In this document: piece after piece, positions 1 to 32,000 of the stretch
Position numbering within the stretch: position 1 is the first letter of the stretch
Layout: each line of letters starts with the position of its first letter
Assembly: GCF_000012925.1 (NCBI RefSeq)
Contig: NC_007517.1
Span: 360,001 to 392,000, forward strand
Length of the DNA stretch: 32,000 bases
Direction: 5' to 3'
Source: Geobacter metallireducens GS-15
GTDB taxonomy: Bacteria; Desulfobacterota; Desulfuromonadia; Geobacterales; Geobacteraceae
Position numbers and translations under genes: made by a program
The notes under the pieces: model-generated
What the model was told of the DNA's origin: nothing
The model's input: the letters and a program-made list of their open reading frames with translations, nothing else
Databases searched by the model: none

Positions 1-1272
1 AAAAAGATCGCAGGAGGCTGCCGTTGTCGTATTCCGATGTTATCGCAATTGCGGGAGGGTGGGAAGGATATCGTGTTGCTGGGGCACGCACTATCGTCAC
101 AAGTGATGCCAAACGGATCGAGGTAGAACTGATTGCCCTGTCCCAGGATGAGATGGTGTGTGGCTCGTGCGGTGGGCGTTGCACAAGCGTCCATGAAACG
201 ACCAAGCGCGTAATTCGAGATTTGCCGATTCTCGATGCTCAGACTTATCTGATCGTTCACCGCCGCAGGCTGCTGTGCCCTCAGTGTGGGCCAACGCTGG
301 AGCGTCTGTCATGGCTGGCGAAATACGCCCGCGTGACGCGCAGGCTTGCAGAGAGCGTAGCGCGACTGTGTGGTGTCGTGTCTGTGAAGCACGTGGCGCA
401 GTATCTGGGGCTTTCTTGGGACCAGGTGAAGGAAATCGACAAGCGCTCACTCACAGAGCGGGTCGGCACCGTCGACCTCTCAAACATCGAAGTTCTCGGG
501 ATGGATGAGTTCGCCCTTCACAAGGGGCACCGCTATGCGACGGTTATCATCGAGCCATACCGTAAGGAAGTCTTATGGATCGGCAAAGGCAGGAGTCGCG
601 AGAGTATCCGTCCTTTCTTCACGCAGCTTGGCCCACATGGCTGTAAACGGCTCAAAGCGGTCGTGATGGATATGAACGCATCATATGAGGAGGAAATCAA
701 GCAGCACTCGCCCCAGGCAGACATAGTCTACGACCTGTTCCATGTGGTGGCGAAGTATGGCAGGGAAGTGATCGACAGGGTGCGAGTCGATGAGGCAAAC
801 CGCCTGAAGGAAGACAAGAAGGCACGGAAGGTAGTCAAAACATCGCGGTGGTTGCTGCTACGAAACAGCGAGAACGTCAAGGGCGACGACATGCTTCGCC
901 TCCAGGAACTGTTGGAGGCAAACCGCAGCCTCCTTACGGTCTACCTGCTCAAAGACGATCTGAAGCAACTGTGGAAGTTTACCTGCATTGAAGAGGCGGG
1001 ACTATTCTGGGAGCAGTGGCACCAAAGGGCGATGGAGAGTGGAATACCGCCACTCATCCTGTTTGCCCGCCGGCTAAAGGGCTATCTCCAAGGAATCCTC
1101 AATCACTGCCTCTGGCCCCTTCACACCGGAATCCTCGAAGGCATCAATAACAAGATCAAGGTGATCAAAAGAATGGCCTACGGCTTCCGGGATCACGAAT
1201 ACTTCTTTCTCAAGATCAGGGCCGCTTTCCCCGGAATTCCCGGATGAACCTAAATTTTTTGCTCAACTACCC
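1..1272 (+). mobile_element. ISL3-family insertion sequence, partial (left terminus at or beyond the window edge)
   Basis: A transposase ORF fills 24-1247. Directly after its stop, CCTAAATTTTTTGCTCAACTACCC (1249-1272; reverse complement GGGTAGTTGAGCAAAAAATTTAGG) resembles the GG..T..T....CAAAAAAT-type terminal repeats I recall for ISL3 elements. The left repeat is not in the window, so the boundary is unconfirmed. Confidence 0.5.
24..1247 (+). CDS. ISL3-family DDE transposase (407 aa)
   Basis: TTG start 6 nt after AGGAGG (12-17). N-terminal zinc-finger-like CGSCGG...CPQCG, then a DDE-type core (LGMDEFALHKGHRYATVII, VVMDMNASY, EGINNKIKVIKRMAYGFRD) characteristic of IS204/IS1001/IS1096/IS1165 (ISL3) transposases. 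Confidence 0.9.
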   Translation: MSYSDVIAIAGGWEGYRVAGARTIVTSDAKRIEVELIALSQDEMVCGSCGGRCTSVHETTKRVIRDLPILDAQTYLIVHRRRLLCPQCGPTLERLSWLAKYARVTRRLAESVARLCGVVSVKHVAQYLGLSWDQVKEIDKRSLTERVGTVDLSNIEVLGMDEFALHKGHRYATVIIEPYRKEVLWIGKGRSRESIRPFFTQLGPHGCKRLKAVVMDMNASYEEEIKQHSPQADIVYDLFHVVAKYGREVIDRVRVDEANRLKEDKKARKVVKTSRWLLLRNSENVKGDDMLRLQELLEANRSLLTVYLLKDDLKQLWKFTCIEEAGLFWEQWHQRAMESGIPPLILFARRLKGYLQGILNHCLWPLHTGILEGINNKIKVIKRMAYGFRDHEYFFLKIRAAFPGIPG

Positions 1273-1329
1273 ATTTTGGATATTTTCGGAGTTGCTCAGC
1301 GACAGAGCGATTAACAGCTATTTCAGCAT

Positions 1330-1339
1330 CCCCCCCCCC
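1330..1339. repeat. C10 homopolymer tract (G10 on the minus strand)
   Basis: Read directly: gcatCCCCCCCCCCgcag. It lies in non-coding DNA between the IS end and the nitrate-cluster promoter region. Confidence 0.95.
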
Positions 1340-1542
1340 GCAGCTATGCAATTCCTGTCTGCGCCTGTTGTATCCAGCAGGCGGCCGGATGTCAAACATT
1401 AAGAGTTTGCCATTCAGGCAAGCGTTCCTGCGCCACCATAAACTCTGTGTCGGCACCCGGCAGCTCCCGCTGGCCGTCCCCCTTCTTCCCCCGCGGCCGG
1501 TGTTCCTTCCGGAACCGGGGCACGTAACGTTTCCCACCCATC

Positions 1543-1560
1543 CGTTACCGCAAGGTAACG
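1543..1560. promoter_or_regulatory. Palindrome CGTTACC-GCAA-GGTAACG, candidate upstream activator site
   Basis: Perfect 7-bp arms about 100-115 bp upstream of the sigma54-like -24 element. A further palindrome TTCCGGAA lies at 1507-1514 and a GTAACGT copy at 1523-1529. The position fits enhancer-binding-protein sites, but no known motif is matched. Confidence 0.2.
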
Positions 1561-1617
1561 TCATCCCTGTCCCCCGCTCATCCCTCCCGCAGCGTCTTTC
1601 TTTGATTAGTTTATTAC

Positions 1618-1630
1618 TATCACATGGTTA
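1618..1630 (+). promoter_or_regulatory. IHF-like site (TATCACATGGTTA)
   Basis: Matches WATCAANNNNTTR with one mismatch. It sits in an AT-rich stretch between the palindromes and the -24/-12 element, where IHF sites usually lie in sigma54 promoters. Confidence 0.3.
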
Positions 1631-1656
1631 TGTTTTTTTATTTCGGCCGGAACTTT

Positions 1657-1672
1657 TGGTACGTCACTTGCC
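1657..1672 (+). promoter_or_regulatory. Sigma54-type -24/-12 promoter element TGGTACG-TCAC-TTGCC
   Basis: GG (1658-1659) and GC (1670-1671) are separated by exactly 10 nt. It matches 6/7 of TGGCACG and 4/4 of TTGC. It lies 154 nt upstream of the tetraheme cytochrome ATG and on the correct strand. Confidence 0.5.
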
Positions 1673-1673
1673 A

Positions 1674-1701
1674 TTGTGATGTCAGGTTGTTGGTTCATAA
1701 T
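1674..1701 (+). promoter_or_regulatory. Alternative sigma70-like promoter TTGTGA-N16-CATAAT
   Basis: The -35-like TTGTGA (1674-1679) and -10-like CATAAT (1696-1701) lie immediately downstream of the sigma54-like element. Sequence alone cannot tell which element is used. Confidence 0.35.
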
Positions 1702-1825
1702 GTAAGGGACGGCGGGAGTTTTGACGGAAAGGTGCTTTGGGTAGAACAATATTTTATCTCAGCTGTCGGGGCGAGATCCCGTTGTCCCGAAACATGATGA
1801 GACATCGAAGAAAGGGGAGTATCCC

Positions 1826-2371
1826 ATGGGGAATCACGTCTGGCGGCCGCTCTATATCGCCGTGGCCCTGATCGCACTGGTCCTCGTTGCCAGAACGTTC
1901 CTGGTGCCGAAAGACTTCGGCGTCCACGAGCGAGGGTACATGTACGGCTGGCACCGCAAGGGAAATGAGGCCGAGTGGAAGGCCGTGACCGTGAAGTACC
2001 GGACGGCCGCGTACTGCAAGGAATGCCATGCCGACAAGGCGGAGAGCCTGGCCCGCACCCCCCACGGGATCATCTCCTGCGAGAACTGCCACGGGCCGGC
2101 GCTGAACCATCCCGAGGACCCGCCCACCCTCACCATCGACCGGAGCCGCAAGCTCTGCCTCCGCTGCCATGCAGCCCTCATCACCCCCACCAGCGGCAGG
2201 GCCTCCATCGCCGGCATCAACCCCGAGACCCACAACCCCGAGGCGGAATGCGTCCTGTGCCATGATCCCCACAACCCGGTCACAAGGGAGGCTCATGCAA
2301 AACGTGATGAGGAGGCTGGGATGCTAGGCGCAAGCGAGCGAGGAAGCGAGGCGTACCCGTTGGTACGTTGA
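1826..2371 (+). CDS. Membrane-anchored tetraheme c-type cytochrome (181 aa)
   Basis: ATG 6 nt after GGGGAG. One N-terminal hydrophobic helix (PLYIAVALIALVLVARTFLV) and four CXXCH motifs (CKECH, CENCH, CLRCH, CVLCH). The last ~28 codons run into the inverted-repeat element at 2288-2429, so the native C-terminus is uncertain. Confidence 0.85.
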   Translation: MGNHVWRPLYIAVALIALVLVARTFLVPKDFGVHERGYMYGWHRKGNEAEWKAVTVKYRTAAYCKECHADKAESLARTPHGIISCENCHGPALNHPEDPPTLTIDRSRKLCLRCHAALITPTSGRASIAGINPETHNPEAECVLCHDPHNPVTREAHAKRDEEAGMLGASERGSEAYPLVR

Positions 2372-2429
2372 GTTTTCGAGTGAGCGGCAACAACGCAGAC
2401 CGGCCCCGCAGTAGTTTTGCATGAGCCTC
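2288..2429. repeat. 16-bp perfect inverted repeat (GAGGCTCATGCAAAAC / GTTTTGCATGAGCCTC) bracketing 110 nt
   Basis: Arms at 2288-2303 and 2414-2429, read directly. The right arm abuts the AAGGAG RBS of the next gene. The left arm lies inside the 3' end of the cytochrome ORF. Confidence 0.8.
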
Positions 2430-2443
2430 AAGGAGTCAAAGCA

Positions 2444-3226
2444 ATGAACAGGCGAGACTTTCTCAAGAATAGCATCACGGTCATCGCGGGGCTGGCGGTG
2501 CCCCTCTCGGCCCTGGAACTCATCAGCCCGAGGAAGCTCCTGGCTCAAAAGGGAGACGAATCGCCGGTCCGGTGGGCCTTTCTGGTGGACACCCAGGCCT
2601 GCGTCGGGTGCGGCTTCTGCGTCAAGGCGTGCAAGACGGAGAACGAGATCCCCCACGAGACCAACATCACCCGCACCTGGGTGGAACGGTACGTGGTGAC
2701 CCGGAAGGGGAAGACCTACGTGGATTCTCCCCGGGGAGCCCGGGACGGCTTCACCACGGACCGGATCGATCAGGGCGAGGAAGGGTATCGCGAGGTCAAG
2801 GCGAAGGATGTCGAGAAGGCGTTCTTCGTCCCCAAGCTCTGCAACCAGTGCGATAACCCCGCCTGCGTCCAGGTCTGCCCCGTGGGAGCCACCTACCAGA
2901 CCCCCGACGGCGTGGTGCTGGTGGACCGGAAGCACTGCATCGGCTGCGCCTACTGCATCATGGCGTGCCCCTACGGGGTCCGCTCCTTCAATCCGGCCTA
3001 CAAGACGGCGGAGAAGTGCACCTTCTGCTATCACCGGATCAGTAAGGGGATGAAGACGGCCTGCGTGGACGCCTGCCCCTTCGGTGCCCGGAAGATCGGC
3101 AACCTGCGGGATCCCGACGATCCCGTGACGAAGACCATCATGTCGGGACGGGTCGGCGTCCTGAAGGAGCAGTACGGCACCAAGCCGCAGGTCTACTATC
3201 TCGCTCTTTCCCGGGAGGTGAAATAG
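2444..3226 (+). CDS. Tat-exported 4x[4Fe-4S] ferredoxin-type subunit (NrfC/PsrB/DmsB-like, 260 aa)
   Basis: AAGGAG lies 8 nt upstream of ATG 2444 (the ORF opens at TTG 2417). Twin-arginine signal MNRRDFLK. Four Cys clusters: CVGCGFCVKAC, CNQCDNPACVQVCP, CIGCAYCIMACP, CTFC..CVDACP. Confidence 0.9.
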   Translation: MNRRDFLKNSITVIAGLAVPLSALELISPRKLLAQKGDESPVRWAFLVDTQACVGCGFCVKACKTENEIPHETNITRTWVERYVVTRKGKTYVDSPRGARDGFTTDRIDQGEEGYREVKAKDVEKAFFVPKLCNQCDNPACVQVCPVGATYQTPDGVVLVDRKHCIGCAYCIMACPYGVRSFNPAYKTAEKCTFCYHRISKGMKTACVDACPFGARKIGNLRDPDDPVTKTIMSGRVGVLKEQYGTKPQVYYLALSREVK

Positions 3227-3228
3227 CC

Positions 3229-4482
3229 ATGGTACACGGTGAAGCATGGACGCTGAAAGAGTTGTTCGTCTACCCCAACGAGTACATCTACTGGACCATC
3301 CAGATCGTCATGTACCCGTTCATGACCGGCCTCGTGGCCGGCGCCTTTGTCCTTTCCTCCCTCTATCACGTCTTCGGGATCAAGCAGCTGAAGGATATCG
3401 CGCGGTTTTCACTGGTCTTCTCCTTCGCCCTCCTCCCCGTGGCGATGATCCCGCTCCAACTCCATCTCCAGCACCCGGAACGGGGGATCGAGGTGATGCT
3501 GACACCCCACTTCACCTCGGCCATTGCCGCCTTCGGCATCGCCTTCTCCACCTACGGCATGATCGTCGCCTCGGAGCTTTGGTTCGTCTACCGGCGGCAC
3601 TTCGTGGAGACGGCCCTGGCGCTTAGGGAAAAGCGGGACAAAACCATCCCCGAGCGGGGACGGCAGCTCCTCTTTTCGGCCCTCACCCTCGGTGCCTGGG
3701 ACATCAGCGAGCAGGCTCTGGCAAAGGATGAACGGGCCGTGAAGATCATGGCGACTGCCGGGATTCCGGTGGCCTGCCTCCTCCACGGCTATGCCGGATT
3801 TATTTTCGGCTCCGTGAAGGCCAATGCCCTCTGGACGACCCCCCTCATGCCCTTCATCTTCATCTGCTCCGCCGTGGTGTCGGGGATCGCCCTCTGCGTC
3901 CTCAGCTACATCGTGACCATGGAGGTCCGCAAGCTCATGGTCGCCTGGAGGAGGAAGAGCGACCCGAGCCTCCCCACTCCGGACGAGATCAGGACCGTGG
4001 AGATGTACGAGGTCACCATGACCGCAAAATACCTGGTCCTGGCCCTCCTGGCGGCCCTGGGGCTGGAGCTTCTGGACCTCCTCTTTCGGGACTACGCCAA
4101 GTTCAGCTCGTGGGAGATCGTGCGGAGCCTCATCTACGGCAAGGATTTCGTCAATGTCTTCGTGATCCAGTACGGGATCGGCAACCTGGTCCCCCTGGCC
4201 CTCTTCCTCCTGCCGCGGCTCACGGTGCGACGGGCGGTCGTGGCCACGCTCCTGGTCCTCATGGGGGTCTTCATGATGCGGTGGAACCTGGTCATCGGCG
4301 GCCAGGCCTTCTCGGCCTCCTTTTCCGGCTACATGCACTACGAGCTTCCGATCATCCCCCACGACATCGAGACCTTCAAGGAGGGGCTCCTGGGTGCCCT
4401 GCTGGTGGGGGTGCTGCCGTTCATCTTTTTCTGGGGGCTGAACAAGATTTTCCCGGTTTTCAAGTGCGAGGATACCCACTGA
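3229..4482 (+). CDS. NrfD/PsrC-like polytopic quinone-interacting membrane subunit (417 aa)
   Basis: Starts 2 nt after the upstream stop. Strongly hydrophobic multi-helix protein without CXXCH motifs. Its position after an NrfC-like subunit is the standard NrfCD/PsrBC/Cbc arrangement. Confidence 0.8.
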   Translation: MVHGEAWTLKELFVYPNEYIYWTIQIVMYPFMTGLVAGAFVLSSLYHVFGIKQLKDIARFSLVFSFALLPVAMIPLQLHLQHPERGIEVMLTPHFTSAIAAFGIAFSTYGMIVASELWFVYRRHFVETALALREKRDKTIPERGRQLLFSALTLGAWDISEQALAKDERAVKIMATAGIPVACLLHGYAGFIFGSVKANALWTTPLMPFIFICSAVVSGIALCVLSYIVTMEVRKLMVAWRRKSDPSLPTPDEIRTVEMYEVTMTAKYLVLALLAALGLELLDLLFRDYAKFSSWEIVRSLIYGKDFVNVFVIQYGIGNLVPLALFLLPRLTVRRAVVATLLVLMGVFMMRWNLVIGGQAFSASFSGYMHYELPIIPHDIETFKEGLLGALLVGVLPFIFFWGLNKIFPVFKCEDTH

Positions 4483-4510
4483 GAAAAAGTTTGGCGCCAA
4501 TTTTGATTAC

Positions 4511-4524
4511 TTGACTAAAGTCAA
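4511..4524. promoter_or_regulatory. FNR/CRP-family-type box TTGAC-TAAA-GTCAA
   Basis: Perfect palindrome, extended to CTTGACTAAAGTCAAG (4510-4525), resembling the FNR consensus TTGAT-N4-ATCAA. Its centre (4517.5) is 41.5 bp upstream of a start site predicted 7 nt after the -10-like TATTTT (4546-4551), which is class II activation geometry. Confidence 0.45.
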
Positions 4525-4539
4525 GGCAGCAAGGTTGCA
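4524..4539 (+). promoter_or_regulatory. Weaker sigma54-like element AGGCAGC-AAGG-TTGCA
   Basis: GG (4525-4526) and GC (4537-4538) are separated by 10 nt with a good TTGCA -12 box, but the -24 box matches only 4/7. It overlaps the FNR-like palindrome. Confidence 0.25.
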
Positions 4540-4628
4540 AAACGCTATTTTACGGATAGACTCTACTTAGGCTAATGTGTCGAATTAATTAGATATTGTA
4601 CACTTATCCACGTAACGGGAGGAACGTC

Positions 4629-5417
4629 ATGGCGAGAGGAATTCTCCGAGCAGCAGTCAGCCGCGTATGTCTGGTTCTGGTGCTGTCCCTTGCGGCGCAC
4701 GCATACGGTGATCCGGGCAAGGACCTGTTCGACAAACAGTGTTCAGGCTGCCACACCGTCGGCGGCGGCGATTCGGGGGGACCGGACCTCAAGGGGGTGA
4801 CCGACAGGAGGTCCGAGGAGTGGCTCGAATCGATCATCATTGAGCCGGACAAGCTGGCGGCGACCGATCCGGCTCGGAAGGAGCTGATCAAGAAATACGG
4901 CTACGAGATGCCAAAGCTCGGCATCGGCCATGACGACGCCATCAAGATCATCACCTGGCTCAGGGGAGGGGGGGGCGGCGCCCAGACCGGGTCACCGCCG
5001 GCGGACGAACATCCGGAAGTCGTGGTGACGCCGGCGCTGGTTGCCAAGGGGAAAGCGTTTTTCACCGGGCAAAAGCCCCTGGCCAACGGGGGCGCGCCGT
5101 GCATCGCCTGCCACCGGATCTCGACCCCGGGCATTACGGGAGGAAACCTCGCCGTCTCCAACCTGAGCGCCTCCTACCAGAAGATGGGGGAGAAGGGGAT
5201 GCGGGGGGCGCTCAAGGCCCTCAAGTTCCCGACCATGAAGAAGATCTACGAAAACCGCCCCCTGACCGATGACGAAGTAACGAGCCTGATCGCCCTGTAC
5301 AAGGATGCCGCCCTCACTAAGAGCACACCATCTGCGTCCTTCTTCCCCGCCTACGGCGCGGGGACTTTCGTCGTGTTCCTCGTCGGCTTGACTCTCTACA
5401 AAAGGAGGACCAGATAA
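4629..5417 (+). CDS. Diheme c-type cytochrome, Sec signal plus C-terminal membrane anchor (262 aa)
   Basis: ATG 4629 lies 6 nt after GGGAGGA (the ORF opens at 4596). Signal peptide ends LAAHAYG. Two class-I-like domains (CSGCH..YEMPK and CIACH..FPTMKK) are joined by a Gly-rich linker. C-terminal helix FVVFLVGLTLY is followed by KRRTR. The stop TAA directly abuts the narG ATG. Confidence 0.85.
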   Translation: MARGILRAAVSRVCLVLVLSLAAHAYGDPGKDLFDKQCSGCHTVGGGDSGGPDLKGVTDRRSEEWLESIIIEPDKLAATDPARKELIKKYGYEMPKLGIGHDDAIKIITWLRGGGGGAQTGSPPADEHPEVVVTPALVAKGKAFFTGQKPLANGGAPCIACHRISTPGITGGNLAVSNLSASYQKMGEKGMRGALKALKFPTMKKIYENRPLTDDEVTSLIALYKDAALTKSTPSASFFPAYGAGTFVVFLVGLTLYKRRTR

Positions 5418-8400
5418 ATGACACAGGAAAGGCTCAAGGACGACCGGTGCGGATGTGACCGCGGGTGGGAAGAGTTCTACCGGAACCGCTGGCAGTACGA
5501 CAAGGTGGTGCGGAGCACCCACGGGGTGAACTGCACCGGCAGCTGTAGCTGGATGGTCCATGTGAAGGACGGCATCGTCGGCTGGGAGCTCCAGGCCAAC
5601 GACTATCCCCAGTTCGACGGCACCATTCCCAACCACGAGCCCCGGGGGTGCACCCGGGGGATCAGCTACTCCTGGTACCTCTACAGCCCGCTGCGGGTGA
5701 AGTACCCCTACATGCGCGGCGCCCTCATCGATCTCTGGCGTGACGCCCGGAGCCGCCACGAAGACCCCGTGGAGGCCTGGAAGAGCATCGTGGAGAACCC
5801 GGAATCCCGTCGGGCCTACGTGAGCAAGCGGGGGACCGGTGGCATGCGCCGGGCCGACTGGGACGAGGTGACCGAGCTGATCGCCGCCTCCTCCATCTAC
5901 ACCGCGAAGAAGTACGGCCCGGACCGGGTCATCGGCTTCTCGCCGATCCCGGCCATGTCCATGATCAGCTACGCGGCCGGTACCCGGTTCCTCCAGCTCT
6001 TCGGCGGGGTCGCCATGAGCTTCTACGACTGGTACTGCGACCTCCCGCCGGCGTCGCCCCAGGTCTGGGGTGAGCAGACCGACGTGAACGAGTCCGCCGA
6101 CTGGTACAACGCCTCCTACATTGTGCTCTGCGGCTCCAACGTCCCCATGACCCGGACCCCGGACGCCCACTTCATGACCGAGGCCCGCTACCGGGGGACC
6201 AAGGTGGTGGTCATGTCGCCGGACTACAACATCGCCACCAAGTTCGCCGACAACTGGCTCCCGGTGGAGCAGGGGCACGACGGCGCCTTCTGGATGGCGG
6301 TGAACCACGTGATCCTCAAGGAGTGCTACGCCGACCGCCAGGTCCCCTTCTTCCAGGAGTATGCCCTCAAGTACACGGACCTCCCGTTCCTCGTGAAGCT
6401 GGAGGAGAAGGACGGAGCGTTGAAGCAGGGGGAATTCCTCCGGGCTGCCGAGTTCGAGCGGAGCGCCTCCCTCGAGCATGCCGACTGGACCCTCTGCGTG
6501 GCCGACGGCGCCGGGGACGTGAAGATCCCCCACGGGAGCCTCGGCACCCGCTGGAGCAAGCAGGAGGGGAAGTGGAACCTGGACATGACGGATCTCGTGG
6601 ACGGTACCCCCATCGACTGCCGCCTGACCCTCCTGGGTGGCGAGACCGGGAAGGTCCGCTTCCGGTTTGAAGCGGAAGGGGAGAGCGTCCGCGAGGTGCC
6701 GGTCCGGCGGATTGAGACGAAGAACGGCCCCGTGACGGTGGCTACCGTGTACGACCTTCTCATGGCCCAGTTCGGCGTTTCCCGGGGCCTCGGGGGGGAC
6801 TATCCCAAGAGCTACGACTCCGACAAGCCCTTCACCCCCAAGTGGCAGGAGAAGTACACCGGCATCGCCGCCGAATCCCTCATCAAGATCGCCCGGGAGT
6901 GGGCCGAGAACGGCGAGAAGAGCGGCGGCCGGAACATGATCATCATCGGCGCCGGGGTCAACCACTGGTACCACAACGACCTCATCTACCGGGCCGCCAT
7001 CACCGCCCTGATCCTGACCGGCAGCGTCGGCCGCAACGGCGCGGGGCTCGCCCACTACGTGGGGCAGGAGAAGGTGGTCCCCCTGGCTCCCTGGACATCC
7101 ATCGCCATGGCCCAGGACTGGGTAAAGCCGTCCCGGCTCCAGAACACCCCGAGCTTCTGGTACATCCACTCGGACCAGTGGCGCTACGACCGGACATTCG
7201 TCGACTACCTCAAGCCCGAGACCGGCGAGCGGATGCCCCTCCACGCCGCCGACATGAACGCCAAGGCGGCCCGGCTCGGCTGGCTCCCCTTCGCCCCCCA
7301 CTTCAACGAGAGCCCCCTGCGGCTCGTGGAGGCGGCCAAGGCCGCCGGCGCCCAGAGCGACGACGAAATCCGCTCCTGGCTCGTGAATCGCCTGAAGAGC
7401 GGAGAAACCCGCTTCGCCATCGAGGACCCGGATGGCCAGGGGAACTCCCCCAAGGTCTGGTTCATCTGGCGGGCCAACGCCATCTCCTCCAGCGCCAAGG
7501 GGCACGAGTTCTTCCTGAAGCACGTCATCGGCGCCCCCAACAGCAGCGTGAGCGCCAAGGAGGTGGCCAAGGGGCAGGTGAAGGATCTCGTGTGGCACGA
7601 CAAGGCCCCCGAAGGGAAGATGGACCTGGTGGTGGACCTCAACTTCCGGATGGACACCTCCACCCTCTACTCGGACATCGTCCTCCCCACGGCCACCTGG
7701 TACGAGAAGTCGGACCTGAACACCACCGACATGCACTCCTTCATCAACTGCCTGGACGCCGCCGTGCCGCCGTCCTGGGAGTCGAAATCTGACTGGAAGA
7801 TCTTCACCCGCATCGCCAAGAAGGTGAGCGAGCTGGCGGTGAAGCACCTCCCCACGCCGGTGAAGGATATCATCGCCGCGCCGCTCCTCCACGACACCCC
7901 GGGCGAGATCGCCCAGCGGCAGGTGAAGGACTGGAAGCTCGGCGAGTGCGAGGCGATCCCCGGCAAGACCATGCCGAACCTGGCCATCGTGGAGCGGGAC
8001 TACGTGAACCTCTACAACCGCTACGTGTCGGTGGGGCCCCATATCGGCCACCTCCATGCCCACGGGGTCAGTTGGGAGGCGGACGACGTCCACGAGCAGC
8101 TCCTGGAGACCATGCCGACCCGCACCTGGAACGGCAAGTCGTTCCTGGACATCGAAGACGAAAAGACCGTGGCCGACGTGCTCCTCTCCTTCGCGCCGGA
8201 GTCCAACGGGGAGCTGGCCTACCGGGCCTACCAGAACCTGGAGAAGCGGGTCGGCAAGCCCCTGGCCGGGATCGCCGCCGGAAGCCGCGACCTGCGGATC
8301 AAGTGGGAGCACGTGACCCAGAAGCCCCAGCGCTACTGCAGCACCCCGGTCTGGAGCGGCCTCGTGAACAACGGGCGTCCCTACGCCCCCTATACCCTGA

Positions 8401-8993
8401 ACGTGGAATACGACGTGCCGTGGCGCACCCTCTCGGGGCGCCAGTCCCTCTACCTGGACCACCCCTACTACGGCGAGTTCCACGAGGGGCTCCCCACCTT
8501 CAAGGCGAAGCTCAACCCGGCGATTCTGGACGAGACCGAGGGGGAACAGGGGCTTGTCCTCAACTTCCTCACCCCCCACGGCAAGTGGAGCATCCATTCC
8601 ACCTACAGCGACAACCTCCGAATGCTCACCCTGGGCCGGGGGGGACCGGTGGTCTGGCTCAACCACGAGGACGCAGCCGGGGCCGGCATCGAGGACAACG
8701 AGGAGATCGAGGTCTACAACTTCAACGGCGTGGTGGTCTCCCGGGCCTGTGTCTCCTCCCGGATCCCGAAAGGGGCCGCGGTGATGTACCACGCGCCGGA
8801 GCGGACCATCAACATCCAGAAGTCAAAGAAGACCGGCAAGCGGGGCGGGGTCCACAACAGCCTCTCCCGCATCCGCCTGAAGCCGACCCTGATGCTCGGG
8901 GGCTACGCCCAGTTCAGCTACTACTTCAACTACTGGGGACCGACCGGCGTGAACCGGGACAGCTACGTGGTCGTCAGAAAGCTGAGGGGGTGA
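5418..8993 (+). CDS. narG: Respiratory nitrate reductase alpha subunit NarG (1191 aa)
   Basis: The N-terminus [22 protein letters not shown] aligns by eye with E. coli NarG ([22 protein letters not shown]; FS0 H-x3-C-x3-C motif). Length and overall sequence fit a molybdopterin oxidoreductase. No twin-arginine signal. Confidence 0.97.
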   Translation: [1191 protein letters not shown]

Positions 8994-8997
8994 GACA

Positions 8998-10452
8998 ATG
9001 GATGTCAGAGCACAACTGGTAATGGTGTTCAACCTGGACAAATGCATCGGCTGCCACGCCTGCAGCCTCTCCTGCAAGAACATCTGGACCGACCGCAAGG
9101 GCGCCGAATACATGTGGTGGAACAACGTGGAGACGAAACCCGGCGTCGGCTACCCGAAGAAGTGGGAAGACCAGGAGGAGTTCAAGGGGGGATGGGTCGC
9201 CGACGGGCATAACCTGCGGCTCAAGGCCATGGGGAAGGGGCCGACGCTCCTCAACATGTTCTTCCAGCCCAACATGCCGAAGCTGGAGGACTACTACGAG
9301 CCCTTCGACTTCGACTACGGCAACCTCTACGGGGCCAAGGGGGGGGATGACCAGCCCGTGGCCGAGGCCTTTTCCCAGATCACCGGGGAGAAGATGGCCC
9401 ATATCAAGGCCGGCCCCAACTGGGACGACGACCTCTCCGGCTCCCAGGTCTACGCGTCGGCAGACGTGAACCTGGAGGACAAAAAGATCATCGAGCAGTA
9501 CAGCACGATGTTCATGCAGTACCTCCCCCGCATCTGCAACCACTGCGCGAACCCGGCCTGCGTCGCCTCCTGCCCGTCCCGGGCCATCTACAAGCGGGGG
9601 GAGGACGGGGTGGTTCTGGTGGACCAGGAGGTCTGCAAGGGGTGGCGGTTCTGCACGAGCGCCTGCCCCTACAAGAAGGTCTACTTCAACTGGAACAGCG
9701 GCAAGGCGGAGAAGTGCATCTTCTGCTTCCCCCGGACCGAGACCGGCCAGTGCAACGCCTGCGCCCACAGCTGCGTCGGCCGTATCCGCTACGTGGGGGT
9801 CCTCCTCTACGACGCCGAGAAGGTGGAGCAGGCGCTCCTGAAGCCCGACAACCAGCTCGTCGAGGCCCATCGGGGGGTGATCCTCGATCCCCGGGACGAG
9901 GCGGTCCGGGAAGGGGCGAGGAAGAATGGCGTCCCCGAGCAGTGGCTGGAGGCCGCCGAGAAGTCGCCGGTCTATGCCTTGATCAAGGAGTTCGAACTCG
10001 CCCTGCCGCTCCACCCCGAGTTTCGGACCATGCCCATGGCCTACTACATCCCCTCCCTCTCGCCGGTTCTGACCTCCGGCGGCGAGCTCCACGAGCTGGT
10101 GGAGCACGGCACGATCCCGACCCGGGAGGCCCTGCGCGCCCCCATCGGGTACCTGGCGAGCCTCTTCGGGGGCGGCAACCGGGACGTGGTGGCGGCGGCC
10201 CTGGAGAAGCTCATCGCCCTTCGCATCCACATGCGGGCCAAGAACCTCAACCAGCCCACGGACGAGGCGAGCCTCGGGAAGGCCGGGCTCGACGAGGCAG
10301 GGGCGAAACGTCTCTACCGTCTCTTCACCATCGGCGGCTACAACGAGCGGAACATCATTCCGCCCCAGCAGCGGGAAGAGCTCGATTCCCACACCCGCAA
10401 GGGGGCCAGCGGCTTCGGCATTCTCAAGAAGACGGGGAGGGGAAAACGATGA
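8998..10452 (+). CDS. narH: Respiratory nitrate reductase beta subunit NarH (484 aa)
   Basis: MVFNLDKCIGCHACSLSCKNIWT, YLPRICNHCANPACVASCPS, KCIFCFPR and CVGRIRYVGVLLYD closely parallel E. coli NarH. Starts 4 nt after the narG stop. Confidence 0.97.
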   Translation: MDVRAQLVMVFNLDKCIGCHACSLSCKNIWTDRKGAEYMWWNNVETKPGVGYPKKWEDQEEFKGGWVADGHNLRLKAMGKGPTLLNMFFQPNMPKLEDYYEPFDFDYGNLYGAKGGDDQPVAEAFSQITGEKMAHIKAGPNWDDDLSGSQVYASADVNLEDKKIIEQYSTMFMQYLPRICNHCANPACVASCPSRAIYKRGEDGVVLVDQEVCKGWRFCTSACPYKKVYFNWNSGKAEKCIFCFPRTETGQCNACAHSCVGRIRYVGVLLYDAEKVEQALLKPDNQLVEAHRGVILDPRDEAVREGARKNGVPEQWLEAAEKSPVYALIKEFELALPLHPEFRTMPMAYYIPSLSPVLTSGGELHELVEHGTIPTREALRAPIGYLASLFGGGNRDVVAAALEKLIALRIHMRAKNLNQPTDEASLGKAGLDEAGAKRLYRLFTIGGYNERNIIPPQQREELDSHTRKGASGFGILKKTGRGKR

Positions 10453-11069
10453 CAGCGGATATCTATTCATCCCTCGCCCGGATGCTCGACTATCCCCAGG
10501 AGAAAAAGAGCCTCCTGTGGGCCATCGGCACCGTCCAGAGGTATCTGAGCGAAGAGGGGCTGGAGTGCCCCCTCGACACCTTCGGAGAGTTCATGGCCGC
10601 ATCGACCCTGGCGGAGCTCCAGGAGGAATACGTGGCGACCTTCGATTTCAACCCGGCGGTGGCCCCCTATCTGGGGCACCACCTCTTTGGCGACAACCAG
10701 AAGAAGGGGGCGTATCTCATTGCCCTGAAGGGGGAGTATGGCCGCCACGGCTACACCCCCCTCGGCAACGAGCTTCCCGATCATCTCCCCGTCATACTCT
10801 GGTTCCTGGCCCATCTGGTCCGCGGGGGAGAGGACGACGCACGGAGATCGTTCATTGACCGGCACGTATTGCCGGGGGTCGAGAAGCTCAGTGACAGCTT
10901 CGCGGCATCCCGCCGGGATTCCCCCTGGAGGCCCGCGGTCGAGGCCGTCCGCCTCATCTGCGGCGAGGACTCCGCCCGGGGAGAGCACCCCGCGGAAGGG
11001 ATCGGCGATGGCGTTCTTGAAAAAAACCGCCCGAAAACGGCTGCGCATCCGGAGGTAAGCCCATGCTGA
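10449..11069 (+). CDS. narJ: Nitrate reductase assembly chaperone NarJ (206 aa)
   Basis: ATGA overlap with the narH stop. FDFNPAVAPYLGHHLFGD and ELPDHLPVILWFLAHL are NarJ/TorD-family-like. Only the 3' part of track ORF 9642..11069 is used. Confidence 0.85.
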   Translation: MTADIYSSLARMLDYPQEKKSLLWAIGTVQRYLSEEGLECPLDTFGEFMAASTLAELQEEYVATFDFNPAVAPYLGHHLFGDNQKKGAYLIALKGEYGRHGYTPLGNELPDHLPVILWFLAHLVRGGEDDARRSFIDRHVLPGVEKLSDSFAASRRDSPWRPAVEAVRLICGEDSARGEHPAEGIGDGVLEKNRPKTAAHPEVSPC

Positions 11070-11758
11070 ACACCGTGCTGAACACCTTTATCTTTGTGGC
11101 CCTTCCCTATGTGGCCCTGGCGATGCTCATCGTCGTCACCCCCTACCGCTATTACTCGAACCGTCTCACCTGGTCGGCCTACTCCACCCAGTTCCTGGAG
11201 CGGAAGACCCTCTACTGGGGGGCCAACCCTTGGCACTACGGGATCATCCCCATCATACTGGCCCACACCCTTGGCGTTGTGGCCCCCGGTGCCATGAAGT
11301 CGCTCTTGGGGAACGTTGAGGTCCTGGTCTTTCTGGAGAGCGTGGGGCTCGGCCTGGGGCTCTTCGCGCTCTTCGGCTGCGTGGTGCTCCTGCTGCGTCG
11401 CGTCAACGCTCCCATGCTGAAGCGCGTAACCTATCCCGCCGACTGGGTGCTCCTCATTCTGCTGACCTTCCAGACGCTCACCGGGGTCTACATCAGCCTC
11501 TTCATGCGCTGGGGCTCCCAGTGGTACCTCCACACGGCGGTTCCCTACCTCTATTCGCTCCTCTACTTCAACCCGAAGGTGGAGTACCTGGCCGACTTCC
11601 CCCTCATCCTCAAGCTGCACGCGGCAGGGGCATTCCTGATCGTGGCGCTCCTGCCGTTCACCAAGCTGGTCCACCTCCTCTACTGGCCTCTCGATTTTCT
11701 CAAGGATCCACCCATCCTCTACCGCTGGCGCTCCCGGCCCGAGGGGAAGGTGGAGTAA
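11063..11758 (+). CDS. narI: Respiratory nitrate reductase gamma subunit NarI (231 aa, diheme b)
   Basis: GGAGGT 6 nt upstream; overlaps narJ by 7 nt. Five hydrophobic helices with conserved His (PWHYGIIPIILAHTLG; KLHAAGAFLIVALLPFTKLVHLL), as in E. coli NarI. Confidence 0.9.
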   Translation: MLNTVLNTFIFVALPYVALAMLIVVTPYRYYSNRLTWSAYSTQFLERKTLYWGANPWHYGIIPIILAHTLGVVAPGAMKSLLGNVEVLVFLESVGLGLGLFALFGCVVLLLRRVNAPMLKRVTYPADWVLLILLTFQTLTGVYISLFMRWGSQWYLHTAVPYLYSLLYFNPKVEYLADFPLILKLHAAGAFLIVALLPFTKLVHLLYWPLDFLKDPPILYRWRSRPEGKVE

Positions 11759-11778
11759 CGGCATTCAAGGAGAACGCC

Positions 11779-13098
11779 ATGGAAAGGCACGAGCAGAAGA
11801 CGGCAACGGCGGCAACGTGGGGGACCCAGGTCAGGACGCGCACCATGGCGACCCACAGGTACAAGCAGATCTCGGTCCTGACGATGAACACCTTCGCCTT
11901 CACTGTCTGCTTCGCGGTCTGGGTGATGTTCTCCATCATCGGCATCCCGATCAAGGGCGCCCTAGGCCTGAACGAGACCCAGTTCGGCATCCTGGCCGCA
12001 ACCCCCATTCTCTCCGGCTCATTGATTCGGCTGCCGCTCGGGATGTGGACCGACAAGTACGGCGGACGCATTGTCTTCTTCATTCTGATGCTCTGCACCA
12101 TCGTCCCCATCTACCTGGTGAGCGCCGCCACGGCGTACTGGCACTTTCTCCTCCTGGGGCTCTTCATCGGTCTTGCCGGCGGCGCCTTCTCGGTGGGGAT
12201 CAGCTACACCGCCCGCTGGTTCACCAAGGCCCGTCAGGGATTCGCCATGGGGATCTTTGGCGCCGGGAACGCGGGGGCCGCGGTCACCAAGTTCCTGGCC
12301 CCCTCCCTGGTGGTGGCCTACGGCTGGCAGATGGTCCCCAAGGTCTATGCCGTGGCCATGCTCGTGACGGCCATCCTGTTTTGGGCATTCACCTTCACCG
12401 AGCACAGCCACAAAGTGAGCTCCACCGTGACCATCAAAGACCAGCTGGCGGCCCTCAGGGACCCGAAGGTCTGGCGCTACTGCCAGTACTACGCCATCGT
12501 CTTCGGGGGCTACGTGGGGCTCTCCCTCTGGATGACCAAGTACTACATCAACGAGTACGGCTTCGACATCCGGACCGCGGCCCTGGTGGCCGCCATCTTC
12601 GTGCTACCCTCCGGCGTGATCCGCGCCCTGGGAGGGTGGCTGTCGGACCGTTTCGGCGCCCACACCGTCACCTGCTGGGTCATGTGGGTCTCCGGCGGGT
12701 GCCTCCTGCTCCTCTCGATCCCCCACTTCGATGTGGTTGTCACCACGGTGAACGGTCCCGTCGCGCGCCACGTGGGGCTCAACGTATGGGTGTTCACCTC
12801 CCTTCTCTTCGTTGTCGGCATTGCGTGGGGATTCGGCAAGGCATCGGTGTTCAAGCACATCTCCGATGAATACCCCCACAACATCGGCGTGATCTCCGGC
12901 ATCGTGGGGCTCATTGGCGGGCTCGGCGGGTTTGTCCTCCCCATCATGTTCGGCGCCCTGGTGGACCTGACCGGTGTCCGGAGCACCGCTTTCATGCTCC
13001 TGTACGGTTCCACGTGCGTTTCCCTGTTCTGGATGTACCTGGCCCTGAAGAAAGAAAACGTTCATCGCAAGCTGAAGACCGCCGACATTCTCGAATAA
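11779..13098 (+). CDS. narK: MFS nitrate/nitrite transporter NarK-type, copy 1 (439 aa)
   Basis: AAGGAG upstream of ATG 11779 (the ORF opens earlier, inside narI). 12-helix MFS pattern with Gly-rich NarK-like motifs (GGAFSVGISY, GIFGAGNAGAA). An alternative start at 11845 is possible. Confidence 0.85.
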   Translation: MERHEQKTATAATWGTQVRTRTMATHRYKQISVLTMNTFAFTVCFAVWVMFSIIGIPIKGALGLNETQFGILAATPILSGSLIRLPLGMWTDKYGGRIVFFILMLCTIVPIYLVSAATAYWHFLLLGLFIGLAGGAFSVGISYTARWFTKARQGFAMGIFGAGNAGAAVTKFLAPSLVVAYGWQMVPKVYAVAMLVTAILFWAFTFTEHSHKVSSTVTIKDQLAALRDPKVWRYCQYYAIVFGGYVGLSLWMTKYYINEYGFDIRTAALVAAIFVLPSGVIRALGGWLSDRFGAHTVTCWVMWVSGGCLLLLSIPHFDVVVTTVNGPVARHVGLNVWVFTSLLFVVGIAWGFGKASVFKHISDEYPHNIGVISGIVGLIGGLGGFVLPIMFGALVDLTGVRSTAFMLLYGSTCVSLFWMYLALKKENVHRKLKTADILE

Positions 13099-13137
13099 CA
13101 GCCAATAACAGCCAATTCCCATGGAAGGAGAATAACG

Positions 13138-14565
13138 ATGCCAACGGACGTATTGACAGCAACGGAAACGAAAAAGAGTGCATCATCGCACGTTCTGACG
13201 GAGTGGACCCCGGAAGACCAGCATTTCTGGGAAACCAGGGGGAAGGCCATTGCCACCCGCAACCTCTGGATCTCGATCCCGGCCCTCTTCCTGGCCTTTG
13301 CGGTCTGGATGGTCTGGAGCGTGGTCTGCGTGAACCTCCCCAACATCGGCTTCAAGTACGACACCAACAAGCTCTTCTGGCTGACCGCCCTCCCCGCGCT
13401 TGCGGGGGCGACGCTCCGCATCTTCTACTCCTTCATGGTCCCCATCTTCGGGGGACGCCGGTGGACCGCCATCAGCACGGCATCGCTCCTGATTCCCGCC
13501 ATGGGGATCGGCTTTGCGGTACGGGACCCCGCGACCAGCTACTCGACCATGCTGATCCTGGCCGTCCTCTGCGGGTTCGGCGGCGGCAACTTCGCCTCCA
13601 GCATGGCCAACATCAGCTTCTTCTATCCCAAGGCCCTGAAGGGGACCGCCCTGGGGCTGAACGCCGGCCTGGGGAACCTGGGGGTGAGCGCCATGCAGTT
13701 CCTCGTGCCGCTGGTTATCTCCACCGGCATGTTCGCCGCCCTCTGCGGCGATCCCCAGCAGTGCGTCATCAACGGGGTGACCAAGCCTATGTGGCTCCAG
13801 AACGCCGGCTTCGTCTGGGTGCCGTTCATCGCCCTCTCCGCCCTGGTCGCCTGGTTCGGCATGAACGACATCGCCAGCGCCAAGGCATCCTTCAGTGACC
13901 AGGCCATCATCTTCCGGCGCAAGCACAACTGGCTCATGTGCATCCTCTACCTCGGCACCTTCGGTTCGTTCATCGGCTACTCGGCGGGGCTCCCGCTCCT
14001 GACCAAGTCCCAGTTCCCCGGCATCAACCCGGTCAAGTACGCCTTCCTCGGCCCCCTCGTGGGCGCACTGATCCGTCCCGTCGGTGGGTGGCTGGCCGAT
14101 AAGCTCGGTGGTGCGCGGGTCACCTTCTGGAACTTCATCATCATGGCCGGGGCCGTGTTCGGCGTGCTGGCGTTCCTCCCCCACGGCGGAGTCGGCGGCA
14201 ACTTCTGGGGATTCCTCGCCATGTTCATCCTCCTCTTCGCCACCACCGGCATCGGCAACGGCTCCACCTTCCGCATGATCCCGGTGATCTTCCTGACCGA
14301 GCGGCAGCGCGATGCGGCGGGAAGGGGGAAGGAGGCGGAGGAGCAGGCAATCAAGGACGCCAACAAGGAGGCGGCCGCCGTCCTGGGCTTCACCTCGGCA
14401 TTTGCGGCCTACGGCGGGTTTTTCATCCCCAAGAGCTTCGGCACCTCCATTGCCGCCACCGGTGGCCCCCAGGTGGCCCTCTACGGGTTCATCGCCTTCT
14501 ACGCGAGCTGTATCATCCTCACCTGGTGGTATTATTCGCGTAAGAACGCTGAAGTCCCCTGCTAA
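13138..14565 (+). CDS. narK: MFS nitrate/nitrite transporter NarK-type, copy 2 (475 aa)
   Basis: GGAAGGAG upstream of the ATG. MFS with NarK signatures (GFGGGNFASSMANISFFYPK, GLNAGLGNLGVS). The second transporter is consistent with the symporter plus antiporter pairs seen in nar clusters. Confidence 0.9.
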   Translation: MPTDVLTATETKKSASSHVLTEWTPEDQHFWETRGKAIATRNLWISIPALFLAFAVWMVWSVVCVNLPNIGFKYDTNKLFWLTALPALAGATLRIFYSFMVPIFGGRRWTAISTASLLIPAMGIGFAVRDPATSYSTMLILAVLCGFGGGNFASSMANISFFYPKALKGTALGLNAGLGNLGVSAMQFLVPLVISTGMFAALCGDPQQCVINGVTKPMWLQNAGFVWVPFIALSALVAWFGMNDIASAKASFSDQAIIFRRKHNWLMCILYLGTFGSFIGYSAGLPLLTKSQFPGINPVKYAFLGPLVGALIRPVGGWLADKLGGARVTFWNFIIMAGAVFGVLAFLPHGGVGGNFWGFLAMFILLFATTGIGNGSTFRMIPVIFLTERQRDAAGRGKEAEEQAIKDANKEAAAVLGFTSAFAAYGGFFIPKSFGTSIAATGGPQVALYGFIAFYASCIILTWWYYSRKNAEVPC

Positions 14566-14608
14566 TGCCGTTTCCCAGCAGGCATCTAACCAACAAAAGG
14601 AGAACAAT

Positions 14609-14887
14609 GTGAAAAAAACAGCTATCACCATCGCCTTCGTCGCCACTTCTGCCTTTGCCGCACATGTTTTCGCCGCCGACGTATTTGAATTCCCCGCATC
14701 AATGGGTAAAGTGACATTCCCCCATAAAATGCACCAGGAGATGCTGAAGGACTGCAAGAAGTGCCACGAAAACGGACCGGGCAAGATCAAGGACTTCGGC
14801 AAGGACTGGGCCCACAAGACCTGCAAGGGGTGCCATACCGAGCTGAAGAAAGGCCCGGTCGGCTGCACGGACTGCCACAAGAAGTAA
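14609..14887 (+). CDS. ppcF: Periplasmic triheme cytochrome c7, PpcA family (92-aa precursor)
   Basis: GTG start 8 nt after AAGGAG (the nearby ATG at 14607 is out of frame). Signal peptide ends HVFA/AD. The mature ~71 aa carry CKKCH, CKGCH and CTDCH and align by eye with Geobacter PpcA (..FPHK.H......CKKCHE.GPGKI..FGK..AH...CKGCH...KKGP..C..CHKK). The symbol comes from my memory of a ppc paralog in the G. metallireducens nar operon and is unverified. Confidence 0.9.
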   Translation: MKKTAITIAFVATSAFAAHVFAADVFEFPASMGKVTFPHKMHQEMLKDCKKCHENGPGKIKDFGKDWAHKTCKGCHTELKKGPVGCTDCHKK

Positions 14888-14900
14888 ATATGGGAACCTG

Positions 14901-14938
14901 CGGTAGGGGCGCTGCTTGCCGCGCCGCCCCTACCGTTT
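14901..14938 (+). terminator. GC-rich hairpin CGGTAGGGGCG-N13-CGCCCCTACCG followed by TTT
   Basis: Perfect 11-bp stem 14 nt after the ppc stop. The T-run is short (3 nt), so this may be a partial terminator or an RNA stabiliser between ppc and moeA. Confidence 0.5.
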
Positions 14939-14972
14939 AGCCACCGAATCGATGGCCTAAAGAGGTGATGCC

Positions 14973-16181
14973 ATGATCTCCATTGAAGAAGCGCAACAGA
15001 TCATCCTTTCCCACACGGGGCTTCTGGGAACCGAGGAGGTTCCCCTGTTGCACGCGCTTCACCGGGTGATCGCGGAGGATGTCCACGCGCCGTGGGATAT
15101 CCCGGGGGCCGACCATTCGGCCATGGATGGCTACACCTTTGCCTACGACGACGTGCAGGGGGGAAGCCTCGAGGTCTGCGGCTTCCTTCCTGCCGGCGTG
15201 GCACCGACGGAGCCGGTTTCCCCCGGCTGCGCCATGAAAATCATGACCGGCGCTCCGATTCCCCCCGGTTGCGATACCGTTGTTCCCGTGGAGGATGTGC
15301 TGGAGGAAGGTACAACCATTCGCCTGCGGGGGATGGTCAAGCGGGGCGACCATATCCGCCGCCGTGGCGAGGAGGTGAACGCCGGTGATCTGGTCGTTGC
15401 CTCCGGAAGCCTCCTGCGCCCTCCGGAGATCGGCATCCTCTCTTCCCTGGGGAAGACGACAGCCACCGTGTTCCGCAAGGCCCGCGTCGCGGTTCTCTCC
15501 ACCGGCGACGAGCTGTTGCAACCCGGCTCCATCCCGGAGCCGGGCAAGATCATCAACAGCAACAGTACCAGCATTGCCGCCCAGCTTCTGGAGGCGGGGG
15601 CCGAGCCGCTCATGCTCGGCATCGCCCGGGATGATCTGGAGACTACCCGGCGCAAGATCAGCGACGGGCTCCAGGCCGATCTCCTCGTCACCACCGGCGG
15701 CGTGTCGGTGGGGGACAGGGACTTTGTCCGCGATGCGCTCCTGGACCTGGGGGGAGAGATCAAATTCTGGAAGGTGGCCATGAAGCCGGGGAAGCCGGTG
15801 GCCTTTGCCATGGTCCGGGGGAAACCGGTCTTTGCCCTGCCGGGGAACCCGGTGGCGGCCATGGTCGCCTTCGAGCAGTTCGTCCGTCCAGCCCTCCTGA
15901 CGATGATGGGGCATGCCCGCATCCTTCGGCCCGTGGTCCGGGGAACCCTGGAGGAGGCCATCAGGAACCGGGGAGGGAGGCCCCACTTTGTACGGGTGTC
16001 GGTCCGCCTCGAGGCGGGGCGCTACCGGCTGGCCACCACCGGCGACCAGGGGTCGGCGCGGCTTTCATCCCTCACCAGCGGCAACGGGCTCGTGAAGCTC
16101 CCTCCCGACGCCGCCATCGTCGCTGGCAGCGAGGTGGAGGTGCAGCTCCTGGACCGGCACTTCGAGATGGGTCACCCCTGA
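14973..16181 (+). CDS. moeA: Molybdopterin molybdenumtransferase MoeA (402 aa)
   Basis: MoeA-like sequence throughout (MDGYTF, IMTGAPIP, GDELL..G.I.NSN, TTGGVSVGD.D, KPGKP.AF, LPGNPVAA). AGAGGTGA RBS. Confidence 0.92.
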   Translation: MISIEEAQQIILSHTGLLGTEEVPLLHALHRVIAEDVHAPWDIPGADHSAMDGYTFAYDDVQGGSLEVCGFLPAGVAPTEPVSPGCAMKIMTGAPIPPGCDTVVPVEDVLEEGTTIRLRGMVKRGDHIRRRGEEVNAGDLVVASGSLLRPPEIGILSSLGKTTATVFRKARVAVLSTGDELLQPGSIPEPGKIINSNSTSIAAQLLEAGAEPLMLGIARDDLETTRRKISDGLQADLLVTTGGVSVGDRDFVRDALLDLGGEIKFWKVAMKPGKPVAFAMVRGKPVFALPGNPVAAMVAFEQFVRPALLTMMGHARILRPVVRGTLEEAIRNRGGRPHFVRVSVRLEAGRYRLATTGDQGSARLSSLTSGNGLVKLPPDAAIVAGSEVEVQLLDRHFEMGHP

Positions 16182-16182
16182 G

Positions 16183-17163
16183 ATGGAACTGATCGATACC
16201 TACGGACGGCGAATCACTTACCTGCGCCTCTCGGTGACCGACCGCTGCAATCTCCGCTGCCGTTACTGCATGCCGGCCGCGGGGGTGGAGAAGCTCGGCC
16301 ACGGCGACATCCTGAGCTACGAGGATCTCTTTCGGATCGCCCGGGCCGCCGTTGCCGTGGGGATCGAGAAGATCCGGGTGACGGGCGGGGAGCCTCTGGT
16401 GCGGAAGGGGATCGTCCCGTTCCTTGCCCGGCTCGCAAAACTCCCGGGGCTTCGGGAACTGGTCCTCACCACCAACGGGTTCCTCCTGCCGGAGATGGCG
16501 GGGGAACTGCGCCGGGCCGGGGTGCAGCGGCTCAACGTGAGCCTCGATTCGTTCCGTCCCGGCACGTTCCGGGCCATCACACGAGGTGGCGACGTGTGGC
16601 AGGTGCTTGCCGGGATCGCCGCCGCGGAGGCGGCCGGATTTCCGCCCCCCAAGATCAACATGGTGGTAATGCGGGGGGTGAATGATGACGAGGTGCTTGA
16701 CTTCGCGCGGCTCACCATCGAGCATCCCTACGCGGTCCGCTTCATCGAGTCCATGCCGGCCACGAGGGAGAAGAACTGGCAGAATCTGACCATTGCGGGG
16801 GAGGAAATCCTTGAACGGATAGGGACGCAGTTCTCCCTGGAACCGGTGGGAAAGGGGAGCCTGGCGGGGCCGTCCCGGGATTTCCGCCTGAGGGGGGCTG
16901 CCGGCACCATCGGAATCATCACGGCCCTCTCCGGTCACTTCTGCGCCGACTGCAACCGGATTCGGGTCACCTCCACCGGCATGGCAAAGTCGTGCCTCTT
17001 TTCCGACGGCGGAATCGACCTCAAGCCCTTTCTCAGGTGCGAAGGTTCGAAGCCCCTGGCCGAGGCTCTCCGAAACCTGGCCTGCGCCAAGCCGGCGTGC
17101 CACGGCATGTCGATGGAGAGGGCCGAGCACCGGGCCTTTGCCATGGCGGCGGTCGGGGGGTAG
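16183..17163 (+). CDS. moaA: GTP 3',8-cyclase MoaA (radical SAM, 326 aa)
   Basis: LRLSVTDRCNLRCRYCMP radical-SAM CxxxCxxC motif, C-terminal CADCNRIRVTSTG cluster motif and terminal GG. Starts 1 nt after the moeA stop. Confidence 0.95.
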   Translation: MELIDTYGRRITYLRLSVTDRCNLRCRYCMPAAGVEKLGHGDILSYEDLFRIARAAVAVGIEKIRVTGGEPLVRKGIVPFLARLAKLPGLRELVLTTNGFLLPEMAGELRRAGVQRLNVSLDSFRPGTFRAITRGGDVWQVLAGIAAAEAAGFPPPKINMVVMRGVNDDEVLDFARLTIEHPYAVRFIESMPATREKNWQNLTIAGEEILERIGTQFSLEPVGKGSLAGPSRDFRLRGAAGTIGIITALSGHFCADCNRIRVTSTGMAKSCLFSDGGIDLKPFLRCEGSKPLAEALRNLACAKPACHGMSMERAEHRAFAMAAVGG

Positions 17164-17204
17164 GATCACCCCTTTCGCCCTTTCGTCACGTTTCCGTTCT
17201 ATTT

Positions 17205-17233
17205 CCTGAATTCATTCACAAGCCGTGTATAAT
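17205..17233 (+). promoter_or_regulatory. Sigma70-like promoter with consensus -10 TATAAT
   Basis: TATAAT at 17228-17233 with a weak -35 (CCTGAA/CTGAAT) 16-17 nt upstream. It lies 60 nt upstream of the globin-sensor ATG. Confidence 0.35.
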
Positions 17234-17292
17234 GAAAAATATAGTAATCTCGGGAAACGTCAGGACTGCCTGCCGATGAACGGAGTGCCTCT

Positions 17293-18195
17293 ATGTATTC
17301 CATGCAGGAAATCAAAGCGCATTACCTGTTCGGCGACGAGGATGCCGAAACGCTGAAGTCGCTCCTCTCCATAGCCCAGGCAAACCGGGAGCTGATGATT
17401 GAGGACTTTTACGACTATCTCCTCGGCATTCCGGAAACGGCCGCGTTTCTCCAGGACGACACGGTCCTCCAGCGGCTCAAGCTGAGCCACGGCGGATGGT
17501 TCGTCAACCTCTTCCGGGGCGTTTACGACAATCAGTACCTGCACGATCTCCAGCGCGTCGGTCATGTTCATGTCAAAATCGGGCTCAACGCCCATTTCGT
17601 GAACGCGGCCATGCAGAAGGTGCGGCGTTTTGCGGTCGGCATGATCAGGGAGAACTTTCCCGACCGGGACGAGCGGCGGAAGAAAACAGAGGCGGTGGAA
17701 AAGATTCTCGATATCAACCTCGACATCATGACGGCCTCCTACATCGAGGAGGAACTGAAGAAGGTCTTCATTTCCAAACGGCTGGAATCGCTGCTGGTCA
17801 GGGCAACGGAGCGTTTCACCTACGGCCTCAACCTGGTCCTGGTGCTCGCCCTGGTCGGCGTGTCCCTTTCGGTCGTTGGTCTGTTTTTCTGGGAGATATT
17901 TCATGTCTTCAGGGGCTCCGTCGAGAAAGGGATCCTGAGCGCCCTCGGTACGCTCCTCATCCTCTGGATGATGATCGAGCTCATGGACAACGAGATCAAG
18001 ACCCTGAAAGGGGGGCGCTTCAATATCCAGGTGTTCATCGGCGTGGTCATCATCGCCATCATCCGGGAAATCCTGATTTCGACGCTCCGTCACGATCCCC
18101 TGGAGACCCAGGTCTTCCTGGCCGGGACGCTGATGGTCCTGGGAGTCGTATACTACCTGGTCGCCCGAAGCCAGCAGATATCGCCCATACGCTGA
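17293..18195 (+). CDS. Globin-coupled sensor: N-terminal sensor globin (protoglobin-type) fused to a C-terminal 4-helix membrane domain (300 aa)
   Basis: The N-terminal ~160 aa have GCS hallmarks (HYLFGDEDAETL, FYDYL, proximal-His motif RVGHVHVKIGL). The C-terminal ~130 aa are hydrophobic helices, possibly PsiE-like. The architecture matches what I recall for the Geobacter sulfurreducens GCS, which has a transmembrane output domain. Confidence 0.8.
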   Translation: MYSMQEIKAHYLFGDEDAETLKSLLSIAQANRELMIEDFYDYLLGIPETAAFLQDDTVLQRLKLSHGGWFVNLFRGVYDNQYLHDLQRVGHVHVKIGLNAHFVNAAMQKVRRFAVGMIRENFPDRDERRKKTEAVEKILDINLDIMTASYIEEELKKVFISKRLESLLVRATERFTYGLNLVLVLALVGVSLSVVGLFFWEIFHVFRGSVEKGILSALGTLLILWMMIELMDNEIKTLKGGRFNIQVFIGVVIIAIIREILISTLRHDPLETQVFLAGTLMVLGVVYYLVARSQQISPIR

Positions 18196-18249
18196 GTGGG
18201 GAGCGGGACTTATGCTACTCTTTGAAATACAATGACGTGAGGGTGAGCC

Positions 18250-19629
18250 ATGGGGAGTGAAAAAGGAACTATTGATCCCGCTGTGTACCGGGCGATTCTG
18301 GCAAGTATGGGGGATGGAATCGTCTTCCTGGATACGGAGGACTGTTTCGCCTACATCAACGCGGCCGCAGAGAAGATCCGCGGCATCCGGGCGGAAAACT
18401 ACCTGGGGCGCCATATCCTTTCCATCTTCGGCACCCATTCCAACCATACGTCCGAGCGGGTGCGCAAGCTGCTGGCCGCCCTCAGGAGCGGCGTCCTCCC
18501 CTTTCATGTCCATATCATCGAGACGAGGGGGAGGGTTTTCGAGAACAGCTATTACCCCATCCGCGATAAGGGAGGCAACTATCTCGGAACCCTGATGATG
18601 AGCCGCGACATCACCGAGAAGGAGCGGCTCAAGGCGGAAAACCTCACCCTTCGCGAGCAGGTGCTGTCCGAATTCGGCTGCTGCGACCTGGTGGGCTCCA
18701 GCGATGTCATGCGCCCCATCTTCCAGATCATCAATGCCGCCGCTGCCGTCGACTCCACCATCCTGATCACCGGCGAAAGCGGCACCGGCAAGGAGCTGGT
18801 GGCCCGGGCCGTCCACCAGCACAGCGCGCGCAAGGATCTCCCCATGATCAAGGTCAACTGCGCGGCCCTCCCCGATACCCTCCTGGAATCGGAACTCTTC
18901 GGCCATGAAAAGGGGGCGTTTACCGGTGCCATCAAGGAGCGCAAGGGGAAATTCGAGCAGGCCCACGGGGGAACCATCTTCCTCGATGAGATCGCGGAGA
19001 TGCCCCTGGCGGCCCAGGCCAAACTGCTCAGAGTGCTGCAGGAGAGGACCGTGGAGCGCCTGGGGAGCACCCGGGAGATCAGGGTGGACGTGCGGATCAT
19101 CGCCGCCACCAACCGCGACCTGCGCCGGGAGGTGACGGCGGGACGGTTTCGGGAAGACCTCTTCTATCGCCTCAACGTCATCCCGATCCATATCCCCCCC
19201 CTGCGGGAGCGGACCGAGGATATCCTCGCCCTGGCCCGGCAGTTCCTCAACCGGTTCGCCGAGAAGATGCACAAGCCGGTCATGGAAATCGCCCCGGAGG
19301 CCCAGAAGGCCCTCCTGGAATACAACTATCCGGGCAATGTCAGGGAACTGGAAAATGCTGTCGAGCGGGCCGTTGCCCTCTCCCTTGGCAGCAATCTGCG
19401 CCTCGGAGATCTCCCGTCGGAGTTCACCGCTCCGCACCCAGCCGGTGCTCAGCCGCTTTCCCCGTCCGCCGGTCCCGCTTCCCTGGCCGATAGTGTTCAT
19501 TCCATGGAAAAAAACGCTATCGAAGAGGCCTTGCGCTCCACTGGCAACAAGAAGGGAGATGCCGCTCGACTCCTCGGTATCTCCCGGAAAACCTTGTGGG
19601 AAAAAATGAAACAGCTGGGGGTCACGTAG
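18250..19629 (+). CDS. Sigma54-dependent transcriptional activator, PAS - AAA+ - Fis-type HTH (459 aa)
   Basis: PAS (ILASMGDGIVFLD...SRDITEKERL), Walker A GESGTGKE, sigma54-contact loop EKGAFTGA, Walker B IFLDEI, and C-terminal HTH GNKKGDAARLLGISRKTLWEKMKQ. There is no receiver domain. Confidence 0.93.
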   Translation: MGSEKGTIDPAVYRAILASMGDGIVFLDTEDCFAYINAAAEKIRGIRAENYLGRHILSIFGTHSNHTSERVRKLLAALRSGVLPFHVHIIETRGRVFENSYYPIRDKGGNYLGTLMMSRDITEKERLKAENLTLREQVLSEFGCCDLVGSSDVMRPIFQIINAAAAVDSTILITGESGTGKELVARAVHQHSARKDLPMIKVNCAALPDTLLESELFGHEKGAFTGAIKERKGKFEQAHGGTIFLDEIAEMPLAAQAKLLRVLQERTVERLGSTREIRVDVRIIAATNRDLRREVTAGRFREDLFYRLNVIPIHIPPLRERTEDILALARQFLNRFAEKMHKPVMEIAPEAQKALLEYNYPGNVRELENAVERAVALSLGSNLRLGDLPSEFTAPHPAGAQPLSPSAGPASLADSVHSMEKNAIEEALRSTGNKKGDAARLLGISRKTLWEKMKQLGVT

Positions 19630-19792
19630 CGGAAGCAGATGGTATGGGTTCCGGAGGCTTCCCTGGCATCGGGAAATATTTTTCCCCTGTGAAAATTATT
19701 CGTGGACTTTTGGGTGGAAAAGCTGGTAGAGTGCCCTATGTCCGTGGATGTACCAGGACGAACTAACAACAGCAGCAGGAGAAAGAAAGAAC

Positions 19793-19993
19793 ATGGCAAA
19801 CGGTACAGTAAAGTGGTTCAACGACAGCAAGGGGTTTGGTTTTCTGGAGCAGGAGAACGGCGAGGACGTATTTGTCCACTTCTCGGCCATCAACGGCGAC
19901 GGTTTCAAATCCCTTACTGAAGGTGATAGGGTAACGTTCGACGTCGTCAAGGGCCCGAAAGGCCTGCAGGCGGCCAACGTAACCAGGGTGTAA
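19793..19993 (+). CDS. cspA: Cold-shock protein, CspA family (66 aa)
   Basis: [33 protein letters not shown] contains the RNP1/RNP2 motifs (KGFGF, VFVHF). AGGAG RBS. The track ORF opens upstream at 19748. Confidence 0.95.
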
Positions 19994-20016
19994 CTGATAC
20001 GAGCCCTGCGAAACGA

Positions 20017-20053
20017 AGAAGGCCCCGGAGCAATCCGGGGCCTTCTCTTTTTA
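20017..20053 (+). terminator. Rho-independent terminator of the csp gene
   Basis: AGAAGGCCCCGG-agcaat-CCGGGGCCTTCT followed by CTTTTTATT. Confidence 0.85.
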
Positions 20054-20114
20054 TTCAACGTCTACATCTCGCCCCTGTTGCCGTAGCGACCCTGGTGAAA
20101 GTATCATTCCTCCC

Positions 20115-20270
20115 GTGAACAGGCTAGTCTCAATCTTTCTTGTCGTTTTCGTCATCGCCCTGGTTTTCTTCGGGACTTGGCAGCTGTTTCTCGGCAATTT
20201 CGAGGCCGCCTTCTCGTCCGCCCCATTTCTGCTCATCGTCTATCTGTTCCTCAGGCCGTGGCGCAAATAA
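20115..20270 (+). CDS. Hypothetical small two-helix membrane protein (51 aa)
   Basis: GTG-initiated ORF MNRLVSIFLVVFVIALVFFGTWQLFLGNFEAAFSSAPFLLIVYLFLRPWRK, below the track cutoff. It has two hydrophobic segments with a basic tail. No Shine-Dalgarno is visible, so support is weak. Confidence 0.2.
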   Translation: MNRLVSIFLVVFVIALVFFGTWQLFLGNFEAAFSSAPFLLIVYLFLRPWRK

Positions 20271-20354
20271 GCCTCTCCTGCAGTTCTCCGCAGGGCGCCG
20301 TGAGTGACACGGGACATTTGTTCTTGACTTTGGCTTTGTATCTAGTGTAAGAAC

Positions 20355-20460
20355 AGGCCCATTAATTTTTGCAGTGATTCGTGTAATGGTTCCAGGGAGG
20401 GGACCACCTTTCCCTGCGCAGAGCAGCCCCATCGGCATTCAGTCGTGGGGCTGTTTTCGT
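20355..20460 (+). ncRNA. Candidate ~100-nt small RNA (three hairpins, the last a terminator)
   Basis: A possible -35 TTGACT (20324-20329) with only a weak -10. Hairpins are CCATTA..TAATGG, CAGGGA-N12-TCCCTG, and CAGCCCCA-N14-TGGGGCTG followed by TTTTCGT (20424-20460). No convincing ORF and no family recognised. Confidence 0.3.
20424..20460 (+). terminator. Rho-independent terminator in non-coding DNA
   Basis: Perfect 8-bp GC-rich stem CAGCCCCA/TGGGGCTG with a 14-nt loop, followed by TTTT. It lies 154 nt downstream of the nearest plus-strand ORF stop. Confidence 0.6.
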
Positions 20461-20664
20461 TGCGGAGCCTTGGTTTGACTGGGCGTGAAGCATAGTTGAC
20501 CGGTCTGCGGTCCATCGGCTTTGGCGAGATATTGACGCTGGAGTGCCGCGCCGCCGAGAGAGCAGATAGATTGAAAGGGAATTTGTATGAGTTGTATTGT
20601 GTTGAAATTTCAAGCCTAGTGCGCTCTCTTCAATAATGGTGTCACATTGATTTGAGTTCAATAA

Positions 20665-20692
20665 TTGACTTTTCGATAAAAGCTTTTATCAT
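20665..20692 (+). promoter_or_regulatory. Sigma70-like promoter TTGACT-N16-TATCAT for the OmpA-family gene
   Basis: Near-consensus hexamers in an AT-rich region. The predicted start near 20699 gives a ~90-nt 5' UTR. Confidence 0.4.
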
Positions 20693-20787
20693 GTCGTTTG
20701 AAATAATTAAATGATCTCTGTTTGCTTGCCTTTAGGTAAAAGGTGTTGCATCCACGAGGTATGAATTCAACGTCAAGGAGGTATGGA

Positions 20788-22131
20788 ATGAAGAAGCAAG
20801 TAGCAATTACCGTTGCCGCGGCGTGTCTGGCATTCTCCGCTACCGCCCACAGTGAGAGCCGCATCAAGGAAGGTGCTTTGTCGGTGAGCCCCTTCGGTGG
20901 GTACACGTTCTTCGACCGGGACTCTGATCTCAAGAGCCGGCCCACCGGCGGTCTCAGGCTCGGCTACAACTTCACCGAGAACGTGGCAGTCGAGGGTTCG
21001 GGAGCCTATACCGACACCAAGTACGATAACGGCAATGGAAGCTCCAATGTCTATCGTTATGGCGCCGAGCTCCTCTATCACTTTATTCCCCAGTCACGGG
21101 TTGTGCCGTTCCTGGCAGCGGGGCTCGGCGGTATTACCTACGAAGGCCGTGAAGGTGTGCCCGATGCAGATCGGACCGACGGGATACTCACTGCCGGCGG
21201 CGGTGTGAAGCTCTTCCTTGTGGATCGTATTGCGCTTCGCGCCGATGGCCGCAACATTTTTACCTTCAACGATGCTCTGAATCATCAGGAAGTCACCGCC
21301 GGCCTCGATTTTCAGTTCGGCGGCGGCAAGGCTGCTCCGGCTCCGGTCAAGGCTGAACCGAAGCCCGAGCCCAAGCCCGAGCCCAAAAAGGTTGTCGCTA
21401 CTGCACCCCTCGACAGTGACGGCGATGGCGTACCCGACAATCTGGACAAGTGCCCCGATACCCCGGCCGGCGTCAAGGTCGACAGCGTCGGCTGTCCGCT
21501 GGACAGCGACGGTGACGGCGTACCCGATTACCTGGACAAGTGCCCCGGCACCCCGGCCGGCGTGAAGGTCGACAGCGTCGGCTGTCCGCTGGACAGCGAC
21601 GGTGACGGCGTACCCGATTACCTGGACAAGTGTCCCGGCACCCCGGCCGGCGTGAAGGTCGACAGCGTCGGCTGCCCACTGGATACGGATGGTGACGGCG
21701 TACCCGACTACCTGGACAAGTGCCCCGATACGCCGAAAAATGCCGCCGTCGACAAGAACGGCTGCCCGGAGAAGGTCTGCATCACCCTGAAGGTTGAGTT
21801 CGACTTCGATAAGGCCAACATCAAGCCCGAGTTCCGCGATGAGATCAAGAGAGTGGCCGACTTCCTCAAAGAGTATCCCGACGCCACTGCGGTGATCGAA
21901 GGGCATACCGACAGCAAAGGAACTGTGAAGTACAACCAGAAGCTCTCCGAGCGCAGGGCCAAGGCCGTCATGAAGAACCTGGTCGACGAATTCGGAATCT
22001 CCGCCAAGCGTCTTTCTGCCAAGGGGTATGGCGAGACCAAGCCGGTTGCCGACAACGCCACCGAAGAAGGGCGCCAGAAGAACCGCCGCGTAGTGGCCAA
22101 CATCGACTGCGGGCTGAAGAAGCGCAAGTAA
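20788..22131 (+). CDS. OmpA-family outer-membrane protein: beta-barrel + Pro-rich linker + 4 TSP3 (calcium-binding) repeats + OmpA C-terminal domain (447 aa)
   Basis: AAGGAGG RBS. Signal peptide ends ATAHS. An alternating-hydrophobic barrel region is followed by the AEPKPEPKPEPKK linker and 4x DSDGDGVPD.LDKCP repeats. The C-terminus has OmpA peptidoglycan-binding motifs (GHTDS.G...YN..LSERRA..V). Confidence 0.9.
   Translation: MKKQVAITVAAACLAFSATAHSESRIKEGALSVSPFGGYTFFDRDSDLKSRPTGGLRLGYNFTENVAVEGSGAYTDTKYDNGNGSSNVYRYGAELLYHFIPQSRVVPFLAAGLGGITYEGREGVPDADRTDGILTAGGGVKLFLVDRIALRADGRNIFTFNDALNHQEVTAGLDFQFGGGKAAPAPVKAEPKPEPKPEPKKVVATAPLDSDGDGVPDNLDKCPDTPAGVKVDSVGCPLDSDGDGVPDYLDKCPGTPAGVKVDSVGCPLDSDGDGVPDYLDKCPGTPAGVKVDSVGCPLDTDGDGVPDYLDKCPDTPKNAAVDKNGCPEKVCITLKVEFDFDKANIKPEFRDEIKRVADFLKEYPDATAVIEGHTDSKGTVKYNQKLSERRAKAVMKNLVDEFGISAKRLSAKGYGETKPVADNATEEGRQKNRRVVANIDCGLKKRK
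21409..21768 (+). repeat. Four tandem 90-bp coding repeats (30-aa thrombospondin type-3-like units)
   Basis: Units are 21409-21498, 21499-21588, 21589-21678 and 21679-21768. Units 2 and 3 differ at 3 of 90 nt. Units 1 and 4 are more divergent. Confidence 0.95.
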
Positions 22132-22156
22132 CCGTAACAGTACAACTGACGTCATC

Positions 22157-22192
<36 letters not shown>

Positions 22193-22225
22193 GTGGCCTG
22201 TGATCCTGAACGATACCTGGATGGG

Positions 22226-22636
22226 CTACAAGTCCCCCGTCAGTTCCTGGAGAAGATAGACCTTCGGATTCAGCCCCTTGACGCAGCCAATAATCTCGCG
22301 CAGTCCCTTCTCGTCGATTCCTTCCTCCTGGTCGGTTCCCTGGAACCAGGGGTATCCCTTGGGGAAGGGCGAGTAGGAGCCGTCACGGAGAAGCGACACA
22401 TCCACCATGTCGTTCACCCGGCCTGCGGCCTCCCACGGGTCCCGGTAGTTGAACTGACGCGCCACGATATGGAGCCCCATGCCGTTGGGAAAGAGGGCCT
22501 TCACCTCGAAGGAGAAATCCCGCGGCGCTCCGTAGCTGTCACTTCTCCCCTCGCGGGCAAATACCTCCGCTCCTTCCCTAACGAGAATCTCCCACACCGA
22601 CTCGGCAGTCATTGGCGTGAATTCTTCCATAGTCAT
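22226..22636 (-). CDS. Hypothetical acidic cytoplasmic protein (136 aa), last gene of the yqaA-VWA operon
   Basis: ATGA start/stop overlap with the upstream gene, and GGAGGT directly upstream of the ATG. No family recognised by eye. Confidence 0.6.
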   Translation of the reverse strand: MTMEEFTPMTAESVWEILVREGAEVFAREGRSDSYGAPRDFSFEVKALFPNGMGLHIVARQFNYRDPWEAAGRVNDMVDVSLLRDGSYSPFPKGYPWFQGTDQEEGIDEKGLREIIGCVKGLNPKVYLLQELTGDL

Positions 22637-23805
22637 ACCTCCAGTCTAACCTCCGCCCCCCACGGCGCCGGCTTTTCACCATCCCGCGTCAGCACCCAGA
22701 GGGTAGGGAATTCCATCGGTTCCGGCACCGGACCAATGCCGTCGGTAAGGTAGATAACCGCAGCAGGGAGGGGGTGCATGGTCCGCGCAAAACTGAAAAC
22801 CGGCCGCAGATCGGTGAACCCTCCCCCTTCGTAGATTTCAACTACCGACGCAACTCCACGGAAAGCGTCGATCCTCTGGATTCGGCTGTTGGCGTAAAGT
22901 ACGGTGATAGTTGACTCCCGTCCCCGGGAGATCCGGACCAACTCCTGGGCGAAGGCCTCCCGCAGTTCGACGCTGTTGGTTGAATCGCTCACGTCGATTC
23001 CGATCAGGAGGTTCAGGCGCCGCATTTTTCGGGTCCCGGGCGTGATATGAACAAAACGGCGATGCTCCTTCATCCAGGTGGTCTGCCGGCCCGTTCTCCC
23101 CGCCGTCGCCACGAACTGCCGGAGCACCTGGCGCCACGGAATCGGCGAGGGGGCGAGCATCCCCGCCACCACCTGCCGGATGTCGGCCGGCACCTCTCCG
23201 TCACAGGCCCGGTAGGCGTCGCGCACCATCCCCCGCACCACTTCCTCGGCAAGACGCACCGGCGTGGCATCGGCATCGTCCCAGATGGCGTGGTCGTCCA
23301 CTGTCGCCACGGACTGCTCCTCGTCCTCCCCGGACTCCTTCTTCCCCCCGCTATCCCGCGAGGCGTTTCCCGTGCCGTACCCCTTGAGGCTTCCCGTGTC
23401 GAAGGGGTCGACGAGGAGGGCGTAGTACTCCTCAGCCGCAAGCCCTTCCTCCAGCTTGAAGGCCCGGGGGAGGAGCGCATCGGCGGGGAGGTGCTCGATG
23501 GAGGGGTTGATGGCCAAGTCGCAGGCCAGGTCCCAGTCGTGGTTGTTTCTTCCCTTGCGGCGAAACATGTGGAGGTGGATCAGGTGCTTGATGGTGTGCT
23601 CCAGGAGCCCTTCCTGAACCTGCGGGGGCTCGGCCCCGAAGAGAGGGGCGTTCACAGCCAGGGTTGGCACCCCGTCCCGCACCGTCACCCCGAGGGGGTG
23701 GCCGCCGTTCCCTCCCTCCCGGCGTAGTCCCAGGAGGAACCGGCCGTAGAAAGGCTTACGCTTCAGCATCCGAACAATGGCGTTTTCGATATTCCGCTTG
23801 GGCAT
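22633..23805 (-). CDS. DUF2201-type protein: N-terminal degenerate metallopeptidase-like domain + C-terminal VWA domain (390 aa)
   Basis: The start at MPKRNIE overlaps the yqaA stop (TGATG); the longer track ORF reaching 24054 overlaps yqaA. N-terminus is KPFYGRFLLGL...LEHTIKHLIHLH..WDLACDLAIN, with the HExxH position reading HTIKH. The VWA MIDAS motif is DVSDS, followed by a later LTDG. Confidence 0.75.
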   Translation of the reverse strand: MPKRNIENAIVRMLKRKPFYGRFLLGLRREGGNGGHPLGVTVRDGVPTLAVNAPLFGAEPPQVQEGLLEHTIKHLIHLHMFRRKGRNNHDWDLACDLAINPSIEHLPADALLPRAFKLEEGLAAEEYYALLVDPFDTGSLKGYGTGNASRDSGGKKESGEDEEQSVATVDDHAIWDDADATPVRLAEEVVRGMVRDAYRACDGEVPADIRQVVAGMLAPSPIPWRQVLRQFVATAGRTGRQTTWMKEHRRFVHITPGTRKMRRLNLLIGIDVSDSTNSVELREAFAQELVRISRGRESTITVLYANSRIQRIDAFRGVASVVEIYEGGGFTDLRPVFSFARTMHPLPAAVIYLTDGIGPVPEPMEFPTLWVLTRDGEKPAPWGAEVRLEV

Positions 23806-24248
23806 CACATCCCCCGCACGGTGATCCAGGCGATAAAGGCGTAGCGGGCCAGTTTTCCGCTCCCCACAAGGAGCGAGAACCGGATGAACCTCACCCGGAG
23901 GATTCCTCCCACAAGGCAGAGGGGGTCGCCGATGACCGGCAGCCACGAAAAGAGAAGGGACCAGGAGCCGTACCGGCCATAGAGACGGTCGGCCCGGCGC
24001 TCCGTCGCCTCGTCGATCCTGAGGACTCTGCGCACCAGAAAGGGGCCGCCCCACATGCCGATGGCGTAGGTGGTGCAGGCCCCGAGCCAGTTGCCGACGG
24101 TTGCCACGCCCACCGCCAGCGCCGGGTCATGATGCTTGAGGAGGAGCGTGACCAGAAGCCACTCGGAACCGATGGGGACCAGGGTAGACGCAAGGAAACT
24201 CAGGCCGAAGAGGGCCGGAAGGCTATGGGTTGTCAGGAGCTGCTCCAT
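23805..24248 (-). CDS. yqaA: YqaA-like DedA-family inner-membrane protein (147 aa)
   Basis: LLFSWLPVIGDPLCLVGG and GNWLGACTTYAIG align by eye with E. coli YqaA (LLLSWMPVVGDLLCLLAG; GNSLGGLTNVILG). Confidence 0.85.
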   Translation of the reverse strand: MEQLLTTHSLPALFGLSFLASTLVPIGSEWLLVTLLLKHHDPALAVGVATVGNWLGACTTYAIGMWGGPFLVRRVLRIDEATERRADRLYGRYGSWSLLFSWLPVIGDPLCLVGGILRVRFIRFSLLVGSGKLARYAFIAWITVRGM

Positions 24249-24311
24249 TGTGTAACCCTAGCGGAAGGGGACGGAAAATGTCAAAGGGTTTGCATCTGCA
24301 GAAATTAGGGC

Positions 24312-24341
24312 TTGACATATTCTAATGGGTTGGGCGACTAT
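24312..24341 (+). promoter_or_regulatory. Sigma70-like promoter TTGACA-N18-GACTAT
   Basis: Consensus -35 at 24312-24317 and a weak -10 at 24336-24341. The predicted start coincides with the A of the leader ATG (24349), suggesting a leaderless transcript. Confidence 0.35.
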
Positions 24342-24348
24342 ACGACCC

Positions 24349-24441
24349 ATGATCAATTTCGGCTTCTTTTCCTACGTTAGCTTTTACTTTTGGTGCGGCT
24401 TTTATTTTAGGCCGTCTGCCCAGGGTAGGGGTTTGTTGTAG
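24349..24441 (+). CDS. Aromatic-rich leader peptide (30 aa) MINFGFFSYVSFYFWCGFYFRPSAQGRGLL
   Basis: Residues 4-20 contain 7 Phe, 3 Tyr and 1 Trp. The ORF lies between a promoter-like element and an intrinsic terminator, upstream of DAHP synthase. No SD precedes the ATG. Confidence 0.6.
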   Translation: MINFGFFSYVSFYFWCGFYFRPSAQGRGLL

Positions 24442-24472
24442 GGAAGCTGAAAAACACTACACACTAAACCGG

Positions 24473-24510
24473 AAGCCGAGGGTGGACAGAGAGACCACCC
24501 CCGGCTTTTT
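24473..24510 (+). terminator. Attenuator-type intrinsic terminator
   Basis: AAGCCGAGGGTGG-acagagaga-CCACCCCCGGCTT with one A/C mismatch, ending in a run of five T (24506-24510). It lies 31 nt after the leader stop and 86 nt before the DAHP synthase ATG. Confidence 0.8.
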
Positions 24511-24539
24511 CAGTTGTTAAGACCAATATCGTGACAGTC

Positions 24540-24567
24540 AAAGGCCGGGGGAAATCCTCCGGCCTTT
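24540..24567 (+). other. Second 5'-UTR hairpin AAAGGCCGG-N10-CCGGCCTTT
   Basis: Perfect 9-bp stem between the terminator and the RBS. It is not followed by a clean T-run, and its function is unknown. Confidence 0.4.
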
Positions 24568-24596
24568 CGTCTTTCCGGGACCACAGGGAGGAAAGG

Positions 24597-25616
24597 ATGA
24601 TCATCGTCATGAAAGCAGGTGCAGCGAAAAAGGACCGGGACGAGGTAATCAAGCGGATCAAGGAGCTGGGGTACAAGCCCCACGTGATCCACGGAACCAC
24701 GCGGGACGTGATCGGGGCCGTGGGGGACGAGCGGGGGAAGCTGGTGCTGCAATCGATCGAATCGATGCACGGGGTGGAGAGCGTGGTCCCGATCCTCAAG
24801 CCCTACAAACTCGCCTCCAAGGAGGTGAAGGTGGAGCCGAGCATCATCCGGATCAGCGATGCGGTGAGCATCGGCGGCAAGGAGATCATCGTCATGGCCG
24901 GCCCCTGTTCGGTGGAAGGGGAGGAGCAGATCATCGAGACGGCCAAGGCGGTGAAGGCCGCCGGCGCCCAGGTGCTCCGCGGTGGGGCGTTCAAGCCGCG
25001 CACCTCCCCGTACTCCTTCCAGGGCCTTGAGGAAGAAGGACTCAAGCTTCTGGCCAAGGCCCGGGAGATCACCGGCCTTCCCATCGTTACCGAGGTGGTG
25101 AATCCCGAGACGGCGGATCTCGTGGCCGAGTACTCTGACATCCTCCAGATCGGCGCCCGCAATGCCCAGAACTTCGCCCTGCTCAAGAAGGTCGGGCAGC
25201 TCAGGCGGCCGGTACTCCTCAAGCGGGGCATGTCCATGACCATCCAGGAGTTCCTCATGAGCGCCGAGTACGTCTTGAGCGAGGGGAACCAGTCGGTGAT
25301 CCTCTGCGAGCGGGGAATCCGCACCTTCGAGACGGCAACTCGCAATACCCTTGACCTCTCCGCCATCCCGGTCCTCAAGGGGATGACGCACCTGCCGGTC
25401 ATTGCCGACCCCTCCCACGGTACCGGTAACTACCACTACGTGGCCCCCATGGCGCTGGCCGCCGTTGCCGCCGGGGCCGACGGGCTAATGATCGAGGTGC
25501 ATCCCGATCCGGAACGGGCCTCGTCGGACGGTCCCCAGTCCCTCAAGCCCAAGAAGTTCGATGCCCTCATGACGAAACTCAGGCTCGTTGCCGAGTCCGT
25601 GGACCGGATTGTCTAG
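24597..25616 (+). CDS. aroG: 3-deoxy-7-phosphoheptulonate (DAHP) synthase, class I-beta with N-terminal ACT/ferredoxin-like regulatory domain (339 aa)
   Basis: AGGGAGGAAAGG RBS. MIIVMK...regulatory domain, then [39 protein letters not shown] and DPSHGTG, as in Thermotoga-type DAHP synthases. The track ORF opens upstream at 24531. Confidence 0.92.
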
Positions 25617-25712
25617 CAAACGGTCGAGCAAAACCCTTGCGCCCTTCCCGATGCTGCGATAGGATTGGTTGTTTTTAACCATGGTGGACAGCACAAGCTG
25701 AGGGAGGGGTAC

Positions 25713-26165
25713 ATGCATATCATTCGTCGTATGGTGGCGGTCGCGGTCGTCATGCTTGCCGTTGCCGGTCCGGCCAGTGCCCGCACGGCACGGCCCGCCG
25801 ATCCGGGGATGGCTGCCGAGGCCCGGCAAAGCCTGGAAGATATCCTCGATACCTGGCGCGACGGTAACTACGAGCTTCTCTATGATCGGACGAGCGTGAG
25901 CGGTCGGGAAAGCCGGGAGGGGTTTGCCCGCAAGCTGGCCAAAGCCTCCCGCCGCCCCGCCTGTTGCTGGGAGAAGCTTCAGGAGGTGACGGTGTCGGCC
26001 CGCAGCGGCGATACCGTCACGGTTCGGGGCCGCTTCGGGCTGGACGGGGGGCCGGGAGGGACCGAGTATGCAACCAGATCGGTTCGCCTCGTGCGGGAGG
26101 ACGGGGTATGGAAGGCGTCCCGGGCAGATATCCTCTCCCTTGCCGGCGAGAAGCGCAGACGGTAG
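25713..26165 (+). CDS. Exported hypothetical protein, possibly NTF2-like fold (150 aa)
   Basis: GGGAGGGG RBS and signal peptide MHIIRRMVAVAVVMLAVAGPASA. The fold is guessed from size and pattern only. Confidence 0.6.
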   Translation: MHIIRRMVAVAVVMLAVAGPASARTARPADPGMAAEARQSLEDILDTWRDGNYELLYDRTSVSGRESREGFARKLAKASRRPACCWEKLQEVTVSARSGDTVTVRGRFGLDGGPGGTEYATRSVRLVREDGVWKASRADILSLAGEKRRR

Positions 26166-26218
26166 CGCCACGGGGGAGGAGCTTTCAGTGGGGCGTTTCG
26201 GTGATATAGTTGTATCCC

Positions 26219-28291
26219 ATGAAGACGCTCGTTTTCTTCCTGATAGTGCTCGTCTCGCCGCTGGTGCTCTTCTCCGCCTGCACGGCCCGGGGCGAGGTCC
26301 GGTTGCTTCGCCAGGAGATAACGGTCCGCCTGGAACCGGAGCGCCATCTCCTTCTCGGCACGAGCGTTCTGGAGCTACCCCGGGGCGCTTCCGGACGGCT
26401 CACCGTCTCCCTCAACCAGAGGGCTGCGGTGGACGGGGTGACCGTCGACGGGCGGAAAGCGGATTTTAGCCGGGCCGGCGAAGCCGTTGCCGTGGCACTT
26501 CCCGGGGAGAGCGGCGCCTCGCCCCGTCGGGTTTTGATCCGCTACCAATGCACCTTCAACGATCCGGCGCCGGAGCGGCCGGTTGACAGCGAAGACCCCT
26601 CCTACGGCGTGAGCGGCGCCATAACCACCAGGGGAACCTATCTCGGCAGCGACGCCGGTTGGTACCCGGCTCCGCAGACTCTGCCGGAGAGCCGGCGCGT
26701 GACGGTTACGGCCCCTGCCGGGATCGAGGCCATTGCTGCCGGTCGGCGTATTGCCCGTTCCACGGACAAGGGGACCACCTCCTCCACCTGGGAGGAGGCC
26801 CGGCCCGTGGAGGGACTCTCCCTCTCGGCCGGTCCCTACGTCATCGGAGAGCGGAGTCTTGGCGGCATCCCCCTCTATTCCTACTTCTATCCGGAGAACG
26901 CCAGCCTTGCAGCGCGCTACCTGGAGGCATCCGCCGGCTATATCCGCTTCTATGCCGGAAAGTTCGGCCCCTACCCCTTCGAAAAATTTGCCGTGGTGGA
27001 GAACTTCTTTCCCACGGGCTACGGCTTTCCCTCCTATACCCTCATCGGCGGCACGGTGATCCGCCTTCCCTTTATCGTTCACACGAGCCTCCCTCACGAG
27101 ATTGCCCACTGCTGGTGGGGAAACGGTGTTCTCGTCGACTACCGGCAGGGGAACTGGTCCGAGGGGCTCGTGACTTACCTGGCCGACTACCTCCTGGAGG
27201 AGCGGAAATCGGCTCGGGATGGGCGTGATTACCGCTTCCGCATCCTGGCCGATTACGCGTCCCTGGTGGGGGCTGGTGACGATTTCCCCCTGGAGCGGTT
27301 CCTCGGCCGGAAGGATTCGGCTTCCCGGTCCATCGGCTACGGCAAGGGGGCGATGCTCTTTCACATGGTCCGGAAGCGGATTGGCGACGAGGCGTTCTTC
27401 GGGGCGCTTCGGGAACTCTTCCGTGAGAAGCGCTTTTCAGCGGCTACCTGGGACGATTTTGTGCGGGCTTTTTCCCGTGCCTCGGGGGAGGAACTCTCAT
27501 CTTTCGTGACCCCCTGGCTCCACCAGCCGGGTGGGCCGCGCCTGGCACTGTCAGGGGTGACGCAGCAGCGAAACGGCGCCGGCTGGCTCGTGACCGGAGC
27601 GGTCCGCCGTGATGGCGAGGGATACGACCTTGGGGTGACGGTGCGGGTGGAGGCAGGGGGGAGGGGGTATGACCGGACCGTGGCGCTGACAGGAGAGGAG
27701 ACCCCGTTTGCGGTGCCGGTACCGACGAACCCCGAGGAGGTGGTGCTCGACCCCGAGGTGGATCTCTTCCGGATTCTGTCCCGGGACGAACTCCCCCTTA
27801 CCGTGAACCGGATCAAGGGGAGCCGGACCCTTGCGGCGGTCGTGACCCGTACGTGCGGTGCCGACGACAAGATGCTGCGGCTTTTCCTTCGCTCTCTGGG
27901 CCAGGGCGACGCGCCGCTGCTCCGCGAAGAGACCGCCGGGGAGAGCTCTCTGGCAGACCGCGACCTCCTGCTCTGCGGAATGCCGACGCGGCCCGGGCTT
28001 CTGCCGCCGCTGCCGCCGGGAGTGACAGCGGCGGCCGGGGGATTTGCCGTGAACGGTATGGGGTACCAAGGGCCCGGCGACCTCGTGTTCATGGTGCTGA
28101 ATCGCCCTGAAGCATCCGGCAGGGTGATAGCGCTGCTCCTTGCCGACGCGCCGGCCGGGGCCGAGGCGGCGGCCCTCAAGATCACCCACTACGGCCGTTA
28201 CGGGCTCCTGGTCTTTTCCGGAGGGGAGAACCGGGTCAAGGAGACCTCGCGTCCTCCGGGCGGCGGGAGCATCGTGAGATTCGCCCGGTGA
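26219..28291 (+). CDS. M1-family (aminopeptidase N-like) zinc metallopeptidase, predicted lipoprotein (690 aa)
   Basis: Lipobox LFSAC after MKTLVFFLIVLVSPLV. Gluzincin motif HEIAHCWWGN followed 18 residues later by WSEGLVTY. A TTG at 26210 is an alternative start, and no clear SD is present. Confidence 0.85.
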   Translation: MKTLVFFLIVLVSPLVLFSACTARGEVRLLRQEITVRLEPERHLLLGTSVLELPRGASGRLTVSLNQRAAVDGVTVDGRKADFSRAGEAVAVALPGESGASPRRVLIRYQCTFNDPAPERPVDSEDPSYGVSGAITTRGTYLGSDAGWYPAPQTLPESRRVTVTAPAGIEAIAAGRRIARSTDKGTTSSTWEEARPVEGLSLSAGPYVIGERSLGGIPLYSYFYPENASLAARYLEASAGYIRFYAGKFGPYPFEKFAVVENFFPTGYGFPSYTLIGGTVIRLPFIVHTSLPHEIAHCWWGNGVLVDYRQGNWSEGLVTYLADYLLEERKSARDGRDYRFRILADYASLVGAGDDFPLERFLGRKDSASRSIGYGKGAMLFHMVRKRIGDEAFFGALRELFREKRFSAATWDDFVRAFSRASGEELSSFVTPWLHQPGGPRLALSGVTQQRNGAGWLVTGAVRRDGEGYDLGVTVRVEAGGRGYDRTVALTGEETPFAVPVPTNPEEVVLDPEVDLFRILSRDELPLTVNRIKGSRTLAAVVTRTCGADDKMLRLFLRSLGQGDAPLLREETAGESSLADRDLLLCGMPTRPGLLPPLPPGVTAAAGGFAVNGMGYQGPGDLVFMVLNRPEASGRVIALLLADAPAGAEAAALKITHYGRYGLLVFSGGENRVKETSRPPGGGSIVRFAR

Positions 28292-28323
28292 GAGGCAACG
28301 GTGCCGGCGTTGGGGGAGGAGTC

Positions 28324-29172
28324 GTGAAGCGTTTCGGCAGGTTCGCCGGCATCGCCCTCGTTTTGGTTGTGGCTGCCCTGACGGCTCGGAGCTGCTTCAG
28401 CCACGACCTCATCGTGCGGCTGTCGGACCGCAAAGAGATCAGCTTTAAGCAGATGATGGGGGATTTGCGGAAGGTTGCGGTGATTTACGTGGGAGAGGTT
28501 CACGACAATCCCGATCACCACGTGCTGCAGCTGCGGATCATCCGGGGACTGCACCGGGCCGGGGTTCCGCTGGCCATCGGCATGGAGATGTTTACCGCCG
28601 GGAGCCAGCAGGAGCTCGACCGGTGGGTGGCGGGGCAGACCGGCACGGCCGCGTTTCAGCGGATCTACCGCAGGGAGTGGAACCTGCCGTGGTCCCTCTA
28701 TGGCGACATCCTTCTCTTTGCCCGTGACAAGCGGATTCCCCTCATCGGTCTCAACGTCCCCCGGGACATTACCCGCAAGGTGGGCCGGGAGGGATTCGCT
28801 TCCCTGACGGAGGATGAGCGGCGGAAGCTTCCCCCCAACATCACCTGCGACGTGGATGAGAGCTACATGGCCATGATTCACCGCTCCTACTCAAGCCACG
28901 GCCTCAGCGCCAACACCTTCAGGAACTTCTGCGAAGCCCAGATGCTCTGGAACAAGTCCATGGCCTACCACATGGTGGAATATCTCAGGAAGAATCCGGG
29001 GCGGACCGTGGTGGTCATCACGGGAGGAGGCCATGCCATCAGGGGGGGAATGCCGGTTCAGGTGGACCGGGAGAGGCCCGGCCTCTCCAGCCGGGTGGTT
29101 CTGCCCGACCCGGTGGTCCGCAACGGCCGGATTAAGGCGGAGGAAGCCGATTACCTCTGGCTTTCCCACTGA
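28324..29172 (+). CDS. ChaN-like / DUF399 (Tiki-erythromycin esterase superfamily) exported protein (282 aa)
   Basis: GTG start 5 nt after GGAGGA (an alternative GTG at 28288 overlaps the upstream stop). N-terminal anchor/signal. Motifs GEVHDNPDHH, GMEMF, and a later ITGGGH typical of ChaN-type proteins. Confidence 0.75.
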   Translation: MKRFGRFAGIALVLVVAALTARSCFSHDLIVRLSDRKEISFKQMMGDLRKVAVIYVGEVHDNPDHHVLQLRIIRGLHRAGVPLAIGMEMFTAGSQQELDRWVAGQTGTAAFQRIYRREWNLPWSLYGDILLFARDKRIPLIGLNVPRDITRKVGREGFASLTEDERRKLPPNITCDVDESYMAMIHRSYSSHGLSANTFRNFCEAQMLWNKSMAYHMVEYLRKNPGRTVVVITGGGHAIRGGMPVQVDRERPGLSSRVVLPDPVVRNGRIKAEEADYLWLSH

Positions 29173-29177
29173 AGGGA

Positions 29178-30626
29178 TTACTTCATTCTCGGCAGGGAGA
29201 CGAAGAAGGTGCTTCCGGCGTCGGGAGTGCTCTCCACCCACACCCGCCCGCCGTGGGCCGCCACGATTTCCCGCACGAGGGTGAGCCCCAGCCCGGCCCC
29301 TCCCACCTTTCGCCGGTCGCTGTTGTCGACTCGGAAGAACCGCTCGAAAACCCGTTCCTGGAATTCGGGGGAGATGCCGACCCCGTTGTCCTTCACCCAG
29401 AAGACGACCATGTCGTCATCGGCCCTCCCGCCGAGGGTGACGGTCCCTCCGGCCGGTGAGTACTTGATGGCGTTGGAGATGAGGTTGCCGGCCACCTGGT
29501 AGAGCTGTTCCTCGTTGCCGCGCACCGGTGGAAGATCCGGGGGGCACTCCACAACAATGGTGTGCTTCCGGGATGCCGCTGTGTAGAGGGCCGCGGCGTC
29601 GGCCAGCAGAAGCCCCACCGACACCGGCATGATCCGGAATTTGACCATGCTTGCCTTGAGCCGCTGGAGTTGGAGAAAGTTGTTGATCAGCTCGCTCAGC
29701 CGCTCGGTTTCCTTGTGGATGGTCTGGAGGCAGTTTTTCTGCTGCTCCCGGTCTACCTCGTTTTCCAGCAGGAATTCGGTGAAGCCGATCATGGCCGTGA
29801 GGGGGGTGTGCATCTCGTGGCTCACGGCGGAAATCATCTCGTCCTTCATCCGCTCCATCTCTTTGCGTTCGGTGATGTCGATGGCGATCTCCATCCGGAC
29901 GAGCCGGTCGTCGGTCCAGCGGATCGCCTTGTCGATGCACTGGTACCAACGGCCGGTGGTCATGTTCTTGTATTCCCAGATGTAGGGGGGGAGCGCCTTG
30001 CCGTCCAGCAGGAGCTTGTCGTTGGTGCAGAAGTCGCATGGCAGCGTCTTTCCCCCCTGGATCACCTCGTGGCAGGGGCGCCCCTCCCAGTTCTCGCCGA
30101 AAAGCTGGGCGCCGTACTTGTTCAGGTAGAGGAGCCGGTAGCTGTCCATGTCAACCACGTAGACCAGGGCGTTGAGGGAGTCGAAGATGGTGCTGATCTG
30201 GTTGAACTGGTTCCGCATGGCCGCTTCGGCCTGGCGCCGGCGCCGGCGTTCGCCGGCCTCCCTCACTTCGCGCTCGATGGCCGGCACCAGGCGCGAGAGG
30301 TTGCCCTTCATGAGATAATCGTGGGCGCCGGCCTTCATGGCTGCCACCGCCAGGTCTTCGCCGATCTTGCCTGAAACAATGATGAACGGTATGTCGAGCT
30401 CCCGTTCCTTGACGATCTCCAGCCCCACCATGGCGCCGAACCGGGGCATGTTGTAGTCGGCTATGATTACGTCCCATTCCCGTTCGTCCAGGAGAGCGCG
30501 CATGCCGGCGTCCGTTTCGGTCCGCTCGTAGACGGGGTCGATACCGCCACGGCGCAGTTCTCGAAGCAAGAGAAGCAGATCGTCTTCGGAGTCTTCCAGG
30601 ATAAGCATGCGTAACTGGTGATCCAT
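29178..30626 (-). CDS. Hybrid sensor: N-terminal receiver - Cys-rich PAS - HisKA - HATPase_c histidine kinase (482 aa)
   Basis: Start at MDHQLRMLILEDSEDD (the ORF opens upstream at 30749). REC motifs are DVIIADYNMP and SGK. H-box SHEMHTPL, N-box NLISNAIKY, G-boxes DNGVGI and GGAGLGL. Confidence 0.9.
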   Translation of the reverse strand: MDHQLRMLILEDSEDDLLLLLRELRRGGIDPVYERTETDAGMRALLDEREWDVIIADYNMPRFGAMVGLEIVKERELDIPFIIVSGKIGEDLAVAAMKAGAHDYLMKGNLSRLVPAIEREVREAGERRRRRQAEAAMRNQFNQISTIFDSLNALVYVVDMDSYRLLYLNKYGAQLFGENWEGRPCHEVIQGGKTLPCDFCTNDKLLLDGKALPPYIWEYKNMTTGRWYQCIDKAIRWTDDRLVRMEIAIDITERKEMERMKDEMISAVSHEMHTPLTAMIGFTEFLLENEVDREQQKNCLQTIHKETERLSELINNFLQLQRLKASMVKFRIMPVSVGLLLADAAALYTAASRKHTIVVECPPDLPPVRGNEEQLYQVAGNLISNAIKYSPAGGTVTLGGRADDDMVVFWVKDNGVGISPEFQERVFERFFRVDNSDRRKVGGAGLGLTLVREIVAAHGGRVWVESTPDAGSTFFVSLPRMK

Positions 30627-30867
30627 GGGGAGTCCTGTTCCCGGGACTGTGTCCGGCGATGGTTGTGTGGTGGTGAGATGACGGACTGACGTGCCGGTCA
30701 TATGGCCATTTCGCATGACAATTCTAACCTTCCTCACCCTTTGGGTCAATGGGTGCTTGTCGACCCTTTAACCTTGACTTTTCAACGGCATACCGGTAAC
30801 GTTAGACGCTTTTTCGACCTTTGCCCTGCTGTTTTTCTCGTCGATTACCCCGTAGTGGAGGACGTCC

Positions 30868-32000
30868 ATGGAATATAAGAATACCCTCAATCTGCCGGTC
30901 ACCGATTTTCCCATGAAGGCCAATCTTCCCCAGCGGGAACCGGAGATCCTCGCCGGCTGGCAGAAGAACGATCTCTACGGCAAGCTCACCGCGGCAGGGG
31001 AGGGGAAGCCCCGCTACGTCCTCCACGACGGCCCCCCCTACGCCAATGGCCACATCCACATCGGCCATGCCCTCAACAAGATCCTCAAGGACATCATTCT
31101 CAAGAGCAAGCGGATGCAGGGGTTTGACGCCCCCTACGTGCCGGGGTGGGACTGCCACGGCCTCCCCATCGAGCTCCAGGTGGAGAAAAATCTGGGGTCC
31201 AAGAAGCATGAGACCACCAAGCTCCAGATGCGAAAACAGTGCCGGGAATACGCCGAAAAATTCGTGAAGATCCAGCGGGATGAATTCGAGCGGCTGGGAG
31301 TCATCGGCGACTGGGACCGTCCCTACCTCACCATGACCCATGACTACGAGGGGATCACCGCCCGGGAACTGGCCCGCTTCGCCGCCAATGGCGGCCTCTA
31401 CAAGGGGAAGAAGCCGGTCCACTGGTGCTCCTCCTGTGTCACCGCACTGGCGGAAGCCGAGGTGGAGTACGCCGACAAGACCTCCCCCTCCATCTACGTG
31501 AAATTTCTCCTCCAGGATGACATCAGCGCCTCGGTGCCGGCCTTGGCCGGAAAGAAGGTGTCCCTGGTCATCTGGACCACCACTCCCTGGACCATCCCGG
31601 CCAACCTGGCCGTGGCCCTCCACCCGGAGCTGGAGTACGTGGCCCTGGAGGCCGGCGGCGAGGTGCTCGTGGTGGCCGAGGGGCTCAAGGATGCCTTCAT
31701 GGCCGCCACCGGCGTGCAGGGGAGTGTCATCGCCACTTTCCGGGCCGACATTCTCTACCGGAAGCGGTGCAAGCATCCCTTCTACGACCGGGATTCCATT
31801 GTCCTCCTGGGTGAGCACGTGACCCTGGACGCCGGTACCGGCTGCGTCCACACCGCCCCGGGCCACGGCCAGGAAGACTACGAGCTGGCCCTGGTGGAAG
31901 GGCTCGACATCTACAACCCGGTGGACAATCGGGGGCGCTACATCCAGAGCCTGGAATTCTTCGGCGGCCAGTTCGTCTTCGACGCCAACGCCACGGTCAT
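30868..32000 (+). CDS. ileS: Isoleucyl-tRNA synthetase, 5' partial (runs off the window, so absent from the ORF track)
   Basis: GGAGGA RBS. MEYKNTLNLPVTDFPMKANLPQREPEIL...HDGPPYANGHIHIGHALNKILKD (HIGH motif)...GWDCHGLPIE is a typical IleS N-terminus. Confidence 0.93.
   Translation, partial: MEYKNTLNLPVTDFPMKANLPQREPEILAGWQKNDLYGKLTAAGEGKPRYVLHDGPPYANGHIHIGHALNKILKDIILKSKRMQGFDAPYVPGWDCHGLPIELQVEKNLGSKKHETTKLQMRKQCREYAEKFVKIQRDEFERLGVIGDWDRPYLTMTHDYEGITARELARFAANGGLYKGKKPVHWCSSCVTALAEAEVEYADKTSPSIYVKFLLQDDISASVPALAGKKVSLVIWTTTPWTIPANLAVALHPELEYVALEAGGEVLVVAEGLKDAFMAATGVQGSVIATFRADILYRKRCKHPFYDRDSIVLLGEHVTLDAGTGCVHTAPGHGQEDYELALVEGLDIYNPVDNRGRYIQSLEFFGGQFVFDANATV

Follow-up and report, generated by a model that had tools for sequence, protein, structure and literature searches.

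Why should the genes of a cytoplasmic-type nitrate reductase lie among genes for periplasmic cytochromes, and in which direction would electrons pass between the two? In the window (the whole 32-kb stretch of DNA analysed), profile matches and ORF reading gave strong family support to 13 co-directional genes on the + strand at 1826-17163, in the order tetrahaem/FeS/NrfD trio, dihaem cytochrome, NarGHJI, two NarK, PpcA-family trihaem cytochrome, MoeA and MoaA. The initial annotation had described 13 genes on one strand with three periplasmic cytochrome modules around a cytoplasmic-type NarGHJI, and all of these were present with strong family matches; at the same time, its end at 14887 is the end of ppcF, while the moeA and moaA that it counted reach 17163.

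Gene content and identity of the locus

The genes, with two downstream neighbours, are as follows.

1826..2371, + strand: cbcS-2 (Gmet_0325), membrane-anchored periplasmic tetrahaem cytochrome c; four CXXCH motifs, one N-terminal TM helix
2444..3226, + strand: cbcT-2 (Gmet_0326), Tat-exported FeS protein, NrfC/DsrO/TtrB-like; four [4Fe-4S] motifs
3229..4482, + strand: cbcU-2 (Gmet_0327), NrfD/PsrC-family integral membrane subunit; PF03916 128 bits
4629..5417, + strand: narC (Gmet_0328), periplasmic dihaem cytochrome c; PF00034 71 bits
5418..8993, + strand: narG (Gmet_0329), catalytic molybdopterin subunit, cytoplasmic type; TIGR01580 1555 bits, cut-off 1084
8998..10452, + strand: narH (narY, Gmet_0330), FeS subunit; TIGR01660 622 bits, cut-off 524
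10449..11069, + strand: narJ (Gmet_0331), assembly chaperone; TIGR00684 77 bits, cut-off 59
11063..11758, + strand: narI (Gmet_0332), dihaem b membrane subunit, quinol oxidation site; PF02665 215 bits, TIGR00351 108.7 bits, cut-off 105.55
11779..13098, + strand: narK-1 (Gmet_0333), MFS nitrate transporter; MFS_1, 439 aa as called in locus L001, function from PMC2700814
13138..14565, + strand: narK-2 (Gmet_0334), MFS nitrate/nitrite antiporter; MFS_1, 475 aa, function from PMC2700814
14609..14887, + strand: ppcF (Gmet_0335), periplasmic trihaem cytochrome c7; NF043011 142 bits, cut-off 120
14973..16181, + strand: moeA-2 (Gmet_0336), molybdenum cofactor biosynthesis; 402-aa ORF, named in PMC2700814
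16183..17163, + strand: moaA-2 (Gmet_0337), radical-SAM molybdenum cofactor biosynthesis; 326-aa ORF, CNLRCRYC near the N-terminus, named in PMC2700814
17293..18195, + strand: protoglobin-PsiE fusion membrane protein, candidate gas/redox sensor; PF11563 104 bits, PF06146 78 bits
18250..19629, + strand: PAS / sigma-54 activator / HTH_8 enhancer-binding protein; Sigma54_activat 252 bits, PAS_4, HTH_8

The CXXCH motifs of the cbcS-2 product lie at residues 64, 85, 111 and 142, with Pfam matches to Paired_CXXCH_1, Cytochrom_c3_2 and Cytochrome_C7. The cbcT-2 product begins MNRRDFLK (Tat motif RRDFLK), four Cys-cluster motifs can be read from its sequence, and it matches Fer4_11 (89 bits); its best NCBIfam matches are TtrB (201 bits), DsrO (189) and NrfC (154), with ArrB also matched, all below curated cut-offs. 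CbcU-2, which has at least eight hydrophobic segments and presumably holds a menaquinol/menaquinone site, is 73% identical to a Geotalea daltonii protein annotated 'menaquinol oxidoreductase complex Cbc4'. PpcF carries a signal peptide and three CXXCH motifs; among solved structures it is closest to the PpcA-E family. A moeA-2 orthologue in G. hydrogenophilus, 98% identical, carries MoeA_N, MoCF_biosynth and MoeA_C.

Ten proteins, from the trio to NarK2, were compared with those of Geobacter metallireducens RCH3 and each is 100% identical, and gene content and order are those of the published GS-15 nar operon Gmet_0328-0337 with the neighbouring cbcSTU-2 (Gmet_0325-0327). The locus can thus be identified with near certainty as the known G. 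metallireducens nitrate-respiration cluster Gmet_0325-0337, whose published names are cbcSTU-2 (cbcS-2 from PMC10989804), narC, narGYJI, narK-1/2, ppcF, moeA-2 and moaA-2; the initial annotation's statement that the G. metallireducens operon carries a dihaem cytochrome and a ppc paralogue agrees with the published description. In the literature the dihaem gene narC is the operon's first gene (named as such in the 2009 paper), and the trio is named without discussion. The 2009 genome paper also proposed PpcF as a route by which humics or electrodes could feed nitrate reductase (PMC2700814); the inward-electron hypothesis has therefore been in print since then for PpcF and is not new. What we add to the published picture is the promoter elements, the clade-restricted nar linkage and the adjacency of nrfA in a relative.

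No twin-arginine motif was found in the N-terminus of NarG, and nitrate reduction disappears when Gmet_0329 and Gmet_1020 are both knocked out (PMC12607771). The 2009 paper raised the possibility of a nitrite oxidoreductase (PMC2700814), in which NarGHI-NarC would oxidise nitrite and pass electrons via NarC to periplasmic acceptors, and a NarC-like cytochrome occurs in Nitrobacter NXR clusters (PMC7694296). We consider this highly improbable, given that the NarG, H, J and I equivalog models all score above their cut-offs, that nitrate reduction is lost in the double narG knockout, and that the NarK transporters and an FNR-type box (below) suit a reductive role. Moreover, G. metallireducens, a strict anaerobe, is not known to have a high-potential acceptor for nitrite-derived electrons.

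Two probable units with different promoter-type elements

The initial annotation called the genes tightly spaced, which holds for most junctions (successive gaps from cbcS-2 to moaA-2 are 72, 2, 146, 0, 4, -4, -7, 20, 39, 43, 85 and 1 nt, narJ overlapping its neighbours narH and narI by 4 and 7 nt) but not for the one from the trio to the dihaem gene, where a gap of 146 nt is AT-rich and contains a conserved promoter-type element. Three candidate regulatory elements were located.

1544..1559, + strand: palindrome GTTACCGCAAGGTAAC, conserved, candidate upstream activator site for a sigma-54 enhancer-binding protein (protein binding is predicted)
1657..1672, + strand: sigma-54-type -24/-12 element TGGTACGTCACTTGCC upstream of cbcS-2, recognised by conservation
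4511..4524, + strand: candidate FNR/CRP-type box TTGACTAAAGTCAA between cbcU-2 and narC, followed after about 22 nt by TATTTT

Sigma-54-type matches numbered 14 against 12.5 expected, so that a lone match is not significant, and the element upstream of cbcS-2 is supported by its conservation, an invariant block TTTTGGTACG-N4-TTGCCA standing within otherwise diverged intergenic DNA (alignment A3). The sole perfect copy of GTTACCGCAAGGTAAC in the window lies upstream of this element, at a distance fixed at 112-113 nt in L001, L002/L089, L004, L084, L090 and the metagenome locus L140. Among 82 CbcSTU loci, the palindrome and the -24/-12 element are both absent from every one outside the nar-linked clade, and the pair at fixed spacing upstream of cbcS was found in six, all within that clade. 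The enhancer-binding protein encoded at 18250..19629 is a candidate regulator of the cbcS-2 promoter; in L005 an orthologue with 80% identity is encoded between trio and nar, next to a NIT-HAMP nitrate sensor. TTGACTAAAGTCAA in turn is the sole perfect TTGAY-N4-RTCAA in the 32 kb, and of 11 Geobacterales narC loci, 10 have a box of this type upstream of narC, four of these ten being without the trio. Both promoters are predictions from consensus and conservation, not mapped start sites.

Published RNA-seq, here one transcriptome of co-cultures grown without nitrate, gave a similar division: cbcS-2 and cbcU-2 were 5.4- and 2.3-fold up with G. sulfurreducens as partner compared with M. barkeri, while narC (5.8-fold), narH (5.4-fold) and ppcF (5.5-fold) were up in the opposite comparison. 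The single 13-gene unit envisaged at first does not fit with different, separately conserved promoter-type elements for trio and narC, nor does co-expression of the trio with nar fit with these opposite responses. We think it very probable that there are two separately promoted units, cbcSTU-2 and narC-narGHJI-narK1-narK2-ppcF-moeA2-moaA2. At the same time, no terminator was found in the cbcU-2/narC gap, so transcription of the trio may continue into narC.

Conservation of the trio beside nar

The same gene order was found in seven related loci, which shows that the arrangement is not a chance juxtaposition. Loci of the trio family number more than 570, nearly all of them at a distance from nar, and nar adjacency is confined to one monophyletic paralogue clade and traces to a single ancestral event, so the seven loci are not seven independent observations. 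When we asked whether the trio occurs near narG elsewhere, the answer was therefore divided: the family sits mostly beside unrelated genes, and other genomes share the nar link, a specific paralogue being kept beside nar across a whole clade, as a tie between trio and nar would have it.

These data bear on the possibility that the genes are neighbours by descent only, CbcSTU-2 acting in extracellular electron transfer, as other Cbc complexes do, as a general menaquinol:cytochrome c oxidoreductase that was brought beside nar by one ancestral rearrangement, with NarC serving only Nar assembly or anchoring and PpcF one more member of an interchangeable Ppc pool. The size of the family away from nar, the single origin of the adjacency and the two units with promoters of different types are consistent with this, as are the joint rise of cbcS-2, cbcU-2, cbcU-1, cbcABCDE and cbcL during DIET with G. 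sulfurreducens, where nar moved the other way, and the promiscuous electron exchange among Ppc cytochromes (PMC13591261). However, the adjacency has been kept although the flank upstream has turned over (an IS element, Ku/LigD, toxin-antitoxin genes, Sdh-like genes or nrfA); the trio also adjoins a nar operon whose NarG is only 81% identical (L003); in the sister lineage L005 trio and nar are still no more than about 9 kb apart, and a NIT nitrate sensor is encoded in the interval; and the nar-linked paralogue has a regulatory region of its own, absent from all other CbcSTU loci. Moreover, ppcF follows narK2 in four of five trio-bearing loci with a readable region (L091 being the exception) and in none of four trio-less loci. 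We regard descent alone as an unlikely explanation, though a serious one. The link of ppcF with Nar held up, the gene lying within the nar unit and moving with narC and narH in the RNA-seq; the protoglobin-PsiE gene may also be linked to the nar cluster.

NarC, the trio and the direction of electron flow

The narC product has a signal peptide, CXXCH motifs at 38 and 158 and a C-terminal TM helix, and its gene abuts narG with a spacer of 0 nt (0 nt or a 1-nt overlap in relatives). In an alignment with Thermus thermophilus NarC the protein shows 29% identity (E 6e-19), and its two haem motifs coincide with those of the Thermus protein. The proposed tie of the dihaem cytochrome to Nar is borne out by this spacing and by homology to a proven Nar subunit. 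Thermus NarC (262 aa) is a membrane-anchored periplasmic dihaem cytochrome whose gene immediately precedes narG in narCGHJIK(T). It belongs to a NarCGHI heterotetramer and matches NarC here in length, topology and operon position; it binds NarI, and NarG cannot mature without it (PMC7694296). As a tested fourth subunit it was proposed to hand electrons outward to periplasmic reductases, and Thermus narC mutants are unable to respire nitrite or NO. The Thermus operon is under a CRP/FNR-type regulator, as the box before narC would suggest here, and a protoglobin-domain gene lies near nar in both. On the other hand, Thermus denitrifies via cd1 NirS and Nor, has neither Cbc trio nor Ppc cytochrome, and its Nar has the Nrc NADH dehydrogenase as dedicated partner; the role of NarC was probed experimentally there, while that of Geobacter NarC is predicted from homology. 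NarC is probably a Nar subunit, and most likely it would bind NarI to give a four-subunit NarCGHI enzyme with a periplasmic haem-c end.

The trio has the three-subunit layout of G. sulfurreducens Cbc4 (CbcSTU, GSU0068-0070), and is 71-73% identical to a second, non-nar copy in G. hydrogenophilus (L015). The paralogue clade of cbcSTU-2 is distinct from Cbc4, being linked to nar and having a sigma-54-type promoter of its own; deletion of Cbc4 in G. sulfurreducens gave no Fe(III) or Mn(IV) phenotype. E. coli NrfABCD, in which NrfBCD is the quinol dehydrogenase feeding NrfA, shares the layout of periplasmic multihaem cytochrome, Tat-exported NrfC-type FeS protein and NrfD, but the trio scores far below the equivalog cut-offs (NrfC 154 against 378, NrfD 34 against 348), its cytochrome is a membrane-anchored tetrahaem rather than a soluble pentahaem like NrfB, and nrfA is not adjacent in this window, whereas in L090 the trio directly follows nrfA. 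Desulfovibrio QrcABCD, a periplasmic cytochrome c3:menaquinone oxidoreductase, likewise has a cytochrome/FeS/NrfD-type module on the periplasmic face; the trio lacks a QrcB-like subunit and scores 104 for QrcC (cut-off 400) and 19 for QrcD (cut-off 570).

As a Cbc4 paralogue, cbcSTU-2 would connect the menaquinone pool (CbcU) via the periplasmic FeS protein (CbcT) to tetrahaem CbcS. An inward conduit was suggested in the initial annotation and by Aklujkar et al. (2009). In the form considered here, electrons from cathodes, reduced humics, Fe(II) or Fe(0) would pass via periplasmic cytochromes to PpcF and on to NarGH for nitrate reduction, either by CbcSTU-2 working in reverse as a cytochrome:menaquinone reductase, like Qrc, or by NarC to NarI. 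The position of ppcF inside the nar unit and its co-variation with it, a NarC that offers NarI a periplasmic haem-c contact, and the retention of the trio beside nar across the clade all agree with this. Qrc is an NrfD/FeS/cytochrome module that works inward and so a precedent for electron flow into the quinone pool. G. metallireducens reduces nitrate with cathodes, reduced humics/AHDS and Fe(II) as donors, which requires some inward route and counts against a purely outward reading. However, transfer from PpcF to a CbcS-type cytochrome would be uphill: purified PpcF has an Eapp of -56 mV (PMC6275270), while CbcS of G. sulfurreducens, with an NrfH-like haem core, has -151 mV and reduces PpcA in vitro. 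PpcF scores above the cut-off of the Geobacter c7 equivalog model but is 60-80 mV less negative than PpcA-E, differs from them in haem oxidation order (PMC6275270) and, unlike them, is encoded inside a nar operon. Moreover, the sole experimental precedent for NarC, that of Thermus, points outward; the trio was induced in a nitrate-free, electron-exporting co-culture while nar dropped; the QrcC and QrcD models are far under cut-off; and nrfA adjacency in relatives suggests nitrite reduction. We judge the inward conduit rather improbable, although haem chains are in principle reversible and electrons could flow inward under strongly reducing conditions.

An outward, nitrite-directed role appears at least as well supported by our analysis. 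Besides the NrfBCD layout, the downhill step from CbcS to PpcF and the Thermus mutant phenotype, in L090 a bona fide nrfA (CXXCK) unaccompanied by nrfH is found 278 nt upstream of cbcS, and the trio-less narC operons of L082 and L087 are flanked by nrfA, which would fit such a role. In Geobacterales NrfH is poorly represented, while NrfA and CbcS are well represented (PMC11492766), and the placement of ppcF tracks the trio. At the same time, an NrfAH (Gmet_0294-0296) has been reported for G. metallireducens itself, which would make an extra donor to NrfA redundant, and NarC, a class I-type cytochrome, may have too high a potential to feed NrfA. That the trio and PpcF are directed to NrfA is thus a tentative proposal, somewhat short of an even chance.

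The best explanation overall, with a probability of roughly 0.45, may be a two-unit nitrate-respiration locus that combines a NarCGHI enzyme with outward periplasmic modules. NarI would oxidise menaquinol and pass electrons inward through NarH to NarG, reducing nitrate in the cytoplasm; NarK-2 would export the nitrite; CbcSTU-2, PpcF and possibly NarC would move menaquinol-derived electrons outward into the periplasmic cytochrome pool; and this pool would feed NrfA for the six-electron reduction of nitrite to ammonium. If so, the neighbourhood would be a complete nitrate-to-ammonium kit.

Gene content and identity of the locus

Thirteen genes, all on the plus strand, occupy positions 1826–17163 of the window, and family searches backed every family assignment made in the initial annotation. 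Its end coordinate, 14887, is that of the trihaem cytochrome gene, while the moeA and moaA genes named in its text reach 17163. The tight spacing it described held for most junctions (-7 to 85 nt) but not for the one between the NrfD-like and dihaem cytochrome genes, where there is an AT-rich gap of 146 nt.

Features of the cluster and its flanks
24–1247, upstream of the cluster: complete ISL3 transposase (DDE_Tnp_ISL3, 234 bits)
1826–2371, plus: cbcS-2, tetrahaem cytochrome with one N-terminal membrane helix and four CXXCH motifs
2444–3226, plus: cbcT-2, FeS protein with twin-arginine signal MNRRDFLK and four cysteine-cluster motifs
3229–4482, plus: cbcU-2, NrfD-family membrane protein (family searches)
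4629–5417, plus: narC, dihaem class I cytochrome c with signal peptide and C-terminal anchor
then, plus: narG, narH, narJ and narI, each above its curated NCBIfam equivalog cut-off
then, plus: two narK genes, MFS transporters (family searches)
then, plus: ppcF, 92-aa trihaem cytochrome passing the Geobacter c7 equivalog model
up to 17163, plus: moeA and moaA
17293–18195, downstream, after moaA-2: protoglobin-PsiE fusion membrane protein
18250–19629, downstream, after the protoglobin-PsiE gene: PAS/sigma-54 activator

No nar-related genes were found between 19.7 and 32 kb of the window, a part that holds only genes for an OmpA-like protein, a DUF2201 protein, DAHP synthase, an M1 peptidase, ChaN and a hybrid histidine kinase. 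The NrfD-like protein has a residue-for-residue copy on AGJM01000006.1 of G. metallireducens RCH3, and in that strain each of the ten proteins encoded from cbcS-2 through narK-2 shows 100% identity. The RCH3 contig starts just past the ISL3 element, as expected if the repeated insertion sequence broke the assembly.

The gene order matches the published numbering Gmet_0325–0337. A 2022 transcriptome paper (PMC10989804) gives the name cbcS-2 to Gmet_0325, cbcU-2 to Gmet_0327 (both belonging to a 'CbcSTU-2 complex') and narC to Gmet_0328; NrfAH of G. metallireducens is Gmet_0294–0296 (PMC12607771). Since the locus matches these descriptions, both observation and interpretation were already in print: the locus is real and was accurately described, locus and hypothesis were previously known, and the finding as first given contains nothing beyond publications of 2009–2022. 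Our literature search found no genetic or physiological tests of narC, ppcF or cbcSTU-2 in nitrate respiration, and no G. metallireducens transcriptomes from growth with nitrate, a cathode or Fe(0).

The nitrate reductase itself meets the cut-offs of all curated models for the cytoplasm-facing nNar type (NarG TIGR01580, 1555 against 1084; NarH TIGR01660, 622 against 524; NarJ TIGR00684, 77 against 59; NarI TIGR00351, 108.7 against 105.55). The N-terminus of NarG, MTQERLKDDRCGCDRGWEEFYRNRWQ, has no twin-arginine signal and runs into the HGVNCTGSC FS0 motif, and the NarI membrane anchor is present (PF02665, 215 bits). A double knockout of Gmet_0329 and Gmet_1020 abolished nitrate reduction (PMC12607771), and we regard it as very improbable that the enzyme acts as a nitrite oxidase. 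The start of NarG (5418–5560) aligns from position 27 of the TIGR01580 model, so that its N-terminus is shorter than the E. coli type, and NarG of G. hydrogenophilus is 10 residues longer (1201 aa). In E. coli NarG, the region missing here includes the first NarJ-binding peptide. On one Desulfuromonadaceae contig (L092, 14372–15826), narH is split into three short ORFs of 159, 157 and 155 aa, which reflects either a decaying nar operon or frameshift assembly errors.

Promoter-type elements and expression of two probable units

The 13 genes had been taken as a single operon; instead, they probably fall into two units with different conserved promoter-type elements and opposite changes in RNA-seq. 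The 146-nt gap contains an FNR/CRP-type box, TTGACTAAAGTCAA (4511–4524), which is unique in the window as a perfect TTGAY-N4-RTCAA palindrome and is followed about 22 nt downstream by TATTTT. Ten of the 11 narC loci in Geobacterales, among them the four without a trio, have such a box 113–191 nt upstream of narC. Because it is kept upstream of narC even there, the box probably belongs to the ancestral nar promoter region, with narC as the first gene, in line with the 2009 genome paper, which likewise begins the nar unit at narC (PMC2700814). A candidate sigma-54 promoter in the same gap (AGGCAGCAAGGTTGCA, 4524–4539) was rejected since its -24 GG is not kept in the relative L003 (AAGCCC), unlike the FNR-type box and the TATT-T element, which are conserved.

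Upstream of cbcS-2, two conserved islands stand out in otherwise diverged DNA: a -24/-12 element, TGGTACG-N4-TTGCC (1657–1672), and a palindrome, GTTACCGCAAGGTAAC (1544–1559), which lies 112–113 nt upstream of it across an AT-rich spacer. Across the 82 CbcSTU loci whose upstream sequence was long enough, the pair was confined to the nar-linked clade. All of these promoter elements are predictions from consensus plus conservation rather than mapped start sites. A metagenome-wide scan for the palindrome returned at least 120 matching stretches, almost all of them due to chance; once a downstream -24/-12 element was required, two among the matches listed were informative, a cbcS-2 locus that carries the same pair (L140) and a tatA operon with an activator (L210). 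At L210 (about 1700–2140, minus strand), two GTTACC-N4-GGTAAC-like palindromes precede a good sigma-54 -24/-12 element (TGGCACCGTGCTTGCA); next come a tatA-like gene and an activator that shares 46% identity with that of the window, a hint that this activator family may recognise such palindromes.

No terminator was found in 4483–4628, the nearest terminator-like match (4403–4419) being weak and inside cbcU-2, so read-through from the trio into narC is possible. In published RNA-seq of nitrate-free cultures, cbcS-2 and cbcU-2 were 5.4-fold and 2.3-fold up with G. sulfurreducens as partner compared with M. barkeri, while narC, narH and ppcF were 5.8-, 5.4- and 5.5-fold up in the opposite comparison (M. 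barkeri higher). The near-equal changes of the latter three genes fit one narC-to-ppcF transcript, and the data as a whole agree with two units.

Three further observations concern regulators. In the relative L090, a second FNR-type box (TTGACCAAAGTCAA, about 7103–7116) lies between the nrfA stop codon and the palindrome upstream of cbcS, and the control region of that trio may combine both regulator types. A protoglobin-domain gene is also found downstream of narK in the Thermus thermophilus nar cluster (L093, 20977–21816); a protoglobin protein may be a sensor that repeatedly accompanies nar operons of the NarC type. In the sister lineage L005 (14981–17627, minus strand), a sigma-54 activator 80% identical to that of the window has a nitrate/nitrite-sensing NIT-HAMP protein as its neighbour, which hints at an activator family that responds to nitrogen oxides.

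The CbcSTU-2 trio and its linkage to nar

The trio, three co-linear genes for a membrane-anchored tetrahaem cytochrome, a Tat FeS protein with four cluster motifs and an NrfD-family subunit, matches the Cbc4/CbcSTU layout, and its NrfD-like subunit is 73% identical to the 'Cbc4 cytochrome b subunit' of Geotalea daltonii. By sequence, we assign it to the Cbc4/CbcSTU family, as a paralogue and not an orthologue of GSU0068–0070. Of the quinol-dependent reduction of periplasmic cytochromes expected of such complexes, the step shown is electron transfer from CbcS to PpcA, in vitro, for G. sulfurreducens.

Scores against curated models placed the trio outside four other known systems: NrfBCD (NrfC TIGR03149, 154 against 378; NrfD TIGR03148, 34 against 348), NrfH/CymA/NapC (NrfH TIGR03153, 19.6 against 134), Qrc (QrcC, 104 against 400; QrcD, 19 against 570), whose molybdopterin-like subunit has no counterpart in the trio, and DsrJOP (DsrO, just short at 189.1 against 200; DsrP, 24.8 against 350). 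The likeness to E. coli NrfBCD is in architecture only, NrfB being pentahaem whereas the cytochrome of the trio is tetrahaem and membrane-anchored; with NrfH, G. sulfurreducens CbcS is reported to share the haem-core arrangement. The trio may nevertheless work like one of these systems.

Searching species-representative genomes with a profile of the NrfD-like subunit gave over 570 confirmed loci, distributed across Geobacteraceae, other Desulfuromonadales and many Nitrospirota and Thermodesulfovibrionales. The S-T-U order was intact in nearly all of the best 80 of these loci (a few end at a contig edge), and narC-narG followed the trio in only three of the 80, those whose NrfD-like subunit is at least 87% identical to that of the window. 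Further trio-nar loci were found by starting from NarC.

Geobacterales narC loci with and without the trio
trio-narCGHJI-narK, seven distinct loci: the window; G. hydrogenophilus; MAG SKS4.bin16; GEOBC; Geobacter sp. GCA_030834625; two JGI metagenome contigs
narCGHJI-narK without the trio, four loci: Geomobilimonas luticola; G. argillaceus; two Desulfuromonadaceae MAGs

Co-occurrence of the trio with narG beyond this genome thus stands in part: seven loci adjoin nar, but most of the more than 570 trio loci lie away from it. In a neighbour-joining tree of the NrfD-like subunit, all seven nar-adjacent copies fell in one clade, whose sister is L005, where a convergent nar operon lies about 9 kb from the trio with the NIT-HAMP sensor and the sigma-54 activator between them. 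G. hydrogenophilus (L015) and the SKS4 MAG (L017) carry a second trio elsewhere, roughly 71% identical. By this one clade and the second trios, the nar-linked trio is a distinct paralogue, CbcSTU-2, whose adjacency to nar arose once. That single origin, and the co-induction of the trio with other Cbc complexes in nitrate-free interspecies electron transfer, count against a dedicated role for the trio; that trio and nar are neighbours only is a reading that we find possible but doubtful.

The adjacency has been kept despite turnover of the upstream flank, which is different in every relative (IS element, Ku/LigD, toxin-antitoxin genes, nrfA, Sdh-like genes), and at L003 the NarG of the nar operon next to the trio is no more than 81% identical. 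Of the five trio-bearing loci that could be read beyond narK2, four have a ppcF-like gene there (the exception being L091); the four trio-less ones have none. A 259-aa P-loop protein (weak Zeta_toxin/AAA_33), 74–78% identical between loci, recurs by the nar-linked trio in relatives (L003, 3518; L091, 6542; L090, 3273; L140; L005, 11406); it is absent from the window, which has the IS element instead.

NarC, PpcF and the direction of electron flow

In all 11 Geobacterales loci, as in Thermus, narC lies directly 5' of narG with no spacer. A tblastn search of 7.3 Gb of plasmid sequence with NarC retrieved a 262-aa cytochrome c of Thermus thermophilus megaplasmids (E 4e-9), encoded directly upstream of narG in narCGHJI-K, and a BLASTP alignment of the two proteins, 29% identical across 213 aa (E 6e-19), matches up both haem motifs. 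NarC has a signal-like N-terminus and, by hydropathy calculation only, a hydrophobic segment at residues 236–254. Gene position, homology, haem motifs and predicted membrane anchor all fit the Thermus NarC family. In L084, L090 and L091, NarC is 64–65% identical to that of the window and NarG 94–96%, so that NarC diverges far faster, either by very quick evolution or by exchange, a possible partner being Gmet_1019, the second narC paralogue.

Thermus NarC is a fourth Nar subunit that interacts with NarI, and without it NarG is soluble and immature (PMC7694296). Because narC mutants of denitrifying Thermus strains fail to grow on nitrite or NO, the authors proposed that electrons pass from NarI through NarC to periplasmic reductases, as a stand-in for complex III (PMC7694296). 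Thermus is the only experimental precedent for the NarC family, and by analogy its direction is outward.

Further evidence concerns nrfA. In L090, a genuine nrfA (four CXXCH plus CXXCK) lies 278 nt upstream of cbcS, a layout that parallels E. coli nrfA-BCD, and nrfA flanks the trio-less narC operons of G. luticola and G. argillaceus, which suggests a tendency of nar and nrf genes to lie close together within the order Geobacterales. No nrfH was found beside nrfA in L090 or in the trio-less nar locus L087, and a Geobacterales survey reports NrfH poorly represented, NrfA and CbcS well represented (PMC11492766). PpcF is a c7 family member (NF043011, 142.4 against a cut-off of 120; CXXCH at 49, 72 and 86; signal peptide) whose best solved-structure matches are PpcA-E, and the purified protein has an Eapp of -56 mV, about 60–80 mV less negative than PpcA-E (PMC6275270). 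PpcF would thus lie downhill from G. sulfurreducens CbcS, which has an NrfH-like haem core, an Eapp of -151 mV and reduces PpcA in vitro; this fits outward flow. Together, the Thermus precedent, the nrfA adjacency, the potentials and the survey favour an outward, nitrite-directed role, and we tentatively put the composite reading, two units with a NarCGHI enzyme and outward flow to NrfA, at a probability of about 0.45.

The inward conduit put forward in the initial annotation would make CbcSTU-2, PpcF and NarC a dedicated, separately regulated junction between the periplasmic pool and the membrane, through which outside donors (cathode, reduced humics, Fe(II), Fe(0)) feed NarGH. Electrons would pass either through CbcSTU-2 in reverse to menaquinone, or from PpcF through NarC directly to NarI. 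The presence of ppcF within the nar unit, NarC as a periplasmic contact for NarI and the Qrc precedent, in which this kind of module can reduce menaquinone, speak for or permit such a conduit, as does the ability of G. metallireducens to reduce nitrate with cathodes and reduced humics as donors. The Thermus NarC precedent points the other way, and we consider the inward conduit unlikely.

To the published description, the comparisons made here add a probable two-unit structure with different conserved promoter-type elements, an apparently single-origin and clade-restricted linkage between a CbcSTU paralogue and nar, the homology of NarC to a tested Thermus subunit, and an nrfA-trio adjacency that backs the outward rival. 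A 2026 review calls the roles of four predicted Geobacter inner-membrane quinol:cytochrome c complexes, Cbc4/CbcSTU included, unknown. With a CbcSTU paralogue that has been kept beside nar (and adjacent to nrfA in one relative) under a separate control region of sigma-54 type, and with a nar operon that includes a Ppc paralogue, the locus offers a handle both on the role of Cbc4-type complexes and on inward flow in electrode- or mineral-driven nitrate reduction. cbcSTU-2, narC and ppcF form a compact test set, for which the two directions make opposite predictions in acetate-driven and externally driven nitrate and nitrite reduction. If true, the inward junction would give Geobacter its first defined route for electron uptake at the inner membrane, and a Cbc4-type complex its first physiological role.

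Follow-up and report, generated by a model that had tools for sequence, protein, structure and literature searches.

An aromatic-rich leader ORF with tandem terminator hairpins as a candidate ribosome-mediated attenuator of class I-beta DAHP synthase genes in Geobacter metallireducens and other bacteria

The 32-kb window, i.e., the whole stretch of Geobacter metallireducens DNA that was analyzed, encodes on its plus strand a class I-beta DAHP synthase, an assignment that had been made in an earlier note on this DNA and is borne out by the NCBIfam model NF006421 and by the domain order, an N-terminal ferredoxin-like regulatory domain (PF18152) followed by PF00793. The best match of this protein (89%) is found in Geobacter argillaceus. 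The upstream gene, which is VTT/DedA-like (23805-24248), lies on the minus strand and is divergently oriented. The following features, including six RNA segments with alternative partners, were assigned to the region between the two genes and to the DAHP synthase gene itself.

24312-24317, plus strand: −35 box TTGACA of the putative leader promoter, read in the sequence and kept in relatives
24336-24341, plus strand: −10-like hexamer GACTAT, after an 18-nt spacer from the −35 box and 7 nt ahead of the ATG
24349-24441, plus strand: leader ORF of 30 codons plus TAG, product MINFGFFSYVSFYFWCGFYFRPSAQGRGLL, without an upstream Shine-Dalgarno (SD) sequence
24379-24401, plus strand: segment 1, codons S11 to G17 plus the first two bases of F18, predicted to pair with segment 2 in the free RNA as an anti-antiterminator
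24385-24399, plus strand: predicted effective sensing codons Y13-F14-W15-C16-G17, from the masking simulation
24409-24433, plus strand: segment 2, region of codons R21 to L29, with the core GUCUGCCC (24414-24421) pairing with segment 1 or 3
24430-24470, plus strand: spacer hairpin (24430-24441 with 24457-24470), with the leader stop in its 5′ arm, closing the antiterminator loop
24471-24510, plus strand: T1, first intrinsic terminator, with segment 3 (24471-24487), segment 4 (24493-24509) and a U-run (24506-24510)
24540-24577, plus strand: H2, second terminator-like hairpin, with segment 5 (24540-24551), segment 6 (24556-24567) and the U-rich tail UUUCGUCUUU
24586-24591, plus strand: SD sequence GGGAGG of the DAHP synthase gene, 5 nt before its ATG (24597-24599)
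24597-25616, plus strand: class I-beta DAHP synthase gene (NF006421, 522 bits; PF18152 and PF00793)

Our reading of the leader ORF, from the ATG at 24349 to the TAG at 24439-24441, agrees with the earlier description, including its count of seven Phe, three Tyr and one Trp among residues 4-20 (11/17). When the intergenic region was shuffled 2000 times with its dinucleotides preserved, no ATG ORF reached 11 aromatic residues among 17 (the maximum was 8), and the leader ORF is the only aromatic small ORF of its type within the window. Chance is very unlikely as the source of the aromatic leader and hairpin layout.

Conservation analysis showed that the aromatic ORF is kept in frame in every orthologous Desulfuromonadales locus examined and in three other lineages. 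Across the 35 loci from Desulfuromonadales and Thermodesulfovibrio that were used for the frame and terminator counts, the leader frame contains no stop and 352 of its 1013 codons (35%) are aromatic, whereas the two other frames carry 50 and 42 stops. The aromatic codons are enriched in the leader frame only, even where the sequence varies; the N-terminal part of the leader is variable and yet retains 30% aromatic codons in frame. The earlier note had further proposed that Phe, Tyr and Trp are sensed jointly. This would hold in general for Phe and Trp, whose codons are present in 35/35 of the genome-derived leaders counted, but not for Tyr, whose codons are missing from several lineages.

Leader peptides within Geobacteraceae show striking conservation of residues W15 to A24, with an invariant Trp, whereas those from outside this family, e.g., FFFWFGFFGFFMNHRP, FFYFAEVRPPA and YYYYFLPVCP, share nothing but their aromatic richness. 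Four leader peptides gave no match to NCBIfam models, nor did the two of these scanned against Pfam. Ten leader peptides searched for in a collection of 15 billion proteins were not present, and in other assemblies no gene was called at the leader position.

The two promoter motifs precede an ATG without SD, which the earlier note had placed where a TTGACA-N18-GACTAT promoter would start transcription. GACTAT is a weak −10 hexamer. The geometry is kept in 83 distinct loci, with 29-33 nt (mode 31) between TTGAC(A) and the leader ATG and an A/T-rich hexamer at the matching −10 position in relatives, which has a T at its position 6 in 61/83; an SD-like motif precedes the leader ATG in only 3/83. 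A pyrimidine (C or T) precedes the leader ATG at −1 in 83/83 loci, and +1 is therefore likely to be the A of this ATG, so that the leader mRNA would be leaderless. To our knowledge, the Geobacter-type lineage is not noted for leaderless mRNAs. A consensus promoter scan reported no promoter in the region, the leader's own included among its misses. The stretch from the leader to the DAHP synthase gene showed no promoter-like sequence either, a weak negative result given that the same scan misses the leader promoter.

A strong hairpin with a T5 run 31 nt past the leader stop and a second hairpin at 24540-24567 had both been noted before, and both were found again. T1 spans 24471-24510, has a stem core of −18.0 kcal/mol (about −18 to −22 kcal/mol overall) and a U5 run placed 31-33 nt past the stop. 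Its equivalents in 33/35 loci are hairpins of −12 to −25 kcal/mol with U4-U8 tails, 24-40 nt past the leader stop. The H2 stem reaches −22.0 kcal/mol and is covarying, with seven pairs altered on both sides and an observed score that was reached by 0/500 shuffles. In the window the U-tract of H2 is not continuous, and it is of poor quality in one clade of Geobacteraceae (loci L018-L026), while in four Methylomirabilota loci the U-run is found on hairpin 2 only and the stem GCCGCGGG is common to both hairpins. Approximately 30 nt separate T1 from H2, and approximately 30 nt separate H2 from the DAHP synthase ATG. Since the upstream gene is on the minus strand, T1 and H2 are not its terminators.

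A simple terminator scan flagged neither T1 nor H2, and its single call was a 6-bp hairpin inside segment 2 (24415-24429). T1 was missed because of its 9-nt loop and H2 because its stem runs into the U-tract, indicating that the scan rules and not the sequence were the cause. Consensus promoter and terminator scans were therefore set aside as evidence in either direction.

The antiterminator pairs GUCUGCCC of segment 2 (24414-24421) with GGGUGGAC of segment 3 (24480-24487). This pairing had been suggested from the single sequence, and compensatory changes as well as RNAalifold, which returns the helix unprompted, now argue for it. Its 10-pair core is 89% paired across loci compared to 34-45% in slid controls, and five pairs have changed on both sides, giving a covariation score observed in 0/500 shuffles. 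The pair states include U-A/G-C, U-G/G-U (in the window) and C-G/A-U (in locus L014), and the helix variants include GUCUAUC/GAUAGAC in Thermodesulfovibrio and CAUCGACCCG/CGGGUUGAUG in loci L029 and L030. In different lineages the leader frame runs through the GUCUGCC core in all three possible registers, giving P-S-A, R-L-P or V-C-P, indicating that this core and the "RPSA" tail which it encodes are kept as RNA rather than as peptide.

The 1:2 inner hairpin is 88% paired (33 sequences) compared to 15-51% in slid controls and the helix between segments 4 and 5 is 90% paired. Arms rich in G, C and U still pair at 70-76% after a shift of one column. The 1:2 helix is almost invariant and offers one compensatory pair, the synonymous GGT/CGA change in locus L014. 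The spacer hairpin is present in most relatives with differing sequences, and its mean z-score of −1.2 lends it modest support.

Segment 5 is perfectly complementary over 12 bp to segment 4 and its U-run (24498-24509). In the window this 4:5 duplex amounts to −23.9 kcal/mol, compared to about −18 to −22 kcal/mol for T1 and −22 kcal/mol for H2. The helix shows no covariation within Geobacteraceae; duplexes of segments from the same lineage average −18.7 kcal/mol and cross-lineage duplexes −14.0 kcal/mol. For this comparison the segments were taken from hand-defined hairpins, as automatic MFE-stem boundaries were wrong in many loci and were discarded. Based on the predicted helices, H2 is probably not a bystander but the last element of a his-like six-segment relay.

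The MFE fold of the whole leader (−92 kcal/mol, z = −6.0 compared to shuffles) consists of 1:2, T1 and H2. If the part of the RNA that a stalled ribosome would cover is left out, the 2:3 pairing becomes the MFE, and for 24404-24567 the combination of 2:3 and 4:5 is both the MFE and the centroid fold (z = −3.7). Masking thus turns the predicted terminator fold into the antiterminator fold, in agreement with the mutually exclusive structures expected in the earlier note. When the window sequence including H2 was masked codon by codon, the pairing probabilities fell from 0.96 for T1 and 1.00 for H2 to 0.03-0.28, and did so only with the A site at Y13-G17; the early aromatic codons F4-Y9 are outside this predicted effective window. 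In 24/33 relatives the stall simulation gave a T1 probability below 0.5 at A-site codons ∼12-18 only and a return to ∼1 once the A site had passed to later codons or to the stop, while 9/33 relatives showed no equilibrium switch.

The outcome of the relay varies with the position of the transcript end. For a window transcript ending at the end of T1, no equilibrium switch was found (T1 probability of 0.96 throughout); the switch is seen when the transcript reaches H2, and upon extension to 24577 T1 is favored again. The antiterminator of the window on its own (−18.5 kcal/mol, with two G-U pairs) does not exceed T1 in stability, and T1 wins at the other transcript ends, so that the case for a switch in the window rests on co-transcriptional order together with the 4:5 helix.

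The same layout precedes orthologous DAHP synthase genes at more than 100 loci in Geobacteraceae, other Desulfuromonadales, Thermodesulfovibrio, Methylomirabilota and Syntrophia. The DAHP synthase gene starts 172-329 nt downstream in 12 further loci from Methylomirabilota, Syntrophia and others as well as in 68 metagenome loci among the matches listed, and the element lies directly upstream of this gene and on the same strand at all genome loci and in 68/68 informative metagenome matches listed. Six of the 80 metagenome pattern matches listed have neither an aromatic ORF nor a DAHP synthase gene and are chance matches of the degenerate pattern.

No Rfam family matched the 32-kb window at its gathering score, including Phe_leader, Trp_leader, His_leader, Leu_leader, Thr_leader and T-box, and no leader or T-box family matched 24200-24650 at E ≤ 10. 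The sub-threshold matches, to ar35 and to miRNA and snoRNA models, were taken as chance. A description of the element was not found in the literature searched, including Rodionov 2004, Naville and Gautheret 2010, and papers on TyrA and on Actinobacteria, and an earlier prediction is possible. Apparently, this widely conserved family with a classical mechanism is undescribed and unannotated.

The conserved ORF, the terminator, the covariation of the antiterminator and the predicted fold switch form the in silico basis for reading the element as an attenuator. In line with the interpretation in the earlier note, which these comparisons and the masked folds support, we regard a ribosome-mediated transcription attenuator of the trpL/pheL/hisL type as the most probable control of the class I-beta DAHP synthase gene (probability roughly 0.85).

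We infer that transcription would start at the leader AUG or within ∼1 base of it, and that the leader would be translated without an SD. With plentiful aromatic aminoacyl-tRNAs the ribosome would reach the stop at 24439-24441, where it would cover segment 2 or, after its release, allow 1:2 to pair; T1 (3:4) and H2 (5:6) would then fold and RNA polymerase would terminate at ∼24510 or, failing that, at ∼24575, leaving 3′ ends at these positions. A shortage of charged tRNA-Phe, -Tyr or -Trp would instead stall the ribosome near codons 13-17 (Y-F-W-C-G, A-site position), so that it would cover segment 1 and free segment 2, and the core GUCUGCCC of the latter could pair with GGGUGGAC, which is part of the 5′ arm of T1. 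Set free in this way, the 3′ arm of T1 (CCCCCGGCUUUU) could in turn pair with the 5′ arm of H2 (AAAGGCCGGGGG), so that neither terminator would form and starvation would lead to transcription of the DAHP synthase gene.

Translation of the leader is not needed for the helices 2:3, 3:4, 4:5 and 5:6 to exist, and its ATG lacks an SD; both points would fit an RNA that is switched without translation, as in a riboswitch, a T-box-like element or a TRAP- or PyrR-like protein site, with the ORF being incidental. Such a switch is nevertheless improbable, as it leaves unexplained why 1013 codons of a T-rich region carry no in-frame stop compared to 42-50 in the other frames, why aromatic codons are enriched in one frame only even at variable sequence, and why the ATG keeps a fixed distance to the promoter. 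Moreover, the Rfam searches named above returned no such family, and besides the relay hairpins there is no conserved structure of aptamer size. Slightly less probable still is a nascent peptide of the TnaC/SecM type, in which F-x-F-W-x-G-F-Y-F-R-P-S-A would arrest the ribosome when free aromatic amino acids are sensed and not when charged tRNA is short. The conservation of W15-A24 with its invariant Trp in Geobacteraceae would suit such a sensor, but the 3′ part of this motif is conserved as an RNA element read in three frames across lineages, and the invariance of the Trp and Gly codons is explained by their pairing with segment 2, including the synonymous GGT/CGA pair of L014. Peptides from outside Geobacteraceae are alike in aromatic richness only, and arrest by free amino acids would raise expression when the end product is abundant, the wrong sign for a biosynthetic gene.

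The element could also be a free-standing small gene whose product is an sRNA that would end at T1 or a micro-protein rich in aromatic residues, with the DAHP synthase gene using a promoter of its own. T1 and H2 would yield discrete transcripts of ∼160 and ∼225 nt, the RNA has a weak sub-threshold Rfam match to the two-hairpin sRNA ar35 (25 bits compared to a gathering score of 45), and the attenuator RNA rnTrpL and the leader peptide peTrpL of Sinorhizobium are reported to act in trans (PMC7968998; bioRxiv 10.1101/606483). However, all genome loci and 68/68 informative metagenome matches listed adjoin a DAHP synthase gene on the same strand, the T1-H2 and H2-ATG gaps of ∼30 nt contain no conserved promoter, and covariation of an antiterminator would be purposeless in a plain sRNA, so that we give this explanation very little weight. 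A trans role besides cis control by the attenuator is conceivable.

A more far-reaching version of the attenuator is tentative and, in our view, rather doubtful. It would be a two-terminator, six-segment relay on a leaderless mRNA in which one stalled ribosome disarms both terminators via 2:3 and then 4:5; at least four bacterial lineages would have retained or exchanged the cassette of leader and I-beta DAHP synthase gene, leaving its GUCUGCC/GGCAGAC core almost unchanged, and the terminated RNA or the peptide might act in trans like rnTrpL/peTrpL. If true, such a relay would shut the gene off more tightly and respond more sharply than attenuators with one terminator.

The present element overturns nothing: attenuation has stood in textbooks since trpL and hisL, and Corynebacterium provides an earlier case of a Phe/Tyr leader for a DAHP synthase gene. 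What is added is a small ORF without annotation and an RNA family, both missed by current Rfam, NCBIfam and Pfam models, and the element suggests a concrete regulatory mechanism for the committed step of aromatic amino-acid synthesis in Geobacter-type metal reducers. It is also relevant to the poorly studied Methylomirabilota, Thermodesulfovibrio and Syntrophia, in which gene regulation is largely uncharted. As a natural case of tandem terminators that are apparently coupled by a strand-exchange relay, with a leader peptide seemingly made from a leaderless mRNA, it could serve as a compact aromatic amino-acid sensor and as a system in which to study how transcription and translation are coupled in non-model organisms.

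In E. coli pheL and trpL, the position of the ribosome selects the terminator or the antiterminator fold (PMC11802643, PMC4007540). Like pheL-pheA and trpL-trpEDCBA, the element described here combines an ORF rich in codons of the end product with an intrinsic terminator whose 5′ arm can also pair within an antiterminator. There is no homology in sequence or structure, and Rfam Phe_leader and Trp_leader are unmatched here. The E. coli leaders contain codons for one amino acid, have one hairpin and control a branch of the pathway, whereas here the codons are mixed F/Y/W, there is no SD, two hairpins follow the antiterminator and the regulated gene encodes the first common step.

In C. glutamicum, the aroR leader with its Phe-Tyr-Phe motif lies upstream of the DAHP synthase gene aroF and controls its operon by ribosome stalling, and Tyr availability reportedly has no effect (Neshat et al. 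2014, as described in PMC11802643). Functionally, aroR-aroF is the closest precedent, and a mixed aromatic leader of a DAHP synthase gene is not new in principle. The aroR leader belongs to a different phylum and has a much shorter aromatic motif. AroF of C. glutamicum is a class I-alpha DAHP synthase, unlike the I-beta enzyme encoded here.

For the leaderless start there is a parallel in Deinococcus deserti, where 14 predicted leaderless leader peptides without SD, with their AUG at or 1 base from a mapped TSS, precede amino-acid biosynthesis and tRNA synthetase genes (PMC4007540). The TSS were mapped experimentally in this species, whereas here the start is placed from promoter geometry.

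A structural parallel to six segments is the his leader of E. coli and Salmonella, in which the terminator configuration AB/CD/EF opposes the BC/DE relay, so that the release of one segment is passed along the alternating helices to the distal terminator (PMC10989985). The equivalents here would be 1:2, 3:4 and 5:6 compared to 2:3 and 4:5, and in Methylomirabilota the U-run is on 5:6 only, exactly like on EF of the his leader. The two are not homologous, and in contrast to his the codons here are aromatic and 4:5 shows no covariation in Geobacteraceae. Moreover, in the window and in most Desulfuromonadales the middle hairpin 3:4 carries a U-run as well, so that, unlike the his leader, the DAHP synthase leader has two predicted tandem terminators.

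The DAHP synthase gene is separated from the upstream VTT/DedA-like gene by a 348-nt spacer with a GC content of 50%, compared with 62% for the whole window. Judged from comparative sequence analysis and predicted folds, this spacer most likely carries a classical leader-peptide attenuator with the following layout.

Features of the spacer and its flanking genes
23805-24248, minus strand: VTT/DedA-like gene (PF09335)
24312-24317, plus strand: TTGACA, followed by an 18-nt spacer to GACTAT
24336-24341, plus strand: GACTAT, followed by 7 nt to the leader ATG
24349 (ATG) to 24439-24441 (TAG), plus strand: leader ORF of 30 codons, MINFGFFSYVSFYFWCGFYFRPSAQGRGLL, read from the sequence
24471-24510, plus strand: hairpin T1 with U5 (sequence and fold)
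24540-24567, plus strand: hairpin H2 with a U-rich tail (sequence and fold)
24586-24591, plus strand: GGGAGG, followed by the DAHP synthase ATG (read from the sequence)
from 24597, plus strand: class I-beta DAHP synthase with an N-terminal ferredoxin-like regulatory domain (NF006421, 522 bits; PF18152 and PF00793)

The description of spacer, leader ORF and hairpins in an earlier note, made from the sequence alone, proved correct throughout on re-reading, and its class I-beta assignment was borne out by the NF006421 and Pfam matches. Dinucleotide shuffling of the spacer (2000 times) never produced an ATG ORF with 11 aromatic residues in 17 (maximum 8), and the whole 32 kb window contains no second one; the complete leader RNA (24349-24567) folds at -92 kcal/mol (z = -6.0). 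Directly 3′ of the synthase gene, and ~96 nt after it in every assembly examined, lies an ORF of 150-166 aa without a Pfam match (25665-26162, plus strand), which may be co-transcribed with it and so also be controlled by the attenuator. Elsewhere, a 745-aa ORF (17260-19497, minus strand) has no Pfam match, and an OmpA/OprF-type outer-membrane protein (20743-22131, plus strand) has three almost identical thrombospondin type-3 repeats in tandem between its beta-barrel and OmpA domain.

Searches of species-representative genomes with the DAHP synthase protein yielded 80 loci, and an aromatic-rich ATG ORF is found 215-290 nt upstream of the gene in L001-L032, L034 and L035, which represent Geobacteraceae, other Desulfuromonadales and two Thermodesulfovibrio. 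In a count over these orthologous upstream regions and the window, the kind of comparison that the earlier note had suggested, the small aromatic ORF is kept in frame: the leader frame has no stop, against 50 and 42 in the other two frames, and 352 of its 1013 codons are aromatic. Even in the variable N-terminal part, aromatic codons make up 30% in frame versus 5% and 18% out of frame. In each of these leader peptides there are 4-10 Phe, one or more Trp and 0-4 Tyr (none in several non-Geobacteraceae lineages). A wider search added 12 loci with the same arrangement: six from Methylomirabilota/Rokubacteria, three from Thermodesulfobacteriota MAGs, one from a Syntrophaceae MAG, and two from MAGs labelled no further than Thermodesulfobacteriota and Proteobacteria. 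Metagenome contigs were also scanned with a pattern, which matched 112 times; among the 80 matches listed and examined, 68 have a DAHP synthase gene 172-329 nt downstream and six lie too close to a contig end to judge. Because the genome loci and the informative metagenome loci place this gene downstream, the leader element is, by its genomic context, dedicated to DAHP synthase. Six further listed matches lack the aromatic ORF and were rejected as chance hits. The leader peptide has no Pfam or NCBIfam model, none of ten leader peptides is present in a 15-billion-protein collection, and other assemblies of the same sequence have no gene call at the leader ORF.

In two metagenome contigs, L125 and L157, the DAHP synthase is 97-98% identical to that of the window, and the leaders of these near-identical strains differ at G5S, F6L, V10F and Y13N. 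Single aromatic positions thus change fast, while the aromatic richness as a whole and the F-W-C-G-F-Y-F-RPSA part remain constant. The Thermodesulfovibrio (Nitrospirota) synthases L027 and L028 are 75-77% identical to that of the window, those of other Desulfuromonadales (L029-L035) 70-74%, and L027 and L028 share the layout of leader, T1 and H2; gene and attenuator may have spread horizontally as a cassette.

The distance from TTGAC(A) to the in-frame leader ATG downstream is 29-33 nt (mode 31) across 83 distinct loci, and an A/T-rich hexamer at -13 to -8 ends in T in 61 of them. Position -1 relative to the ATG is occupied by a pyrimidine throughout (C in 71, T in 12), and GGAG, GAGG or AGGA occurs within the 13 nt upstream in only three loci. 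From this promoter-to-ATG geometry we infer that +1 is the A of the leader ATG or the base before it, and translation of the leader is probably leaderless. Leaderless leader peptides in Deinococcus deserti provide a precedent (PMC4007540). An in-frame upstream ATG inside the promoter spacer (24325) is kept in L125 and L157 and not conserved in other genera.

In 33 of 35 loci the leader stop is followed, after 24-40 nt, by a hairpin of -12 to -25 kcal/mol with U4-U8; in the two exceptions, the Geomonas loci L001 and L008, the hairpin lacks a U-run. The antiterminator (helix 2:3), the main result of this analysis, pairs GUCUGCCC (24414-24421) in the leader ORF with GGGUGGAC (24480-24487) in T1. 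In a MAFFT alignment of 33 sequences its 10-pair core is 89% paired, sliding the partner by 1-3 columns lowers this to 34-45%, and the covariation score was reached in none of 500 column shuffles. The alternative pairing proposed in the earlier note shows compensatory changes in five pairs, and the unguided RNAalifold consensus is exactly this helix. Its two middle pairs run from U-A/G-C through U-G/G-U in the window to C-G/A-U in L014; Thermodesulfovibrio has GUCUAUC/GAUAGAC, and the Desulfuromonadales loci L029 and L030 have an unrelated pair, CAUCGACCCG/CGGGUUGAUG. The same core bears on whether the leader could act as an arrest peptide: GUCUGCC codes for P-S-A in 30 loci, R-L-P in one and V-C/R/G-P in 11, so the conserved RPSA tail is, on this comparison, an RNA rather than a peptide constraint, which speaks against arrest. 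A simple terminator scan, with ~0.8 chance sites expected in the leader region, flagged only a 6-bp hairpin inside segment 2 (24415-24429), which overlaps the switch core and is unlikely to be a terminator.

For the attenuator, stalling was simulated by folding each leader while barring from pairing everything between its 5′ end and the 12th nt beyond the A-site codon. On transcripts ending at T1, 24 of 33 relatives showed P(T1) below 0.5, only with the A site at about codons 12-18, and ~1 again at later codons, at the stop codon and in free RNA. The corresponding transcript of the window showed no switch, and its antiterminator (-18.5 kcal/mol, wobble pairs included) is not stronger than T1. 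This is not unusual, since in the trp leader of E. coli, too, 3:4 is more stable than 2:3. When the window transcript was cut before the 3′ arm of T1, as in the co-transcriptional situation, 2:3 paired; with H2 included, P(T1) and P(H2) dropped jointly from 0.96 and 1.00 to 0.03-0.28, exclusively at A-site codons Y13, F14, W15, C16 and G17. A separate folding tool gave 2:3 plus 4:5 for 24404-24567 (MFE equal to the centroid, z = -3.7) and 1:2 plus T1 and H2 for 24349-24567. In the stalling simulation, a transcript extended to 24577 again favoured T1 with an extended H2. For the window, the mutually exclusive folds expected in the earlier note appear on transcripts that reach H2, but not on those cut at T1 or extended to 24577. 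The two predicted fold states are near in energy, and the switch argument for the window depends on folding order.

H2 is, on comparative grounds, a real element: both sides have changed in seven pairs, the observed score occurred in 0 of 500 shuffles, and the hairpin is found in Thermodesulfovibrio, Methylomirabilota and others. In the window, the T1 3′ arm with its U-run, CCCCCGGCUUUU (24498-24509), is the perfect 12-bp complement of the H2 5′ arm, AAAGGCCGGGGG (24540-24551), and this 4:5 duplex (-23.9 kcal/mol) is as stable as T1 or H2. Four Methylomirabilota loci (L041, L045, L058, L059), whose two hairpins share the stem GCCGCGGG, carry the U-run on the second hairpin and none on the first, and in the Geomonas loci L001 and L008 the second hairpin alone carries one. 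In these six loci regulation would have to go through a 4:5 relay, and it is mainly because of them that the relay is taken seriously in the window. In L048, from the remaining pair of Methylomirabilota loci, the 4:5 helix is the MFE structure of the downstream region. Within Geobacteraceae, 4:5 is 90% paired (slid controls, 70-76%) without covariation; the mean duplex energy is -18.7 kcal/mol within and -14.0 kcal/mol across lineages, the difference being clear in four of eight lineages whose loci are not independent. We put the odds that this strand-exchange relay operates at about even; the tandem terminators are possibly coupled.

A sub-threshold match of 24469-24573 to the alphaproteobacterial sRNA ar35 in Rfam (25.4 bits, gathering score 45, E = 0.007) aligns T1 and H2 to the two terminal hairpins of the model and most likely reflects a generic two-hairpin resemblance. 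The full-length MFE also contains a weak hairpin at 24571-24595, in which CUUUCC just past H2 pairs with GGAAAG in the SD-to-ATG region and which could lower translation initiation on read-through transcripts; no counterpart was seen in relatives.

Rfam gave no match to the element at the gathering score and, at E ≤ 10, no leader or T-box family, so it appears homologous to no described family. In the literature accessible as full text, we found no description of it in Geobacter or the other lineages. The element is real, widespread and apparently unannotated, and conceptually not new; its less common features would be the probable leaderless translation and the tandem, possibly coupled, terminators. 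The closest functional precedent is aroR-aroF of C. glutamicum, where a Phe-Tyr-Phe leader controls DAHP synthase (PMC11802643). The predicted relay of the window, with 1:2, 3:4 and 5:6 opposed to 2:3 and 4:5, resembles the his leader, in which helices AB, CD and EF alternate with BC and DE (PMC10989985). In contrast to hisL, the middle hairpin in Desulfuromonadales has gained a U-run as well.
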